The position numbers were made by a program, and so were the translations under genes. From assembly GCA_963668025.2 (NCBI GenBank), contig CAXXTH010000010.1, positions 1,360,456 to 1,424,455 of the forward strand: 64,000 nucleotides of DNA, given 5' to 3'. Shown one piece after another: positions 1-64,000 of the stretch. Source of the stretch: Candidatus Hydrogenedentota bacterium. Its GTDB lineage: Bacteria > Hydrogenedentota > Hydrogenedentia > Hydrogenedentales > SLHB01. The notes below the pieces were generated by a model that did no database searches, had not been told where the DNA came from, and saw nothing but the letters and a program-made list of their open reading frames with translations. Each line of letters begins with the position of its first letter. The stretch's first letter is position 1.

Positions 1-34
1 CCAAACAAAATCTTCCAATCAAACGGTGTTGCAT
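1..34 (-). CDS. 5' end of a probable CDS running off the window (MQHRLIGRFCL...)
   Basis: AAGGAG followed 3 nt later by ATG on the minus strand, just downstream of the co-directional 64..1062 gene; only 11 codons visible. Confidence 0.3.
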   Translation of the reverse strand, partial: MQHRLIGRFCL

Positions 35-63
35 TTGCTCCTTGGATCCGGGGTCTACGCGGC

Positions 64-1062
64 TTATCGCTTGCGGCGTCCAAACCAGAAAGCAGCCAGA
101 ATCGCCACCGCTAGCGCCAGAGCAATGCCGGTGTACAGGTGTATGCCGCCCTCACTAGAATGTGGATCGGTGTCGGTATTCTCCGGCATCTGAAGTGGAC
201 CCTTCATGCCGGAGGGTGGGCCAGGCAAAGCCTCGTTATTGGAGTTGTCGCTGCCACTCTCGGAGACGGCGGACTCGATTGGGTGGCCCGGTTTCCGTTT
301 TCTCGAACTAGCCACAAGTTCATATGCATCCGCATGTGAGATTCCCTCGAGTTCCTTCAGAGCAGTCTGGGCCTCTTCCTCAAAAATGCTTCCAGGAAAA
401 CGGTCGAGCAGCGTGCGATAGGATTTCTCAGCCGCCTCGGGGTTGCCTAGTTGCGCGTAGGACCTAGCCGCGTAAACTAAACTCTCTCGATAGGCAATAT
501 CTATGCCAAACCGGCTTCGCGCTTCCTCCGGTATGGCGTCGTAGTTGGCTTCCAGTTTGGCATTGAGTTCAATGGCATACGACAGTGCGCCTTCGTAGTC
601 GCCCGATTCATAATGGTAACACACGATCATGCGGCCAATGTTGTAGATCTGCAAGTAGTCCGCATTGGTGGGATCGTTCCAGATATTCTCGAAGAGAGCA
701 GTTCTTTCTTTGCTGTACCTATCAAATCCATACGCCACCGCCCGGTGGTACTGGAGTGTCACGATTTCTCCCGTATCCTTACCATACTCGGGCATTTCCT
801 TGAACATTCGATCATAGCATGCCACGGCTCCCTGGTTATCTCCGCGCGCAAGGCACTCGTCGATCTCCCGATAGTAAACCTGTGCCTTCTGTTGTTCAAC
901 TTCTTGCGGTGTAATTGGTAAGATCATGGCAGGTCCCGGGTCCTCCATGGCAGGCGTCTCTTGTCCGGCTCCTTGTCCCGCGATTGCAAAAACGCAGAGG
1001 ATGGCCACTAGCGGGCATCGCAGAAAATCTGGAATGCTTCTTAACAGGTAGCGGATGGACAT
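64..1062 (-). CDS. Secreted TPR-like protein with C-terminal membrane anchor
   Basis: GGGGAG RBS before Met at 1062; hydrophobic signal; TPR-like helices (GDYEGALSYA, GNPEAAEKSYRTLLDRFPGS); low-complexity linker; TM followed by RRKR tail. Confidence 0.75.
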   Translation of the reverse strand: MSIRYLLRSIPDFLRCPLVAILCVFAIAGQGAGQETPAMEDPGPAMILPITPQEVEQQKAQVYYREIDECLARGDNQGAVACYDRMFKEMPEYGKDTGEIVTLQYHRAVAYGFDRYSKERTALFENIWNDPTNADYLQIYNIGRMIVCYHYESGDYEGALSYAIELNAKLEANYDAIPEEARSRFGIDIAYRESLVYAARSYAQLGNPEAAEKSYRTLLDRFPGSIFEEEAQTALKELEGISHADAYELVASSRKRKPGHPIESAVSESGSDNSNNEALPGPPSGMKGPLQMPENTDTDPHSSEGGIHLYTGIALALAVAILAAFWFGRRKR

Positions 1063-1163
1063 GGCTTTTCTCCCCATGTACGGAGACAGGGCAGCATCTG
1101 ATTTCCATATCCCCGTGAGCCCATACCTATAACTACGCACGCTCCATTATCCACGTTATCCGG

Positions 1164-1787
1164 TCAGGATTTGTCTCCGTTCCCATCCGGATCGGTGTTT
1201 TGTGAAAACGTATGAATCTGGGAGAAGACGCCTGTGTGTTCTTTGCTAGAGTTTGCGGCGTTTATACATGACCGAGTATATCCCTGTAAAAAGCATTGTC
1301 CAGGGTAGCAAGTGTCGCACTTCCACTCGAGATCTGCCTGGTATCGTACCTGTTCGGGGCACTCCATAAGGTCGGCCATGGCCTCATATCTGTAGCACTT
1401 ACCCGCCGGGATGGTCATCTGATCCGTCACGGTCCACGTGTGAGTGTCCAAATCTGAGTTTTGGTTGTTCACCTTAGTCTTGGCCTCGTCATCAGCCACA
1501 ACCTTGGCTGGTTTGCCCGCGCTCACTGTTTCTTTGATCGTCCAGATGGCTTCATTACAGGTGTGATTATGCTTCTCGAAGACTTTAATCACGACATTCT
1601 CTTGGACAATTGGAGGATCTCCGACATACCCGGAATCGTATGGCTGCGCCACGACACGGTAGCCTGCGTGACCCACGTGATCGGTACATGAATCGGCATA
1701 GGAGAGTAACATTATTAAAATAAACATACAGAATCCGAGTGCGGCCATTTTGCCCGGTATTATCCTAATGTTTTCGTGATGTTTCAT
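1164..1787 (-). CDS. Cys-rich secreted hypothetical protein
   Basis: Purine-rich RBS before MKHH at 1787; hydrophobic N-terminal segment; 8 Cys in the predicted mature part; no family recognised. Confidence 0.65.
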   Translation of the reverse strand: MKHHENIRIIPGKMAALGFCMFILIMLLSYADSCTDHVGHAGYRVVAQPYDSGYVGDPPIVQENVVIKVFEKHNHTCNEAIWTIKETVSAGKPAKVVADDEAKTKVNNQNSDLDTHTWTVTDQMTIPAGKCYRYEAMADLMECPEQVRYQADLEWKCDTCYPGQCFLQGYTRSCINAANSSKEHTGVFSQIHTFSQNTDPDGNGDKS

Positions 1788-2011
1788 TCTACTCTCCCTT
1801 TCTGCCTTATTCCCTGTCCTTTTCCTGTGGCAGTCTTCCGGATGAAACATATTGCGGCCGCTTTTTTTATCACACGAACTTACAATCTCCAACTGACCAA
1901 CAGGCCGGTGGTCATCCTCGTTGGCAACGAGCGCAACCCCACCACAGACACTAATAGAGGAATACTGCCCTTGTCAAGTGGAAAGACATCGACAGGTATA
2001 TAGGTATAGGC

Positions 2012-2995
2012 TTATTCCAGCGCTTCCGGGTTCACGCAATTCGGCGGCGTATCGCCGTTGAAACGGGCGATGATGTTTTGGGCGGCCATTTCGGCCATGC
2101 GGTTGCGGGTGTCGTGGGTGGCGCTGCCGAGGTGGGGGATGAGGACGGCGTTTGGACACCCAAGCAGGCGTTCATGCACTTCCGGCTCTCGCTCGAAGAC
2201 ATCCAAGCCCGCTGCGAATATCTCGCCCGCATCGAGGGCCTTCGCGAGCGCTTCCTCATCCACCACGGGCCCGCGCGCCGTGTTCACGAGGCAGGCAGTG
2301 CGTTTCATGGCGCGGAATTCCGCCGCGCCGAAGGCGTGGGTGGTTTCGGGGGTGAGGGGGCAATGGATGGAGATGAAATCGGATTCCGCTAGGAGCGTGG
2401 TTTTATCGGCGAACGCCGCGCCTAAGTCTTGCTCTGTCTCCGGCGTGAGCCGGTTGCGGCTTGTGTAGAGGACGCGCATGTTGAAGCCTTTAGCGCGGCG
2501 CGCCACCGCCTGCCCGATGCGGCCCATGCCGAATATGCCTAGTGTTTTACCGTGGATATCCACGCCTAGAAAGAGTTGCGGGCCCCAGCCGCTCCATTGG
2601 CTTGCGCGCAGGAAGCGTTCCGATTCGCCCAAGCGCCGTGCGGCGGCCATCAGGAGCGCCCAGGCCAGATCAGCCGTCGATTCCGTCAGGACTCCTGGGG
2701 TGTTGCTCACGGCGATCCTCCGCGCCGATGCCTCGGCGATGTCGATGTTATTATACCCCACCGCGTAATTGGCGATGATCTTGAGCGGCCTGCCCGCCGC
2801 ATCCATGACGGCGGCGTCGATGCGGTCGGTCAGCAACGGAAGCAACGCGGCCGCGTCTTGGACGAATTCCAGCAACTCATCTGGTTCGATAGGCCTGTCA
2901 TGGGGGAAGACGTGGACGTTCTCCACGCCGAATGCGGCGCGTAGCAATTGGAGTCCTATTTCCGGGATAGCGCGTGTCACGACGATCTTAGGCAT
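2012..2995 (-). CDS. D-2-hydroxyacid dehydrogenase (glyoxylate reductase / D-glycerate or 2-ketogluconate reductase family)
   Basis: AVGYNNID, NTPGVLTE, GMGRIG NAD motif, NTARG, LDVFEREP, PHLGSAT. Confidence 0.93.
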   Translation of the reverse strand: MPKIVVTRAIPEIGLQLLRAAFGVENVHVFPHDRPIEPDELLEFVQDAAALLPLLTDRIDAAVMDAAGRPLKIIANYAVGYNNIDIAEASARRIAVSNTPGVLTESTADLAWALLMAAARRLGESERFLRASQWSGWGPQLFLGVDIHGKTLGIFGMGRIGQAVARRAKGFNMRVLYTSRNRLTPETEQDLGAAFADKTTLLAESDFISIHCPLTPETTHAFGAAEFRAMKRTACLVNTARGPVVDEEALAKALDAGEIFAAGLDVFEREPEVHERLLGCPNAVLIPHLGSATHDTRNRMAEMAAQNIIARFNGDTPPNCVNPEALE

Positions 2996-3006
2996 GCTAT
3001 TCCACC

Positions 3007-3080
3007 CGCGCGAAGCGCGACTCGAAAGTTTCTAGGAAGGGGCCAGGGGAAACCCTCTTTCCAAAGAAGGCCTCCCCTGA
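3007..3080. repeat. GC-rich intergenic hairpins (REP-like or terminator-like)
   Basis: cgcgcgaagcgcg palindrome plus the imperfect stem caggggaaaccctcttt...aaagaaggcctcccctg between gnd and the dehydrogenase. Confidence 0.4.
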
Positions 3081-3089
3081 ATCATAATA

Positions 3090-4541
3090 TCACACTACGT
3101 AGGTCGAGGCCGAGGTCATGCCGCCGCGTCCGGTCCAATTGGTATGGAAGAACTCGCCGCGCGGCTTATCGACGCGCTCATAGGTGTGCGCGCCGAAGTA
3201 GTCGCGCTGGGCCTGGAGCAGGTTGGCGGGCAAGCGCTCCGCGCGATACCCATCGAAATAGGCCAGCGCGGTGCTAAGGGCCGGGGCCGGGATGCCCAGC
3301 TTCACCGCCGTGGTGATGACGCGCCGCCAGGCGGATTGGGCCTTCTCGATGGCGTCCTTGAAGAACGGATCGAGCAGCAGATTCACGAGGCCGGGATCTT
3401 TGTCGAAGGCCTCCTTGATTTTACCCAGGAAGGCCGACCGGATAATGCAGCCGCCGCGCCACATGAGGGCGATGCCGCCGTAGTTCAGGTTCCAGCCGTA
3501 TTCCGCCGCCGCCGAGCGCATGAGCTGGTAGCCTTGGGCATAGGACACGATCTTCGAGGCGTAAAGCGCCTGGCGCAGATCGTTGACGAAGGCCTTCTTG
3601 TCGCCATCGAACGCACAGGTTTGGCCTTTAATGAGTTTCGATGCGGCCACGCGCTCGTCCTTGATGGCCGATAGGCAGCGTGCGAATACGGCTTCGCCGA
3701 TAAGGGTCAACGGCTGGCCTTGGTCGAGGGCGGCGATGGCGGTCCACTTGCCCGTGCCCTTCTGGCCGGCCGTGTCGAGGATAAGGTCCACGACCTCGTT
3801 GCCCTCTTCGTCTTTATATCCCAAGATGTCGCGGGTGATCTCGATGAGGTACGAGTCGAGTTCGCCCTTGTTCCATTCCGCGAATACTTCATGCATTTCA
3901 GCGTTCGACATGCCGAGTCCTTGGCTCATGAGATGGTAGGTCTCACAGATCATCTGCATGTCGCCGTACTCGATGCCATTATGCACCATCTTGACGAAGT
4001 GGCCCGCGCCGCCCTCGCCGACCCAGTCGCAACAGGGGGCGCCGTCGGCGGTCTTGGACGCGATGGCTTGGAAGATGGGCTTCACATGCTCCCATGCGGC
4101 AGGCGAACCGCCGGGCATGATGGACGGCCCGAGCAGCGCGCCTTCCTCGCCGCCCGACACGCCAGTGCCGATGTACAGGAAGCCCTTGCTCTCGACATAT
4201 TGCGCACGGCGGATGGTGTCCGGGAAATGCGAATTGCCGCCGTCAATGATGATGTCGCCTGGTTCGAGGTGGGGGAGAAGCAGTTCGATGAAGTCGTCCA
4301 CCGCCTTACCCGCCTTCACCAGCATCATGACCTTGCGCGGCGTCTTCAAGTTGGCGCACAGCTCTTCGATGCTGTGGCAGCCCAGGATGTTTTTGCCTTT
4401 GCCCCGGCCATTCACGAAATCATCCACTTTCGATACGGTGCGGTTAAAGACCGCCACGGAAAAGCCTTTGCTTTCCGCATTGAGCACTAGATTTTCGCCC
4501 ATGACCGCCAAGCCGATGAGCCCCATGTCCATTTTCGCCAT
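3090..4541 (-). CDS. gndA: 6-phosphogluconate dehydrogenase, decarboxylating (NADP+)
   Basis: [51 protein letters not shown]. Confidence 0.98.
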
Positions 4542-4571
4542 TGGTTAGCTTCTCCTTCTATGTTGATTGTG

Positions 4572-4892
4572 TTATGAATGATTAAGTGTCATATTCGCTT
4601 CTTGCAGCACTTCATAGTACTTTTCAATAATCGCCTGGAATTCCTTTGCCAGCTTGTCCCAGTCCAGCACGTCCACCATGAACGGCAGATTGGACTCCGC
4701 AAACGCGTCCTTCAGTTCCTCTATGCGCCGCCAATCCACCGGCTCCGGCGTGACGAGCGCCAGATCCAAGTCGCTGTAAGGCCGCGCATTGCCCCGTACC
4801 CGCGAACCGAAGGCCCTCACCTCCGCTTCGGGGATGTGCGACGCGAGGAGCCGCTTCACTTCCGCTAGTTCTTCACTAGATAAGTCAATCAT
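4572..4892 (-). CDS. Minimal nucleotidyltransferase (MntA-like antitoxin), copy 1
   Basis: FGSRVRG...SDLDL motif, about 106 aa, start overlaps the end of the upstream HEPN gene. Confidence 0.9.
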   Translation of the reverse strand: MIDLSSEELAEVKRLLASHIPEAEVRAFGSRVRGNARPYSDLDLALVTPEPVDWRRIEELKDAFAESNLPFMVDVLDWDKLAKEFQAIIEKYYEVLQEANMTLNHS

Positions 4893-5304
4893 TCCGTTTT
4901 TCAAGTTCCGCTAGAAGCGCTTGTGCATGAGGCAAAAACTGCTTTGCGTGCTCTAGCGCCACTTCCGCTTGCGCTTCGTCATATGTGTGGGACGTTAAGC
5001 TTCGTGCGTCGCCAAAAGCAAACCATGGCTCGGGATTGGCGATAAGGCCTTGCCTGGCCGACATACGGAACAACTCCTTGCGCGTCCGGGGAAACTCGGC
5101 TTCCGCCAGCGAACCATTCTCGCGCAGCCACCGCTGCATGAACTTCCAGCACTGCTCGTACGCGATCTCGAAGTGCTGGATGATGCCTGCTCGAATCGCT
5201 TCCCGCGCGTCAGCCTCATAGGAGTCACCACGCGTATCCAGTACGTGCAATGAACGATCCAGCGCTTCGATGGTTTTCCGCAAGCTTGTCAGTTCCAGCC
5301 GCAT
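4885..5304 (-). CDS. HEPN-family nucleotidyltransferase substrate-binding protein (HI0074-like), copy 1
   Basis: IQHFEIAYEQCWK and DARSLTSHTY (R-x4-H-x-Y) motifs; adjacent to MNT. Confidence 0.88.
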   Translation of the reverse strand: MRLELTSLRKTIEALDRSLHVLDTRGDSYEADAREAIRAGIIQHFEIAYEQCWKFMQRWLRENGSLAEAEFPRTRKELFRMSARQGLIANPEPWFAFGDARSLTSHTYDEAQAEVALEHAKQFLPHAQALLAELEKRND

Positions 5305-5329
5305 GGTTCACCTCAGTTCATGTCTCACT

Positions 5330-6616
5330 CTATTTCCGCAATGCCTGCAACGTGTACGCCGGGAGTTTTTTATCCGCGAAGATCGGTTTGAACCGCGTGA
5401 AGCGGTGGCGGCCGGCATTGATCGGCGCGCTGATCCAGTCTTCGCCGATGAGCGGTTTTGCATAGCGCACGAAATCATCCGTCACATCGATCTTGCTTGG
5501 CGCAATCCACGACTTCGGGAAAGAACGTTCCGAATTGGCGACTTGTTCGAGAGGCACTTTGTCATACCGCACATTATAAATCACGCCCGGCTCGCGCAAG
5601 ATGGTGGACATCCAGCCATTCTCGCCGGATTGGGCGATCAAGGCGGCCTTCTGGCCTACTTTATATGCTTCATCCAGGTCCACGATGGATGTATACAGCG
5701 CCATGGCGCGTTGATCCGTACCCGAGACTTGTCCGCGCGCCGCACCAGGCACCGGCAGTTTCTTTTCATTCAACAAGTTGACGATTTTCTGCGCGGCGGT
5801 CAGTTTCGTGGCTCCGAAATGGGTGTGGCCGAAGCTATCCTTGATATCGCCTAATTCGCCTATGTCGAAGCCCTCGCTTACGACGAGCATGCACCGGCCA
5901 TCGCGCTTGAGCTGGTCGCTCACGTTGTCGCATAACTCTTCCGCTGTCACGCCCGATTCGGCCATATAGATCTGAAGCGGCATCTCCCGTTTCGGGTCCG
6001 CCAGACGCGCCGCCGCAGGAATGAAGCCGATTTTGCGGCCCATGGCCTGCATGACCAGAACGGGATCGTTGGGGCAAGAACCTGCATTTTCTTCGTTGGC
6101 GGCCTGGACCACGCCCATCCAATACCGCGCCACGCTGCCGTAGCCCGGCGTATGGTCGATGAGCTTGAATTCCGAGTCGCCCACGTCGTTGTCGATGGTC
6201 TTCGGAACGCCGACGCCGATGAGGTCGAGGCCTTGTTCGTGGGCGAGGTTGGCGATTTTATGGGCGGTGTCCATCGAGTCATTGCCGCCGTTATAGAAGA
6301 AATACCCGATGTTATGGGCCTTGAACACCTCGATGACCCGCTGGAAGTCCTCTTGCTGGTCTTTTTTCAACTTGTACCGGCAAGTGCCGATAGAGCCTGC
6401 GGCGGGGGTGTAACGCAGCAGGGCGACTTCTTCTTCATCTTGAGCAGACAGGTCGAGTAATTCTTCCTTCAAGACGCCCTCAATGCCGTGCCATCCCGCG
6501 TAGAGGGTTCCAAAGGTCTCAGGGAACATCTTGCACGCGTCGATGACGCCGCGAAGCGAGCTGTTGATGACGGGGCTAGGCCCGCCAGACTGTGCGACAA
6601 TGACATTCTTTGGCAT
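5330..6616 (-). CDS. pfp: PfkA-family phosphotransferase, PPi-type signature, divergent acceptor site
   Basis: QSGGPSPVIN, GGNDS (Asp at the donor-specificity position), PKTIDND, MGR; AGGAGG RBS before Met at 6616. Confidence 0.85.
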   Translation of the reverse strand: MPKNVIVAQSGGPSPVINSSLRGVIDACKMFPETFGTLYAGWHGIEGVLKEELLDLSAQDEEEVALLRYTPAAGSIGTCRYKLKKDQQEDFQRVIEVFKAHNIGYFFYNGGNDSMDTAHKIANLAHEQGLDLIGVGVPKTIDNDVGDSEFKLIDHTPGYGSVARYWMGVVQAANEENAGSCPNDPVLVMQAMGRKIGFIPAAARLADPKREMPLQIYMAESGVTAEELCDNVSDQLKRDGRCMLVVSEGFDIGELGDIKDSFGHTHFGATKLTAAQKIVNLLNEKKLPVPGAARGQVSGTDQRAMALYTSIVDLDEAYKVGQKAALIAQSGENGWMSTILREPGVIYNVRYDKVPLEQVANSERSFPKSWIAPSKIDVTDDFVRYAKPLIGEDWISAPINAGRHRFTRFKPIFADKKLPAYTLQALRK

Positions 6617-7085
6617 GATGCAATTGTTCCTCCTGTATAGTGCCATTATATCCAAATAGAATGAACCTAAATAATCGGCTTACGCCGATTCAATATGAAT
6701 TCCATAGAGTAGCATAGCCGCAACTAAAGGCCCGGATTGTAGGCCACGAAATACCCTAAATACACGAAAACATTCAATGGAATACTTTGTGACTCTGGCC
6801 ACGCCGTTGTTAATTGCTCATCAGTGTAATCGGTGTCATCAGTGGATCAAAATGTCTTCAAATGCTTGCACAGGAAATCTTTGCAAGAAAAGGTTTTTTG
6901 TAGATAGCAGCCCAACACTGGCGGCGCATGGCGGCATTGAAATACGTGTAGCATGCGCTTTTCTTGTTTAACCAGCTTCTATTAGTTAATAATTTCATAA
7001 AAATCGATTAAATAACAATCATAAATTAACTTATTATACAGCTAGAGTCAACGCTCTAACATTATCTAGGGCCTATTATAAGACA

Positions 7086-8393
7086 TTATGACATACGATT
7101 TCTATAAAAAGGCTTCGGTGCGGGATTGCCTTCTTTTAACCGATAGAGCACTTCTCCCGCGTGTGGCACGAGGAGAAGCCCTTCCTCTTCCTTGTCTTTC
7201 CAGTCATCGGGATGGATGGATGCCGGAGCACGATACCCCAGGTTAATGGCGCGGCATTCCTCTTCGGGTATTCCCGTGGCCAGCGTGACCTGAATCCGGC
7301 ATTTTTCCACGCCGTTTTCCATAGTCCCGATGCCGCGCACGTGGGTCGAATGGGCCAGGATGCCGCCGGGTATGTCGCGAAATCTATCGAGTTGGGACAA
7401 GAAATAGTCGCGGGTATGATAACCGATGCGCTTGATCAGTTTGCCATGAGTCACGCTGATTTCACGAATATGCGGCGCACAAATAATCAGTTCGCCGCCA
7501 TCGGCCACCACGGGCTCGAGCTTGTACATGCATTTGCCCGCCACCCAGATCTCGTCATACATGGCGGGGGCCATGGCGAGCACGCTGGTGTAGGGGCGGT
7601 CTTTGTAGACGACATGCGTCTGTGCCGATAGGTCCGCTGCGGCGTCCCAGGCGTCTTCCGGCGTGCCGTAAAAAATGCCTTTGCAATCCTTGCCCATCAC
7701 ATTCAGGCAAAAGCAGCGTTTCTCGATGGGAATCATGGAGGCGGCTAGGTTGATGACTTCCCGCACGGGCGTGTACTTTGTGCCATTGATGACGGGATTC
7801 GAGATCAGCGCGCCCAACCAGTGAAATAGGTTCAGTATTTCCTCGCCCGCGATGCCGGGGAAAAAATACTTGTTGCCGCCGCTGAAGCCTACGACCTCGT
7901 GGGGAAACACGGGCCCTACAATGCACAGCAAATCGTAATCAAAGATCCGCTTGTTGATCAGCACATCGGCGCGCTGCCGCAGCAATCCGCCGCTGATGTG
8001 TTCGATCTCTTCCTCAGTGACCGTTCCGATATGCCGCAGCATATCCGCATTCTGCCAATCATGATTAAAAATGCCGACATCCGCGTATTTGGTTGCGCGC
8101 TCTTCGGACGATATGCCCACGAGGTGGTTGATGGCCTCATCCGTCATGGGCGGATGTGTGCCCAAGGCCACGAGGCAATCCATTTTCGCCACGCGCCCAT
8201 GGACCGCATCAAACAGCGCTCGAAACATAGCCGCCATGGGCATGCTGCGCGTGCTGTCGGGAATGATGAAGAGGACGCGCTTGCCATTGATGGATTCGTT
8301 TCCCAGCGTTTCTTGCACGAAAGCATGCAAGCCGGACTCTGATAGGAAGCCTTGCGATGCGATCAGTTGCTTAGTTGAGGATGTGGTTTGCAT
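7086..8393 (-). CDS. LarA-family (DUF2088) nickel-pincer hydroxyacid racemase/epimerase, probable mannonate/gluconate epimerase
   Basis: PDSTR, LGTH, PHEVVGFSGGNK, FH motifs; GGAGGAG RBS favours a start at 8393/8396 over 8414; specificity inferred from context. Confidence 0.85.
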   Translation of the reverse strand: MQTTSSTKQLIASQGFLSESGLHAFVQETLGNESINGKRVLFIIPDSTRSMPMAAMFRALFDAVHGRVAKMDCLVALGTHPPMTDEAINHLVGISSEERATKYADVGIFNHDWQNADMLRHIGTVTEEEIEHISGGLLRQRADVLINKRIFDYDLLCIVGPVFPHEVVGFSGGNKYFFPGIAGEEILNLFHWLGALISNPVINGTKYTPVREVINLAASMIPIEKRCFCLNVMGKDCKGIFYGTPEDAWDAAADLSAQTHVVYKDRPYTSVLAMAPAMYDEIWVAGKCMYKLEPVVADGGELIICAPHIREISVTHGKLIKRIGYHTRDYFLSQLDRFRDIPGGILAHSTHVRGIGTMENGVEKCRIQVTLATGIPEEECRAINLGYRAPASIHPDDWKDKEEEGLLLVPHAGEVLYRLKEGNPAPKPFYRNRMS

Positions 8394-8432
8394 CAACTCG
8401 GGTATCTCCTCCATGTGAAAGGCTCGGAATAC

Positions 8433-8578
8433 TCACCACTAAGTCACAAAGACACAAGGAGTTGTGAGAGTTCATTCATCTGCCTCACTCTTTATTTGTG
8501 CAATAATGGTTAAATATTCATATACATACATGATGAAGTCCTTGAGAACCTCTTTGTGTCTTCGTGTCTTGGTGGTGA
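8433..8578. repeat. Pair of ~27-bp imperfect inverted repeats around an AT-rich spacer
   Basis: tcaccactaagtcacaaagacacaagg (8433-8459) versus the reverse complement of 8552-8578, tcaccaccaagacacgaagacacaaag. Confidence 0.75.
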
Positions 8579-8579
8579 A

Positions 8580-9746
8580 TTATCCGGATACTTCCGCAGA
8601 TCTATCGGCAATGCTATATCCCAATCCCGCCAGCGCCCTCTCGATCTCGCTATTCGCAGGCTCCACGAGCGCGCGCGTATTAAAAAACTCGCAGCGCTGG
8701 GGATATTCTTTCCGCAAGCGATCAAAGTATGCGCCGCGCTGTTCCTCGGGCTGCCCAATAATGCCGCGCATGGCCGCATCGTCTTCCACTATATCATAAA
8801 CCGGTTTTACTGCTTGCCGCAGGGCGTCCATAAAGGGAAGTGAACCATCCACGCGCACTTCGGGGCACGCTGGCGCGGGGAGCAAAGGCGCGGGATTCCA
8901 AGTGGGGGGGAGGCCCAGGAATTGGCAGGCGGCCTCGTAAATCTGCCGCGTGCCGTTCACCTTGCCATCGAAGGAGTAGCCCGCGATGTGGGGCGTGCCG
9001 ATGAACACGCGCTTGAGCAGAGCGGCGTTTATACTCGGTTCGCCTTCCCATACATCGAGCACGCAGGCCCGCAAGTGGCCATCATCCAGGGCGTGTATAA
9101 TCGCTTTGCCGTCCGCCACGGGGCCGCGTGAACTGTTCATGAGAATCGCGCCTGGCTTCATTGCTTGAATAAACGATTCGTCCGCCAAATGATAGGTCGC
9201 GTCCGGCCCTTCTTTCTGAATAGGCACATGGAGCGTGACGATATCGCATCCCAGGATCTCTTCAATAGGCCGGTATTTGGTATTGCCAGTCTGGCGCTCG
9301 AGCGGCGGATCGTTGAGGACGCACTTCATGCCTAGCGCAGTGGCCATGGCCAGCACCCGTTTTCCCACATTGCCCACGCCTACGATGCCCAGCGTCATGC
9401 CGTGCAAATCGAATCCGAATCGTTCGCTCAGCGCCAGCAAGGCGCACGCGATATATTGGCCTACGCTGTTCGCGTTGCAGCCCGGCGCGCTCGAGAAAGC
9501 GATGCCGTGTTGTGCGAGATACGCCTTGTCGATGTGGTCTTCTCCAATGGTGGCCGTGGCCACGAAACGGACCTTGGAGCCATCCAAGAGCGCCGCGTTC
9601 ACCTTGGTGATCGAGCGGACCAGCAGTAGTTCCGCGTCGTGGACGGTCTCTGCGGCCATCTTGCGGCCGTGCGCCGTACACACTTCGCCCAGTGGCGCAA
9701 ACGCCTCCCGGACATAGGGGATGTTTTCATCGGCGATAATCAGCAT
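8580..9746 (-). CDS. pdxB: 4-phosphoerythronate dehydrogenase (PdxB-like)
   Basis: ADENIP, LLVRSITKV, ATIGEDHID, APGCNANSV, GVGNVG, PHIAGYS, FDRLRKEYP; AAGGAG RBS before Met at 9746. Confidence 0.92.
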   Translation of the reverse strand: MLIIADENIPYVREAFAPLGEVCTAHGRKMAAETVHDAELLLVRSITKVNAALLDGSKVRFVATATIGEDHIDKAYLAQHGIAFSSAPGCNANSVGQYIACALLALSERFGFDLHGMTLGIVGVGNVGKRVLAMATALGMKCVLNDPPLERQTGNTKYRPIEEILGCDIVTLHVPIQKEGPDATYHLADESFIQAMKPGAILMNSSRGPVADGKAIIHALDDGHLRACVLDVWEGEPSINAALLKRVFIGTPHIAGYSFDGKVNGTRQIYEAACQFLGLPPTWNPAPLLPAPACPEVRVDGSLPFMDALRQAVKPVYDIVEDDAAMRGIIGQPEEQRGAYFDRLRKEYPQRCEFFNTRALVEPANSEIERALAGLGYSIADRSAEVSG

Positions 9747-9763
9747 GGTAGCTCCTTTTTTGG

Positions 9764-9948
9764 ACCACGAATGGACACGAATTTGCACGAATAAAGAAGT
9801 GCATTTCTGGTGCATTAATCAAACTTACAGACAAAATGCTTATGTGTATATAATTATATTTATAGTACATTATTAAATTATTTACTGATGTATTTTCATT
9901 GATTCATATATGTAAAATAATCGTGATCATTGGTGTTTATTCCTGGTT
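9764..9948. repeat. Pair of degenerate inverted repeats built of cacgaat-type units around a very AT-rich spacer
   Basis: accacgaatggacacgaatttgcacga (from 9764) versus the reverse complement of 9921-9948, aaccaggaataaacaccaatgatcacga. Confidence 0.6.
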
Positions 9949-10985
9949 CCTCTCGTTTCTTCATCAATGATTGCTTTCGTGAGCGAGATAGCGTCCAGCG
10001 CATATGGGCTGTCGCTGGTCTCCTGGCACAAGATGATTTCATCAACGCCTTGCCGCACGGCAAGGGCGACATCATTGAGTTCAGCCCGGTTGGGCGTTCC
10101 GGTGGACGCATAGTGTTCGAGGAATTGCGTGGCCACGGCCACGGGCTTGCCTGCTAATTGGGCAAGTTTTACGATCTCCTCCTGAATGCGCGGCAGCCGG
10201 TGGGGCGGCACGAATATGCCCAAGTCGCCGCGCCCCAGCAGAACGCCATCCGCTTCGGCGATGATGGCGCGCGCGTTTTCCACGGCGTAAGCGGTTTCGA
10301 TTTTAGCGATGATGCGCGGTGTCTCCTCCGGCCATATAGCGGTGATGTCGCGGCGCGCTTCGGCTATCTGCGCGGCGGATACGGCCAGAGATAGCAGGAT
10401 GCCGCTGGGTTTTATGCGTGCGGCGGCGAAACAGGCGAGGAGCTTTTGGTCGTCCTTGCGAAGCAATTCAAAATGGACGCCGCTATCGGGGAAGCTGCAC
10501 CCGTTGTTTTCTTGAAGCGCTGAAGAGGCGGTATGGCATCTTGCCGATATCGTATTCGCCGTGTGGGAAATCACACTGAAGATATTACGCCCATCACGGA
10601 ACATCAGCCGATGTCCGGGCTCGAGCATGGAAGCCCATTGCGGCAAGCCAGGCAGTGGAATTTCACCCTCTATTTGGGTGGTTTCCGCATCCACAAGCTG
10701 GACGATTTCGCCAGGATGGAACCGGCGGGCAAGCATGCGGCCAATGCGCGGGCGCGTGGCGGGCAGATCAAGATATAGCCCGCATTTGGTTTCAAGCCCA
10801 GCAGAGGCTAGTATTTCTTGCTTGGCCAGAATAATATTTCGAGCGTCCATCAGATGATCGCGGCCGGACAGCCCTAAGGCCATGCGGAATCCGTTTGCAC
10901 CGCACGCCATGGCTTCCCTGAGTTTTTGTAAGGAATCCATGGTTCGTCCGGCGCTGGCGATGATCCGGGGGCGCTGTTGTATCAA
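9927..10985 (-). CDS. Divergent pyruvate-kinase-fold protein lacking the C-terminal allosteric domain
   Basis: IIAKIET, GRGDLG, VATQFL, PNRAELNDV, LCQET motifs; 352 aa; TTG start with AAGGAG RBS inside the end of the upstream small ORF. Confidence 0.82.
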   Translation of the reverse strand: MIQQRPRIIASAGRTMDSLQKLREAMACGANGFRMALGLSGRDHLMDARNIILAKQEILASAGLETKCGLYLDLPATRPRIGRMLARRFHPGEIVQLVDAETTQIEGEIPLPGLPQWASMLEPGHRLMFRDGRNIFSVISHTANTISARCHTASSALQENNGCSFPDSGVHFELLRKDDQKLLACFAAARIKPSGILLSLAVSAAQIAEARRDITAIWPEETPRIIAKIETAYAVENARAIIAEADGVLLGRGDLGIFVPPHRLPRIQEEIVKLAQLAGKPVAVATQFLEHYASTGTPNRAELNDVALAVRQGVDEIILCQETSDSPYALDAISLTKAIIDEETRGTRNKHQ

Positions 10986-10990
10986 GGTTT

Positions 10991-11131
10991 TTACGACTCC
11001 TTCGCCAACTGCGGGAAGAGCGTCACCACAAAATCATATACCGGTTCTTCGAAGGTTTCGCACCACCAGGTGGGCGCGCAGCCGCATGGCATGGGGCATA
11101 ACTGGCTGGTGGCGGCTTTTATGTGCTTCAT
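10991..11131 (-). CDS. Unannotated 46-aa peptide MKHIKAATSQLCPMPCGCAPTWWCETFEEPVYDFVVTLFPQLAKES
   Basis: Hand-translated, below the ORF track cutoff; GAGGAG RBS 7 nt before ATG; fills the gap and stops 5 nt before the PK-like start. Confidence 0.65.
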   Translation of the reverse strand: MKHIKAATSQLCPMPCGCAPTWWCETFEEPVYDFVVTLFPQLAKES

Positions 11132-11150
11132 GGCCTGTCTCCTCAGTTGT

Positions 11151-11193
11151 AATAGGGGAGAAGCCATCCCACATCGAGTGTTTCTCCCCTATT
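11151..11193. promoter_or_regulatory. Stem-loop with a perfect 12-bp stem upstream of the peptide gene
   Basis: aataggggagaa (11151-11162) and ttctcccctatt (11182-11193); no long U-tract. Confidence 0.5.
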
Positions 11194-11213
11194 TGTTCCA
11201 CCAATAGGAATGG

Positions 11214-12113
11214 TTAATGGCCGTTCTTTTTCCACGGCGGCAGCTCGGGCAGATACGTGTCGAATTCGCGGATCAATTCCGCTTCATATTCGCCCGCGAA
11301 TGTGCCCGCGAAGAACCGGTCGAGGCCTTCTTCATACAGACGTTTCCACGACTTGTCTTCATCGCCCGGAAGGATGGGGAAGAAGAGTGCGCCATTGCCC
11401 CGCGCTGCTTTCATATCGCCCGGCGCGTCGCCAATCATGAGCATGTTCATTTTTTCGTAGCGCCCTTCCGAGGCGTAGCCGATATGCTGCGTCTTTGTGC
11501 CCATTTCCTGCCCCGCGATGGCGAAGACATACTCGGCGAGGCCTTGCTCTTCCCATTCGCGCACGAGGGCCTCCGTGGGCGTCTGTGAACAAACCAGCAT
11601 GTCCGCCTTATCTTGAGCTTTTTGCAGGCATTCACGCACATAAGGGAACGGCGGAAGGCCTTTGTCCACGATATCCGCCACCGATACATTCACGGCTTTG
11701 CTCCAGCGCAAGGTTTGGTGCATGACCGGATCATCGTGTTCTTTGCAATATGCCTCGAGGGCGGGATTGCCCAGTTTGGATTCCTTTTCGACCCATGCCC
11801 GCAGCGAGGGCACATCAGGGGCCTTAATGCCGCGCTCTTGCACTTTGTCCCAATCGTTCAGCAGGTCGAAGGTCATCAGGATCGCTGGAAAGCGGTTGCA
11901 GCCGCGCCATTTCGAGTAGAGGTTCACGAACTCCGCCGCCGCGCGCGCATATTTCGACACGGTTTGGAGCTCCCAATGCTTGATGATGTTCGGGATGAAA
12001 CATTCCTTGTGCTTGATCTCCATCGTATCGAAGGCGCAGCCGTCCGAATCAATGGCGATTAAGAATTGGTGTTTGGGCTGGTGGTTCTTCAGAACTGCTA
12101 CGGGGTCGCTCAT
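11214..12113 (-). CDS. HAD-superfamily hydrolase
   Basis: Motif I IDSDG, motif II SQT, motif IV GDAPGD. Confidence 0.9.
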   Translation of the reverse strand: MSDPVAVLKNHQPKHQFLIAIDSDGCAFDTMEIKHKECFIPNIIKHWELQTVSKYARAAAEFVNLYSKWRGCNRFPAILMTFDLLNDWDKVQERGIKAPDVPSLRAWVEKESKLGNPALEAYCKEHDDPVMHQTLRWSKAVNVSVADIVDKGLPPFPYVRECLQKAQDKADMLVCSQTPTEALVREWEEQGLAEYVFAIAGQEMGTKTQHIGYASEGRYEKMNMLMIGDAPGDMKAARGNGALFFPILPGDEDKSWKRLYEEGLDRFFAGTFAGEYEAELIREFDTYLPELPPWKKNGH

Positions 12114-12162
12114 GATAGTTTCTTCCCTTTCTTTTTTTGATGAAATTAAGAATGCGCTTCTG

Positions 12163-12567
12163 TCATAACTGTTTATACATTTCTAACAGCCAGTCCCTCA
12201 TGACGGGGGTATAGGATGAAATGCGTTTCGCGAGTTCTTCAGCGAGCAATTCATTATAAGTATGCACGGCAAGATTCCGATCATCCGCCATCTGCATAGC
12301 CAGATCTTGTGAAGAGCGGTTAATAAGGCCATTTTGCAGGCATGCCCTCACGATTTCTTTGGGAGAGGCGAATGCTTGCCCATACGCTTGGCGCAATACG
12401 GTTTGCGCTGCTTTCCAAATTGCTTCGAACGTAAAGATAAACCGAAGAATGGCGGCATCCCGGGAACGATTATCGTCATCGTTGGGGATAGGCTCAAGAG
12501 GCAGAGCCCTTTCGAGCGCCTCTAAAGCTGTTTTTGCGGTATCTAGCCGCTTCACCATTATTTCCAT
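12163..12567 (-). CDS. HEPN-family nucleotidyltransferase substrate-binding protein (HepT/HI0074-like), copy 2
   Basis: RDAAILRFIFTFEAIWK and DDRNLAVHTY. Confidence 0.9.
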   Translation of the reverse strand: MEIMVKRLDTAKTALEALERALPLEPIPNDDDNRSRDAAILRFIFTFEAIWKAAQTVLRQAYGQAFASPKEIVRACLQNGLINRSSQDLAMQMADDRNLAVHTYNELLAEELAKRISSYTPVMRDWLLEMYKQL

Positions 12568-12848
12568 CGAATGCCTTCCTTGATGACGGCGTCGCGAAAA
12601 TCCGCACTCGTGCTCGAAAGGTCTATCACATCCGCGAAATACGGGATGTCGCTTTCTTCTAATGCGGAGCGGATGGCTGGCATCACGCTCATAGGCATAG
12701 GGCCCTTCGGCAGCACCGCGATATCAATATCGCTTGCGCGATCATCTTCTCCCCGGGCCGACGAGCCGAACAGATACGCCTCGGCGTCATGGCCTTCCAG
12801 CGCCGATAGCACCAGGGCCTTGGCCTTTTCGATATACTTGGAATCCAT
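12558..12848 (-). CDS. Minimal nucleotidyltransferase (MntA-like antitoxin), copy 2
   Basis: LFGSSARG...SDIDI motif; 96 aa from MDSKY; overlaps the HEPN start. Confidence 0.9.
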   Translation of the reverse strand: MDSKYIEKAKALVLSALEGHDAEAYLFGSSARGEDDRASDIDIAVLPKGPMPMSVMPAIRSALEESDIPYFADVIDLSSTSADFRDAVIKEGIRWK

Positions 12849-12856
12849 GGCGCGAA

Positions 12857-13687
12857 TTATACGCCCGAAAACGCGCTGAATCCGCCGTCGATGGGCACCA
12901 CGATGCCCGTGACGAATCGCGAGGCGTCTGACGCCAGCCAAATGGCTACGCCGATCAAGTCTTCCGGTTTCCCGAATTCAGCCATGGGCGTATGGGCGAT
13001 GATGGTTTTTCCTCGCGGCGTCAGCTCTCCGGTCTTCTCATCGGTCAGCAAGAACCGGTTTTGATCCGTCAGGAAGAACCCCGGCGCGATGGCGTTCACC
13101 CGCAGCTTGGTGCTGTATTCCTGCGCCAAGTGTACGGCGAGCCATTGAGTGAAGTTGCTGACGGCTGCTTTCGCCGCACTGTACCCCGGTATGCGTGTCA
13201 GCGGGCGCAGGGCGTTCATGGATGATATATTAATGATGCTCCCGCCTTCGGCCTGGTTTTTCATGCGGCGGCCAAAAACTTGGGAAGGCACGATAACGCC
13301 TCCGGTCAAGTTGAGATCGATGACTTTCTGAATCGCTTCGGCGGGGAGATCAAAGAAAGACTGCTCCGGAGAGGTCGTCACGCCCTTCATGTTGCCGCCC
13401 ACGCAATTGAACAGGCTGTCTACTTTGCCGAAATCGTGGTAAATGGACTCGCAGCAAGCTTCAATGGACGTTTTTTCAAAGACATTCATCCCATAGGCGG
13501 CGGCTTTGCCCCCATCCGCCGTAATGGCGGCAGCCTTCGCCTTGGCGTTGTCAAGGGCTACATCAGCGATAGCCACGCTTGCGCCTGCGTGTGCAAGGCC
13601 GCGAGCGATGGCGCCGCCGAGTACGCCGCCGCCGCCAGTGACGACGACTACCTTGCCAGTTAGATCAAAACATGAAGTATTTGCCAT
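12857..13687 (-). CDS. uxuB: SDR oxidoreductase, D-mannonate oxidoreductase / fructuronate reductase-like
   Basis: TGGGGVLG, SSMNALRPLTRIPGYSAAKAAVSNFTQWLAVH, APGFFLTDQNR, IDGGFSAFSGV, typical of SDR-type UxuB. Confidence 0.85.
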   Translation of the reverse strand: MANTSCFDLTGKVVVVTGGGGVLGGAIARGLAHAGASVAIADVALDNAKAKAAAITADGGKAAAYGMNVFEKTSIEACCESIYHDFGKVDSLFNCVGGNMKGVTTSPEQSFFDLPAEAIQKVIDLNLTGGVIVPSQVFGRRMKNQAEGGSIINISSMNALRPLTRIPGYSAAKAAVSNFTQWLAVHLAQEYSTKLRVNAIAPGFFLTDQNRFLLTDEKTGELTPRGKTIIAHTPMAEFGKPEDLIGVAIWLASDASRFVTGIVVPIDGGFSAFSGV

Positions 13688-14284
13688 GCTTGATGTTCTC
13701 CTTCATTAAGCAGACGTGGATATCCCGCCGCTTTTTGTAGCTTCTTCAGGAAGAGCGTATTCGTTTACCTCGCTATTCCCCGCCCGTTGCGCCAATCATT
13801 CCGAGAGCTTATGAAGCTGATACGCCTTGCCATTATGGCATCCGCATCGCCTATAGTGCATGTATTGGGATTAAGCAAACTATACTAAAGATCACTACTG
13901 TTCAGTTCAACCTCGCTTTCGAGTACATTTTTTGCTTGAGCCAGCAGGTGTGGCCTTTGTACTGTTCGACTTTTTCCGTGCTAGTAGTGCTTTGTTTCTT
14001 TCAGATTTGAAGACGCCGGTGTTTGACCTGGTCTATACAGGATTTTTGGCATGGCCGGGCATTTGTAAAAATCTAAAGAGATGAACCAATAGATGAACCA
14101 ATAGGGTCCTTTAAAATATCATCAGAATTGGCGGCCTATAGCGTTCTCTTTTTGATGTGGAGCAGAATTTTCTATAAATCATTCTATTCGTGAGTGGATT
14201 CATCGTGGTAAGATAGGCCACAGCCTATGTGGCGCGCACGGAATGAGCCGGCGCTACAGCCATAAACAGTGAGGGCCAGCAAGC

Positions 14285-16933
14285 ATGAACCACATGGAAC
14301 AAGAACGATTGGCGGAAGCCGGAGAGCGTGTGAAGCATTGGCGGCGCTGGGGCCCATATCTTTCCGAACGCCAATGGGGCACGGTGCGTGAGGATTATTC
14401 GCCCGATGGCAATCCCTGGCAGTATTTGCCCTATGACAAAGCCCCCTTTTACGCCTATCGGTGGGGGGAAGATGGCATTGCCGGAGTGAGTGACAATCAC
14501 CAGCGGCTATGTTTCGCCATTGCCCTCTGGAATGGGCAGGATGCTTTGCTCAAGGAACGCCTTTTCGGGCTCGATAATGCGGAAGGCAATCACGGCGAAG
14601 ATGTAAAGGAATATTATTGGCATTTGGACTGCACGCCCACGCACTCGTATATGCGCTATCGCTATCGGTATCCCCAGCAAGCATTTCCATACCAGCAACT
14701 GCGCGAAGAAAACGGCCGGCGAGGACGGCGCCAGCCGGAATATGAATTGGCGGATACGGGTATCTTCGATGAAAACCGCTATTTTGATGTGGATGTGGAA
14801 TATGCAAAAGCCGATGCGAATGATCTGTTGATCCGTATTACGGTGAAGAATGCCGGGCCAGAGGCCGCCGTGCTGCATGTGTTGCCCTCCTTGTGGTTCC
14901 GCAATTCCTGGCGCTGGCGTCAAAACGTCCAAGCGCCCATCATTGAAAAGGCGGGGCTTAGCGGCGTACGTGCGGAACACCCGGAATTTGGCGTAGCTTT
15001 TCTCGATGCGTCGTGTGGGCCGCGATGGATTTTTACGGGAAACGAGACGAATCATGAACGCCTGTATGGCGCGCCCAATCCATGCAAATACGTGAAAGAT
15101 GGTTTTCACCGGCTGCTTATTGATGGCGCTGAGGAGGCGGTGTCTGAGGATGCCGGTACGAAGTGTGCGGCGTGGTATGCGTGGAAATTAGCGCCGGATG
15201 AGCAGCGAATGGTCACGCTGCGTTTGCGTGAATATGATGCGGAAGCGCCCTTCGAAGGGCCGGAATTCACCCATGTGTTTGATGTGCGCCGGGCGGAATC
15301 GGAGGCGTTCTATGACAGCCTTATGCCGCCATGCGCAACGAAAGAACGCCGCGCTATTGCCCGCCAGGCTTTTGATGGCATGTTGTGGTCTAAACAGTGG
15401 TACCATTTTATCGTCGAGCAATGGCTTGCGGGCGATCCCACCATGCCGCTTCCCGACCCGAAACGCGCCCATATCCGCAATGAAGAATGGCTGCATTTGT
15501 ATAATGATGATGTGTTGTCCATGCCTGATAAATGGGAGTTTCCCTGGTTTGCGGTATGGGATACCGCTTTCCACTCCATTACGCTTGCGGAAATTGACCC
15601 AGAATATGCGAAAAACCAGCTTCGGGTGTTTACGCGGGAATGGTATATGCACCCGAATGGGCAGCTTCCCGCATATGAATGGGATTTCAGCGATGTGAAC
15701 CCCCCCGTCCATGCCTGGGCGACCTGGCGTGTATATGAGATGGAACGCCAGCGCACCGGCAAAGGCGATGCGCGTTTTCTCGAGAGTGTGTTCCACAAGC
15801 TGCTGATGAATTTTACCTGGTGGGTGAACCGCAAGGATGCCGATGGCGATAACATCTTCCAAGGCGGATTTTTGGGGATGGATAATATTGGTGTCTTCGA
15901 CTGGAGCGCCCGCATGCCAATCGAGGGGCGCATCGAGCAAAGCGACTGCACTAGCTGGATGGCTATGTATTGTTTGAATATGCTTCGGATTGCTTGGGAG
16001 CTTTCCAAAACAGATCCCGTTTATGAAGATATCGCTTCCAAATTCTTCGAGCATTTTCTATATATCGCCAGCGCAATCTACAACATAGAAGGCACGGGGG
16101 CGTCGCTTTGGGACGAGAAAGACGGATTTTTCTACGATCAAATTCAATGGCCTGATGGCCGCCGCGAATCATTGCGCATCCGTTCCATGGTTGGGCTTAT
16201 TCCTGTGCTTGCGATCGAGATAGTGGAGCATGGCCAAATGAAGCATCTGCCAGGATTCGAACGGCGCATGAACTGGTTCTATGACAATCGAGGCGACTTA
16301 ACCAAGAACATTTCGTGCGTGTTTGGCCCTGGGCATGAGGGCCGGTGCCTTCTCTCGCTGATGAACCAAGAGCAGCTCAGGCGCGTATTGGCGCTGATGT
16401 TGGATGAAAATGAATTTTTGAGCGAGTACGGCATTCGTTCGTTATCCAAAGCGCATGATGCGGCGCCTTATGTCTTTGAACTCGATCACTATCGAAGCAT
16501 CGTACATTATTTGCCGGGTGAATCGGATAGCACTCTTTTTGGAGGAAACTCGAATTGGAGAGGCCCGGTCTGGTTTCCAATCAACTTTCTGATCATCGAT
16601 GCTCTCCGGCGGTATCATACGTTCTGGGGCGATAGTTTCCAGGTGGAGTTCCCTACGGGTTCAGGCAATCTCATGCACTTGGGCCAAGTGGCGAATGCCT
16701 TAGCGGACCGGTTAATTGCGCTCTTCGAGCGCCGGGAAGGCCGGCGGCCTGTTTCCGGCGAGCGCGCGCTGTTCCAGGAAGATCCTGCCTGGCGGGATCT
16801 CCCCGCGTTTTTCGAATATTTCAACGGCGACACGGGCGAAGGCCTTGGCGCCAGCCACCAAACAGGCTGGACGGGGCTCGTGGCCAACTTAATCATCGAG
16901 CGCGAGCGGCAGCGGCAGCCGATCAGCTCATGA
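14285..16933 (+). CDS. GH63 / MGH1-like glycoside hydrolase
   Basis: WGPYLSERQWGTVREDYS, SMPDKWEFPWF, GGNSNWRGPVW, EYFNGDTGEGLGASHQTGWTG. Confidence 0.93.
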   Translation: MNHMEQERLAEAGERVKHWRRWGPYLSERQWGTVREDYSPDGNPWQYLPYDKAPFYAYRWGEDGIAGVSDNHQRLCFAIALWNGQDALLKERLFGLDNAEGNHGEDVKEYYWHLDCTPTHSYMRYRYRYPQQAFPYQQLREENGRRGRRQPEYELADTGIFDENRYFDVDVEYAKADANDLLIRITVKNAGPEAAVLHVLPSLWFRNSWRWRQNVQAPIIEKAGLSGVRAEHPEFGVAFLDASCGPRWIFTGNETNHERLYGAPNPCKYVKDGFHRLLIDGAEEAVSEDAGTKCAAWYAWKLAPDEQRMVTLRLREYDAEAPFEGPEFTHVFDVRRAESEAFYDSLMPPCATKERRAIARQAFDGMLWSKQWYHFIVEQWLAGDPTMPLPDPKRAHIRNEEWLHLYNDDVLSMPDKWEFPWFAVWDTAFHSITLAEIDPEYAKNQLRVFTREWYMHPNGQLPAYEWDFSDVNPPVHAWATWRVYEMERQRTGKGDARFLESVFHKLLMNFTWWVNRKDADGDNIFQGGFLGMDNIGVFDWSARMPIEGRIEQSDCTSWMAMYCLNMLRIAWELSKTDPVYEDIASKFFEHFLYIASAIYNIEGTGASLWDEKDGFFYDQIQWPDGRRESLRIRSMVGLIPVLAIEIVEHGQMKHLPGFERRMNWFYDNRGDLTKNISCVFGPGHEGRCLLSLMNQEQLRRVLALMLDENEFLSEYGIRSLSKAHDAAPYVFELDHYRSIVHYLPGESDSTLFGGNSNWRGPVWFPINFLIIDALRRYHTFWGDSFQVEFPTGSGNLMHLGQVANALADRLIALFERREGRRPVSGERALFQEDPAWRDLPAFFEYFNGDTGEGLGASHQTGWTGLVANLIIERERQRQPISS

Positions 16934-18116
16934 GCGCTGCGGTGTGGGCCAATTCCTCCTCGGTGTTGTAGAAGTGGGGGGCGATGCGGATGAATGGCTC
17001 TCCGGCGCGGTTCTGGCGGATCGTGATTGCAATGTTGTTTTCACGCAGATGCTTGGCCAAGGCGCGGAGGTCGCGCGTGGGATGTGTCACGCTGATAATT
17101 CCCGAGCGCTCCGCATCTGACGACGCAGGAGTGCAATCGCGTTGCTCGATAGAGAGCCGGTAACCGAGCGGGCGCAGCAATTTTAAGAGTTTGCGGCGCA
17201 AGAAGAGGATCCGCTCCGATATGGCGTTTATGCCTATATCCAGGAGCAATTCCAATGAGGCCTGCATGCCGATAATGCCAGGCATGTTTAACATGCCTGG
17301 CTCATAACGCCGTGCTCCGCTGTAATAGTGAATATGGTCTTGCGCGATAAAATCCGGAGAAAACACATTCCAGGAACCGAGTAGTATGGGGCGCAAGAAG
17401 TCATGATGCTCTTTGCGGACGTAAACGATGCCCGCGCCCGCCGGGCCCAGCATCCATTTGTGCGAATCCGCGCTCAGAAAATCCACATGCTCCACGGATA
17501 GGGGAAATGCGCCTAGCGATTGGATGCCGTCCAGGCAAAGCAAGATGCCCCGTTCGTGCAAGCGTTTGCCGATGGCGTCCACATCGATGCGAAAACCGCT
17601 GAGAAAGTTGCATGTGGCGAGGGCCACGAGCCGCGTGCGCGGTGTGAGGGCTTTCTCTACGGCCTCCCATGTAATCACGCCCGGCTGTTCCGGCTGCAAC
17701 GCTACCGGGCGCACGCCGCGTTCCGCCAAGGCGGTCCAGGGATATACATTCGCCGGATAGTCATCGGCGTAATACGCCACTTCATCACCCGTTTTCCATG
17801 GCATGCCACCCGCCACGAGGCTTAGGCCCAAGGCGGTAGGCCCCAGCAAGGCGATTTCATCCGCCGTGCAACCGAGCAGGCGTGCGGAGGTTTCCCGTGC
17901 GTTTTGCACACGGTTCCACACCCATTCGTTCTCTTGCGCCCCGCATGAGCCTTGCCGTGCAAACTCGGCCATGGCGTCCACGGCAGTTTGCGGAAGCGGC
18001 GCTACGGCGGCATGGGAGAGAAACACGCCGTGGCCCGCGACTGGAAACGCCGCTTGGCGGCGGGCTTCATTGCTCACAAGATATTCCATTGCTGATGTGC
18101 TGTTGTTTCTGTTCAT
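16923..18116 (-). CDS. Class V PLP-dependent aminotransferase (cysteine desulfurase-like)
   Basis: FLSHAAVAP, DGIQSLG, DSHKWMLGP (PLP Lys), RYEPG, IRIAPHFYNT; start uncertain (18116 or 18089). Confidence 0.9.
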   Translation of the reverse strand: MNRNNSTSAMEYLVSNEARRQAAFPVAGHGVFLSHAAVAPLPQTAVDAMAEFARQGSCGAQENEWVWNRVQNARETSARLLGCTADEIALLGPTALGLSLVAGGMPWKTGDEVAYYADDYPANVYPWTALAERGVRPVALQPEQPGVITWEAVEKALTPRTRLVALATCNFLSGFRIDVDAIGKRLHERGILLCLDGIQSLGAFPLSVEHVDFLSADSHKWMLGPAGAGIVYVRKEHHDFLRPILLGSWNVFSPDFIAQDHIHYYSGARRYEPGMLNMPGIIGMQASLELLLDIGINAISERILFLRRKLLKLLRPLGYRLSIEQRDCTPASSDAERSGIISVTHPTRDLRALAKHLRENNIAITIRQNRAGEPFIRIAPHFYNTEEELAHTAALMS

Positions 18117-18135
18117 ACTCCATACACCTGTCTGT

Positions 18136-19293
18136 TTAGCCTCTGTGGCCGTGTGTACGGTAGTATGCGAGACCTTCGAGCATCGCTTCAAGGTTGGCCC
18201 AGGGAACACCGGGGGTGATGCTGCTGGAACCGCCCAGGAACAGGCCTACGGGCGGGCCGTTTTCGACCAGCCACTTTATTTCCTTGCGCACCTCATCGGG
18301 CGTGCCTAAGGGCAGGGTTCGCGTCACGCTTACGCCCCCCCAGATCATGAGCGGTTCGCCGTCGCGGTCCGTCATCTTGCAGATCCGCTCATAATCCATG
18401 CCGGCTTCATATTGAAAGCCCTGGAATCCTCGTATGCCGGCCTCGAGCAGCCCCGGTATCATGGACATAAGATTGCCGTCGCAGTGCCATATACAGCGAA
18501 TCCCCGCATCAACCAAAGGCTTGATGCTGCGTGCGAAATGGGGAAACCAGCTCCGCTCGAGGCTGCGGATATCGACTAATGGCCCTGAATTGTCCGCCAT
18601 GTCATGATCGAGGCGGATGACTTTAGGCAGATTGCCTTTCCTTATCGCGCGGGCTGCGATAGCGTTGGTTTTTTCGTATAAATCCGCTTGAAGGGCAAAA
18701 TCACGCTCCATAATCTCTGGATATATCACGTATGCGGTAAGATAATGTACGTAACCATAAGCGCCATATCGGAGTATGGGAAATCCTCCCCAGCCTTCGC
18801 CATATGGCGCCTTGAGGATTTCTGGCCCGAACTGTGCTTGCATGGCCTGTTCGCCCTGGATTAGCCTCGCGACGGCCTCGTCATCGGAGGGAGCCGTGGC
18901 GGCGATCTGGGCCTCGAGCTTAGGAAACTCTATGCGTTCGAGATGCTCGACTACCTTGTCCGCATCATCAATGATAATACCGTCCAATTCAATATGCGCC
19001 GCCCCGGTGGTCGCTTGATGCGCGGTGCCGTTCTCATACCCATGAGCGCCCATGCTCAGCACATTTCCGGCCAGATACTGGTCGATCATACAAACCCCCG
19101 CTGCCCGCTGGGCCGCGAGATACACGCCATCAGGATCATTGGGGTAGCTGCCTTCGGGCGCACCGGCTAGTTTCTCGAGAAACCGTGGGTCCATGCTATG
19201 AAACATCCAGGCGGGGATGCCATCACATGTCTCCAGGGCAAGTGTGCGTTCGGCTAAACGGGCGTTCGCGCTGAGTTCGAGCATATGGGTCAT
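18136..19293 (-). CDS. Uroporphyrinogen decarboxylase / MtaA-like superfamily protein
   Basis: IWHCDGN, LPLGTPDEVR, PGVPWANL; AGGAGGAG RBS. Confidence 0.8.
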   Translation of the reverse strand: MTHMLELSANARLAERTLALETCDGIPAWMFHSMDPRFLEKLAGAPEGSYPNDPDGVYLAAQRAAGVCMIDQYLAGNVLSMGAHGYENGTAHQATTGAAHIELDGIIIDDADKVVEHLERIEFPKLEAQIAATAPSDDEAVARLIQGEQAMQAQFGPEILKAPYGEGWGGFPILRYGAYGYVHYLTAYVIYPEIMERDFALQADLYEKTNAIAARAIRKGNLPKVIRLDHDMADNSGPLVDIRSLERSWFPHFARSIKPLVDAGIRCIWHCDGNLMSMIPGLLEAGIRGFQGFQYEAGMDYERICKMTDRDGEPLMIWGGVSVTRTLPLGTPDEVRKEIKWLVENGPPVGLFLGGSSSITPGVPWANLEAMLEGLAYYRTHGHRG

Positions 19294-19604
19294 ATATGGC
19301 TCCTCCTAAAACAAGCGGTGTGTTCGTTTGAGTGCGATTATGGTCATTTAGACTACAGGTAAGACGCTTGTCTGTCAAGTAAAATCATCGAGTTCAGGCA
19401 TGATGTTTTGACATAAAATGCGCGGATATGCATATTTATATAAAGTTTGTGAATTATCATGCCCTGTTGATGGGCGAACGAAACTTCGTCGTGGGTTTTC
19501 AAACTTGTGGAGCGCCGGGTGTCGGCTAAGCATTTAAAATGTTGAAACCGCCAGGTATTGGATTGTTTTGGTGATGATAATGAACAGATGTATTTGAGGT
19601 AACG

Positions 19605-22600
19605 ATGGCTCATAAAATATGGATGCTTCTCGCTTGCTCATGCCTGGTTGTGTTACCGGCCTTTGCCAAGGATGAGGCGATGCCAGCGTATCAGGAGTGT
19701 GCGGCGATGGCGAGTTGGGACGTTCTATATGATTTTGCCAATCACTGTAAAGAGGCCGATGCGCGTGAGACGGAGATATTCATCAATGCCTATAAATCCG
19801 CACAGGGAATCGAACGTCCAGGCTTTCTACTCCATCCGTATACGGCGCAGAAAGATACGCTGGCTTCGCTGAAGTTTCCTCCTGTTGCCCTTTCGGGATT
19901 CGCCGAAGGCGAACGTCCTATCTTGCATTTCTATATCACGATTGCCGATGGTTTTGATCCCGCGCAAACGCCAACGTTTGATGGGTGCGGGTTCATCATC
20001 CACATTAATGGCGAAGAAGTATTTCATCAAATCCATGCCCAGCAGGAATGGTTGGAGTTTACCGTAGATTTGGAGCCTTGGCGCGGCCAGGAAGTGCAAA
20101 TAACGTTTCAGGCCGACGCATTGGAGAACTCCAACTATGATTGGGCCTTCTGGGGTGCGCCTCAAATTTTGATTCAAGGCCGCCAACGGCCGCCCCGCCA
20201 GGGGCCAAAATCCTCCATGTTGAGTTATGAGCGTCTGGCTTCTGAAATTCAACCGGAACGTATCGTGAAGCATTATCAAGATGATCGTACGCAAACGATC
20301 ATTGCGGTCATGGACAAAGACCTGGATTTGCCAGCGTTATTATGGGCGGCGCGTGATGAAACGAAGCCAGAAGTGCCGCTTGCGCCGCGAATGGTGGCCG
20401 GCGAAGGAGCTGATCCGGAAAACCACACCATCGTCCGGGTGCTCAATGAATATGGCATCGCCGATGTGCAGTTCCTGGCCTATCCCGTGGAGATTAAGGG
20501 CGGTGTCCAAGTGTGCGCCCTCCGCGCGCAAGGAGAAGATAGGATAGTGGCGGCTCCCTTGGCGGATGAATCGATGCGTGAAATCCGGGTCTTCAATGTC
20601 TGGGGCGGTTTGGTGAACGCCTTCACTCCCTCCGATTTCGTTCGAACGCCGATGTCGCTGGCCACGGCCAGGCTAGAACATGGCGGTGCGGCTCAGGTCA
20701 TAGCCGTTGCATCCAGGAACGTTCTGAACCAACGGGTAAAATTGTTCTGTTATACAGCCGATGGCGCAATCAAACGAGAATATACGTTATCCGAAATGAC
20801 AGGTCCGCTCGAATTGACGGCGATGGCGCACGAGGAGACGCACATCGGGATTTATGACATCGGGGCGGGCGTCTTCATCGAATGGGATCTGGCCACAGGG
20901 CAGGAGATTAAACGAGTGCCGATCCTGGACGCCACACCGGAGACGCGCGTCTATCCTTCGGCGTTTGGGGATGAGCTTTGGGCCACCTATCCCGAGAAAG
21001 TTTTTTCTACCATCAAACGGTATCGAAATGGCCAGGCGGAGACAGTGAACGTTGGGGAACGTGAAAATACATTCTGGTTTCAATGGCCGGAAGCGATATC
21101 GCTGGATGCGAGCTCGGAGGCGCAAGCGCCGAGATACATCCAATATTCAACATACCGCCACATACGCACGGAATATTTCTCTGATTTCCTGAAGAATCCG
21201 ACATTCAACACCACACCCGCCGATTGGCTGGCGGATGAAACACTCAATAAACATGCCAGGGAATTGGCGCAGAGTTATAACGAGCCGCTGCCCGCTGTTT
21301 GGGATATCTGTTTTTCCCATCGCACGCACAAAGAAGCCTTTACGAAGTGGCTAGACCAGAAAGAACCAGAAACTGGGGTTCTCCAATACTCGATGTTGAC
21401 CCGAGAGAATAACCCGGAGGAATATGTCGAATTCGAGCAGTTCTTTTTTGCACTGACTACGTATGCTTTTGGGCTGCCGGAACTCGACCGCCTTTATGTG
21501 ATGCCGCTTCGCCGCACGCTGCAACGCCTAGCGGCAGCCTATCGAGACAACCCGGAACACATGGCCGCGCTGGAACCTAATCATGAGCATGAAATCGCGG
21601 TGCAAGGCGATGGCTCGAAAGGGGATTACAACCTCTGGATGATTCGAGGCTTTTACCATTACCTGGCGGCGCTGTATGGCAATGATCCGGCGTGGCTGGC
21701 TGCGAAATTCGGCTTTGAAAAGGGTCAATACTTTGATGCGCCGAGGGGGTGGGGGCGTGGTGAATGGGATGCGTATGATTCGTCCAATCCATTCCTCCGG
21801 GAGTGGGAATTCTATAATCGGTATGTTGTAAACCGTCGGATTGCCCAAACCTTTCGCGAGGCGTTACTGGCGGGCTTTCCGCCCGAACTGATCCGCTCCC
21901 ATCAGATCCCCGATCGATATGCGCTGGGCGGGCTGGAGGCCTTCAGCTCGGTGCAATCGCGCTATACCCCGATCGATTACACCATCAGCGCCGGTGTCGG
22001 GTATGGCTTCACACGCTATGGGGTCTTTTATACCAATCCCAACAATTGCATTATGGGGGCCTATTCGTCGGGATTCGATAACATCACGCTTGGCGAATAT
22101 AACGCCTTGACGCCCGATCCCCAAGTTGCCTACGAGCAATTGCGTTATATATTTGATCATGGCGGAGCGACAGTCGACTGCATCCAGTGGCCCGGCTCTC
22201 ACGATGAAGGCTTCAATGCCGCGATGATTACGGCGTTGCGGCGGTTAATGGAAGAAGACCCGCCGCGCTCAGTGGCGGCAGGCGGCACGGGGCCGATGCG
22301 TGCGTTTATCGATGGCGGGCGGGCCTTCAACATTGTTCAGATCGGTGCGGGAGGCGAGCACACCGGCCTGCTCAAGTCGATTACATCCGATGGCGATTGG
22401 GAGGGCACGGTCTATGTCACTCCGTTCCACGCCCATGTGGATATTTCATCGGTTCCTTTTGAAAGGGAAGGTGAAAAGTGGTTATCAGCGCCGATTCAGG
22501 CGCTAGATGCTGCCGGCCAAATCGAGTTGATGGTGGATGTGAATAGCCGCAAGAAAAGCCAGATACAGATACAAGTGCTTCAGGAAAACCAGGTGTTGCC

Positions 22601-22862
22601 TGGTCTTTCAACGACGCTCTTGGTGGATGAAAACGATCAATTCATACGCTATATCTTTCGAGCGCAATTGCCATCGCCTACCGTCCGTTTGATGATAACT
22701 CCTGGAAAAGCGCTTACGCTCGCGCATATCGAAGCGTACCGCCACACGCCTCAACACGTGAAGCTCCATCGCGGAATCCTTGCGGGAAAACGGCATAAAG
22801 GCGGAGTCACTTTTGATTTACTGGAAAATCAACCTGGCGTGGCGGTTGAGGCTCGCCGTTGA
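19605..22862 (+). CDS. Large secreted hypothetical protein, possible clan GH-A-like glycoside hydrolase with accessory beta domains
   Basis: GAGGT RBS, signal peptide (LPAFA), EPNHEHE and TLGEYN segments. Confidence 0.7.
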   Translation: MAHKIWMLLACSCLVVLPAFAKDEAMPAYQECAAMASWDVLYDFANHCKEADARETEIFINAYKSAQGIERPGFLLHPYTAQKDTLASLKFPPVALSGFAEGERPILHFYITIADGFDPAQTPTFDGCGFIIHINGEEVFHQIHAQQEWLEFTVDLEPWRGQEVQITFQADALENSNYDWAFWGAPQILIQGRQRPPRQGPKSSMLSYERLASEIQPERIVKHYQDDRTQTIIAVMDKDLDLPALLWAARDETKPEVPLAPRMVAGEGADPENHTIVRVLNEYGIADVQFLAYPVEIKGGVQVCALRAQGEDRIVAAPLADESMREIRVFNVWGGLVNAFTPSDFVRTPMSLATARLEHGGAAQVIAVASRNVLNQRVKLFCYTADGAIKREYTLSEMTGPLELTAMAHEETHIGIYDIGAGVFIEWDLATGQEIKRVPILDATPETRVYPSAFGDELWATYPEKVFSTIKRYRNGQAETVNVGERENTFWFQWPEAISLDASSEAQAPRYIQYSTYRHIRTEYFSDFLKNPTFNTTPADWLADETLNKHARELAQSYNEPLPAVWDICFSHRTHKEAFTKWLDQKEPETGVLQYSMLTRENNPEEYVEFEQFFFALTTYAFGLPELDRLYVMPLRRTLQRLAAAYRDNPEHMAALEPNHEHEIAVQGDGSKGDYNLWMIRGFYHYLAALYGNDPAWLAAKFGFEKGQYFDAPRGWGRGEWDAYDSSNPFLREWEFYNRYVVNRRIAQTFREALLAGFPPELIRSHQIPDRYALGGLEAFSSVQSRYTPIDYTISAGVGYGFTRYGVFYTNPNNCIMGAYSSGFDNITLGEYNALTPDPQVAYEQLRYIFDHGGATVDCIQWPGSHDEGFNAAMITALRRLMEEDPPRSVAAGGTGPMRAFIDGGRAFNIVQIGAGGEHTGLLKSITSDGDWEGTVYVTPFHAHVDISSVPFEREGEKWLSAPIQALDAAGQIELMVDVNSRKKSQIQIQVLQENQVLPGLSTTLLVDENDQFIRYIFRAQLPSPTVRLMITPGKALTLAHIEAYRHTPQHVKLHRGILAGKRHKGGVTFDLLENQPGVAVEARR

Positions 22863-22909
22863 AGGCACATGGGCATTTCTGCGCGACGCTAGAAGGCTTG
22901 CTTTGTTCT

Positions 22910-23449
22910 TCATTGAGTTTCAGGCAATTCTTCCAACACTCGAGTAAAGGCCTCGCATATGCTTTTGGAGAATAGCACAAATCGTATGAGATGGATGCCG
23001 GGGTGGAGCCTTAGAAATGCCGCGGCTGTCCCGATGGCGATAGGGGCCGCTTCGTGAACAGGGTAGCCATATACGCCGCAGCTAATGGCGGGGAATGCGA
23101 CAGACGTTACGCCATTTTCGATGGCGATCTCGAGGCTGCGGCGGTGGCAGCTTGCCAAGAGTTCCGGTTCGCCATGTTTCCCGTCGTTATAAACCGGGCC
23201 AACAGTGTGAATGACATAACGTGCGGGCAGATTGCCACCCGTAGTGATTTTAGCGCCGCCAGTAGCGCAGCCGTTGAGCTTTCGGCACGCATCCAAAATC
23301 GCCGGCCCTCCGGCGCGATGAATGGCCCCATCCACGCCGCCGCCGCCCAGTAAGGTGCTGTTCGCCGCGTTCACGATGGCGTCTGTCTGTTCGCGGGTAA
23401 TGTCACCCTGCGCCACTTCGATGGTTCCATGGCCGATAACCCGTTTCAT
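22910..23449 (-). CDS. ymdB: Macrodomain O-acetyl-ADP-ribose deacetylase (YmdB-like)
   Basis: GDIT, IVNAAN, GGGGVDGAIH, IHTVGP, FPAISCGVYGYP. Confidence 0.92.
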   Translation of the reverse strand: MKRVIGHGTIEVAQGDITREQTDAIVNAANSTLLGGGGVDGAIHRAGGPAILDACRKLNGCATGGAKITTGGNLPARYVIHTVGPVYNDGKHGEPELLASCHRRSLEIAIENGVTSVAFPAISCGVYGYPVHEAAPIAIGTAAAFLRLHPGIHLIRFVLFSKSICEAFTRVLEELPETQ

Positions 23450-23495
23450 GGCTGGCCTCTCCAATCAGAACGGCTAGGCTCCGTATAAAGCTGCT

Positions 23496-26018
23496 TTATT
23501 CCTCTTCGGAGGAATCGGATTCATCGCTATCTTCGGAGGAATCATCCCCTTGCGCGGACGCGCTTTGTTCAATGGCGCGTTCTTCTTTTTCTTCCGCCAC
23601 GGCGCGGGCTACGGCGCTCACTTTCGCCCCTTCACTCGGCAGCATAATCTTCACGCCTTGCGTGTTGCGGCCTATCGCACGCAGATCGCGCACGGACATG
23701 CGAATGACAATGCCGTCCGTGCTGACCACCACGATCTCGTCTTCATCATCCACTGTAAGCATGCCGACTACTTCACCGTTGCGGTCGGAAGTCTTGATAT
23801 TGATGATCCCGCTGCCGCCCCGGTGCTGCTGGCGGTATTCGCTGACTTTCGTGCGCTTGCCGAATCCGTTTTCGGTGACGCTCAGCACGGTCATGTCTTC
23901 ACCGGCAATGGAAGTGCCAATCACCACATCATCCTTATCCAGGCGGACGCCGATCACGCCGCGGGCCGCACGGCCCATGGGACGCACATCCGTCTCGGGG
24001 AATCGGATGGCCATGCCTTTGCGGGTGGCGATAAGGATGTTGTCCTCGCCCGAGGTGATCTGGATGTCGATGAGTTCATCGCCTTTTTCAAGGTCAATGG
24101 CGCGGATGCCCGTGGCCCGGGGATTGCTGAATGCGGAAAGCTCCGTCTTTTTGACGATGCCTTTGGCGGTGACCATGAACACATTTTTACCTGATTCCGC
24201 CAGATCGCGCACAGGCAGACAGGCAGTGACTTGCTCGCCGCCCGTAAGGTCTAGCACATTTATGATGGCTCGTCCGCGTGACGTGCGCGAGCCTTTCGGC
24301 AATTCATGCACCTTGCGCCAATATACTTGGCCGCGATTGGTGAAGAACAGCATATATTGGTGCGCCGAAGCGATGAAGAGGTCTTTGACGAAATCCTCGT
24401 CTTTTGTCTCCATGCCCGCAACACCGCGCCCGCCGCGCCGTTGTTTGCGGTAGGTGGCCACCGGGACGCGCTTGATGTAACCGGCGTTCGACACCGTGAC
24501 CACCATCTCCTCATCCGCGATGAAGTCTTCGATGGAAAATTCGCTTGTATGGGAGAGGATCTGCGTGCGCCGCGCGTCGCCGTGCGTTCTCTTGAGTTCG
24601 ACGATTTCTTTACGCACCTCGAGGATGATGGTGTGGCGGCTTGATAAAATCATGCGGAAGCGCTCGATTTGCTGGATGAGGTCGCGATATTCGTTTTCCA
24701 GCTCTTCGCGTTCCAGGCCGGTCAGGCGGCGCAGGCGCATGGCCAGAATGGCGTTCGCCTGCACTTCGGTGAAGCTAAAGCGTTCGATCAAACGGCCGCG
24801 GGCTTCATCCGCATCGGCGGACCCGCGTATGATGGCGATAATCTCATCAATATGGTCGATAGCGCGTAAAAGGCCTTCGAGGATGTGGGCGCGGGCTTCG
24901 GCTTGCGCCAAATCGTATTCCGTGCGCCTGCGCACGATATCGATACGGTGCTCGATATAGTAATGGACCAACTCCGCCAGCGCCAGCACGCGTGGGGCAT
25001 TATTGACGAGCGCCAGCATAAGGATGCCAAACGTATCCTGCATCTGCGTGTGCTTGTAGAGCGTATTTAGGATGACTTGAGGCTCATCGCCTTTGCGCAC
25101 TTCGATGACGATGCGCATGCCGTCGCGGTCGGATTCATCCCGCAGATCCGTGATGCCCTCAACCACCTTTTGGCGCACCAAGTCGGCGATATTTTCAATG
25201 AGTCTCGATTTGTTGACCTGATATGGAATCTCTGAGACGATAATGCTGTCGCGGCCCGTGCGCTGGTCGTGCTCGATGGAGGCCTTGGCGCGCACTTGAA
25301 TGCGCCCCCGGCCCGTCAGGTACGCCGAGGCGAGGCCTTCCGTGCCATAAATGATGCCGCCCGTCGGAAAATCCGGCGCCTTAACGAAATGCATCAGATC
25401 TTTTGACGTGGCTTCCGGATTATCAATCATATGGACGATGGCGTCGCATACTTCGCTGAGATTGTGGGGCGGGCAATTGGTGGCCATGCCCACGGCGATG
25501 CCTTGCGAGCCATTTACGAGCAGATTCGGTATGGCTGAGGGTAGAACCGTAGGCTCTTGAAGGCGGCTGTCGTAGTTGTCTTGCATGTTGACGGTCTGTT
25601 TTTCAATGTCCGCCAACAAAAAAGCCGTAATAGACGCCATCCGGGCTTCGGTGTATCGCATGGCCGCCGCACTATCGCCATCCACCGAACCGAAGTTGCC
25701 CTGGCCGTCCACAAGGGGATACCGCATGCTCCACGGCTGCGCCATGCGCACGAGAGCGTCATATATGGCCGAATCGCCGTGTGGGTGGTATTTTCCCATG
25801 GTATCGCCCACGACCGCCGCGGACTTGCGGAATCCACGGTTATGGACGAGGCCTAATTCGTGCATGGTGAATAAAATGCGCCGATGTACGGGTTTTAGGC
25901 CGTCGCGTACGTCTGGCAGGGCGCGGCTGACAATGACGCTCATCGAATAATCCAGGAAGGATGTCTTCATCTCCTGTTCGATGGCGATGGGTATGACGTG
26001 TTCTCGTGGGGTATCCAT
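23496..26018 (-). CDS. gyrA: DNA gyrase subunit A
   Basis: [26 protein letters not shown], GyrA-box QRRGGRG, acidic tail. Confidence 0.98.
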
Positions 26019-26127
26019 AGTCCTCTATACTCGATTATGCCGCCGCCGGGCTAGGCGGCGCTTGCAGTGCGCTGGACGCCATGGACTTCATGGGCGTCTC
26101 TGGCGCATGTTCTAGTTACAACTTATT

Positions 26128-26165
26128 CATCCAAATTCCGCACATCGAGTGCGTGCCGCTCGATA
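26128..26165. repeat. 38-bp direct repeat, copy of the gyrB 3' end (att-like)
   Basis: catccaaattccgcacatcgagtgcgtgccgctcgata; 37/38 identical to 26473-26510. Confidence 0.92.
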
Positions 26166-26189
26166 TATGCTTGATATACATCACGATAA

Positions 26190-26444
26190 TCAGGCCCCAT
26201 ACTTGTCACCGATGCCCAGCAGCAAACCTTCAACCGAAATGTCTTCATCCAGTTCATCCCAATGAAGGCCTGTTCCACCACCACTGATGACATAATGCAT
26301 GCGTGATTCTGGCGAGGCATGGAGCAGGCGCGGGAAATATGCAAGCGGAATGCCTAACTGTCGTCCATCGGCTAGATCCACCCACATGGTGTTTTCGTCG
26401 AAGCGCACATTACTCGCCAGCGCGGCCAAGGCCAAAGTGCCCAT
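26190..26444 (-). CDS. DUF2442-family small protein (toxin-antitoxin associated)
   Basis: VDLADGRQLGIPLAYFPRL...GLHWDELDEDISVEGLL pattern. Confidence 0.88.
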   Translation of the reverse strand: MGTLALAALASNVRFDENTMWVDLADGRQLGIPLAYFPRLLHASPESRMHYVISGGGTGLHWDELDEDISVEGLLLGIGDKYGA

Positions 26445-26467
26445 TCCAGTATTTCTTCGTTCGCCTT

Positions 26468-28912
<2,445 letters not shown>

Positions 28913-29209
28913 TTATTTGCTTGCGTGGAAGAACTAGATACTATACAAGAGCAAGTATATCAAAACGGGAAGCGCATTACAATCTAAAGACGCAATATTT
29001 AGAGTTTTTCTTGTGAAAAGCACACTCATGTTGTGATGTAGGGGGCTTTTTTGGTGGCCGGAAAAATAATAAGCAGGCATGTTTCTGAAGTAGAAAAATC
29101 ACAAGCGCGATCGGTAGTAAAAACATCGGCTCGCGGATTTGGGCCACGAAAAGCGCATCACAGAGATAGCTAAAAAAGAAGGGAAGAGCTAGTTGAGCCT
29201 TGCTTATGC

Positions 29210-29695
29210 TTATGCCGCTGGGGCTTGCTCTGCTGGGGCTTGCTCTGCTGGGGCTTGCTCAAGTTTCGCTTTTAGCGCGTCGAAGATGGCTACCGCTACC
29301 TTATTGTCTTTTGTTTTGCGGTCGTGCCAATTCGGGTAGGTGAGCAAGGTGACTCCATAGACTTGATTTAATGTTTCAATGGAGACTTTTGAAGTTTCAC
29401 TCGAAAGCCCTTCCACTTGAATGGTAAGCTGGGTGCGGTGTGGCGTGAAGATATATAATTCGCGGTATGCGTCTGAGTATGCGACGAACGTTCCGCGTTT
29501 ATCCCGGGTATAAATATTCAGTTTTTGCTCGCGCAGCACTTCCTTAACAGCTTGCCAGGTATCTTCGAAAGATGCGCTCACGGTTATGGAATCCGTTATG
29601 GCGAAACCGGTAGTGTCCCGCGCGGCGCGAGCGCAACCCACCATCGCCAGCAACACGGCTAACAAGCACAGTGTAAGACATTTTGTATATTTCAT
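29210..29695 (-). CDS. Hypothetical lipoprotein
   Basis: Signal peptide with lipobox-like MVGC; C-terminal EQAPA repeats. Confidence 0.8.
   Translation of the reverse strand: MKYTKCLTLCLLAVLLAMVGCARAARDTTGFAITDSITVSASFEDTWQAVKEVLREQKLNIYTRDKRGTFVAYSDAYRELYIFTPHRTQLTIQVEGLSSETSKVSIETLNQVYGVTLLTYPNWHDRKTKDNKVAVAIFDALKAKLEQAPAEQAPAEQAPAA
29217..29260. repeat. 15-bp tandem repeat x3 encoding EQAPA
   Basis: (gctggggcttgctct) x3, last unit 14 bp. Confidence 0.85.
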
Positions 29696-29838
29696 GATAT
29701 CTATCCCCGCCTTATTTTCGGCATTCTAGCATATGGTTTTGAACCAATCAACAATATGAAAATAATTATGAAAATGATTGCTTGGTTTTCATGTCCAAGA
29801 ACGGCCAAAGCGGTTCATCGGCGTTGTTTGCGTTCTTT

Positions 29839-30966
29839 TCAAGACAAGCTCTTATGGAATCGTTTCACGGCATAAGCCAGCGTGAGCACGCCTAACGCTA
29901 GCAGCCCCAGCAATTGCGGCCAGAGGATGTCGAATCCCACGCCTTTGAGGAAAATCCCGCGTACGATGATGAGCATATAGCGCAGTGGGTTGGCATAGGT
30001 CATCCATTGCACCACGCGCGGCATGTTCTCGATGGGAAAGATAAAGCCCGACAGCAGCATCCAAGGCATGAAAAAGAATGTAGTGCTCATCATGGCCTGT
30101 TGTTGCGTCGAGCTGATGGTCGAAATGAGGAGTCCAACGCCGCTCGTGCTGAGCAGAAACAGGGTGACACTCAAAAAGAGCAACGGCAGGCTGCCGCGCA
30201 TGGGCACGTCAAACCAATACATGCCAGCCACGGTGATGAGAATCACATCGAGATAGCCAATCAGTGCGAAGGGGATGGTTTTTCCCAAAATAAATTCAGC
30301 GCGGGTGATGGGTGACGCGATGATCTGCTCCATGGTGCCAATCTCGCGTTCGCGGACAATGGCCATGCTGGTCAGTGTGAGCGATACGAGGGCGACCAGC
30401 GCGGCGATAATGCCCGGCACATAGTAATTGCGGCTCTCGAGGTTTTCGTTGAACCAGGCGCGGGTCTCGAGCATGATAGGCTCCTTGGCGTCGCGCCCGA
30501 GCAGGCGCAGGTAAATCTTACTCAGCCGTTCCCGCGTATAGCGCTGTGCGATGCTTCCGGCGTAATCGGCCACGATGCGCGCCGTATTCGAGTCGGAGCC
30601 GTCAAGCAGCATTTGCACCTCGGCGCTTCGCCCCGCCAAAATGTTCGCTCCAAAATCTGCGTTTAACCGTAGCATCATAACGGCCTGGCTTGTGTCGATC
30701 AGGTGCTGGGCACGGATTGGGTCGGTGGTGAATTCAATGATGTCGAAGTAGCCTGATTGGGGAAACCGGGTAATAAAATCACGGCTTTCGACGCTGTTGT
30801 CAAAATCCATCACGACGAGGGCGGCGTGCTTTACATCCGTGGAGACGGCGTATCCATACAGCATGAGCTGGATGATGGGCACAAAGAAGATGATTACGCG
30901 CATGCGCGGATCGCGCAGTACTTGGATAAACTCTTTGGCCATCATGCATCGGATGCGCTCAAACAT
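29839..30966 (-). CDS. ABC-2 type exporter permease (YbhR-like)
   Basis: KEFIQVLRDPR, IVREREIGTMEQ, LSGFIFPIENMP; AGGAG RBS before MFER. Confidence 0.92.
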   Translation of the reverse strand: MFERIRCMMAKEFIQVLRDPRMRVIIFFVPIIQLMLYGYAVSTDVKHAALVVMDFDNSVESRDFITRFPQSGYFDIIEFTTDPIRAQHLIDTSQAVMMLRLNADFGANILAGRSAEVQMLLDGSDSNTARIVADYAGSIAQRYTRERLSKIYLRLLGRDAKEPIMLETRAWFNENLESRNYYVPGIIAALVALVSLTLTSMAIVREREIGTMEQIIASPITRAEFILGKTIPFALIGYLDVILITVAGMYWFDVPMRGSLPLLFLSVTLFLLSTSGVGLLISTISSTQQQAMMSTTFFFMPWMLLSGFIFPIENMPRVVQWMTYANPLRYMLIIVRGIFLKGVGFDILWPQLLGLLALGVLTLAYAVKRFHKSLS

Positions 30967-31027
30967 ACGCCGTCTCCTGGCGTGTCCGCGCGCTGGCTGG
31001 AATGCTTGCACTAGAATTCCACCATAT

Positions 31028-31298
31028 CGTCATTCCCGCGAAAGGGGATTTCCAAAAAGAGAGCAGGCAAGCCAATGCAAGGAAATATCGGCAAAATACA
31101 TGAAAGAGAACATGAAAGCGGTAGCAAGCTACCGCACTCCGTATACTTCCTAAGTCTTTTCTTGTCAAAGAGTGTGGAGTGCGGCAGCTCGCTGCCGCTT
31201 TGAGCGTGCGGATTGCGCTCGAATGTCTTTTCCTGATTTGTGGCGGTGTAAAATCGAACAGAGAATATTCTTGGATCCCCGCTTTCGCGGAGATGACG
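31028..31298. repeat. Nested pairs of REP-like inverted repeats
   Basis: Outer pair 31028-31055 / 31271-31298 (cgtcattcccgcgaaag... type); inner pair 31115-31140 / 31176-31201 (aaagcggtagcaagctaccgcactcc type). Confidence 0.85.
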
Positions 31299-31323
31299 TT
31301 GAGAAGAATGCTGTCCAGTTGTT

Positions 31324-32457
31324 TCATACCAGTTTCTTCTTAAATTTCCGGATGGCTATGAGCAGCATGAGCGGCGCAAAAACCGCCAAAATGGCTACTT
31401 CAGCACCCATGACCTCGAGTCCAACTCCTTTGAGGTAAATACCTTTGAGCAGCGTCACGAAGTAGCGGGCGGGCACGATGTATGTCACCAGTTGGAGCGC
31501 TAACGGCATATTGCTGATGGCGAATGCGAAGCCGGATAATAAAAATGCGGGTAAAAACGTGGAAAGCAGCGCGATTTGCCCCGCTAGCAGTTGGTTCTTC
31601 GCCACGATGCTGATCGTAAGCCCTTGTGCAAGCGCGCCCAATAAAAATAAGCCCGCCGTAGCGAACAGCAGCACAAGGCTGCCCCTCAATGGCACGTGAA
31701 ACAAATATTGGCCCATAACGACAGCGATGATGAGGTCGGCGAATCCGATGGCGATATACGGCAGCAGTTTGCCCACGACCAATTCCACGGGCCGTACGGG
31801 CGTCGAGATAAGCTGCTCCATGGTGCCGCGCTCCCATTCGCGCGCGATGGTCAGCGCCGTGAGCAACGAGGCAATGACGCTCAAGATCACCGCGATGAGG
31901 CCTGGAATAATGAAGTTCTTGGATTCGAGCTCGGGATTAAACCACACACGCGCGCGCACATCGAGCGGAAAGCGTGGGGGGCGGCCTCCCGCGCGCTCGA
32001 TTCGGTCCACCAAGATGCCGTTGCTGTAGATATTCGTGATGGCCTGCGCGTATCCCAGTGCGATGGTGGCCGTGTTCGAGTCGCTGCCGTCCACGATGAA
32101 TTGCACCTTCACTTGCCGCCCTGCATTCAGGTCGTCGGCGAAGGTGCGTGGGAGTGTCAGCGCCGTCAGCGCTTTGCCAGAATCCAGCATATACGTGAGT
32201 TCTTTATAGGAGGATACGGGATCCGTGAGCTGGAAATAGCGCGAGCCGGAGAACTGGGCGACGAATTGGCGGCTGTCCGCCGTGCCGCTTTGATCCCACA
32301 CCGCCAGCGGCACCTGATCCACATCCAATGTCAGTGCGTAACCGAACAAAACCAGGAGTAACACGGGAATAGCCAGCGCCATGATGAGGCTGCGCGGGTC
32401 GCGGTAGACATGCAGGAACTCTTTGCGGGCAATAGCCCATACGCGCCCGAGTTTCAT
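31324..32457 (-). CDS. ABC-2 type exporter permease (YbhS-like)
   Basis: KEFLHVYRDPRS, AREWERGTMEQL. Confidence 0.93.
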   Translation of the reverse strand: MKLGRVWAIARKEFLHVYRDPRSLIMALAIPVLLLVLFGYALTLDVDQVPLAVWDQSGTADSRQFVAQFSGSRYFQLTDPVSSYKELTYMLDSGKALTALTLPRTFADDLNAGRQVKVQFIVDGSDSNTATIALGYAQAITNIYSNGILVDRIERAGGRPPRFPLDVRARVWFNPELESKNFIIPGLIAVILSVIASLLTALTIAREWERGTMEQLISTPVRPVELVVGKLLPYIAIGFADLIIAVVMGQYLFHVPLRGSLVLLFATAGLFLLGALAQGLTISIVAKNQLLAGQIALLSTFLPAFLLSGFAFAISNMPLALQLVTYIVPARYFVTLLKGIYLKGVGLEVMGAEVAILAVFAPLMLLIAIRKFKKKLV

Positions 32458-33440
32458 GTCCGCATCTCCCTGGCTGGGCCGGAATCGCGGTCGTGCTCTT
32501 CAATGAGCGACACGAATACATCCTCCAGTGAAGGCGGTATGCGCTCGATATGGACATTCCCATGGCCCGCACTGGCCAGTATGCGCCGGATGGCTTCCGC
32601 CGCTTGTTCCCCATCCTCAGCCACCACATGCAAGCCTTTTCCGAAGAGCGCCGCTTGCCGCACGCCTTGCGCGCCCTCGATTAGTTCCATGGCGTCTTGC
32701 GCGCGTTCACAGGATATTTCCAGGACGGTCTCGCGCATGTATTCCGCCTTCAGCCGGGCAGGCGGGCCGGAGGCGATAATCTCGCCTCTATAGATCAGCA
32801 CCAACTCATCGCAATATTCCGCTTCATCCATATAGTGGGTCGTGACGAACACCGTGACGCCTTCGTCGGCAAGCTCATATATCAGCTCCCAAAACCGCCT
32901 TCGGCTGATGGGGTCCACGCCCGATGTCGGCTCATCCAGGAGCAGGATGGGCGGGCGGTGAATGACGGCGCAGCCCAAGGCAAGGCGCTGCTTCCAGCCG
33001 CCCGGCAGCGTGCCCACTTTGGCGTTCTGATGTTCAACGAGTCCCGCCATATTGAGCACCCATTTCTTGCGTGCTGCTTTTTCGGCAGGGGCCACCCGGT
33101 GAATGCCGCTGTAGAAATCAATGTTTTCGTTGACGGTCAATTCTTCATATAAGGAAAATTTCTGCGTCATATAGCCGATATGGGCTTTGATTCGTTCCGG
33201 CTGGGTGCGCACATCGAAGCCCGCCACGGTTCCTTCGCCTCCACTCGGCTCCAGGATGCCGCACAACATGCGGATGGTCGTCGATTTGCCTGCGCCATTA
33301 GGCCCTAGAAAGCCGAAAATGCGCCCGCGCGCGACATCGAAGCTGATGCCTTTGACCGCCACGAATGCGCCAAAGCGTTTTTCAAGCCCGCGCACGCTCA
33401 CGGCCGGGCCATTAGCCGCCATTTGGCTCCGCGTCTCCAT
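32454..33440 (-). CDS. ABC transporter ATP-binding protein
   Basis: GPNGAGKST, LPGGWKQRL, LLDEPT, TTH. Confidence 0.95.
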   Translation of the reverse strand: METRSQMAANGPAVSVRGLEKRFGAFVAVKGISFDVARGRIFGFLGPNGAGKSTTIRMLCGILEPSGGEGTVAGFDVRTQPERIKAHIGYMTQKFSLYEELTVNENIDFYSGIHRVAPAEKAARKKWVLNMAGLVEHQNAKVGTLPGGWKQRLALGCAVIHRPPILLLDEPTSGVDPISRRRFWELIYELADEGVTVFVTTHYMDEAEYCDELVLIYRGEIIASGPPARLKAEYMRETVLEISCERAQDAMELIEGAQGVRQAALFGKGLHVVAEDGEQAAEAIRRILASAGHGNVHIERIPPSLEDVFVSLIEEHDRDSGPAREMRT

Positions 33441-34369
33441 CAAGGCGCTCCCTCCTGATCGGCAAGCATGGACACAAACACGTCCTCGAGGCTCGGTTCA
33501 ACAGGCCGCACTTGCCCAATATTACCCTCGCCGCAGGAGGCGCAGACACGGCGCGCCCGCGCTTCATCCAGGGTGAGCAGGTGGATGCGTTCGCCGAACA
33601 GGCCCACCGAATCACCCGGCAGCGCCTTGCGCAAGGCCCGTGCGGCTTGGCGAGGCTGGGCGCATCGCACTTCAAGCAGCACGCCATGCAGATTCGCCTT
33701 CACTTCATCCGGCGTGCCGCACGCCATGAGCTTCCCCTTGTGCATCAATCCGATTCGATTGCAGCGCTCGGCTTCGTCCAGGTAAGCCGTAGACACGAAG
33801 ATCGTCACCTTTTCCCGCAGCAGTCCATAAAGAATGCGCCACAAATCCCGGCGCGACACAGGATCGACGCCATTGGTGGGCTCATCGAGAAACAGGACCT
33901 TGGGTGTATGGATCAGGGCGCAGGCAAGGGCGAGCTTTTGCTTCATGCCGCCGGAAAGGTTTCCCGCAAGCCGTTTCTGGAATGGTTCCAAATTGCTGAA
34001 TTGGAGCAAGCGCGCGATGCGTTCCGCCCGAAGTTTTCGTGAAACGCTATAAATGTCCGCGTAAAAATGGATATTTTCCATCACCGTCAGATCGGGATAC
34101 AGCGCGAACCGCTGGCTCATGTAGGCGATCTCGTCCTTGAGCGCCTCGGATTCTTTCACGACATCGCGCCCCGCCACGATAGCTTCGCCGGAGGTGGGGT
34201 CCATGACTCCCGCGAGAAGGCGCATTGTGGTGGTTTTTCCCGCACCGTCCGGGCCGACAAATCCAAAGAGTTCGCCTTCGGCCACGTCTAGCGAGAGGGC
34301 ATCCACGGCGGCCACGCCGCCAAAAACTTTCGTAAGCTCACGGGTGTGGATGGCGCTCATGCCGGTCAC
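33440..34369 (-). CDS. ABC transporter ATP-binding protein
   Basis: GPDGAGKTT, LSGGMKQKL, FLDEPT. Confidence 0.95.
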   Translation of the reverse strand: MTGMSAIHTRELTKVFGGVAAVDALSLDVAEGELFGFVGPDGAGKTTTMRLLAGVMDPTSGEAIVAGRDVVKESEALKDEIAYMSQRFALYPDLTVMENIHFYADIYSVSRKLRAERIARLLQFSNLEPFQKRLAGNLSGGMKQKLALACALIHTPKVLFLDEPTNGVDPVSRRDLWRILYGLLREKVTIFVSTAYLDEAERCNRIGLMHKGKLMACGTPDEVKANLHGVLLEVRCAQPRQAARALRKALPGDSVGLFGERIHLLTLDEARARRVCASCGEGNIGQVRPVEPSLEDVFVSMLADQEGAP

Positions 34370-35517
34370 CCCAGCTTGATCCGGGCGTCAGCAGGCATGC
34401 CAGGTTTCAGTTCCATTTTGGGATTATCAATGTCAATCTTGACGCGGTAGACCAGTTTCACGCGTTCTTTTTCGGTCTGGACGCTCTTGGGCGTGAACTC
34501 AGCTTCTTGGGAAATGAACGAAATTTTGCCATGATAGATTTTGCCCGGAAATGTGTCCGTGGAGACATCCACGTCCTGCTCTAACTTTACATGGCCTAGG
34601 TCGGTCTCATCCACGTAGGCGCGCAGCCACACCGTTTTCAAATGGCCCACGGTCACGACCGGCGTGCCGGGTGAAACATATTCGCCTGGCTCGATGTTTT
34701 TCGACAGCACCACGCCCGCGATAGGCGACGCCAGGGTGGCGTCCTCCAATTGCAGCTTGGCCAGTTCGGCGGCGGACCGGGCTTGCTGTACGCGGGCTTT
34801 TGCAGCTTCGATAGCTTCCTTGCGCGGCCCTTCCTTCACCAGCGCCGCTTGCTCCCCGGCTTGCCGCAATGCGGCGCGCGCCTGGGCGATGTCTTCCTGG
34901 CGTGGGCCTTCTTTCACTAGTTTGAACTTTTCATTGACCGCCGCCAAGCGTTCGTTGGCTGCCTTATGCGCCGCCGTGATTGCATCGTACTGTTGCGTGC
35001 TGATGACGCCCTGGCCGAAAAGACGCTGATAACGCTCGTAATCCTTGTCCAGGCGAACTACATCCGCCTGCGCCACTTGCACTTCCGCTTGAGCCGCCGC
35101 AATCTCTTGGGGCCGGGAGCCGTGTTCGAGGGCTTGCAGCCGCGCGCTGGCCTGTTCGACAGCGGCCTCGGCTTGGTGTATTTCCTGTGGCCGCGCACCC
35201 GCCTCGAGGTCACGCAAGTTCGCCTCCGCCGCTTGGGCGTCTGCTTCGCGCGCCGCCAGGCTCTGCTCCAGCTCCCGCGTATCAAGGCGGGCCACCAGTT
35301 GCTTCGCCTCCACGGCCTGCCCTTCGTCCACGGGACGTTCGGCCACATGGCCGGGAACGCGAAAACTGAGTTCCGTCTGGAGCACTTCGATGTTGCCCGA
35401 GACCGTGAGCGCGTCCTTGTTCACCAAGCCTGCGGCGCGCCAGCGAGGGTAAAAAACAGCCACCACCGCCGCCAGCCCTATAACGGATACGATGAGGATC
35501 ACCTTGGCTTTGCTCAT
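34366..35517 (-). CDS. HlyD/YbhG-like periplasmic adaptor subunit
   Basis: N-terminal TM, SGNIE, long coiled coil, EAEFTPKSVQT, LKPGMPAD; AAGGAG RBS before MSKAK. Confidence 0.93.
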   Translation of the reverse strand: MSKAKVILIVSVIGLAAVVAVFYPRWRAAGLVNKDALTVSGNIEVLQTELSFRVPGHVAERPVDEGQAVEAKQLVARLDTRELEQSLAAREADAQAAEANLRDLEAGARPQEIHQAEAAVEQASARLQALEHGSRPQEIAAAQAEVQVAQADVVRLDKDYERYQRLFGQGVISTQQYDAITAAHKAANERLAAVNEKFKLVKEGPRQEDIAQARAALRQAGEQAALVKEGPRKEAIEAAKARVQQARSAAELAKLQLEDATLASPIAGVVLSKNIEPGEYVSPGTPVVTVGHLKTVWLRAYVDETDLGHVKLEQDVDVSTDTFPGKIYHGKISFISQEAEFTPKSVQTEKERVKLVYRVKIDIDNPKMELKPGMPADARIKLG

Positions 35518-35552
35518 GCCACCCGCTCCTTCGTTTGTGAATGACCAATCAC

Positions 35553-36173
35553 TTAAATACCGTTTTGTGCACCTGGCTTCGCTGAGACGCCCTCGCGAAA
35601 CATGCGCCATGCGCGATCCACATGGCGCGCCACATCGAAGCCGCCGTCACTGGCGAAAAACATCAGGGCCGTCGATTGAAACAGCCCCAAAAACATGACA
35701 GCCATGGTCTGCGCATCCATGTCGTTCCGAACGCTTCCCGAGGCCTGGCCCGCGCGCAGTTCCGATGACACAAAATCGAGGTAATCCGCGAACACGGCAT
35801 ACACCATGGCCTTGCGCGCGGGGCTGCCGATAATCACTTCATCCGAGAACAACACGCGGGGAATGGCCTGAAATTCGTGGATAAGCTGAAGATGGCGGCG
35901 TAGCAATTCTTGAAGCCTATCCAGCGGAAGGGACTCTAGAGCGCCCACGTCGGCTAGCAAATAGCGGAGCCGGTCGTGTAGCAATTCGATCACGGACTCG
36001 AGCACTTGGCCTTTGTTCTTGAAATGCCGGTAGATGGCCGATGGAACCAGGCCCACGCGTAATGCGATGCGCTCCATGCTGAGGCCGCGCAGCCCATGGG
36101 CGCGAATGACTTCAAGAGCCGCGCTTGCGATCTCGCCGCGCCGCACTTCGGTATGGGTCCGCTTGTTGCTCAT
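35553..36173 (-). CDS. TetR/AcrR-family regulator
   Basis: HTH IALRVGLVPSAIYRHFKNK; first gene of the exporter operon. Confidence 0.92.
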   Translation of the reverse strand: MSNKRTHTEVRRGEIASAALEVIRAHGLRGLSMERIALRVGLVPSAIYRHFKNKGQVLESVIELLHDRLRYLLADVGALESLPLDRLQELLRRHLQLIHEFQAIPRVLFSDEVIIGSPARKAMVYAVFADYLDFVSSELRAGQASGSVRNDMDAQTMAVMFLGLFQSTALMFFASDGGFDVARHVDRAWRMFREGVSAKPGAQNGI

Positions 36174-36240
36174 ATCGCCTCGAATGTGAATTTATATTCA
36201 CATTATGCCCCGAGGTGCGCCTTACTGTCAAGCCCTGCCG

Positions 36241-37059
36241 CTATCGCGTCATCATGGCGCGCACCAACGGCATGAACAGGCAGTCCGGCAACAGTTTGCG
36301 GAAGAAAAGAAGCGGAGCAGCATAACCGCCTGCAGGATAGCGCAGGCGCCAGGAGCCATCGGTGGCGGCGTGGTAAATCACTTGTGCAGTGCGCTCCGGC
36401 GGCGCTCCCATTTGCTCCACGGATGCCTGCATGCCCTTCATGACGCGTTCCGTGAAGGCGTCATACGCGGCGACGCCGGAGGGTTCCGGCGCGTCCATCG
36501 AGCGGGTGTAGAAGTCCGTCTTGATAGGCCCGGGCTCGATGACTTTGACGCGGATATTGAGGGGCCGCAGTTCGTACGACAAGGCTTCCGAAAATCCTTC
36601 AACGGCCCACTTGGTGGAATTGTAAAAACTCCCGAGCGGCATGCCCATGCGGCCGGCTATGGACGCCACGTTGATGATCACGCCATGGTCTTGCCGCCGG
36701 AAATGGGGGAGTACGGCACGTGTCATATCCATGAGGCCGAACACATTGGTTTCAAACTGGCGCTTGATCTGCTCGCGCGAGGCAGGTTCGAGGAGGCCCA
36801 TCAAGGCGTATCCCGCGTTATTCACCAACACATCCACCGACCCGAAGGCGTCTAGAGCCGCTTGGACCCCGGAGCCGATGCTGTCCAAGTCCGTCACATC
36901 GAGGGGTATCAGACGGATATTGTTTATTGCAAGTTCATCCGAAGCTTTTTCTGGTGTGCGCATAGTGGCCGCCACATTCCAGCCATGTTGCGCGAATAAT
37001 AACGCCGCTGAACGGCCAATGCCCGTAGAAGCGCCCGTAATCAATACTGTTTTCGCCAT
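36241..37059 (-). CDS. SDR family oxidoreductase
   Basis: TGASTGIG, NNAG, YNSTK; AAGGAG RBS before MAKTV. Confidence 0.92.
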   Translation of the reverse strand: MAKTVLITGASTGIGRSAALLFAQHGWNVAATMRTPEKASDELAINNIRLIPLDVTDLDSIGSGVQAALDAFGSVDVLVNNAGYALMGLLEPASREQIKRQFETNVFGLMDMTRAVLPHFRRQDHGVIINVASIAGRMGMPLGSFYNSTKWAVEGFSEALSYELRPLNIRVKVIEPGPIKTDFYTRSMDAPEPSGVAAYDAFTERVMKGMQASVEQMGAPPERTAQVIYHAATDGSWRLRYPAGGYAAPLLFFRKLLPDCLFMPLVRAMMTR

Positions 37060-37176
37060 CGAGAATACTCCTTTCGCTATCAGAACAGGGCCAAGCAGTT
37101 TGCCTGCCTCTTGCCGAAACATGATCCATTTTAAGGTCTGGCGCGTCATACTATATGACAGGATGAAGGAGGAACA

Positions 37177-37767
37177 ATGGTCCAGCAAGAGTTGCATGTC
37201 TCCAGAATGGAGAACCTGTGGCATATGCAGGCAGAACCGGCGCATTTTTCGTGGCCCAGCAATGACAGTGAGTTCCGGACGCTGTTGGAAGCCATGAGCA
37301 GCCGACTTGTATGGCATGCCTTTCGCAGGCTTCGCTCACACAGCGATGCGGAAGATGTGGTTCAAGATGTGTTTTTGCGGGTCTACTCCTCTCTGGGCAA
37401 AGCCCCGGCTGTAAAAAGCATGCAAGCGTATTTGTATCGTATGACAACGAACGCTTGCATTGACTTCCTGCGGAAGCGCGACCGGCGGGGCGTTCCTATG
37501 CAACTACATTTGGCGCACGAGGTCACTGATGATCGGCCCACGCCACGAGAGATCATGCTCGCGCTTGAAGAGACCGAGCGTCTCGAAGGCTGGCTCCGCC
37601 GGATTCCCCGCCGCCAAGCTGAGATCATTCGTCTTCACCTGTACGATGAACTGTGTTTTTCCGATGCGGCGGATGTTGTGGGGTGTTCGGCCGGCACCGC
37701 CAAGTCGCGATTCCGCAACGGGATGCACAAACTCAAGCGCCTGATGGACAAGGAGAGCCCCTCATGA
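37177..37767 (+). CDS. ECF RNA polymerase sigma factor
   Basis: DAEDVVQDVF, NACIDFLRKR, region 4 GTAKSR; AGGAGG RBS. Confidence 0.92.
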   Translation: MVQQELHVSRMENLWHMQAEPAHFSWPSNDSEFRTLLEAMSSRLVWHAFRRLRSHSDAEDVVQDVFLRVYSSLGKAPAVKSMQAYLYRMTTNACIDFLRKRDRRGVPMQLHLAHEVTDDRPTPREIMLALEETERLEGWLRRIPRRQAEIIRLHLYDELCFSDAADVVGCSAGTAKSRFRNGMHKLKRLMDKESPS

Positions 37768-39116
37768 AATGCAAAATCGTCCGCGAGGCCATTCTAAGGT
37801 CTTTTGACGCGGAAGAACCAGGGAGCCTCCACGAAACAATACGGCAGCACGTGGAGACATGCCTGGCTTGCCGAACGGAATGGAAAATTCTAAATGAAAC
37901 CCGGGAAGCACTCGAGCCGCATCATCGGCTGGGCGCGTCGCCTGGATTCAAGGAGCGTGTTATGAAAGCAACGCAACAATTGAACATACGGGAAATGTCG
38001 GCGGCTTCGAAGGCCCGGCCTGTAGGTAGAATGATGTTGGCGGCCGCGATGGCGGTGCTGCTCATTCTGGGCGGTTCGTTCTTAGCCTGGCATGCGACAA
38101 AAGGAAACGATCAGTCCGCCATGACATTCAAGCTGTTGCAGCAAGCTTCCGCCGCCATGAAGGGGCTCTCGACCATGCACATCGAAGCCCTGATGCGGAC
38201 ATCGCCCACGGACAACTTTGAACGCGTGGAACTCAATCATGACCCTATTCGACTCGATATCTGGAAAGAATTCAGCGATCCGCCGAAATGGCGTTTCGAG
38301 AAAGCAGGCCGTACCGTGGTAATGGATGGCGCTAAGCAAACGCTGCTTATCAACACGGCTGATGCAAAATATGTTTCGGTTGGGGAGGAAACGACGGGAT
38401 ATGTGGAATGGCTGATGCGGCTGCTTGAGCCTGAAGAGCTTTTGAATCTGGAACTCGAACTCGCACAAAACCAGCCGGGCGCCAAAGCCAGCATGGTGGA
38501 ATTGCCCAATGCGAACGGTAAAAAGGAGCTTGTTGTTACTATCGAAGCCAAAGCCGAAGGACAATTTCCAAACGATTGGCTTAAAAATAGCTCGATCCAG
38601 GAATCGGACAACCGGCGCGTCTATCGTTTCGACGCGGAGACCTCGCGGCTGTTGGGGCTCGAAGTCTGGGTGCTCACTCCCCAAGGCCCCATATCCGTCC
38701 TCAAGACGGAGAGCATCACCTTCAACGAGCCTATTGCTCCCGAGCGGTTTGTGGCGGAGATCCCGGCGGATGCCATTCGATTCAAAGAGGTGCAAATCCT
38801 TCAGAACAACGAGGCTTACGCCGCCATGGGGCCTGCCGAAATGGTGCGCGCATTTATACAGTCGTGCAGCGCAGGTGGCTGGAATGAGGCGTTGAAATAC
38901 ACCATGCAAGACGCGTTCACCCAGGAGTTCATGGAGCACGTGCAAGGAATGGAGCTATTGGAGGTCGGAGAGCCTTTTCAGGCCGGAGTGTATGGGGGCT
39001 GGTTCGTGCCCTATCGAGCCCGCTATCGCGATGGACATGAAAAACAAGGCCGGCTTGCCGTGCGAAACGATAATGCCGCAAAACGTTATGTTTGGGATGG
39101 CGGAGACTTGTATTAA
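37764..39116 (+). CDS. Zinc-binding (ZAS) transmembrane anti-sigma factor with large extracytoplasmic domain
   Basis: ATGA overlap with the sigma gene; HVETCLAC (HxxxCxxC); single TM; LolA-like beta-rich segment. Confidence 0.8.
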   Translation: MKCKIVREAILRSFDAEEPGSLHETIRQHVETCLACRTEWKILNETREALEPHHRLGASPGFKERVMKATQQLNIREMSAASKARPVGRMMLAAAMAVLLILGGSFLAWHATKGNDQSAMTFKLLQQASAAMKGLSTMHIEALMRTSPTDNFERVELNHDPIRLDIWKEFSDPPKWRFEKAGRTVVMDGAKQTLLINTADAKYVSVGEETTGYVEWLMRLLEPEELLNLELELAQNQPGAKASMVELPNANGKKELVVTIEAKAEGQFPNDWLKNSSIQESDNRRVYRFDAETSRLLGLEVWVLTPQGPISVLKTESITFNEPIAPERFVAEIPADAIRFKEVQILQNNEAYAAMGPAEMVRAFIQSCSAGGWNEALKYTMQDAFTQEFMEHVQGMELLEVGEPFQAGVYGGWFVPYRARYRDGHEKQGRLAVRNDNAAKRYVWDGGDLY

Positions 39117-39365
39117 TCTGAACACAGTTTGGCAAGCGGCATGATGTATGGAGCTTGCACACCTACAAACCTATACGCACCTACCGCGATGCAGACATGG
39201 TGCATGATGTCTGCATTGCGGTTTTGTTTGCCCGGTTATTTGGCTTGGACCCAAACTGCTCGCCGCAAAGAACGGTCTTGATACGTTTTTCTCAGCCAAT
39301 TCGGATTTCTACTTCCGCGATGATATACTTGCGCTTCAAATATCAGCGGATGGGAATACACGCGC

Positions 39366-40811
39366 ATGAAGCTTTTTCTCTCGAATACGGTGTCGCTCGA
39401 ACGGTTCAATTGCATTCCCGATCTCGGAGTGGGCTATCTATTATCCATTGCTCGAAACGCCGGGCATGAAGTCCGTTTTCTCGATTGTCTGCGTGAGCAT
39501 ATCACGTATGACCAGTTCGCCGAAGCGGTGCGTGCGTTTCAGCCGCGTGTGGCGGGTGTAAAAGTGTATTCCGGCGATTTAGGCCCCGCACGTGAAATGC
39601 TTGCGCGCATCAAGGCCTTGTCGCCCGATATCTTAACGGTCATCGGCGGGCCGCATCCCAGCACGGAGCTTCCTGAACTCCTTTTCGAGCAGTTTCCTGA
39701 ACTCGATTTCGCTTTCGCGGGGGAGGCTGAACCTGGATTTTCCCGTTTTCTTGAGAAAATCGAGTCCGGCGCCACGGATTTCTCTGATGTGCAAGGCCTT
39801 GTGTGGAAAGACGCTTCAGGCGGCGTGCATGCCAATGAGAAGGCCTTCGTGGCCGAGCTTGACGCGCTTCCTTTCCCCGCATGGGATCTGATGGACCCGC
39901 GTGGTTATCCCTGGGGATACTCGTTCATGACGTATAAATACCCCGCCGCGCCCATGGTACTCACGCGGGGTTGTCCCTTCAATTGCACGTTTTGCGGCTC
40001 CCATCTCATCACGGGCCGCTCCGTGCGCAAGCGCGGCATCGACAACATTATCGAGGAAATCCGCATGCTCCAGCGCGAGTATGGCGTGAAATCCATTGAT
40101 ATCTGCGACGAGAATTTTGTGTATGACAATGCGTACGCCACGGAATTTTGCGAACGCATGATCCGTGAAAACCTGGGCGTCGAGTGGAACTGCCCCTATG
40201 GCGTTCGCCTCGACAAACTCAACGAGAACCTCGTGCGCCTCATGGAACGCGCCGGGTGCTATGGCTTCTCCGTGGGCGTCGAGAGCGGGTCCGACCGCAT
40301 TCTGCACGCCATCAAGAAGTGCTTGAGCGTCGAGGAAGTGCGCGAGCAGATGCGTATGATCAAGCGCGCCAGCCGCATCATGGTGCAGGGGTATTTTATC
40401 ATCGGATTCCCCACGGAGACGAAGGAGGAAATCGAGGCCACCATCGGCCTTGCCTGTTCGTTGCCTTTTGACATCGCCGCTTTCCACCCTTTGCGTGTCA
40501 CGCCTGGCACGGAGATCTATCAAAACCTCGTGGCGGCGGGATTTTTGCAGAAGCGCATGGACTATGGCGGCCTTGGGAATCATTATTTCGTGCGCAGTTA
40601 TTGCCCTGTGTCCGATGAGGAAATGCGCGCCCTCTACCGCAAGGCTTATCTGAGGTTTTATGGCCGTCCGAAGGTCATCTGGAACCTGCTGCGCCACACG
40701 CGCTCGAAGGCCCAATGGCGGACGATTCTTAATGGCGTGGGGCGGCTTCTTGCCAAACCGGTGGCGATGTTCGATCCGCGCAAGAAACGCTCGGCCAGCT
40801 CCGCCAACTAA
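39366..40811 (+). CDS. B12-binding radical SAM protein
   Basis: IGGPHPS, GEAE, RGCPFNCTFC, GVESGS, IIGFPTET. Confidence 0.92.
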   Translation: MKLFLSNTVSLERFNCIPDLGVGYLLSIARNAGHEVRFLDCLREHITYDQFAEAVRAFQPRVAGVKVYSGDLGPAREMLARIKALSPDILTVIGGPHPSTELPELLFEQFPELDFAFAGEAEPGFSRFLEKIESGATDFSDVQGLVWKDASGGVHANEKAFVAELDALPFPAWDLMDPRGYPWGYSFMTYKYPAAPMVLTRGCPFNCTFCGSHLITGRSVRKRGIDNIIEEIRMLQREYGVKSIDICDENFVYDNAYATEFCERMIRENLGVEWNCPYGVRLDKLNENLVRLMERAGCYGFSVGVESGSDRILHAIKKCLSVEEVREQMRMIKRASRIMVQGYFIIGFPTETKEEIEATIGLACSLPFDIAAFHPLRVTPGTEIYQNLVAAGFLQKRMDYGGLGNHYFVRSYCPVSDEEMRALYRKAYLRFYGRPKVIWNLLRHTRSKAQWRTILNGVGRLLAKPVAMFDPRKKRSASSAN

Positions 40812-40821
40812 GGCAAAACGC

Positions 40822-41868
40822 TTAATCGAGCGCGAAGCCCAGTTCTTGCGCCACCAATTCGCGGTGTTCTTGCACCCATGCCACGAGCGACCCGAGCCCT
40901 TCACGCACGCCGATGCGGGGTTCCCAGCCTAATTCCTGGTGGGCCTTCTTGATGGAGGACACATAGACCGGCTGATCGCCGGGACGCCACATATTATAAG
41001 TGACGGGAATAGACCGGCCCAGCGCCTCCTCGAGCATCGGACCAAATTCCGCCCAGATGGACAGCGTGGAATCCGGCCCGCCGCCTACGTTATACACTTG
41101 GCCTCGGGCGGTTTCGATGCGCTCCACTGCGATGCGATACAAGCGCACCAGGTCATCGACATGCAACACATCGCGCACCTGCTTGCCGTCGCCATAAATC
41201 GCAATGGGCCGCTCGAAGAGCGCCGCTATCGCGAACCATGCCAGCCAGCCTTGATCCTCGATGCCGAATTGGCGCGGGCCATATATGCAGGATTGGCGGA
41301 ACACCACCGTGGGCATGCCATAAATACGTGCGTAATCCCGCACATACTGATCGCCACAGCCCTTCGAGCAGCCATACGGTGAATGAAAATCCAGCGGCTG
41401 CCGTTCTGAAATGCCCTCAGGCAAGTCGCGGTACATCCAGCGGGTGGGGTTCTCGATGACGGCCACTTCTTCCATGCCGCCATATACTTTATTGGTGCTC
41501 GAATATAGAACAATCGGTGAAGGTTGTTGGGAGCGGCACGCCTCGAGCACATTCAGCGCGCCTAACGCATTGGCCTCGAAATCCTCGCGTGGAGCCAGAA
41601 CAGATTGCGTGACGGCCACCTGCCCCGCCAAATGAATCACTACATCAAATGGCCCATGATTCGCCCACAACCGAGCCAGATCTTCCGGTTTGCGGACATC
41701 GCCCTGTACGCAAACAGCATATCCCTGTTCTTCCAGCCAGTGCGCATTGGCGGCACTGCCTCTCCGGCTCATGTTGTCAAAACACACCACCTGGAATCCA
41801 TCCCGTGCGAATTCCGCACAAGAATGGCATCCGATAAAACCGGCCCCGCCGGTTACGCAGCATCGCAT
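40822..41868 (-). CDS. NDP-sugar epimerase, CDP-paratose 2-epimerase (RfbE)-like
   Basis: TGGAGFIG, QVAVT, STNKVYG, LDFHSPYGCSKG, EDQGW. Confidence 0.9.
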   Translation of the reverse strand: MRCCVTGGAGFIGCHSCAEFARDGFQVVCFDNMSRRGSAANAHWLEEQGYAVCVQGDVRKPEDLARLWANHGPFDVVIHLAGQVAVTQSVLAPREDFEANALGALNVLEACRSQQPSPIVLYSSTNKVYGGMEEVAVIENPTRWMYRDLPEGISERQPLDFHSPYGCSKGCGDQYVRDYARIYGMPTVVFRQSCIYGPRQFGIEDQGWLAWFAIAALFERPIAIYGDGKQVRDVLHVDDLVRLYRIAVERIETARGQVYNVGGGPDSTLSIWAEFGPMLEEALGRSIPVTYNMWRPGDQPVYVSSIKKAHQELGWEPRIGVREGLGSLVAWVQEHRELVAQELGFALD

Positions 41869-42012
41869 CAAATAGCACCTCGGCGAAATGTTTGATGACG
41901 CCGCCCCGGTTTGTTGGCGGCGTAAAAAACAACTTTCCATTTACTGCCGTCTAGCTCATGGCTAGACACCCATTTAATAATAAACATTGTTATATACGAA
42001 CCTGAACTAGGC

Positions 42013-44205
42013 TTATGAGTCCACATCCTTGCTGCTGGTGGGCTGGTCCAGCACTTCACGCACCTTTCTCAGGAGAGTATCAGGCGCATAGGGCTTTTGG
42101 ATGAGTTGAATGCCTTCGTGAAGGACAAAACCGGTGTGAACGGCGTTTGTGCTGTATCCGCTGGAGAAGAGAAACCGCAATTGCGGCTGTTCTGCCCGTA
42201 AGGCGTCAAAGAGCGCTTTCCCACCCAATTCGGGCATTACTACGTCCGCCAGAACCATATCGATTGGATGCTCGCTTTCCCGGAATAGGCGGAGGGCTTC
42301 CCGGCCATTAGCAGCGGTAAGAATGGTGTAGCCCGCACGTTGAAGGATTCGGGTGACAAGCGTCCGTACTGCATCGTCATCCTCGGCAAGCAGAATGGTC
42401 TCTGAACCGCCAGTGGGCCTTGAATGGAGTTTGGTGCCAATACTGGACGCCACCCGCTCTACAATGGGCAAATAAATCTTGAATGTGCTTCCCTTGTTGA
42501 CTTCGCTGTAGACCTGAATCATTCCCTGATGCTGCCTTACGATGCCATAAACGGTTGCTAGTCCAAGCCCGGTGCCTTTGCCCAGTTCTTTAGTCGTAAA
42601 AAATGGCTCGAATACGCGCTCTAGCGTATGGGCATCCATTCCGATGCCGCTGTCGGTAACGCTGAGCAGTACATGGCGGCCTGGGATAGCCCAGGAGTGG
42701 GAGGCGCAGTACGAATCATCAAAAACCACGTTTTCGGTCTCGATGGACAGAACGCCGCCTTCCGGCATCGCATCTCGCGCATTTACGCAAAGGTTCATCA
42801 GCACTTGTTCCATCTGGCCGCGATCCGCGTGGATAGTTCCCAGTTTATGCCCCGGAATGACACGCGCTTGAATGTGTTCGCCGATGACGCGCTTGACCAT
42901 TTTCATCACATTTCCGATGACTTCATTGAGGTCCAAGTCTTCCATTTTAAGAACTTGTCGGCGGCTGAACGCAAGGAGCTGGCGGGTGAGCGCGGTAGCG
43001 CGTTCGGCGCCTCTGGCAATCTCTGTGCCGAACTCGTAGCAGGCGTCATTCTCCTTCAGGCTGTCCAGGAGCATTTGGCTATATCCGATGATGGCCTGCA
43101 GGATATTATTAAAATCGTGTGCGACGCCTCCGGCGAGTTGGCCGATCGATTCCATTTTCTGCGCTTGATGAAACTGTTGTTCCAATATCAAGCGCTCGGT
43201 AACATCCTCCACGATTTCGATGATCCCAGATATGTCACCCTGCGCATCGAATACGGGTGATGCAACAATGCGGAAGGTCCGCTGTTTTCCTTCAATGGTG
43301 TTTTCCCGGGTAATCTCATGAACCTGGCAGTCATATAACGCCTTTATAACGGGACACTGTGGACATGGCGCATCGAATGGCGGATTGTTGAAAACCTGAT
43401 AACAGAGCGGGTTGTCGTTTCGGGGGACATTGGGAAACCACGTCATCATTTGCCGGTTTAGCTCAATTAGCCGCATATCCTGGCCGATCAGGGTTACGCC
43501 CATGCCGACATTGTCCACGATGGTCCGGTATTTAGTTTCTGAAGCGCGTAAAGATTCTTCGGCCTTTTTGCGTTCAACGATCTCCGCCGACAGTTCCGCC
43601 GTGCGTTCCTCCACTTTTTCTTCCAGGCTTTCGTTGAGTGTGCGCAATTCTTCCTGGGTCTGGTTCAGCTCGTTGTTCCGATTGACGGCCGCTTCGTAAG
43701 TGGACAGCAATAAGGACAAAATCTGTTGTTGATCCGCGGAGATGAAGCGGCGTTTTCCCGCGAAGAATATTTCGGCTCCGATGCGGACGCGTTCGTTACT
43801 ACGCAAGATGCGGTTGGCCAGAATCTGTTGGACGTGCGTCAGGAGATAGGTGTCGTTATAGGGCTTTGTGAGGAAGGCGTCCGCACAGCACGCAAGCCCT
43901 TCAAGCACGTCATCGGGACTAGCCAGTGAGGTCAGGAGGATGACAGGGATATCGCTTGTACGTGTGTCAGACTTTATTTGATGGCAAAGCTCGTATCCGT
44001 TCATTTTTGGCATGACAATATCAGTGATGATAAGGGCGGGCGTTTCTTTGTCGAGTATGGACAGGGCCTCAAGACCGTTGCTGGCTGCTGTGACATGGTA
44101 AGCGTGTTGTTCGAGGAGATACTTCAACTGCTCGATTTGTGTTGGACTGTCGTCCACGATCAAAATGGTTAGCGCCTCGCTGGCCTTATTTGCACGGGTG
44201 CTCAT
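42013..44205 (-). CDS. Hybrid histidine kinase (REC-PAS-HisKA-HATPase-REC)
   Basis: N- and C-terminal receivers, AHDFNN H-box, VNARDAM, FTTK, GTGLGL. Confidence 0.95.
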   Translation of the reverse strand: MSTRANKASEALTILIVDDSPTQIEQLKYLLEQHAYHVTAASNGLEALSILDKETPALIITDIVMPKMNGYELCHQIKSDTRTSDIPVILLTSLASPDDVLEGLACCADAFLTKPYNDTYLLTHVQQILANRILRSNERVRIGAEIFFAGKRRFISADQQQILSLLLSTYEAAVNRNNELNQTQEELRTLNESLEEKVEERTAELSAEIVERKKAEESLRASETKYRTIVDNVGMGVTLIGQDMRLIELNRQMMTWFPNVPRNDNPLCYQVFNNPPFDAPCPQCPVIKALYDCQVHEITRENTIEGKQRTFRIVASPVFDAQGDISGIIEIVEDVTERLILEQQFHQAQKMESIGQLAGGVAHDFNNILQAIIGYSQMLLDSLKENDACYEFGTEIARGAERATALTRQLLAFSRRQVLKMEDLDLNEVIGNVMKMVKRVIGEHIQARVIPGHKLGTIHADRGQMEQVLMNLCVNARDAMPEGGVLSIETENVVFDDSYCASHSWAIPGRHVLLSVTDSGIGMDAHTLERVFEPFFTTKELGKGTGLGLATVYGIVRQHQGMIQVYSEVNKGSTFKIYLPIVERVASSIGTKLHSRPTGGSETILLAEDDDAVRTLVTRILQRAGYTILTAANGREALRLFRESEHPIDMVLADVVMPELGGKALFDALRAEQPQLRFLFSSGYSTNAVHTGFVLHEGIQLIQKPYAPDTLLRKVREVLDQPTSSKDVDS

Positions 44206-45268
44206 TGGATAATCCCTTTTCTTTTTTCATTAGAGAGTTCAGCATAGCAGCTATGTGTTCCGGCGGCAACACATGCATTGCCGCATCGAGCCGCACCGCC
44301 TCGGCTGGCATGCCATACACTATGGAGCTGTCTTGATCTTGGGCAAATGTGATAGCGCCTGAATCGCGCATGAGCCGGAGCTCTTCCGCGCCATCCTTTC
44401 CCATGCCGGTGAGTAATATGCCTGCCGCTTGCGCTCCCATGAATTTGGCGGCGCTGCGAAAGAGGAAGCCGGCTGATGGCCGCAGGCCTCCTTCAGGAGG
44501 GCCATTATCCAAAAAGATGCGCGGGCCAGGCCCCAAACCGATGTGATAGCCATCTGGGGCTATATAGGCGTGTCCGGGGCTCGGCCTCTCGTTATGATTA
44601 GCGATGCCTACGGGAAAATGGGATGTATTGGAGAGCCATTCAGCAAATCCTTGAACGAAGCCCGGTGCGATGTGCTGGACCATTATAATCGGGACAGGAA
44701 AATCCGCCGCCAAATTGGACAAGAGCTTCAGCAAAGCGGTAGGGCCGCCAGTGGATGCGCCAATCACAATGGCCTGGATGGGCATGAGCGGCATTGAAGG
44801 TTTCACCATGTTTTGCACTGGGGTGGAGTCTGGGCGCGCCATATGCGGAATGCGCCGTACGACCCTGATCTCGGACATCAATTTTACTAGCTGGATCAAT
44901 TCTCTGGAGGCGGTTTCGAATAAACCATGGCTTATGCCAGGCGGGCGAAGCGTTACGGCCAGCGCACCAGCCTCGACCGCGCGGAAAGTATAGGCGACTT
45001 CAGTGGCTTGTGCGCTTCCGCTGACAATGACAATCGGTGTAGGCATGGTCTGCATAATCTGCTTGGTGGCTTCGAATCCATCCATTTTCGGCATGTGAAT
45101 ATCCATGGTGATCACATCGGGGCAATATTGTTTGACAGCTTCGAGCGCCTCGATTCCATTCGCGGCGATGGCAATCACTTCGATATCCGGATCGGACGTG
45201 AGGATGTGCCTGAGATGCTCTTGCACCACCGGCGAGTCTTCTACGATCAATGCCCTTATTTTGCGCAT
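44186..45268 (-). CDS. cheB: Chemotaxis methylesterase CheB (WspF-like)
   Basis: Receiver plus GASTGG, VQHI, LTGMGKDG; start uncertain (45268-45322). Confidence 0.93.
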   Translation of the reverse strand: MRKIRALIVEDSPVVQEHLRHILTSDPDIEVIAIAANGIEALEAVKQYCPDVITMDIHMPKMDGFEATKQIMQTMPTPIVIVSGSAQATEVAYTFRAVEAGALAVTLRPPGISHGLFETASRELIQLVKLMSEIRVVRRIPHMARPDSTPVQNMVKPSMPLMPIQAIVIGASTGGPTALLKLLSNLAADFPVPIIMVQHIAPGFVQGFAEWLSNTSHFPVGIANHNERPSPGHAYIAPDGYHIGLGPGPRIFLDNGPPEGGLRPSAGFLFRSAAKFMGAQAAGILLTGMGKDGAEELRLMRDSGAITFAQDQDSSIVYGMPAEAVRLDAAMHVLPPEHIAAMLNSLMKKEKGLSNEHPCK

Positions 45269-45342
45269 GGCTGTGATTTCCATCATTATTTCGTTCAAGT
45301 GTGGACGGCTTAATCCTATCACCCTGGTTCTTCCTGCAGTTG

Positions 45343-47592
45343 TTATATGAACCTTTTTATTACCTCCAAGAGATTGCTTTGATCGAAGCTGCTTTTAATG
45401 ATATACGCATTTGCGCCGACATCGATCCCACGCTCGCGGTCTTCACGAGATTCGAGCGCGGTCACCAGGATGATAGGCAGTTCTTGGAGATGCTTGTTCG
45501 CACGAATTCTGGCTGTGAGTTCAAAACCATTCATGCGGGGCATGTCCACATCAGATACGACCAGATCGAATTCGCTGTTATGCAATTGGGTGAATCCATC
45601 AATACCGTCCGTGGCTGTTGATACTTGGTACCCCGCCGTTTCGAGTATGTTTTTGAGCAAGGTGCGTGCGGTAATGGAATCTTCCGCCACTAGAATGCGC
45701 CCCATTTTGGACTTTTCGGTGATGGCTTGCCGGCCTGGCCCGTGCTTGATTCCAGACGGGCGCAGAGCGGAACAGAATAAGTCGGATACATTGAGTACGG
45801 GCACAACCTTGCCATTGCCGAGTATGGTTGCTCCGGTGATATTGCGCACACGGTCCAGTTGCTTCCCAAGCCCTTTGACCAGGATCTGCTGCTCTTCGAA
45901 AATGGCCTCCACTTGAAATGCAATGCGCCTCCCGCTATAGGTTATTATCAGCATGGGTGTGAAGTTTTTCGGGCCTGCCTGGCCCGGCTGGCCAACGGAA
46001 GGTGAGTCGTTGTCTTTTGAAGGCATTCCCAATACATCGGCAAGCTTTACCGCCGGAATCATGCATCCTTCAAATTGTATGGCCTCCCGGTTCTCGATTG
46101 TATAAATGTCGTGCGGTGCGGCGCGCAGGACATGTTCCACTCCTTCCGCGGGCATGACAAATAAATGCCCGCCCGCTTGGATTAGGATGCCTCTGAATGT
46201 CGCGAGTGTCACGGGCACTTGCATGTGGAAGGTTGTGCCTGCGCCAGGCTCGCTCTCGACGCTGATGGCGCCGCCTATTTTCTTTACTTTTTCTTTGACG
46301 ATGGCCAGCCCTAAGCCGTGCCCGGAAATATCAGTCACGATTGGGCTTGTGGAGATGCCAGATTGAAAAACCATTTGCCGCATTTCGCTGGAGCCGAGTT
46401 TTTCGATATCGTCGTTCGATAGAATACCCATTTTGAGCGTTGCTGCCCGGACTTGGGCAATATCTATGCCTGCTCCGTCATCAGAAAGGACGATATCGAC
46501 TTTCCGCCCTTCCCTTACGCTGAATGAAAGAGAGATGGCTCCACGAACAGGCTTGTTTTTCTGGCGGCGGATTTGAGGTTTCTCAATGCCATGTCCAATG
46601 CAGTTCCGCAGGAGGTGGATGAGTGGATCTTTCAGTTCATCGAGTATCCGTTTGTCCATCTCGACTTCGGACCCGCGCATATGCAGTTCGGCTTCTTTAC
46701 CTTCGTCACGCGCCAATTGGCGGATAAACGCGGGAAACGCCTCGGCGAGAGTCGCCACGGGCAGCATGATAGCGCTTTTCATCGCTTCAAGGTGCTCATC
46801 CACCATGTGTTTTAGCGTGTGTTCGTCTTGTTCCATGGCGCGAACGAATGAACTCAATTGTTCCTGGAATTCGTGAAAATTATGCTCTGTCATCATGCCA
46901 TTGTGTTCAGCGCCGTATAATGCGGCTCTGGCCTTATCTGTTTTCCATGCTGCCAAAGCGCGCTCAAGCATGTGTAATTCGGAGATTCGTTGTGCAGCCG
47001 CGTTTTTAGCGGTTATCATCTCTTCCGCCTGCAACAACAGCACATCCAGTTTTGCTGTTGGGATTCTCACGGTTTCAATTTGTACAGGATCTTCCTTCGC
47101 GGGAGCCGGAGAAATGGGAGGGGGCTCGGCAGGCGGCGCTGCAGCCGATGGGATTTGCACGAGGCTTTCTTGTGGCGGGCCCGGCTGGGACGCACGAGAG
47201 AGTTGGAGTATTAACTCCCTCATCCGCACCCGGTTTTGTGGCGGCATTTCTTTGTCTACGTTTGAGACAAGCGTTGTGATGGTATCGGAAGCTTGATGGA
47301 ATATGTCGCATAATTCCAATGAAAACGCGGTTTCTTTCCGTTTTAGAAGTGCAAATGCGCCTTCGAGCGCCTTGCAAATGGTTTCGATATCGTTCAGATT
47401 CACGGAGCGGGCCGCACCTTTAAGGCTATGCACTTCCCGGAACGCGGTTTCTATCAATTCCTGGTATTGCTCGTCTTTAGGTGTTTGCTCTAATTCGACT
47501 AGGCAGGCCCGAAGGGTGCGGATATGCTCTTCCGCTTCGACGCGAAACGTTGCTTGGAGGCGCTTGAGAAACTCGGCGTCTTTCATGTTCAT
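45343..47592 (-). CDS. cheA: Hybrid CheA with CheW and receiver domains (WspE-like)
   Basis: HSLKGAA Hpt, HLLRNCIGHGIE, SGHGLGL, C-terminal receiver. Confidence 0.95.
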   Translation of the reverse strand: MNMKDAEFLKRLQATFRVEAEEHIRTLRACLVELEQTPKDEQYQELIETAFREVHSLKGAARSVNLNDIETICKALEGAFALLKRKETAFSLELCDIFHQASDTITTLVSNVDKEMPPQNRVRMRELILQLSRASQPGPPQESLVQIPSAAAPPAEPPPISPAPAKEDPVQIETVRIPTAKLDVLLLQAEEMITAKNAAAQRISELHMLERALAAWKTDKARAALYGAEHNGMMTEHNFHEFQEQLSSFVRAMEQDEHTLKHMVDEHLEAMKSAIMLPVATLAEAFPAFIRQLARDEGKEAELHMRGSEVEMDKRILDELKDPLIHLLRNCIGHGIEKPQIRRQKNKPVRGAISLSFSVREGRKVDIVLSDDGAGIDIAQVRAATLKMGILSNDDIEKLGSSEMRQMVFQSGISTSPIVTDISGHGLGLAIVKEKVKKIGGAISVESEPGAGTTFHMQVPVTLATFRGILIQAGGHLFVMPAEGVEHVLRAAPHDIYTIENREAIQFEGCMIPAVKLADVLGMPSKDNDSPSVGQPGQAGPKNFTPMLIITYSGRRIAFQVEAIFEEQQILVKGLGKQLDRVRNITGATILGNGKVVPVLNVSDLFCSALRPSGIKHGPGRQAITEKSKMGRILVAEDSITARTLLKNILETAGYQVSTATDGIDGFTQLHNSEFDLVVSDVDMPRMNGFELTARIRANKHLQELPIILVTALESREDRERGIDVGANAYIIKSSFDQSNLLEVIKRFI

Positions 47593-47604
47593 CGCATCAT
47601 ATCC

Positions 47605-49353
47605 CTACATTTGATATTGTTCGATAAGCTGCTTGAGCTTCTGTCCCATCTCTTGTAGATTCCGTGTCGCCATTTCGACTTGCACCATGCTCGCGGCGTT
47701 TTCCGCGCCGGCTTGGCTAATGTTTTCCATCGCCACGCCTATCTGGTCCATGCCGATAACCTGCTGCTGGCTTGATGCCGCGATCTGAGTAGCCATTTGG
47801 GCCGCTTCGACGCTCGTGTCCGCAAGAGCGCGGATAGCCTCGCCCGCTTGGGCGGATTGTTTGACGCCCGCCTCGACCGCTTTGCTGCCTTGTTCCGTGG
47901 CCATGACAGCCGCTCCGGTGGCCTTCTGGATTTCATTCAAGATCGTGCGCACTTCGGTGGTGGCGTGTTTGGATTGCTCCGCAAGGCTTCTAATCTCTTG
48001 TGCGACGATGGCAAATCCTTTGCCTTGTTCGCCCGCGCGTGCGGCCTCGATGGCGGCGTTGACCGCAAGCAAGTTGGACTGGTCGGCAAGGTCGGTCACC
48101 GTCGCGATGATTCCGCTGATGGATTGGCTTTGCTCGCTCAGGCGGACGACCGTATTGGCGATCAATCCTATTTGCTCTTTGATGAGTCTCATGCCGGAGG
48201 CGGTTTCTTCAACGGCCTTTTGTCCATTTCGTGAGACTTGCACGACATGCTGTGCATTCTCAGCGACACTGGCTGCTTTGCCTGCCGATAATTGGGCCGC
48301 TTGCCGTACTTCTTCCACAGTTGTCGTCGTCTCGCTGAGCGCAGTTGCCGTTTCCGCCGTTCCAGACGCCACCTGGGTCGCCGCCGCCTGGATTTCGTTT
48401 GCCGATGACCCGAGTAATTCGACGGCTTCGGCAATGTCGGATGTGGAATGATGCAGGCCCTCGAGCATACGGGCGAAAGATACGCCTAGAATGTCTTTGT
48501 CTGATTGAGGAACCACGGACACTCGCAGATCGCCAGCAGCGATGCGCTCCGCAATGACGGCCATTCCATTTAGGGATTGTATCATTCGGCGAAATGCTTG
48601 CAACAAGAGGCCGACCTCATCCTTGCGTGCGTTAGCCGGGATCATGCTGGATAAATCTCCCAATGCAATGCGCTCCGCTGCTCCGGTGAGATTCTTAAGG
48701 GGATTGACGAGAGTTTTGTTCAAGACGGCGATCATAAGGAGTCCCAGCAGTATGGCTATCGCTCCTATTCCAGCAAATACATAGATATACAATTGAGCCG
48801 CATTGGAATCCGCTTCCATTTTTAGATTTGCTTCACTGCTTGTGTGATCGGAAAGATCCATAGTAATAGTATGCATATCGTTATACCGTTTTGATTGGGC
48901 GCCGGATCCCATTTGTATAGCTTCTTCTTTTTTCCCTTCATGAATCAGGGTTATTTGTTGTTCCCGCGTTTTGTTGTATTCATCGAGAATTCCCGCCAAA
49001 TCCGTGATTCCATCACGGAATTTCTCATCTGAGTCGAGGTCGGCTGTGGTTGCTATTATCTGGTTGATTTCATTGGTCTTAGCTTTTATTTCGTTTTCGA
49101 AGGTATTCCACGCAGCGATATCATTGGTTAGCATCATTTCGAGTATCATCGCGCGATTGTAATTCAAGCGGGACCGCAGCTCGCGCAGATCGAGCGCGAC
49201 GCGGTCATGCACCGTGTGCATTTCTCTTTCGGATCGAGCTAGGCTTAACAGTTCAATTATTGAGATGCCAATAACGATTACTAACAGAAAACACATGGTC
49301 CCGAAGGCAATCGCCAGTTTGGCCCGGGTGGAGAGATTGATAAACCAATTCAT
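47605..49353 (-). CDS. Methyl-accepting chemotaxis protein (four-helix sensor, HAMP)
   Basis: Two TMs, [31 protein letters not shown]; GGAGG RBS before MNWF. Confidence 0.95.
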
Positions 49354-49354
49354 G

Positions 49355-50020
49355 CTAGATTCCTCCCTTGATAGGCTGAGGCGCATTTTCCGCCTCTTGA
49401 TGAATAACGATGCTAGGGCTATGCAAGATGCCGCGGGCATCAAGGATTATTGTTTGGTCTCCGGCCACTCCTCTTAAATATTCCTCCCCAATTCCCGAGG
49501 CAGTGGGAAACGGCGGCTGCAATGTATCGAATGAAATCGTTCGATTTCCAATGATAGCGTCCGCCAGGATCCCGAATCCCATTTCCTCGCAGTGCAGAAT
49601 AACGATCCTATTGAGATCTCCCAATCCTTTTTCGGGCAGGCCGAAAACCTTCTTCAAATCGATAATGGACAAGATTTCTCCACGGATGCTGGCTATGCCT
49701 AAGACGAAGCCAGGCAGGCCGGGTAATGGCGTAAAGTCTTTCAGCATATGGATTTCACGGACGAACGACGCCTCGACCGCGTAGGTTTCCGAACCTAAGC
49801 TAAATGCTACAACCTCCGTGGATGCCATCTGTATGCAGGGCTGTTCGGGTTCCTTGGCCAATTCCATGGCCCGGGCTTTAAGAATGCGCTTTTGGGCATC
49901 TTGCGGCGGTTTAAAGTCATTCGCAAATGCTTCGTCGATTACATGCATGCGGTGGCGGATGGCGTCCCAGTCAATGGGTGTTTGAGGCTCGGAACAGGGC
50001 GGATGTGGTTCTATATTCAT
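49355..50020 (-). CDS. cheW: CheW-family adaptor
   Basis: [32 protein letters not shown]. Confidence 0.9.
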
Positions 50021-51495
50021 ACAAAAGCTCCTGATTTGATGCTTGCGCCTACAATTTCCTTGAAGCGCTTTACCGTCAAGCCTTCGGAATCAGGCAATAT
50101 TTCATTATCGGAATAGGTTCGTAAGAGGTTTTGGGCATTGTCGAAACAGCGTTGCGCGGTTCGCGCGTCGCCTTGGCGCATGGCCAGGTTGCCCAATACA
50201 AAATGGGCGAGTGCATAATCAGGCTTGAGATACAAGGCATGCCGGAGCGCTATGATAGCTTCGGCATACTGTCCCAGTTCCTGCAAAATGGCTGAACGCA
50301 GAAAATAAAAAGCAAGGTTCAATTTATCCGTATCGATTGCTTTGTCACAAAGGGCTAATGCTTCTTCGAGCTTTCCTTCGTTGGCGAGAACGCGAATATC
50401 ATGCTCTTCTTTCCCATGTCCAGACGTTTGCATTTGGGCGGTTTCATTGTTCCCCTCCGCTGGCGGCGGAGCGCCCGCGCTGGGCGGTTCGCTCACTGGC
50501 GTGGCCGCAGGGGGGCTGGCGATGGATGTAGCGCCGCAGGCCAGCGAGAGAGGGGAAATTCGTGGAATATGCACCGGCGTTTCAAGCACAGGCTGAGCCT
50601 CGCTCTCTTGGGCCTGCATGGCATCCGCCGATGAGATATGCGAAGTATGCGTACTCTTTCGGTAAACACTGGCGCTCGGTAGGCGAATGGCTTGAAAACC
50701 GGTAAAAATGGGCTGGCATAACTCGCTGGCGCTCACGATCAACCAGCCTCCATCGGCCAGGCACTCGAAGAATCGGTGGACAGTATGCTGGGCTCGTTGC
50801 GGTGTGAAGTACATCAACACATTCCGGCAGAAGAGCAGGTCTATTGCGTTTGTATTGTTTACAAAGGAAGGATAGACGTCTTCCGCAAGATTCAGATAAG
50901 CGAATCTGACCATGTCTCGGATTTGCGGCTGGATCTCGCGCCGCCCTTCCGGCGTGGGGCGGAAATATTTCTCCGTTAGCCATGGCGGCGCATTCCGGAA
51001 TGACCAATGCCCATATACGCCTTCCGCCGCTTTTCGCAACATGCGCGGATTCAAATCGGTCGCCAGAATCGTGATATCCCAATTAACGATATGGGGAATC
51101 GTTCGTAGCAGAGCTATTGCTATCGAGTATGGTTCTTCACCAGTTGAGCATCCCGCACTCCATATTCTCAAGCGTCGCTTTCCAATGGGCTGTTTACTCA
51201 GGAGTTCAGGGAGAATCAGTGTTTCCAGTGCGGCAAAAACACGCGGCTCCCGCCAGAAATAGGTTTCGTGAATTGTAAGATGGCTCACAAGCGTTTCCAT
51301 TTGCGCTTGGCTTAATGGTGAAGACACTACCCAGCGCAAGAAATCAGCGGCCTCTTCAAATTCAAAGTCCTTAGCGGCCATGCATGCCCGGCGTTCGAGG
51401 TCATTCCGCCGGGATGGAGGAAAATGCAACGCCATTCGAGTATGGATGAACTCGGCAAATTCACCTAAAAGGCTGTTGGGTATGGCCTTTTTCAT
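50017..51495 (-). CDS. cheR: CheR methyltransferase with C-terminal TPR (WspC-like)
   Basis: TIHETYFWRE, WSAGCSTGEEPYS, CRNVLMYF, C-terminal TPRs. Confidence 0.94.
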   Translation of the reverse strand: MKKAIPNSLLGEFAEFIHTRMALHFPPSRRNDLERRACMAAKDFEFEEAADFLRWVVSSPLSQAQMETLVSHLTIHETYFWREPRVFAALETLILPELLSKQPIGKRRLRIWSAGCSTGEEPYSIAIALLRTIPHIVNWDITILATDLNPRMLRKAAEGVYGHWSFRNAPPWLTEKYFRPTPEGRREIQPQIRDMVRFAYLNLAEDVYPSFVNNTNAIDLLFCRNVLMYFTPQRAQHTVHRFFECLADGGWLIVSASELCQPIFTGFQAIRLPSASVYRKSTHTSHISSADAMQAQESEAQPVLETPVHIPRISPLSLACGATSIASPPAATPVSEPPSAGAPPPAEGNNETAQMQTSGHGKEEHDIRVLANEGKLEEALALCDKAIDTDKLNLAFYFLRSAILQELGQYAEAIIALRHALYLKPDYALAHFVLGNLAMRQGDARTAQRCFDNAQNLLRTYSDNEILPDSEGLTVKRFKEIVGASIKSGAFV

Positions 51496-51971
51496 GTTGC
51501 TTTTTCCAGCAGGGCGGTGTCTAAAGATTGGTTTTCCTCAATGGATAGGAAACGGTCTATATCATAAATGAGTATGAGGCCGCCAGGTGTTTTGGCCACG
51601 CCCCGAAGGTGTGGAAGAGATGCGATTACGGTTGTTGCGCTAGTTATTTCAGTATCCGGAAAAGCCTTCACGCTTTCCACGGAACGCACCTCCACAGCCA
51701 GAAAACGTTGTGGAGTGCGTATAATGATGAACCGGTTGTCTATGCCAGGTTGAAGCCAGGGAAGCCCAAACCGCGTGCATATGTCCACAACAGGGATTAT
51801 ATGCCCTTGCAGATTGATAACACCCAATACAATGCCGGGCGCTTTCGGCAGGGGGATAACCTCCACTGCGCGGATCACTCGCTCCACGTTCGACAGGGGA
51901 AAAGCATATCTCGGCTCATCCAAGGCAAAAACGACTATATTGTCGAGCGCCGATAGTTCGTCTCTGCCCAT
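51492..51971 (-). CDS. cheW: CheW-family adaptor
   Basis: PLPKAP, GVINLQGHIIPVVD; start uncertain (51971-52016). Confidence 0.9.
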   Translation of the reverse strand: MGRDELSALDNIVVFALDEPRYAFPLSNVERVIRAVEVIPLPKAPGIVLGVINLQGHIIPVVDICTRFGLPWLQPGIDNRFIIIRTPQRFLAVEVRSVESVKAFPDTEITSATTVIASLPHLRGVAKTPGGLILIYDIDRFLSIEENQSLDTALLEKAT

Positions 51972-52348
51972 TTCATTTTCCTTGTACATGCTTTCCTCAA
52001 ACACTGCCAGGAGCATTCATCCAAACCATTTGCCCTGATAAAGAAGCGGATTGAGGAGGCCCATTTTGGCCTTGTCTGTGCGAGATGATGGAACGGGTCA
52101 AGTGCGCTCCATCGAAAATGGCAAGTCTGCGCCACATTGGTCAAACCCTCCTCTGAAGAACTGTAATACCCAGCCTTCCTCTTCGGAATTAAGAGACCTG
52201 TTTGCTGCTTTACAGACTTTTACGAGAGATTCGAATAACGCTATTATAGCAATTTTTGCAGGCATGTCAATTCAGGATTTTACTGTAAAACGAGTCCGTT
52301 TTTCCCGTAAATCCATCTAGGCGGTAGGGCGCTGGACGGCGATTATGC

Positions 52349-52382
52349 AAAAAAAAAGAGGAATTCCTGGGTGGAATTCCTC
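52349..52382 (-). terminator. Intrinsic terminator downstream of the symporter
   Basis: Perfect 10-bp stem gaggaattcc/ggaattcctc followed by a 9-nt T run on the minus strand. Confidence 0.85.
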
Positions 52383-52432
52383 GAAGAAGGATTGCAGCGG
52401 CCTCTGTTAGGCATTCTATATGAGGGTTTCGA

Positions 52433-54091
52433 TTACTCGATGAGCTTTTTTCGGGTAATGGCGTACCAGTTCCATTCATTCGCGGCGGGGCGTATTTTAG
52501 GTGAAAACAGGCTGGCCAAATAGCCTACAAGGAGTGTAAAAATCAAGCCTATCGTCGACGGCCAGATAAAGCTGATGCCGATTCCTTTCTCGGCTACTTC
52601 CGCCGGGAAAAGCCTCAACATGAATGAAAATGTGGTGTTGAGCATTTCGGGGGAACTCCAGCAGATGGCATATAAAGAGGCCAGGGCGCCAACAAGGCCT
52701 CCAATAAATACGCCCACTTCGTTGGCGCGCCGGGTAAACATGCCAAGCAGGAAAATGCCCAGTATGGGGCCCGTGAACCCATTGACAAGCTTATTCGCAA
52801 TTTCCAGTATGGTGCCTAGTTTAGATACGTTTATGGCAATCAATATGCCGGTAATTCCTATCGCCGCGGTAATACAGCGGGATATAAACACCTGGCGGCG
52901 CTGCTCATATTCCGAGAGTTCCTCGATGCTTTCATTCGGCATTGCTTTGTTTGAAAGGCGTTTGTAAAAATCCACCATGACCACTGTACATATGGAGTTA
53001 ATGGCGGAGTCAATGCTGGATAAGGAGGCGGCTAGTATGGCCGAAATAACAAGCCCGGTCATTCCGATTGGAAATATTTTGCCCATGAAATATGGGAACA
53101 ATTGGTCGGGGTTGTCTTGTATTTCCTGCGGCGGCCATCCGTTGGCTTGAAAATAAGTATAGAGGGCGACGCCTAGGAAACACAGTGCAAACATCCAGAT
53201 GGTATCGCCAATAGCGGTGATCAAAAAGCCCTGGCGCGCGTCGCGTATGGATTTGGATGTTTGGAAGCGTTGAATCATGACTTGATCGCTCGTGTATGTG
53301 GTGACACGGGAGAGCAAAGCGGCAAACAGGAAACCCAGAAGCGGAATCGGAATGAAGAAATAAGCCATTGTATGGGCCCAAAATCCCTTGTCCGCCAGTT
53401 CTGGAGTTTCCACATATTTTTCAGAACCTACGGCAAATAGATTGCTAAACATGGCGCTTAGCCCGCCATCAACTCGCAGAAAGATTACAAAAAATGTAAC
53501 CGCCAGGCCGCCGAACATGATGCAAAACTGAGTGACATCAGTCCAAATGACCGCTTTGATGCCTCCCATCATGGTGTAAAAAGTGACCACGATGCCTAAT
53601 ATAATTACCATGTAGGTGACATATTCTCGATGGCCAGAAGCTACTGCGATGGCCAGGCAAGGCGTGTATAGCGCAGCGGCCATCCAGCCCATCCGCCAAA
53701 AGATAAATATGCTTGCGGTCAGCAGGCGGACCGAAGCGCCGAAGCGGTGCTCAAGATATTCATATACAGTGTAACCACCCATGCGCCGGAACATCGGAAG
53801 GGTGATAAAAAAGACGTAAGGGTATAGGAAGAACCACGTCAGGTTGACTACCATCAAAACAGCGCCGAACTTAATCATGCCAGCAGGCTGCATGATGTAG
53901 TCCATCCCGCTGTTAAGCGCCGCCATGAGGGACAAGCCTATGGGCACCCATCGGATGGATTTGCCAGCAAGGAAGAAGTCTTTCAAATCTTTCTGTTTAC
54001 GAGAGTGATACACCCCTATCCCGACCAAAGCTAACAAATATGCCACTAAAATAAGCATGTCGATCCAGTGTAAATGAAGTGATTTGTCCAC
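52433..54091 (-). CDS. Sodium:solute symporter (SSS family, SiaT/YidK-like)
   Basis: YEYLEHRFG, GGIKAVIWTD, DQVMIQRF, AASLSSIDSAINS; GGAGG RBS before GTG at 54091. Confidence 0.93.
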   Translation of the reverse strand: MDKSLHLHWIDMLILVAYLLALVGIGVYHSRKQKDLKDFFLAGKSIRWVPIGLSLMAALNSGMDYIMQPAGMIKFGAVLMVVNLTWFFLYPYVFFITLPMFRRMGGYTVYEYLEHRFGASVRLLTASIFIFWRMGWMAAALYTPCLAIAVASGHREYVTYMVIILGIVVTFYTMMGGIKAVIWTDVTQFCIMFGGLAVTFFVIFLRVDGGLSAMFSNLFAVGSEKYVETPELADKGFWAHTMAYFFIPIPLLGFLFAALLSRVTTYTSDQVMIQRFQTSKSIRDARQGFLITAIGDTIWMFALCFLGVALYTYFQANGWPPQEIQDNPDQLFPYFMGKIFPIGMTGLVISAILAASLSSIDSAINSICTVVMVDFYKRLSNKAMPNESIEELSEYEQRRQVFISRCITAAIGITGILIAINVSKLGTILEIANKLVNGFTGPILGIFLLGMFTRRANEVGVFIGGLVGALASLYAICWSSPEMLNTTFSFMLRLFPAEVAEKGIGISFIWPSTIGLIFTLLVGYLASLFSPKIRPAANEWNWYAITRKKLIE

Positions 54092-54443
54092 GCACATCCC
54101 CTCCGGCCTAGATAGGCTCGAATTGTCAGCTCCCAGTTTGGGAAAGGCCAACTAGCTCGCTAAAAGACAATGATGAACCATGCTGCTATACGTATTGCAA
54201 TTCGAGTAGAAAATATCATCCAAAATGTGGGATTGTCAAGAGCAAAGATACGCGATATAAAAAATAATGCGTTAAATGGAGGCAGCCTGAAGGTTTTTTC
54301 TTTGAAAATGCTTGACATACGTATCTCTGCACGTGTATCCTTTTGCTGCATTCTTCATGGTATTGCGTTCGCTCTTTGCCGCGTGGTTGGCGTTACAAAG
54401 CGGGCGTGTTTGCTCGTGAACGATTTTTACAGGAGGGCACTGA

Positions 54444-57245
54444 ATGCGGGTTTGTTTTGTGATTTTTATGGCCGCAACTACATACGCCCTTGGCGAAACG
54501 TGGGAGGAGCGCGGTTTTCAAGATTTTATAGATGGTTCGTTCAATGACAGCGGGGCCAATATGTTTGTTACCGCCAAAGGCAGCATCCAAATGGCCAATC
54601 GCTGGGACGTGAATAAAGATGGCAATATCGACATTTTGTGTGTGAATAGCCACCCTTTAGTTGAAATGCTGGATATGTCCATATATTGGGGGAATGGGAA
54701 AGATTTTAGCTGCAATAATCGGTCTTATGTGCCCGCGGATGGCCCTATGTGGGTGGTGCCCGCGGATTTGAACAAAGATAACGCCACGGATCTGGTGGTT
54801 GCGAATTATTCGAATGGCACATGGACCCAGATGGATTCTTCCATTTATTGGGGCGGGTCTGATTCCAATGCTCCGGTTACGGAAGGCTGGTCCGCTTATC
54901 CTTTTAAAGGCAAGACGGATTTGCCTGCCCAAAATACGCAGGGGGCCGCCGTAGGCGATCTAAATGGGGATGGCTGGCCCGATATCGTCTTCGCGTTTTC
55001 CAGCGGATTTTGGGAGTATCGTAAAGAGAAGGATCCAATGGTGTCGCCTTCACGGATCTATTGGAGCCGGGAAGGCGCATTTACGCGAGAAAATTTTACC
55101 GAACTTGCGTCAAAAGGCGCTACAGATGTGGATCTGGCCGATTTTAATCAGGATGGACTCCTTGATATTGCTTTTGCGAATGGGATGGGAGAGGCATCAT
55201 ACATCTATCTGAACAGCCAGGCAGGATTTTCCGAAGCGGCCCGGCTTGAGCTTCCCACCAAAACGGCTTCGGCGGTCAAGGCCGCTGATATAGATAATGA
55301 TGGATGGCCCGATGCGGTGTTTGCCCAGGAATCGGCGGCTGTGTCCGTGGCATATTTGAATAAACACGGCAAATTCCCCGAACGGGCTAAAGTGGAATTT
55401 GAGACCTATACATCCAAGGATGTGGTGGTGGCCGACTTTAATAATGATGGCCATGCGGATGTGTTCTTCACTAATCATCAACAGGCATGGCAAGACGAGG
55501 CCCGGCTAGGGAATCGCGTCATCGAATCCTTCCTGTATTACGGATCAGGAAAAGGATTTTCAAACGAGCACCGCAAATCTTTGCAAACAATTGGCGCTTG
55601 GGGAGCAAATGCGGCCGATTTTAACGGAGATGGCTGGATCGATCTGCTCGTATGTAATTTCCAAGAAGCGTATTCCTATGAAGTGCCATCTTTTGTCTAT
55701 TGGAACAGTCCAGAAGGATTTGATGTGACCCGGCGCACGCCTTTGTATGAGCACGGCGCTCAAGGGAACGCGGTCGCGGATTTCAATAACGACGGTTTTC
55801 TGGATATCTTAATCACTAACATGATGGGTAATTCACGCGGAGACTATGATCCAAATTATTTATATTGGGGCAACGATAAAGGCCAATATGATGCAAGCAG
55901 CCGGATCTCGCTTGTTGGCCGGGAGGCGTATGAGCAGGCGTTCGCGGATCTCGACAATGATGGCGACGTGGATATCCTACTACTGAATCAAGGCGAAGTG
56001 GCCCGGTATGAAAATGAGTGCTGGATATATTGGAATAAGGATAACGCATTCAGTACATGGCGCATCACTGGGCTTCCCGCATATAAAGGCGTTGGTGTAG
56101 AGACCGCCGATTTGGATCGGGATGGCTATCTAGACATCATTATCGGGAACTTTGGCAATTATGTGAAGGATGGCCCTATTGATCCTGGTTCTTTCATCTA
56201 TTGGGGCGGCAAGGATGGCTATGTTATTTCAGAACGCACCGCCCTGCCCGTTATGGAATGCAGAGGCCCATCCATTGCCGACTTAAATAAGGATCATCAT
56301 TTGGATTTGGTTTTTGCAGGGCCTAATACGTGCATTTTCTGGGGGGATGGTACGAGAAAGTATGGTGCGGAGCGCATGCAGCCGATCCCAGGCACGTTTG
56401 GGCGAAATAATCATCAAACAGAAATAGCGGATCTAAACAAAGATGGGCTGCTTGACATCGTTTTTGCTGGTGAGAGCACCATCATTTATTACGGCGATGA
56501 AAAATACACATATGCGCAGCCTAATGTACTTAAAATACCTTCAAAAACAATGACGATTGGCGATGTCAATGATGATGGATGGCTCGATCTGGTCTGCCCT
56601 CTTTATAAGATTGGCGGAAAGCGTTCCGCCGATTCGAGCGTTCTTTTGGGTAGCCCACAAGGGTATAACTTAGATCGTTGCCTGAAATTTTTTACGGATG
56701 GCGGAACGGGTTCCATCATAAGTGACTTTAATTTTGATGGCTACACGGATCTATTTTTTTTCTGCCACCGGCAAGATGGCCGTGCGGATATTGCGGGTGA
56801 ATTTGGGGATCACCATACCAATTCGCGCTTGTACTGGGGAAGCGCGGAAGGCTTTAAGCCAGAGAATTATCTTCCAATACCTAGCATCGGGGCGCATTAC
56901 GATGTAGGAATTGATATCGGCCATATTGCGAATCGCGGCTTTGTTTATGAATATGTTTCTTCGCCATACAGTACAAAAGGGAAGCTTCCAAGCCAGATTG
57001 ATTGGGAGGCCGTGTGTCCACCACGCACCTCAATAAGATTCCAACTACGTGGAGCGGCCACGCAGGAATCCCTTTTAACAGCTCCCTGGACAGGGCCCAG
57101 CGGCGAGGATTCGTTTTACACGGAAGTGGGAGGCGCTATCCATATGGAAGGAAAGCCTGCTTGGCTTCAATATCGTGTGTTATTTGATACATGTAATGGT
57201 GCTTCCTCTCCAGAGCTGAATGCGGTGGAAATCTCTCTAGAATAA
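54444..57245 (+). CDS. Secreted FG-GAP/VCBS repeat beta-propeller protein
   Basis: More than a dozen DxNxDGxxD repeats with S-x-IYWG segments; signal peptide; AGGAGG RBS. Confidence 0.9.
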   Translation: MRVCFVIFMAATTYALGETWEERGFQDFIDGSFNDSGANMFVTAKGSIQMANRWDVNKDGNIDILCVNSHPLVEMLDMSIYWGNGKDFSCNNRSYVPADGPMWVVPADLNKDNATDLVVANYSNGTWTQMDSSIYWGGSDSNAPVTEGWSAYPFKGKTDLPAQNTQGAAVGDLNGDGWPDIVFAFSSGFWEYRKEKDPMVSPSRIYWSREGAFTRENFTELASKGATDVDLADFNQDGLLDIAFANGMGEASYIYLNSQAGFSEAARLELPTKTASAVKAADIDNDGWPDAVFAQESAAVSVAYLNKHGKFPERAKVEFETYTSKDVVVADFNNDGHADVFFTNHQQAWQDEARLGNRVIESFLYYGSGKGFSNEHRKSLQTIGAWGANAADFNGDGWIDLLVCNFQEAYSYEVPSFVYWNSPEGFDVTRRTPLYEHGAQGNAVADFNNDGFLDILITNMMGNSRGDYDPNYLYWGNDKGQYDASSRISLVGREAYEQAFADLDNDGDVDILLLNQGEVARYENECWIYWNKDNAFSTWRITGLPAYKGVGVETADLDRDGYLDIIIGNFGNYVKDGPIDPGSFIYWGGKDGYVISERTALPVMECRGPSIADLNKDHHLDLVFAGPNTCIFWGDGTRKYGAERMQPIPGTFGRNNHQTEIADLNKDGLLDIVFAGESTIIYYGDEKYTYAQPNVLKIPSKTMTIGDVNDDGWLDLVCPLYKIGGKRSADSSVLLGSPQGYNLDRCLKFFTDGGTGSIISDFNFDGYTDLFFFCHRQDGRADIAGEFGDHHTNSRLYWGSAEGFKPENYLPIPSIGAHYDVGIDIGHIANRGFVYEYVSSPYSTKGKLPSQIDWEAVCPPRTSIRFQLRGAATQESLLTAPWTGPSGEDSFYTEVGGAIHMEGKPAWLQYRVLFDTCNGASSPELNAVEISLE

Positions 57246-57274
57246 CTAACGGAACTAAAAAGGAGTATGTATCT

Positions 57275-58861
57275 ATGTCCGCAGCTTTTATTATCGCAGT
57301 ATGTTTTCATATGGCTGCTCTGTTGCCACTAGGAATGCCAGATCTCGAAGCCATAGGCCCGCATACTATCGTTGTTCCGTTTGAGCAATTTCAGCAAGTC
57401 CGTTATGTCTCCATACAAGATGGAAATGATGAAGAAGGAACAGGGAGCAAGGAGGCTCCTTGGAAAAATCTTGCATATGCAATCGGGCAAATTAATGATG
57501 CTTCGACAAAAAATTCATATGCTATTCTTGTAGCGGCGGGGAAATATGACCATGGTGTTATAAAGATGAAAGAAAATGTTTCGTTATTTGGAGGATTCGA
57601 CCCTACAACATGGGAGCGTGATGTATTCAAGCATCCAGCAGTGCTATCCGGAGGAGGCGTACGACGTGTAGTGGAAGGATCGAATAATTGCTGGCTAGAT
57701 GGCTTTGTGATCACGGAAGGATGCAGCCAGGGCCCTGGTGCGGGCATTTTGTGTGAAGATGCATCACCACACATTTCAAATAATACTATTACGGCCAATA
57801 AGACAATAGAGCCGACCGCACACAATCCAGCAAGAATTCATCAGCGTGGAAATGACGGCGGCGGAATGGCATGTCTATTTAATTCGTATCCGATCATTGA
57901 GAACAATGCCATTTATAACAATCAAACAAGCGTAGGCACGGGCGCAGGAGTGTCGTTTTATGGATGGATACGCCCCGCCGAGCTGCCTAGGCCAAAGCTG
58001 TTCCGCAACATTATTGCAGGCAACCGTTCTGGAACTACTGATTTTGGACGCACGCGAAGCAATAGCGGAGGAGCGGTTTCTTGCATGTATGAAGCTTCTC
58101 CCGTAATTGAAGAAAATCTCATCATTGGCAATAGCGCTGGAGGACGCAGTGATGCGGGCGGTGTATATTGCGAATATGAAGCAAGTCCCTTGATTAAGCA
58201 CAATTGGATATTGGGAAATACCAGCGAAGATGATGGCTCCGCCATTTATACCATGCGGGACTCAGAACCTAGTATCGAATCCAACGTGATCATGGGGAAT
58301 GGCAATAGCAACAGCAGCGTGGTGCGGGTAAGCAAAGAAGGGCGCGCCATAATTAATGGAAATTACATCGCTCATAACCAAGGCGGCAATGCAGTGCAAT
58401 GTACAGATGGTTATATGGAATGCACCAATAACGTAATCACGGATAACCGCTTGGGGTATGGACTCGGGATCTCCCAACAATATCATCACTTCGCTCCGGC
58501 CAAGATTGCAAATAATATGATCCAGCGTAATGAAAAAGGCGCGGTAATTTTTTCTGGAAACGGGGAGCATAGTTGTGTGATTGAGAACTGCGCCATGGAT
58601 GAATTGCCTGCGGACAAAGAGCTGGCTGGAATAATCGTAAAAGCTACTTATAAAAATTTGGATGAAGTTAGTTATACATTCCAGATCGAGTCCAAAATGG
58701 ATGATGTTGATCCTGGCGCCGTGGTGAGGGTTGGTAATGTTTGGGGGGTCATTAGTGGCAGGGACAGCGAGAAGCTCACCTTTATTGCCGCTCCCACGAG
58801 TACTATACAAAATAACGCCGTATATGAATTGGAGATTTTCTCTCTTCCTAAGGAATCATGA
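57275..58861 (+). CDS. Secreted right-handed parallel beta-helix protein (DUF1565-like)
   Basis: GNDEEGTGSKEAPWK start motif; repeated SPxIxxNxIxxN...GGG units. Confidence 0.85.
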   Translation: MSAAFIIAVCFHMAALLPLGMPDLEAIGPHTIVVPFEQFQQVRYVSIQDGNDEEGTGSKEAPWKNLAYAIGQINDASTKNSYAILVAAGKYDHGVIKMKENVSLFGGFDPTTWERDVFKHPAVLSGGGVRRVVEGSNNCWLDGFVITEGCSQGPGAGILCEDASPHISNNTITANKTIEPTAHNPARIHQRGNDGGGMACLFNSYPIIENNAIYNNQTSVGTGAGVSFYGWIRPAELPRPKLFRNIIAGNRSGTTDFGRTRSNSGGAVSCMYEASPVIEENLIIGNSAGGRSDAGGVYCEYEASPLIKHNWILGNTSEDDGSAIYTMRDSEPSIESNVIMGNGNSNSSVVRVSKEGRAIINGNYIAHNQGGNAVQCTDGYMECTNNVITDNRLGYGLGISQQYHHFAPAKIANNMIQRNEKGAVIFSGNGEHSCVIENCAMDELPADKELAGIIVKATYKNLDEVSYTFQIESKMDDVDPGAVVRVGNVWGVISGRDSEKLTFIAAPTSTIQNNAVYELEIFSLPKES

Positions 58862-58913
58862 AGATTTTAAGCGGATCCGCCTGGTTGAAGTAAAAAGCAA
58901 GGAGAGAGGCATA

Positions 58914-60386
58914 ATGTATAGACTGAACCATTCACTGCAAGTATCGTTTGCAATATTGATGGCTATGGCAATCCATTTTATGCCGTATGCGCCAGCGCGC
59001 GCCGGGCAAATATTTCAAGATTTTTCCTCTGATCCTGGATGGGAAGGCCGTAGCAATGTTTTTCCGGAAGGGGAAAGCCAAGCCATTCATCAGGATTTTG
59101 GATATTCAGCTACGCAATATGCGGGAGGGGAGGCTGGAGAAATTGGCGGAATGGTACAGCGCTCATTCACTCCCGCCCTTTATGCAGCAGCTATTCCAGA
59201 GAATACCCTTGATGATCGTTTATATGCATCCGGAAAATTCTCGATACCGAGCTGCAACCCCGGCAGTGGTGTGCTGGTGGGCTGGTTCAATGAAAACTCC
59301 AGAGGGTGGAGGACTCCTAACTCGATGGCATTTCGCATAGATGGGGAAGACAATAAATATCGAGTGCTATTCGAGTATGGAACAAAGCAGTGGGGGACAG
59401 GAGGGGGCGCCACGTTCGAGGGCATCTACCAGACGACAAAAACTCCGATGTTTTTGGCTGGCGGCGATTCCCACGAGTGGGCTCTTGAATATGATCCTCT
59501 TGGTGCGGATGGGGCTGGGGAAATCCTTTTTACACTTGATGGTTCCGTGTACAAAGCACCATTGGAGCCCGGCCACAAGGAACAAGGCGCTGCCTTCAAC
59601 CGTTTTGGTATTTTTAACCAACAGATTTCGGGAGACAGCTTGTCTATTTACCTCGATGATTTAACTATCGATGAAAAATATGAGGAGTTCACCCAGGAGC
59701 CGCAATGGCTGGGCATCGGGAACCGTACAACCTTTCAGAACAAAATTGTCCGGCCCTATCATCATTTTGGTTACCGCAACACGCAGTATGCGGGAGGCGC
59801 TTCTGTGGGGGAAGTGGGCGGCATTATGTGGCGGAACGAAAGCATGGAACCGGAAAGAAGCGGGTTCTATGCTGTGCCGGCCGGGAAGCTCACGCTGGAT
59901 CAAGAGCTGAAAGCTTCAGGGAAGATCGCGTTTTGCGCAGGCTCCGCAGATAGCGGAATACTGATTGGCTGGTTTAACTCCAACACCTTCGTTGGCGCTC
60001 CTCCCATGAATTCACTGTGTGTATATATGGAAGGTCCTAGCCGGATTGGGCATTATTTCCGCCCTGCATACGGTTCTTCAGAAGATATCGTGCAGGTTAT
60101 GGATCATGGCCCTATTATTCGTCCGGATGGAAAGCCTCACGAATGGACACTGCATTATACGCCCGGCCCAAAAGGGGAAAGGGGAGTTATTTTGGTCACC
60201 CTTGATGGAGAACGTATTTCCATGGAAGTATCGCCGGAGGCGGGAAAAGGCAATGCCGTCTTTGATCGTTTCGGTTTTCTAAGTTTTAACCGGGGCGGCC
60301 ATTTCGTGGAAGTGTATGTGGATGACCTTTCTTATACCTCTGGCGAAGAGCAACCAGAAGGGTCGAAAGGAGAGCCACTTAGATGA
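58914..60386 (+). CDS. Secreted hypothetical protein with two tandem homologous beta-rich domains
   Basis: GGAGAGG RBS before MYRL; signal peptide ending ARA; internal duplication. Confidence 0.8.
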   Translation: MYRLNHSLQVSFAILMAMAIHFMPYAPARAGQIFQDFSSDPGWEGRSNVFPEGESQAIHQDFGYSATQYAGGEAGEIGGMVQRSFTPALYAAAIPENTLDDRLYASGKFSIPSCNPGSGVLVGWFNENSRGWRTPNSMAFRIDGEDNKYRVLFEYGTKQWGTGGGATFEGIYQTTKTPMFLAGGDSHEWALEYDPLGADGAGEILFTLDGSVYKAPLEPGHKEQGAAFNRFGIFNQQISGDSLSIYLDDLTIDEKYEEFTQEPQWLGIGNRTTFQNKIVRPYHHFGYRNTQYAGGASVGEVGGIMWRNESMEPERSGFYAVPAGKLTLDQELKASGKIAFCAGSADSGILIGWFNSNTFVGAPPMNSLCVYMEGPSRIGHYFRPAYGSSEDIVQVMDHGPIIRPDGKPHEWTLHYTPGPKGERGVILVTLDGERISMEVSPEAGKGNAVFDRFGFLSFNRGGHFVEVYVDDLSYTSGEEQPEGSKGEPLR

Positions 60387-60527
60387 AAACGATCTTGCTA
60401 CTAGGATTGCAAGCCGGTTTTCGTGGACGGCCTCTAGTTGCAGGATAACATGGAGCGTTCTCGTTTGATGCTTTATTCCACCCTAAGTTTGTCCTAAAGA
60501 AGCCATCAATTTTGGATTTGAAATAAA

Positions 60528-63374
60528 ATGACGGATGTACTAATGACAGGTTATACTAAATTAAGTGAGCGCCAAAGCGTGGCTCAGCACGTAAAAGAAC
60601 GGGTAATCGTTCCGGTCGTTTCCTCGACGCATTATGATAGGGAATGGCGTTTTTCATTTCAACAAACACGCTCTCAACTGCGGGATTTGATCGATCATCT
60701 TTTAGATTTACTAGATACGCAGCCCGATTTTCCCCATTACCAACTCGACGGGCAAAGCATAATTCTAGAAGATTATCTTGGATTGCGGCGAGACCGGGAA
60801 AATGATATTAAGCGCCTTATGCAGCAGGGCAAGCTATCTGCAGGGCCTTGGTATACGCTGCCCGATATGAATTGTGTTGGCGGTGAATCGATCATACGAA
60901 ATCTATTGATCGGAAAGCGAGTCACGCAGCGATTCGGCCCTGTTATGCAAGCAGGCTATACAGCAACAGGGTTTGGCCAGATATCCCAATTGCCGCAGAT
61001 TTATGCCGGTTTTGGAATCGATACCGCCTTCTTTTATCGAGGCCCAGATCGTTCAAAACTTCCAAAGGAATTCCTATGGGAATCTCCTGATGGTTCTCGT
61101 GTTATCGCATATACGTTTACTCCGGAATTTGGCCGGCTCAATCTCTTTTTTTGCATCACAAGGCATGTGCTTTTTGATCAAGCCTTCTATGAGCGTGAGC
61201 AAAAATGGAATCTGGAGGAAGGACCGTTCCGGCTTGATGATGATCGTACGCGCTGGGATTTATATTATCTTGCCCGAAATTATGAAGGATTGCACACTGA
61301 AGAACTGGTTGAAAATGTAAGAAAACTAATAGATACAGAAACATGCCATTCATCATTAGATACATTTCTCGTTATGGATGGTTCAGATTCAACCGAAGCC
61401 CAGCCTAAAACCCCTGCTATCTTGGAAGAGATGAACAAGGTTTGCACCACACATGAGTTCGTACAGGCCACCTTGGAAGATTTTGCTGATATATTGCGCA
61501 AGCAAAAGCAGAAGCTCCCGGTTTTTAGGGGCGAGATGCATACGGCAGCCAAACATGGAATTCAAGCTAATCTGTATGGAGACACCTTAACCGCAAGGAT
61601 TGATCTAAAATCAGCCAACGCCCAAGCGGAGCGCAAACTCATTCACTGGGCGGAACCATTCGCCGCATTTGCGTGGTGTATGGGCGCTGAGTATCCTCGG
61701 CGCATGCTAGATGAAGCTTGGAGCTATCTCCTCCAAAACCAATGCCATGATAGCATTGGCGGATGTGGGCAGGATATTGTCCACCGTCAGATGAATTATA
61801 AATATAGTGAACTGATGGAAATCGCGGATGAAGCAACCCGAATAAGTCTTTATGAATTAGCCACCTGCATAAATACAGACTCGTTTGCCGGGGAAGACAT
61901 GCTTATAACCGTTTTTAATCCGCAACCAAGGGCGATGGACGCTATAATTGAAGCGAAAATCGATATTCCCTCTGAAAAGGCTGCGAAGTCGCTACGTATA
62001 GCCACGCCAGAAGGCGCTCTTGTTCCTCATGAATCCCTTGCGGTGCAGCTTGGGAAACAGGTATTGATTCACAGGCCAAAAGATGCCCCTGGGATGTATT
62101 GCATGGATAGATGGCGGGTGAGGTTCCATGCGAAAGGCATTCCTGGATGTGGATGGAGTGTGTTCAAAGTGGCGGCTGCTGATGGCCCGGCTTCCTTTGT
62201 AGAGGCCGCGCTGGCCGATGCAGCACCGGAATGTGTTATAGAGAATGAATATATGCGCCTTTCCGTTTCACCAAATGGCGCATTTAACCTATATGACAAG
62301 GAAAGAGACCTAGCTTTTTTGGAGCTTGGAGGGCTTGCGGATCGAGGTGAAGCGGGCAATGTGTATAGCCATGCCCGGCCCGAGAATGATTGCACTGTCC
62401 AAGGCCCAAACGCAGGTGATTTCTCTGTTCTGATATCGAAGGGCGCACTCGCCTCCACATTATGCATTCAATATGTGCTCTTTGTCCCGGAAACATCTGG
62501 CATTGCAGCGAGGGCAAGTGAAACTGTTCCTATTTCCGTTCGCGTGACTGCGACGCTGCATGCAAGCTCACGCTATGTTGAATTGAAGTATGAAATAAAC
62601 AATGAGGCTCATAACCATCAGCTTCGCGTGATGTTTCCTACTGGCTTTACGGCAGCGAAAGAATCCATAGCGGATATGCCATTTGATATTCTCAAACGAG
62701 CCATACAACAAGAAGACACCAGTGATTGGTTTGAACGGGGATATCCCAATCACCCCATGCGGCATTTTTGCGCGGTTGCTGATGAGAGAGCAGGGCTTGC
62801 TGTTGCAACCCGTGGGCTGAGTGAGTACGAAGTGCTCGATGATCATGAGCGTACTATCGCCATAACATTATTGAGATGCGTGCAGGCAGAAACGCCCAAG
62901 CTCAAGGAGCCGGATGAGTCCCAATTGGATTCCCAGATGCTGGGTGCGCATGTGTTCGAATTCGCAATTATTCCATTCGATTCGCCGGATACTATTTCGG
63001 ATATATATGAGATCGCCCAGCAGTTCGTATTGCCTCCGCGTATGGCGCAAATAGGGAAACAGCGCGGAGCGCTACCGCCTAGGCATTCCTTCCTCACCAT
63101 ATCCAAGCCTTTCGCATTGAGCGCTATTAAGGCGAACGAGCAAGGAAATGCCTTAATCGTGCGTGTATGGAATGTATCGCCATCCAGGGCGGAGGGAGAA
63201 TTGCGGTTTGGAATTGAGCTGGCTGAGGCTTGGCGCACCTCGCTGTCCGAGGAGAGAAGCGAAGCGATGCAGATTGAAGATGGAAAGGTGATACGCTTTT
63301 GTGCAAATCCTCATGAGATAGTGACCATGGAAGTATGGCCAGTCCATCACGCAGGCAAGGAGATTGCGCGATGA
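60528..63374 (+). CDS. GH38 alpha-mannosidase-like protein with non-canonical nucleophile motif
   Basis: THYDREW, LDGQ, GPWY, GGESIIRNL, CHDSIGGC, GLSEYE, ITLLR. Confidence 0.9.
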   Translation: MTDVLMTGYTKLSERQSVAQHVKERVIVPVVSSTHYDREWRFSFQQTRSQLRDLIDHLLDLLDTQPDFPHYQLDGQSIILEDYLGLRRDRENDIKRLMQQGKLSAGPWYTLPDMNCVGGESIIRNLLIGKRVTQRFGPVMQAGYTATGFGQISQLPQIYAGFGIDTAFFYRGPDRSKLPKEFLWESPDGSRVIAYTFTPEFGRLNLFFCITRHVLFDQAFYEREQKWNLEEGPFRLDDDRTRWDLYYLARNYEGLHTEELVENVRKLIDTETCHSSLDTFLVMDGSDSTEAQPKTPAILEEMNKVCTTHEFVQATLEDFADILRKQKQKLPVFRGEMHTAAKHGIQANLYGDTLTARIDLKSANAQAERKLIHWAEPFAAFAWCMGAEYPRRMLDEAWSYLLQNQCHDSIGGCGQDIVHRQMNYKYSELMEIADEATRISLYELATCINTDSFAGEDMLITVFNPQPRAMDAIIEAKIDIPSEKAAKSLRIATPEGALVPHESLAVQLGKQVLIHRPKDAPGMYCMDRWRVRFHAKGIPGCGWSVFKVAAADGPASFVEAALADAAPECVIENEYMRLSVSPNGAFNLYDKERDLAFLELGGLADRGEAGNVYSHARPENDCTVQGPNAGDFSVLISKGALASTLCIQYVLFVPETSGIAARASETVPISVRVTATLHASSRYVELKYEINNEAHNHQLRVMFPTGFTAAKESIADMPFDILKRAIQQEDTSDWFERGYPNHPMRHFCAVADERAGLAVATRGLSEYEVLDDHERTIAITLLRCVQAETPKLKEPDESQLDSQMLGAHVFEFAIIPFDSPDTISDIYEIAQQFVLPPRMAQIGKQRGALPPRHSFLTISKPFALSAIKANEQGNALIVRVWNVSPSRAEGELRFGIELAEAWRTSLSEERSEAMQIEDGKVIRFCANPHEIVTMEVWPVHHAGKEIAR

Positions 63375-64000
63375 CCCATCGTGAGCGCGCTATCATGGCG
63401 CTGGAAGGCGGCCAGCCGGACTATGTGCCCCATTTTGAACTGGCGTTTCACGAAACGGAACGGGATTTCGATGGACGCACTTTTTTCGGCGCACCCGGTT
63501 GCCCCTCTTTCGATTCCGCACCTTACGAACAAGCTATTAATCATAATGCACAAATGTATATAGATATAGCAAAGAGATATGGACACTCGATCATTTGCTT
63601 AAATGCGACAAAGCCGCAGATATATCCAGATTTCGTTCATGCCATGGCCAGCTTGGTTCGCATCATTAAAGAGAAAACCGGCGATGAATATCTTGTCTTA
63701 TGCCATGGAGATGCGACATATGCCATACCTAGCGGCATGCAGATGATCGAGTTCACCAACCGTATCGCTGAAGACTATGATGGGCTTCGACGTGAAGCTG
63801 GGCAGCGCGTTGCCTCCAAGCTGAATGACTGCAAGCGTTTGATCGATGCTGGCATGGATGGGTTTACGTTGTGTTCTGATTATGCGTTCAATTCCGGCCC
63901 CTTCCTGTCTCAGGATATGTTTGCCGATTTAGTGGCGCCCTATCTCAAGCAATTGGTGCATGGACAGCGGGAAATGGGGGCCTATGTCATCAAGCATACA
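63371..64000 (+). CDS. Uroporphyrinogen decarboxylase-family protein (5' part, runs off the window)
   Basis: ATGA overlap with GH38; hand-translated open frame MTHRERAIMALEGGQPDYVPHFEL...SDYAFNSGPFLS...IKHT. Confidence 0.85.
   Translation, partial: MTHRERAIMALEGGQPDYVPHFELAFHETERDFDGRTFFGAPGCPSFDSAPYEQAINHNAQMYIDIAKRYGHSIICLNATKPQIYPDFVHAMASLVRIIKEKTGDEYLVLCHGDATYAIPSGMQMIEFTNRIAEDYDGLRREAGQRVASKLNDCKRLIDAGMDGFTLCSDYAFNSGPFLSQDMFADLVAPYLKQLVHGQREMGAYVIKHT

Follow-up and report, generated by a model that had tools for sequence, protein, structure and literature searches.

A predicted sugar-acid block with a GntE-like epimerase and a phosphofructokinase-like kinase in an uncultured Candidatus Hydrogenedentota bacterium

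Introduction

In Thermotoga maritima, the GntE branch of hexuronate catabolism is encoded by the UxaR-regulated operon aldH-pelB-gnd-uxaR-uxaE-uxaD-gntE-gntK, as laid out in the operon description of PMC3750489, whose gnd-uxaR-uxaE-uxaD-gntE-gntK order bears out the hexuronate locus with fructuronate reductase, GntE, gluconate kinase and Gnd named in the initial annotation of the DNA studied here. Its epimerase GntE2 (LarAH20, structure 4NAR) and GntE1 (LarAH19) of C. glutamicum are D-gluconate 2-epimerases, and the assays presented in PMC7583248 demonstrate D-mannonate epimerisation for both. A dehydratase-free route from mannonate through 6-phosphogluconate to Gnd is also outlined for Lactobacillus suebicus, at the level of enzyme activities (PMC6978723).

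Here we describe a gene run at positions 2012-13687 of the window, the whole 64,000-nt stretch analysed, from contig CAXXTH010000010.1 of the uncultured Candidatus Hydrogenedentota bacterium (assembly GCA_963668025.2). As in the T. maritima operon described in PMC3750489, a GntE-type LarA homologue is encoded alongside gnd and an SDR-type mannonate oxidoreductase. In contrast to that operon, GntK is replaced by a PfkA-family kinase with a PPi-type signature (PFK-like), an obligate HAD-like partner (HADl) is added, pdxB, a pyruvate-kinase (PK) barrel gene and toxin-antitoxin pairs are interleaved, and the genome lacks UxaC, UxaE and UxuA. The proposed route is dehydratase-free, as in L. suebicus, but the candidate kinases named there are GntK-like (PMC6978723).

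Results

Gene content and layout

Profile matches confirmed the families of the seven genes named in the initial annotation, all of which lie on the minus strand (Table 1). The absence of uxuA, kdgK, eda and gntK noted there also holds for the window; elsewhere in the genome, a KdgK-like gene adjoins eda (contig C9). The run additionally contains features absent from that annotation: the PK-barrel gene, two MntA/HepT-type pairs and a gap between the LarA and PFK-like genes. This AT-rich, non-coding gap extends 470 bp to the probable PFK-like start at 6616, and we found in it no ORF with relatives and no Rfam match. An AGGAGG motif precedes the ATG at 6616, which fits the MPKN start of PFK-like orthologues. 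Because the gap and two toxin-antitoxin insertions interrupt it, the run is co-directional but not one tight operon.

Table 1 Features of the gene run, in order from the SDR gene to the 2-hydroxyacid dehydrogenase gene
Feature	Position	Strand	Basis
SDR, probable fructuronate/mannonate oxidoreductase (UxaD/UxuB-SDR counterpart)	12857..13687	-	NF006132
MntA-like/HepT-like toxin-antitoxin pair 2, insertion outside pathway	12163..12941	-	PF18765, PF01909; PF08780, PF01934
HAD-like (HADl), predicted phosphatase or phosphomutase	11214..12113	-	weak PF13419, motifs, fold
Pyruvate-kinase barrel-only protein, lineage-specific passenger	9927..10985	-	PF00224
PdxB (4-phosphoerythronate dehydrogenase), probably housekeeping	8580..9815	-	NF001309 + DUF3410
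GntE-like LarA-family nickel-pincer 2-hydroxyacid (hexonate) 2-epimerase, predicted substrate	7086..8414	-	PF09861, 4NAR
AT-rich gap without coding sequence, probably an internal promoter region	6617..7085	-	
Predicted sugar-acid kinase of the PfkA family with PPi-type signature (PFK-like)	5330..6616 (ORF 5330-6655)	-	NF010675/PRK14072
HepT-like/MntA-like toxin-antitoxin pair 1, insertion	4572..5304	-	PF08780 (106 bits); PF01909, PF18765
gnd, decarboxylating 6-phosphogluconate dehydrogenase	3090..4541	-	TIGR00873
Glyoxylate/hydroxypyruvate-reductase-like D-2-hydroxyacid dehydrogenase, probably peripheral	2012..2995	-	NF009714, 6BII

We regard the PK-barrel gene, pdxB, both toxin-antitoxin pairs and the gene for the glyoxylate-reductase-like enzyme as passengers. 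PdxB exceeds the NF001309 cut-off (450.4 against 434), carries DUF3410 and is encoded next to LarA in 30 of 80 loci, mainly in Hydrogenedentota. Since the genome contains PdxA and PdxJ and a search of it found no PdxS, the single PdxB is most simply a vitamin B6 enzyme and probably housekeeping, rather than the pathway member it had been taken for. The terminal 2-hydroxyacid dehydrogenase, likewise proposed for the pathway, resembles glyoxylate/hydroxypyruvate reductases instead: its closest model is the glyoxylate reductase NF009714 (384.2, under the 455 cut-off), it matches 6BII with an E-value of 4e-105, and orthologues at ≥55% identity occur in only 7/80 loci. The 352-aa PK-barrel protein covers the full barrel profile of PF00224 (118.8 bits) and is missing the C-terminal domain; its gene recurs in only two of the 80 related loci and has a paralogue on contig C17. 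Toxin-antitoxin pair 2 matches NF047752 and NF047751, both under cut-off, and has no counterpart among the 80 related loci.

Enzyme families

The SDR scores 351.9 bits against the D-mannonate oxidoreductase subfamily NF006132 (cut-off 281), and T. maritima TM0441 (1VL8) ranks third among solved structures (E = 1.8e-34). Gluconate 5-dehydrogenase models also score on it. Gnd is well above the TIGR00873 cut-off (765.6 against 426.7); tblastn detected one locus in the genome, the only copy found.

The LarA homologue matches PF09861 (83.5 bits). Its best solved relative is GntE2 (4NAR; E = 9e-65, 222.6 bits over residues 45-429, hence full-length), and lactate racemase follows at 2.8e-07, so that the GntE-like assignment of the initial annotation is upheld and a lactate or malate racemase identity was rejected. 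The protein contains the motifs PHEVVGFSGGNK, FHWLGA, GKCMYK and AHSTHV. It has the NPN-binding and catalytic residues of GntE2 and GntE1, and shares with them the E-V/S...A-H signature, here E, V ... A, H (signature as given in section 6 of PMC11770544). In contrast, Lys347-Asn348 of the GntE2 alpha14 loop is replaced by Gly-Gly, and the score against NF052594, its best NCBIfam model and the only one for hexonate epimerases, is 181.8 bits, well under the equivalog cut-off of 500. These data point to a GntE-like hexonate 2-epimerase with a predicted substrate. The larBCE genes that the initial annotation had singled out are present (two copies each of LarB and LarC, and LarE), but gntK (P-loop), uxaC, uxaE and uxuA, named alongside them, were not found in the genome.

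The PFK-like protein is the third PFK-family member of the genome; of the other two, one is canonical and one PPi-PFK-like. It passes the cut-off of the PPi-PFK subfamily NF010675/PRK14072 (366.1 against 273), matches the structural-genomics PPi-PFKs 3K2Q and 3HNO (E = 1e-72, similarity at the ~40% level), and has the fold and length of these short enzymes. GGNDS and PKTIDND motifs are present, with catalytic TIDND, MGR and SEG kept. By eye, Asp104/Lys124, which we take to be the PPi-type signature, and the R243/R252 equivalents are likewise kept. The equivalents of R162 and H/Y249, presumably the 6-phosphate ligands of PFK, are Pro and Thr in 17/17 aligned orthologues (again by eye), whereas 3K2Q and 3HNO have Lys at the R162 equivalent. 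Also unlike these two, the protein has a 5-residue insertion after TIDND. Its gene is strictly linked to LarA and HADl, and not to glycolysis as for PRK14072 PFKs.

HADl matches PF13419 weakly (21 bits, under the 23.8 cut-off) and has no sequence match in the PDB, but DSDG (motif I) and GDAxxD (motif IV) are invariant in 21 orthologues. Its AlphaFold2 model (pLDDT 92.4) falls among C1-capped HADs by Foldseek, with beta-phosphoglucomutase as the best match (TM 0.52/0.68). We therefore predict a phosphatase or phosphomutase that is the obligate companion of the PFK-like kinase.

Conservation of the block and of the kinase slot

Conservation was assessed in 80 LarA-seeded loci and in 43 HADl-seeded metagenome loci of ≥6 kb. 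The former contain SDR in 48 (by tblastn, 28 at ≥58% and 20 at 39-49% identity), gnd in 38, and HADl and PFK-like in 32 each; the latter contain SDR in 27, gnd in 25, LarA in 22, PFK-like in 18 and UxaE in 11. Loci of Fidelibacterota, Calditrichota and Verrucomicrobiota combine the block with UxaE (16 loci), UxaC (9), TRAP transporter genes and LacI, which is the gene set of the T. maritima operon. The five genes, whose co-occurrence the initial annotation had proposed to check, are thus kept together in several phyla, and this recurrence makes the arrangement far exceed chance.

The slot after LarA is filled, by lineage, by PFK-like plus HADl, KdgK-like plus a HAD, GntK (TIGR01313, 181.5 against a cut-off of 113.75) or FGGY. 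In a quick LarA tree, PFK-like and KdgK-like contexts are interleaved among close LarA relatives. The Fidelibacterota KdgK-like kinase may simply be KdgK, because eda shares those loci. Among 86 Calditrichota genomes, PFK-like and HADl occur in the identical 7, always beside LarA, and PFK-like is absent from the remaining 79; gnd is over cut-off in 36. LarA occurs in two further genomes, one with stop codons in LarA (G184) and one with a split gnd (G179). Because kinase families swap in this slot and the pair co-occurs so strictly in Calditrichota, the suggestion that a non-orthologous enzyme fills the kinase step is well supported.

Across 135 Hydrogenedentota genomes the block is near-universal. 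LarA is found in 112 and PFK-like in 116; the two co-occur in 105 genomes, 12 have neither, and 18 are discordant. Such counts overstate independence, since the members of a phylum share ancestry.

Hexuronate input

We found no UxaC or UxuA match in the genome, which is 93.75% complete, and a tblastn search with UxaE, UxaC and P-loop GntK as locus-derived queries likewise found nothing. In the phylum, UxaC exceeds the cut-off in 39/135 genomes and UxuA in only 5/135, making the block (about 112-116 genomes) far commoner than UxaC. This leaves fructuronate without an evident source in this organism. The feed of the block here would not be the UxaC/UxaE isomerase route, and the hexuronate entry originally proposed is not supported for this genome.

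Discussion

We tentatively interpret the SDR, LarA homologue, PFK-like, HADl and gnd genes as one functional block matching the uxaD-gntE-gntK-gnd branch of T. maritima, with slightly less than even confidence. All substrates in the block are predicted. By family, the SDR would convert a 5-keto-hexonate (D-fructuronate) to D-mannonate. The nickel-pincer epimerase would then invert C2 to give D-gluconate, as suggested by its nearest characterised relative and its signature residues. The PFK-like enzyme, placed here by position and co-occurrence only, would phosphorylate C6 to 6-phosphogluconate, probably with pyrophosphate, and Gnd, an established member of its family, would yield ribulose-5-phosphate. 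HADl would be the obligate partner of the non-canonical kinase; our guess is a phosphatase removing mis-phosphorylated hexonate such as 6-phosphomannonate. Several points count against this interpretation. The epimerase-first order leaves the need for the HAD protein unexplained, PFK-like passes a PPi-PFK cut-off with its catalytic motifs kept, and the LarA homologue is far under the hexonate-epimerase cut-off. Because gnd (single-copy) and pdxB are housekeeping genes, central metabolism may account for part of the clustering.

It is possible, though on balance unlikely, that phosphorylation comes first: the PFK-like or KdgK-like kinase would act on D-mannonate, or even on D-fructuronate at the primary hydroxyl beside its keto group, the LarA homologue would be a 6-phosphomannonate 2-epimerase, and the HAD protein would control the pool of a new phospho-intermediate. 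PfkA-type and KdgK/IolC-type kinases normally phosphorylate the primary hydroxyl of keto-sugars or keto-sugar acids, and the KdgK-like protein has an IolC-domain match. The HAD families beside PFK-like and KdgK-like are unrelated (hhalign probability 1.1%) and accompany these kinases only, never GntK or FGGY, which a novel phospho-intermediate would explain more easily. In L. suebicus, where a GntE homologue is expressed, the extract activities reported in PMC6978723 turn mannonate and ATP into 6-phosphomannonate and interconvert 6-phosphomannonate and 6-phosphogluconate. The reported Km for free mannonate is high (120 mM for GntE1, 17 mM for GntE2; PMC7583248). LarA position 350, whose neighbouring residue points at the substrate side chain according to the structural account in PMC7583248, is Gly in 37/40 sequences of the PFK/KdgK-like clades and Trp in 23/23 of the GntK/FGGY clade. 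However, the remaining active-site motifs are identical in the clade beside bona fide GntK, a family reported not to use mannonate (Cohen 1950, cited in PMC6978723). The switch between Gly and Trp may also have arisen only once, judging from the quick tree, and by our alignment GntE2 has Lys at this position, which leaves no simple charge logic.

We consider it improbable that PFK-like is a genuine PPi-dependent phosphofructokinase acting on fructose-6-phosphate or sedoheptulose-7-phosphate in glycolysis or the pentose phosphate pathway, with the hexonate kinase elsewhere or unneeded. Its subfamily score, its similarity to 3K2Q and 3HNO and its presumed PPi-type residues are consistent with such a role, as are its near-universal presence in Hydrogenedentota whatever the UxaC status and its clustering with housekeeping gnd and pdxB. 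Against it stand its occurrence in only seven of the 86 Calditrichota genomes, always next to LarA and HADl, the use of its slot by other sugar-acid kinases, the Pro/Thr replacements, and the canonical PFK, other PPi-PFK-like gene and transaldolase-family genes already in the genome. Least probable of all, and very doubtful, is that the phylum uses another sugar acid (mannuronate-derived mannonate, 5-ketogluconate/idonate, or inositol- or amino-uronate-derived keto-acids) or that the neighbours are loosely related central-metabolism genes: the lack of UxaC, UxaE and UxuA, here and in most of the phylum, and the gluconate 5-dehydrogenase scores of the SDR would fit, but the linkage of the five genes persists in different phyla and within hexuronate loci, the SDR exceeds its mannonate oxidoreductase cut-off, and another feed would alter the input and not the logic of the block.

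In conclusion, in the epimerase-first interpretation that we prefer, the widely conserved block most likely channels six-carbon sugar acids, via a nickel-cofactor epimerase, to the pentose phosphate pathway, with the usual gluconate kinase replaced by a putative phosphofructokinase-like enzyme that has a constant phosphatase-like partner.

Organization of the gene run

Profile searches of positions 2012-13687 upheld the gene calls of the initial annotation. All genes that it had named stand. It had overlooked a pyruvate-kinase (PK) barrel gene, two toxin-antitoxin gene pairs and, between the LarA homologue and the PFK-like gene, an AT-rich gap of 470 bp. We refer to the SDR, the HAD-like protein (HADl), the LarA homologue, the PFK-like protein and gnd together as the block.

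Genes of the run and their profile assignments (scores against model cut-offs)
Feature	Coordinates	Strand	Assignment
SDR	12857-13687	minus	NF006132 D-mannonate oxidoreductase subfamily, 351.9 bits vs cut-off 281
MntA/HepT-like toxin-antitoxin pair	12163-12941	minus	
HAD-like protein, 299 aa	11214-12113	minus	Pfam HAD_2, 21 vs cut-off 23.8
Pyruvate-kinase barrel-only protein, 352 aa, without C-terminal domain	9927-10985	minus	
PdxB	8580-9815	minus	NF001309, 450.4 vs cut-off 434, plus PF11890 (DUF3410 dimerisation domain)
LarA-family protein	7086-8414	minus	PF09861, 83.5 bits vs cut-off 23.3
PFK-family protein	5330-6655, probable true start 6616	minus	PRK14072 subfamily, 366.1 vs cut-off 273
HepT/MntA-like pair, second	4572-5304	minus	
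gnd	3090-4541	minus	TIGR00873, 765.6 vs cut-off 426.7
Glyoxylate-reductase-like dehydrogenase	2012-2995	minus	

Both pairs, each of an MntA-like nucleotidyltransferase and a HepT-like protein (type VII), sit among metabolic genes and have counterparts in none of 80 related loci collected around LarA. The PK-barrel gene has a paralogue at G000:C17:1123684-1124676 (G000 is the genome of the window and C17 one of its contigs) and is present in 2 of the 80 loci. An 882-aa GH63/mannosylglycerate-hydrolase-like protein is encoded at 14285-16933 on the plus strand, divergent from the SDR gene, an adjacency seen in 0 of the 80 related loci. The remaining window content (gyrA/gyrB, an ABC exporter, a chemotaxis cluster and GH38) bears no relation to the block, and the long ORFs at 19605-22862 (1085 aa), 37653-39116 (487 aa) and 58731-60386 (551 aa) matched no Pfam family at the thresholds applied. 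A scan of the stretch for promoter- and terminator-like sites showed no excess over shuffles, and an Rfam search of it returned zero matches.

The LarA homologue is a predicted hexonate epimerase

The LarA homologue aligned over residues 45-429 with the T. maritima GntE2 structure 4NAR (E 9e-65), against only about 1e-7 for lactate racemases. Among six LarA-family NCBIfam models, NF052594 (putative hexonate epimerase) scored highest, at 181.8 bits, which is below its equivalog cut-off of 500. We mapped the motifs by eye on alignments with 4NAR, 2YJG and 5HUQ, using the residues for cofactor binding and catalysis listed in PMC7583248. Equivalents of LarA D72, R75, H108, H174, K184, H200 and K298 were all present, within the motifs DSTR, GTH, PHE, GGNK, FHW and GKCMYK. 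The GntE specificity signature, given in PMC11770544 as E, V/S, A and H at LarA1 F175, F176, W358 and T359, was also found, as H-E-V after the catalytic His and as A-H within ILAHS. From these features we assign the protein to the GntE-type hexonate 2-epimerases (groups 18-20) of the LarA superfamily, with a predicted activity like that of GntE2 and C. glutamicum GntE1, which according to PMC7583248 epimerise D-mannonate to D-gluconate.

The genome encodes LarE (287.8 vs cut-off 150) and two copies each of LarB (304 and 285.8 vs cut-off 175) and LarC (475 and 352 bits), so the nickel-pincer (NPN) cofactor can be made. Besides the window's LarA homologue it has three Lar_N proteins. One of the three is a 46%-identical GntE-like paralogue (locus L175, 9083-10315, equal to G000:C18:45082-46314). 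Its neighbours encode a RhaT-like transporter, an SDR, a zinc alcohol dehydrogenase, an aldehyde dehydrogenase, an E1 dehydrogenase fusion and an SMP-30 gluconolactonase, and this locus may encode a sugar-oxidation route of its own, with a nickel epimerase among its enzymes.

The HAD-like protein is a putative phosphatase or phosphomutase

HADl carries all four HAD motifs, including the DxD nucleophile and the GDxxxD motif IV, with D22, D24, K207, D229 and D233 invariant, and its cap is strongly basic. A search against PDB sequences gave no match at E <=1. Its predicted model (pLDDT 92.4) matched beta-phosphoglucomutase, the best Foldseek hit, and phosphoglycolate phosphatases at E about 1e-5. 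HADl has a Rossmannoid core with a C1 cap and is a putative HAD superfamily phosphatase or phosphomutase; the fold matches point to the general C1-cap HAD class only.

The block recurs across phyla

A LarA protein scan of species genomes yielded 582 relatives, and 80 loci were kept for tblastn (E <=1e-10, at least half of the query length). We found the SDR in 48 of these LarA-seeded loci (28 at >=58% identity, 20 at 39-49%), gnd in 38, the HAD-like and PFK-like genes in 32 each and PdxB in 30; the terminal dehydrogenase was present at >=55% identity in seven. We also clustered 1016 crude ORFs from the 80 loci and the window. Around the block in Fidelibacterota, Calditrichota, KSB1 and Verrucomicrobiota there are genes for UxaE (16 loci), UxaC (9), TRAP transporters, LacI and sometimes eda, and the typical order is uxaE-SDR-gnd-LarA-kinase-HAD. 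This order matches the T. maritima operon, which PMC3750489 gives as aldH-pelB-gnd-uxaR-uxaE-uxaD-gntE-gntK. As in the T. maritima GntE route, the window has an SDR of the mannonate oxidoreductase subfamily and gnd beside the epimerase. However, a PFK-like gene occupies the slot of GntK, and the uronate isomerase UxaC and the tagaturonate epimerase UxaE, which feed fructuronate into the T. maritima route, are found in the loci of other phyla but not in this genome.

In the reverse test, metagenome contigs seeded with the HAD-like protein gave 43 loci of at least 6 kb, which contained the SDR (27), gnd (25), a LarA-family gene (22), the PFK-like gene (18) and UxaE (11). None of these five was present in about 8 of the 43.

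Four kinase arrangements follow LarA

The slot downstream of LarA is filled in four ways: by the PFK-like gene and then the HAD-like gene; by a KdgK-like PfkB kinase with either that HAD-like gene or a member of a second HAD family (c11) after it; by a bona fide GntK (TIGR01313, 181.5 vs cut-off 113.75); or by an FGGY kinase. Homology between HADl and c11 was not detectable. Since eda occurs in some of these loci, the KdgK-like kinase may be no other than KdgK itself.

A quick tree built from the paralogue and 67 LarA sequences no shorter than 400 aa resolved three well-supported clades. PFK-like and KdgK-like contexts are intermixed in the FCB-type clade, and the Hydrogenedentota clade has the PFK-like context. 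Its sister clade, of Verrucomicrobiota/Armatimonadota, has GntK, FGGY or no kinase nearby. At LarA position 350, the PFK/KdgK-like clades have Gly in 37 of 40 sequences, the GntK/FGGY clade has Trp in 23/23 and four basal sequences have Arg; the Gly/Trp difference may be a single change on the tree. This position adjoins a residue that, according to PMC7583248, is oriented towards the side chain of the substrate. The four basal orthologues (loci L029, L032, L059 and L068) come from Planctomycetota/Brocadiia-labelled and unlabelled records. In L029, L032 and L068, LarA adjoins a PdxB-like gene and the SDR was not detected, which places a PdxB-LarA adjacency outside Hydrogenedentota.

The block is near-universal in Hydrogenedentota and present in few Calditrichota

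Across 135 Hydrogenedentota genomes, the PFK-like gene was found in 116 and LarA in 112; both occurred in 105, neither in 12, the PFK-like gene alone in 11 and LarA alone in 7, several of the discordant cases being gene fragments at contig ends. UxaC exceeded its cut-off in 39 of the 135 genomes, including all 23 of one family (f3), and gave strong matches in 4/53 of the window's own family; UxuA was present in 5/135. The block is thus a near-universal core of Hydrogenedentota that is mostly uncoupled from UxaC. Its near-universality, set against the rarity of UxaC and UxuA, points to a source of mannonate or keto-uronate in this phylum that has gone unrecognised. In most genomes of another family, f7 (G037-G048), LarA and the PFK-like gene are both missing; since UxaC is present in 8 of its 14 genomes and UxuA in none, this family must use yet another hexuronate route.

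In a second phylum, Calditrichota, the PFK-like and HAD-like genes co-occur strictly, both being present in the same 7 of 86 genomes. LarA was found in these seven and in two further genomes, G179 and G184, and the three genes are always adjacent. We rejected gnd as the true partner of the PFK-like gene: gnd exceeded its cut-off in 36/86 genomes, so the PFK-like gene tracks LarA rather than gnd. In the two further genomes (L186, G179:C10; L187, G184:C5), SDR-gnd-LarA is present and the PFK-like/HAD pair is absent. Neither has a kinase gene immediately next to LarA; in G184 a GHMP kinase lies about 4 kb away. LarA of G184 contains two in-frame stop codons and a stop splits gnd of G179; the block may be decaying in genomes without the pair, or these may be assembly errors.

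Supply and housekeeping enzymes of the genome

A profile search of G000 (6.15 Mb, 24 contigs, 93.75% complete) gave no match to UxaC or UxuA. By tblastn with locus-derived queries we found no UxaE, UxaC or P-loop GntK in it, FGGY matches at about 25% identity only, one KdgK-like gene beside eda on contig C9 and a single gnd. Within the window there is neither a P-loop GntK nor an FGGY gluconate kinase. Zwf is present in the genome. PdxB is most simply a vitamin B6 enzyme, because PdxJ and PdxA of the DXP-dependent PLP pathway are present, PdxS is absent and PdxB is single-copy; on these grounds we set aside a role for it in the pathway, where it would oxidise a phospho-hexonate.

We also set aside as a divergent uronate isomerase an amidohydrolase of about 430 aa with a partial UxaC match of 40 bits (in a relative, L190 2603-3898). 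Its context is not uronate-like, the gene being set in relatives among ABC transporter, GFO/IDH/MocA and ThuA genes. A homologue, 32% identical to the relatives' protein, lies at G000:C10:619986-621203, and the two may be divergent sugar isomerases.

Order of steps and the role of the PFK-like protein

The analysis establishes the families to which the proteins belong, the genes for the cofactor, the linkage of the genes and their phyletic pattern, and we infer the substrates of all block enzymes. In the favoured order, the SDR would act first, followed by the LarA epimerase on free mannonate, the PFK-like kinase and Gnd, a route published in outline. We favour this epimerase-first order because the LarA active-site motifs are identical in the clade that lies beside a true GntK. 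A serious rival is that the kinase acts before LarA, an order that PMC6978723 reports as measured in L. suebicus extracts and that accounts better for the presence of two unrelated HAD families beside the non-canonical kinases alone. Under a joint reading along these lines, LarA would be the missing 6-phosphomannonate 2-epimerase, the PFK-like protein (elsewhere the KdgK-like one) an earlier PPi- or ATP-dependent mannonate/fructuronate kinase and HADl a dedicated phosphatase of a phospho-intermediate, in a near-universal Hydrogenedentota core route not fed by UxaC; we regard this combination as less likely than not.

A further rival is that the PFK-like protein is a genuine PPi-phosphofructokinase. 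It is similar to 3K2Q and 3HNO, two short PPi-PFKs (E about 1e-72), conserves TIDND, MGR and SEG, and contains GGNDS and PKTIDND motifs, whose Asp 104 and Lys 124 (E. coli numbering) we take to indicate pyrophosphate use. We assume that R162, R243, H249 and R252 of E. coli PFK are the ligands of the 6-phosphate of fructose-6-phosphate. By eye (MAFFT left this stretch unaligned with canonical PFK), equivalents of R243 and R252 are retained; in 17/17 aligned orthologues, also by eye, R162 is replaced by Pro (Lys in 3K2Q and 3HNO) and H/Y249 by Thr. This residue pattern is no more than suggestive. The distribution of a glycolytic enzyme was not found in Calditrichota, where the gene occurs in the seven genomes and always by LarA and HADl. 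G000 has three PFK-family genes, of which one is canonical (323 aa) and the PFK-like gene is the third. A sedoheptulose-7-phosphate kinase that bypasses a missing transaldolase can be dismissed, as two transaldolase-family genes exist in G000.

We return to the reading of the PFK-like protein as a sugar-acid kinase. In the limited literature searched, we found no published PfkA-family kinase that acts on a sugar acid and has a HAD partner. Three points are new here: the near-universal core without UxaC coupling, the co-occurrence in Calditrichota and the possible signs of decay. If this reading is true, a textbook family would gain a new activity, through a PfkA-type member that uses a sugar acid and depends on a HAD protein as obligate partner; the PPi-phosphofructokinase calls of annotation pipelines would then be wrong, and glycolysis reconstructions of several uncultured phyla would be affected.

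Follow-up and report, generated by a model that had tools for sequence, protein, structure and literature searches.

Wedged between the genes for a HAD-like hydrolase and a divergent pyruvate kinase-like (PK-like) protein in a Candidatus Hydrogenedentota bacterium is a short open reading frame (ORF) whose 46 codons specify a peptide rich in cysteine and tryptophan. What such a frame is doing inside a metabolic operon is the question that this locus raises. A sequence-only reading had taken the peptide and its neighbor to be the two halves of a new RiPP-like system. The explanation that we favor, and that we consider fairly probable, is a plainer one: the ORF is a genuine, lineage-restricted small-protein gene that was inserted at a variable operon junction and is coupled to the PK-like gene, being neither a RiPP precursor nor a conserved partner of the enzyme. 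The relevant features of the window (the whole stretch of DNA analysed, 64,000 nucleotides in length) are as follows, in 5' to 3' order on the minus strand:

11214 to 12113, minus strand: HAD-like hydrolase gene (context), with a weak HAD_2 match; a core gene of the order
11151 to 11193, minus strand: perfect 12-bp hairpin with a 19-nt loop; the arms, 11151-11162 and 11182-11193, are 100% complementary
11139 to 11144, minus strand: GAGGAG Shine-Dalgarno (SD) site of the 46-aa ORF, 7 nt upstream of its ATG, as read from the sequence
10991 to 11131, minus strand: putative 46-aa small-protein gene (MKHIK...), ORF MKHIKAATSQLCPMPCGCAPTWWCETFEEPVYDFVVTLFPQLAKES, with Cys at residues 12, 16, 18 and 24 and a Trp-Trp pair at 22-23
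10997 to 11002, minus strand: AAGGAG ribosome-binding site (RBS) of the PK-like gene, within the last codons of the 46-aa ORF and 11 nt before the TTG, as read from the sequence
9927 to 10985, minus strand: gene for a 352-aa PK-barrel-only enzyme with a TTG start (PF00224, 3.6e-34), of a rare, uncharacterised subfamily
9747 to 9926, minus strand: AT-rich, low-GC spacer of 180 nt between the PK-like gene and pdxB
8580 to 9746, minus strand: gene for PdxB, 4-phosphoerythronate dehydrogenase (context; NF001309, 450.4 bits vs a cut-off of 434)

Several properties of the 46-aa ORF suggest that it is probably a genuine gene. The strong GAGGAG site first described for it is indeed in place at 11139-11144 on the minus strand, ahead of the frame at 10991-11131, and SD-like motifs precede 46.5% of 4073 model genes vs 10.7% of 2828 intergenic small ORFs. 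Its codon score of 0.225 per codon falls at the 34th percentile of 46-codon windows drawn from real genes (mean 0.275, sd 0.159), where the mean for small ORFs between genes is -0.110 (sd 0.160); the coding frame is the best of its six, the runner-up scoring 0.04, and its GC3 is 0.76. GC content across the ORF (54-61%) is at the level of genes, with true spacers dropping to 21-39%. This codon score is matched by 75 of the 2828 intergenic ORFs (40-70 codons), 32 of which also possess an SD-like site. The gene is not "hidden," as had been supposed, for public gene callers already give the exact protein (P0121), present in NCBI, Logan and ENA precisely as read here. A related strain evidently retains the 3' half of the ORF together with its junction, because a wastewater-metagenome contig spans 10588-11070 with 19 differences across 483 positions (96% identity). 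Searches for RNA sequencing runs containing the region found none, and X5 and X6 left the ORF uncovered. An alternative start at 11167, yielding 58 aa, was rejected; its ATG falls within the loop of the hairpin, and the single homologue described below aligns from Met13 of this longer version. On inspection by eye we also rejected a lipoprotein or a signal peptide, the hydrophobic run ahead of the first Cys being 4-6 residues long.

The peptide appears, from the alignment of its sequence, to belong to a family that has no name and two known members. Among 1.84 billion protein representatives, a single homologue was recovered (P0124, 49 aa), aligning Met1 to Met1 at 56% identity by phmmer (E 3.3e-8) and with 24 of 46 residues identical (52%) and one in-frame gap of two residues by BLASTP; a word-index protein search returned P0121 and P0124 only. 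The two share MKH[IL]KA and CPxPCGCxPTWWCET, such that the 24 invariant columns include M1, K2, H3, K5, A6 and the stretch from C12 to T26, and P0124 carries six Cys in its 49 residues. From base composition, we put at roughly 1 in 5 the chance that a frame of 46 codons would stay open in a stretch that is conserved but non-coding. P0124 is encoded on an ENA contig of 1096 bp, which could also carry a PK-like gene. No Pfam or NCBIfam family matched the peptide in searches up to E = 10, no paralogue was found in its own genome (best E 0.86), and the ESM Atlas gave no usable match. A six-frame profile search of 135 genomes of the phylum found the source genome and one junk match in an alternate frame, with nothing in the other 134. 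Likewise, 14 matches to a back-translated C-x-PTWWCET pattern (3 genome, 11 metagenome and 0 viral contigs) were discarded as alternate-frame junk without the MKH start or CPxPCGC. Four giant proteins matched by phmmer (E 8e-11 to 2.5e-4, in 5-8 stretches each) were also rejected, as chance similarity multiplied by repeats: by our own reading they seem to bear tandem repeats of a GYTFTGWD type, each repeat scoring ~20-23 bits against the peptide with 0 of the 4 Cys aligned, and P0124 has no match to one of them, P0122 (E 1.1). The AlphaFold2 model of the peptide (pLDDT 54.5) has a helix at residues 30-38 as its sole feature.

The arrangement of the ORF relative to the PK-like gene is as first described: the AAGGAG that would serve the PK-like gene lies in the last codons of the small ORF, and the TTG (10983-10985) follows the TAA (10991-10993, minus strand) after 5 nt. 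This is the geometry of a coupled pair, in which the upstream stop stands a few nucleotides before the next start and the downstream RBS lies inside the upstream ORF, and as read from these signals the 46-aa ORF is physically arranged for translational coupling to the PK-like gene. The public call of the enzyme is 337 aa long, from a later ATG; we prefer the TTG start, and hence the 5-nt spacing, because its homologues can be aligned from residue 5-8 onward. Around the PK-like start, the stability of the fold does not exceed that of shuffled sequence (z = -0.58), a result that does not bear out the notion of an occluded start that requires unmasking. Here 228 nt separate the HAD-like and PK-like genes, filled by the ORF and the hairpin; this gap is not a repeat within its own genome, where the best other match covers 42 nt (E 0.008). 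The elements said to bound the two-gene unit were borne out in part. The 12-bp stem-loop is fully complementary and the AT-rich element is real (GC 21-22% over 9800-9949), while the inverted repeat on the 3' side (9926-9935 with 9962-9971) is weak, at 10 nt and 90%. The hairpin begins 20 nt past the stop of the HAD-like gene, has no U-tract behind it, and folds at -22.1 kcal/mol (z = -3.06; 2 of 200 shuffles were as stable). A terminator scan returned no minus-strand site at 11151-11193, promoter and terminator scans found sites no more numerous than in shuffles, and in Rfam the sole match, to snoU61 and within the PK-like gene, fell below threshold (E 0.46). A short repeated motif at 9762-9797, just before the pdxB RBS, recurs elsewhere in the genome.

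The neighboring enzyme was rightly described as a divergent protein of the PK fold. PF00224 matches it at 118.8 bits (cut-off 30) over residues 5-333 and profile positions 3-328 of 328; TIGR01064 scores 150.3 bits, below the equivalog cut-off of 306.4, and the C-terminal domain PF02887 is lacking, as it is in the homologues P0002-P0021. The protein retains the motifs KIET, GRGDLG, ATQ and RAEL.DVA. Residues K228, E230, D254 and T286, which we take to be the catalytic Lys, Glu, Asp and Thr of PK, are invariant across 21 sequences of the subfamily and line up with KIE, RGDLG and ATQ in PKs of solved structure. The PK stretches R-x-N-x-S and D-T-K-G-P are replaced by R-M-A-L-G and D-L-P-A-T-R-P, and these replacements suggest an altered substrate or cation pocket in the PK-barrel-only subfamily. 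A separate open frame of 480 codons in the same genome matches the PK-like query at 28% identity. A search of genome contigs for related loci with the PK-like protein gave 99 pattern matches, of which 0 were confirmed, and a literature search for an operon of PdxB, HAD and pyruvate kinase found nothing relevant by title or abstract.

Comparison of orthologous loci clarifies how the junction varies. The HAD-like gene occurs in 119 of 133 genomes of the order (E<=1e-50), and in loci that have no PK-like gene it is followed by pdxB in 10 of 11 cases, across gaps of 9-1232 nt holding assorted unrelated inserts. HAD-PdxB is the ancestral core and its junction an insertion hot spot, at which the PK-barrel-only enzyme has been inserted in 7 of 133 genomes; in the loci seen, this subfamily always lies between the HAD-like hydrolase and PdxB. 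Where five orthologous loci are complete, pdxB directly follows the PK-like gene, with an ORF overlap of 4 nt in L002 and abutting alignments in L003-L006. Upstream of the PK-like gene, the gap from the HAD-like gene measures 21, 20, 19, 21 and 17 nt in L002, L003, L004, L005 and L065, and in L006 an ORF for an unrelated 250-aa membrane protein intervenes. The sequence-only reading had suggested looking for a conserved Cys/Trp peptide upstream of PK-like homologues and had itself taken its absence from close ones to tell against the proposed system. In the closest homologues available (44-48% identity) no similar upstream peptide occurs in any of six loci, and the best tblastn hit of the peptide to these loci has an E of 1.7. 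With the peptide gene found in the source genome only, among 135 of the phylum, the 46-aa gene is a one-lineage insertion in a metabolic operon that is conserved, and it is no conserved partner of the PK-like enzyme.

This bears directly on the proposal that the peptide is a RiPP-type precursor, whether as substrate or partner of the PK-fold enzyme (e.g., by PEP-dependent modification) or matured by an enzyme encoded elsewhere, which we now regard as very unlikely. According to the sequence-only reading, ranthipeptide precursors such as SCIFF begin MKHIK, and the likeness of the peptide to them holds for these first residues and goes no further. TIGR03973, the SCIFF model (cut-off 50 bits), was not among any matches to P0121 or P0124, which returned 0 families up to E = 10; in a six-frame search of the whole genome it scored 10.3 bits at most, in an unrelated part of contig C9. 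The best candidate for the SCIFF maturase (TIGR03974) reached 76.3 bits vs a cut-off of 425, on another contig. Moreover, the Cys cluster of the peptide falls at residues 12-24, in its N-terminal half, with no room for the usual N-terminal leader. The proposal can draw on the tight juxtaposition and coupled translation signals of the two genes, on the conserved core rich in Cys, Thr and Trp with its Thr-x-x-Cys spacing, and on a genome that encodes 41 radical SAM proteins, 7 with SPASM domains. Against this, SPASM genes come no closer on the contig than ~1 Mb, and the suggested inspection of the neighborhood for radical SAM/SPASM, RRE, peptidase or exporter genes found none within ~10 kb in either direction. 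The closest radical SAM gene, 28 kb off and still in the window, is of the B12-binding type and only weakly resembles RiPP enzymes (ApyD model, 153 bits vs a cut-off of 750). A Pfam scan of 21 large ORFs (positions 64 to 26018) identified TPR, 2-hydroxyacid dehydrogenase, 6PGDH, PFK, LarA-like, PdxB, PK-like, HAD, SDR, two MNT/HepT-like pairs, GH63-like, aminotransferase, weak URO-D-like, Macro and GyrA proteins, with two lacking a family and 0 of the 21 being a RiPP enzyme, RRE, peptidase or exporter. YcaO was not found, and a LanC search, which also matched nothing, is uninformative because it matched 0 of its 14 control genomes. Complex prediction for the enzyme (21-row alignment) and the peptide (2 rows), run without controls, scored 0.00 vs a mark of 0.32 and counts neither for nor against the proposal. 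In the literature, "pyruvate kinase-like" was not found together with "precursor peptide," and MKHIK appeared only as an author's name among the matches listed. The peptide is no SCIFF and cannot be shown to be a RiPP precursor, and the proposal that it forms a system with the enzyme is not supported. A variant in which the two-member family is a new kind of small Cys/Trp peptide, acting alongside the PK-fold enzyme as a cofactor-like metal or redox subunit or in cross-linked form, and in which the contig of P0124 also carries a PK-like gene, strikes us as highly improbable; if true, such a pairing with a PK-fold enzyme devoid of its C-terminal domain would be without described precedent.

Regulation by leader peptides rich in the amino acid that they sense, or by arrest peptides like TnaC, is well established, and the ORF might be a cis-acting regulatory uORF, with stalling at Cys/Trp codons or by the nascent chain setting re-initiation at the TTG and the free peptide having no role. 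A stop 5 nt before a weak TTG, a downstream RBS inside the ORF, four Cys and a tandem Trp pair within 13 codons, and a gene that was dispensable in the six orthologous loci seen are all as this would have it. We nonetheless judge it rather unlikely, as conservation extends to residues other than Cys and Trp (P13, P15, G17, P20, T21, E25, T26, P30 and Y32), the conserved residues lie at least 20 from the stop, unlike arrest motifs as we know them, the downstream genes are not biosynthetic for Cys or Trp, and there is no room for a terminator or antiterminator in a region without significant structure (z = -0.61 and -0.58). Gene callers might instead have been misled by a frame open by chance, within an intergenic insert specific to the lineage, but this is to our minds quite unlikely. 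The 134 other genomes of the phylum without a relative, the 14 of 14 public pattern matches that are not the peptide, the want of any Pfam or NCBIfam family, the 75 intergenic ORFs of equal codon score and the fruitless search for a covering RNA run would all accord with chance. They are countered by a homologue of 49 aa that shares the start and differs by conservative replacements and an in-frame indel, by a frame that is the best of six with high GC3 and no spacer-type dip in GC, by a strong, well-spaced SD site, and by the retention of the 3' half and junction in the wastewater contig.

Returning to the lineage-restricted gene that we favor, the most likely course of events is that a small gene landed at the variable junction between the HAD-like gene and pdxB, where its translation is now coupled to that of the PK-like gene. 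Ribosomes finishing the peptide would re-initiate at, or unmask, the TTG start, and therefore enzyme synthesis would track translation of the peptide. The product is most likely a small cytoplasmic Cys4 protein, in which the CPxPCGCxPTWWCET knuckle (C-x3-C-x-C-x5-C) may bind a metal ion, as the Cys spacing alone suggests, with a short helix after it. Should this be right, the locus adds one more lineage-restricted small-protein gene, of an unnamed family with two known members, and offers an example of a short ORF settling in an old operon and taking control of translation initiation at the gene that follows. Its interest for the annotation of small proteins and for the evolution of operon junctions is modest, and it opens no new class of RiPPs. 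The more general unknown at this locus is the PK-barrel-only subfamily, which merits enzymology.

With respect to known systems, the peptide resembles SCIFF and other ranthipeptide precursors in its length (46-49 aa), its richness in Cys and its MKH-K start; it differs in lacking a match to TIGR03973 and an adjacent radical SAM maturase. SCIFF stands for six Cys in forty-five, whereas the window peptide has four, clustered at residues 12-24. PMC8326336 describes SCIFFs as widespread among Clostridia and puts their cross-linked Cys32/Thr37 in the C-terminal half. Leader peptides of the trpL/TnaC type, as we understand them, are alike in being short ORFs with their own RBS, tandem Trp codons, a stop a few nucleotides before the next start and a downstream RBS within the small ORF; here, unlike in those systems, the downstream genes are not for amino-acid biosynthesis, no attenuator structure is present, and conservation covers a Cys/Pro/Gly knuckle instead of a C-terminal arrest motif. 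When set against pyruvate kinase (PF00224, including short forms such as PRK06739), the PK-like neighbor differs in lacking PF02887, in its low TIGR01064 score and in its altered R-x-N-x-S and D-T-K-G-P stretches, yet it has the whole A+B barrel along with KIE(T), GRGDLG, ATQ and RAE..DVA. Finally, although its C-x3-C-x-C-x5-C spacing fits no Pfam or NCBIfam model and its structure model is poor, the peptide is like the Cys4 metal-binding proteins that we know (zinc knuckles and ribbons, rubredoxin-like knuckles) in its four invariant Cys within 13 residues, the Pro and Gly beside them (CPxPCG) and the aromatic residues next to the knuckle.

The elements described in the sequence-only reading, a 46-codon Cys/Trp-rich ORF ending just before a gene for a 352-aa pyruvate-kinase-like (PK-like) protein, were all confirmed in the sequence, and are arranged as follows:

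11214-12113, minus strand: HAD-like hydrolase, upstream of a 228-nt gap
11151-11162 and 11182-11193: arms of a perfect 12-bp hairpin, inside the 228-nt gap
11139-11144, minus strand: GAGGAG, followed 7 nt later by the ATG of the small ORF
10991-10993, minus strand: TAA stop of the small ORF (46 codons)
10997-11002, minus strand: AAGGAG, within the final codons of the small ORF
9927-10985, minus strand: PK-barrel protein, TTG start
between the PK-like gene and PdxB, minus strand: AT-rich spacer of 180 nt
8580-9746, minus strand: PdxB
7086-8414, minus strand: LarA-like gene

In the window, the 228-nt gap thus listed separates the HAD-like gene from the PK-like gene, and the stop codon of the small ORF is followed, after 5 nt, by the TTG of the latter. 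The elements said to bound the two-gene unit fared unequally: the stem-loop is sound (folding z-score -3.06), and the inverted repeat on the 3' side is present but weak (10 nt, 90%). In public annotation the enzyme (P0001) is 337 aa long and begins at an ATG further downstream. Orthologue alignments begin at residues 5-8 of the 352-aa reading, most subfamily members possess the strand aligning with residues 10-18, and since the open frame 5' of this conserved strand offers no start codon (ATG, GTG or TTG) besides the TTG named above, the 5-nt spacing stands.

Several lines of evidence make it likely, in our estimation, that the small ORF is a real gene. Under a codon model trained on 3090 long ORFs of the genome, it scores 0.225 per codon, at the 34th percentile of 46-codon windows of real genes (mean 0.275, sd 0.159), a value reached by only 0.2% of wrong-frame windows. 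Its frame has the highest codon score of all six (GC3 0.76), and GC content is 54-61% throughout, set against 21-22% (9800-9949), 35-39% (8450-8599) and 39-41% (12050-12199) in true spacers nearby. Among 2828 intergenic ORFs with lengths of 40-70 codons, a set that must itself contain some real small genes, 75 score at least as high; 32 of the 75 carry a Shine-Dalgarno-like site. A phmmer search of 1.84 billion cluster representatives recovered the ORF as a called 46-aa protein, and because NCBI, Logan and ENA already list it, the gene is not "hidden," as had been proposed. The same search returned P0124, a 49-aa homologue encoded on one 1096-bp ENA contig (56% identity, E 3.3e-8), which aligns from Met1 with a single in-frame gap of two residues and shares MKH[IL]KA, CPxPCGCxPTWWCET and P[VI]Y. 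The remaining four matches, all giant repeat proteins (about 20-23 bits per repeat, no Cys aligned, no match to P0124), were rejected as chance similarity multiplied by repeats.

The peptide is hardly widespread at all. Across 5.8 billion proteins a word-index search turned up nothing beyond the two family members, no paralogue was found in the window's genome, and six-frame searches of 53 other genomes of the family found no peptide (best E 0.012). A profile of the two sequences was run on the order (133 genomes) and the phylum (135 genomes), and its only matches were two Arg/Ser/Pro-rich ones in alternate frames. The back-translated core pattern matched three times in genomes of 185,579 species, 11 times in JGI metagenomes and never in viral contigs; all 14 matches were rejected as junk. 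A wastewater-metagenome contig is 96% identical over 10588-11070, and the junction and 3' half of the small ORF are therefore kept in a related strain.

The proposed partnership between peptide and enzyme is not supported by comparison across loci. Seven of the order's 133 genomes, the window's included, carry a member of the PK-barrel-only subfamily, and in all six others its gene is flanked by the HAD-like gene on one side and PdxB on the other. Measured to the start codon closest upstream of the conserved first strand, five of these have HAD-to-PK-like gaps of 21, 20, 19, 21 and 17 nt, and in the sixth an unrelated membrane ORF of 250 aa occupies the gap; a tblastn search of the six loci with the peptide gave no match (best E 1.7). 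The closest PK-like homologue found anywhere is 51% identical, leaving no nearer locus to compare.

The HAD-like gene belongs to the core gene set of the order (119 of 133 genomes have it) and forms a conserved pair with PdxB (window 9927-12113; PK-like loci L002-L006 and L065; HAD-like loci L067-L077, which have no PK-like gene). Eleven HAD loci, the most similar ones, have no PK-like match; in 10 of them PdxB follows HAD, across gaps of 9 to 1232 nt filled with assorted unrelated ORFs. Given these variable gaps and unrelated inserts, the junction is a landing site for accessory DNA, and in the window it has taken up the PK-like gene, the peptide gene together with the hairpin, and the AT-rich spacer. 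Inserts elsewhere include a 196-aa ORF, a 170-aa ORF, the 250-aa membrane ORF and a two-ORF module that may be a toxin-antitoxin-like candidate. Just 5' of the PdxB ribosome-binding site lies a 36-nt motif (9762-9797, minus strand) of three ATTCGTG-like units (TTATTCGTGCAAATTCGTGTCCATTCGTGGTCC) followed by an A-run. It has copies at four other genome sites (5-7 mismatches), two strong copies lying 300 nt apart on opposite strands, and further weak BLAST matches, most on contig C17; it may be a shared promoter/operator or a small repeat element.

A ribosomally made, modified peptide resembling SCIFF had also been suggested. The SCIFF model has no match at the locus, no SCIFF-type maturase exceeds cut-off, and Pfam and NCBIfam models up to E = 10 match neither the small ORF nor P0124. 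The conserved Cys cluster occupies residues 12-24, leaving no room for a normal leader. Of 41 radical SAM genes in the genome, seven have SPASM domains, the closest of these on the contig about 1 Mb off; the nearest radical SAM gene overall, which encodes a B12-binding protein, is 28 kb off on the opposite strand, under every family cut-off. This 481-aa protein (39366-40811, plus strand) is under the cut-off of all NCBIfam models, its best being BchE, HpnJ and ApyD-like (about 150-160 bits). The search found no YcaO; that for LanC gave 0 of 14 in control genomes and is uninformative here. Nor did the neighbourhood favour the suggestion, the 21 large ORFs scanned (64-26018) encoding mostly sugar-phosphate metabolism, two nucleotidyltransferase/HepT-like pairs and housekeeping functions.

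Each of those two separate pairs (4572-5304 and 12163-12941, both on the minus strand) combines a nucleotidyltransferase gene with an NTase-substrate-binding/HepT-like gene; they are MNT/HepT-type toxin-antitoxin look-alikes interrupting one run of sugar-phosphate metabolism genes. The LarA-family protein (best model "nickel-dependent putative hexonate epimerase," 181.8 bits vs. a cut-off of 500) is probably a nickel-pincer-cofactor enzyme, and its gene adjoins those for PdxB, PFK and 6PGDH. Pfam at E<=0.001 assigned no family to a 1085-aa ORF (19605-22862, plus strand) or a 242-aa ORF (1164-1892, minus strand).

The picture we consider most likely is that the small ORF encodes a predicted Cys4 mini-protein restricted to this lineage, and that its translation and that of the PK-like gene would be coupled. 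The main rival is a purely cis-acting leader ORF. The enzyme itself comprises a full PK barrel without the C-terminal domain and scores under equivalog cut-offs. A second match in the genome (28% identity, a 480-codon open frame located elsewhere) is taken to be its putative ordinary PK. Across 21 subfamily sequences K228, E230, D254 and T286 (KIET, GRGDLG, ATQ) are invariant, and the stretches with which PKs hold the monovalent cation and the phosphate of PEP read differently in the enzyme; we predict an active phosphotransfer enzyme that would act on a substrate other than that of the PKs.
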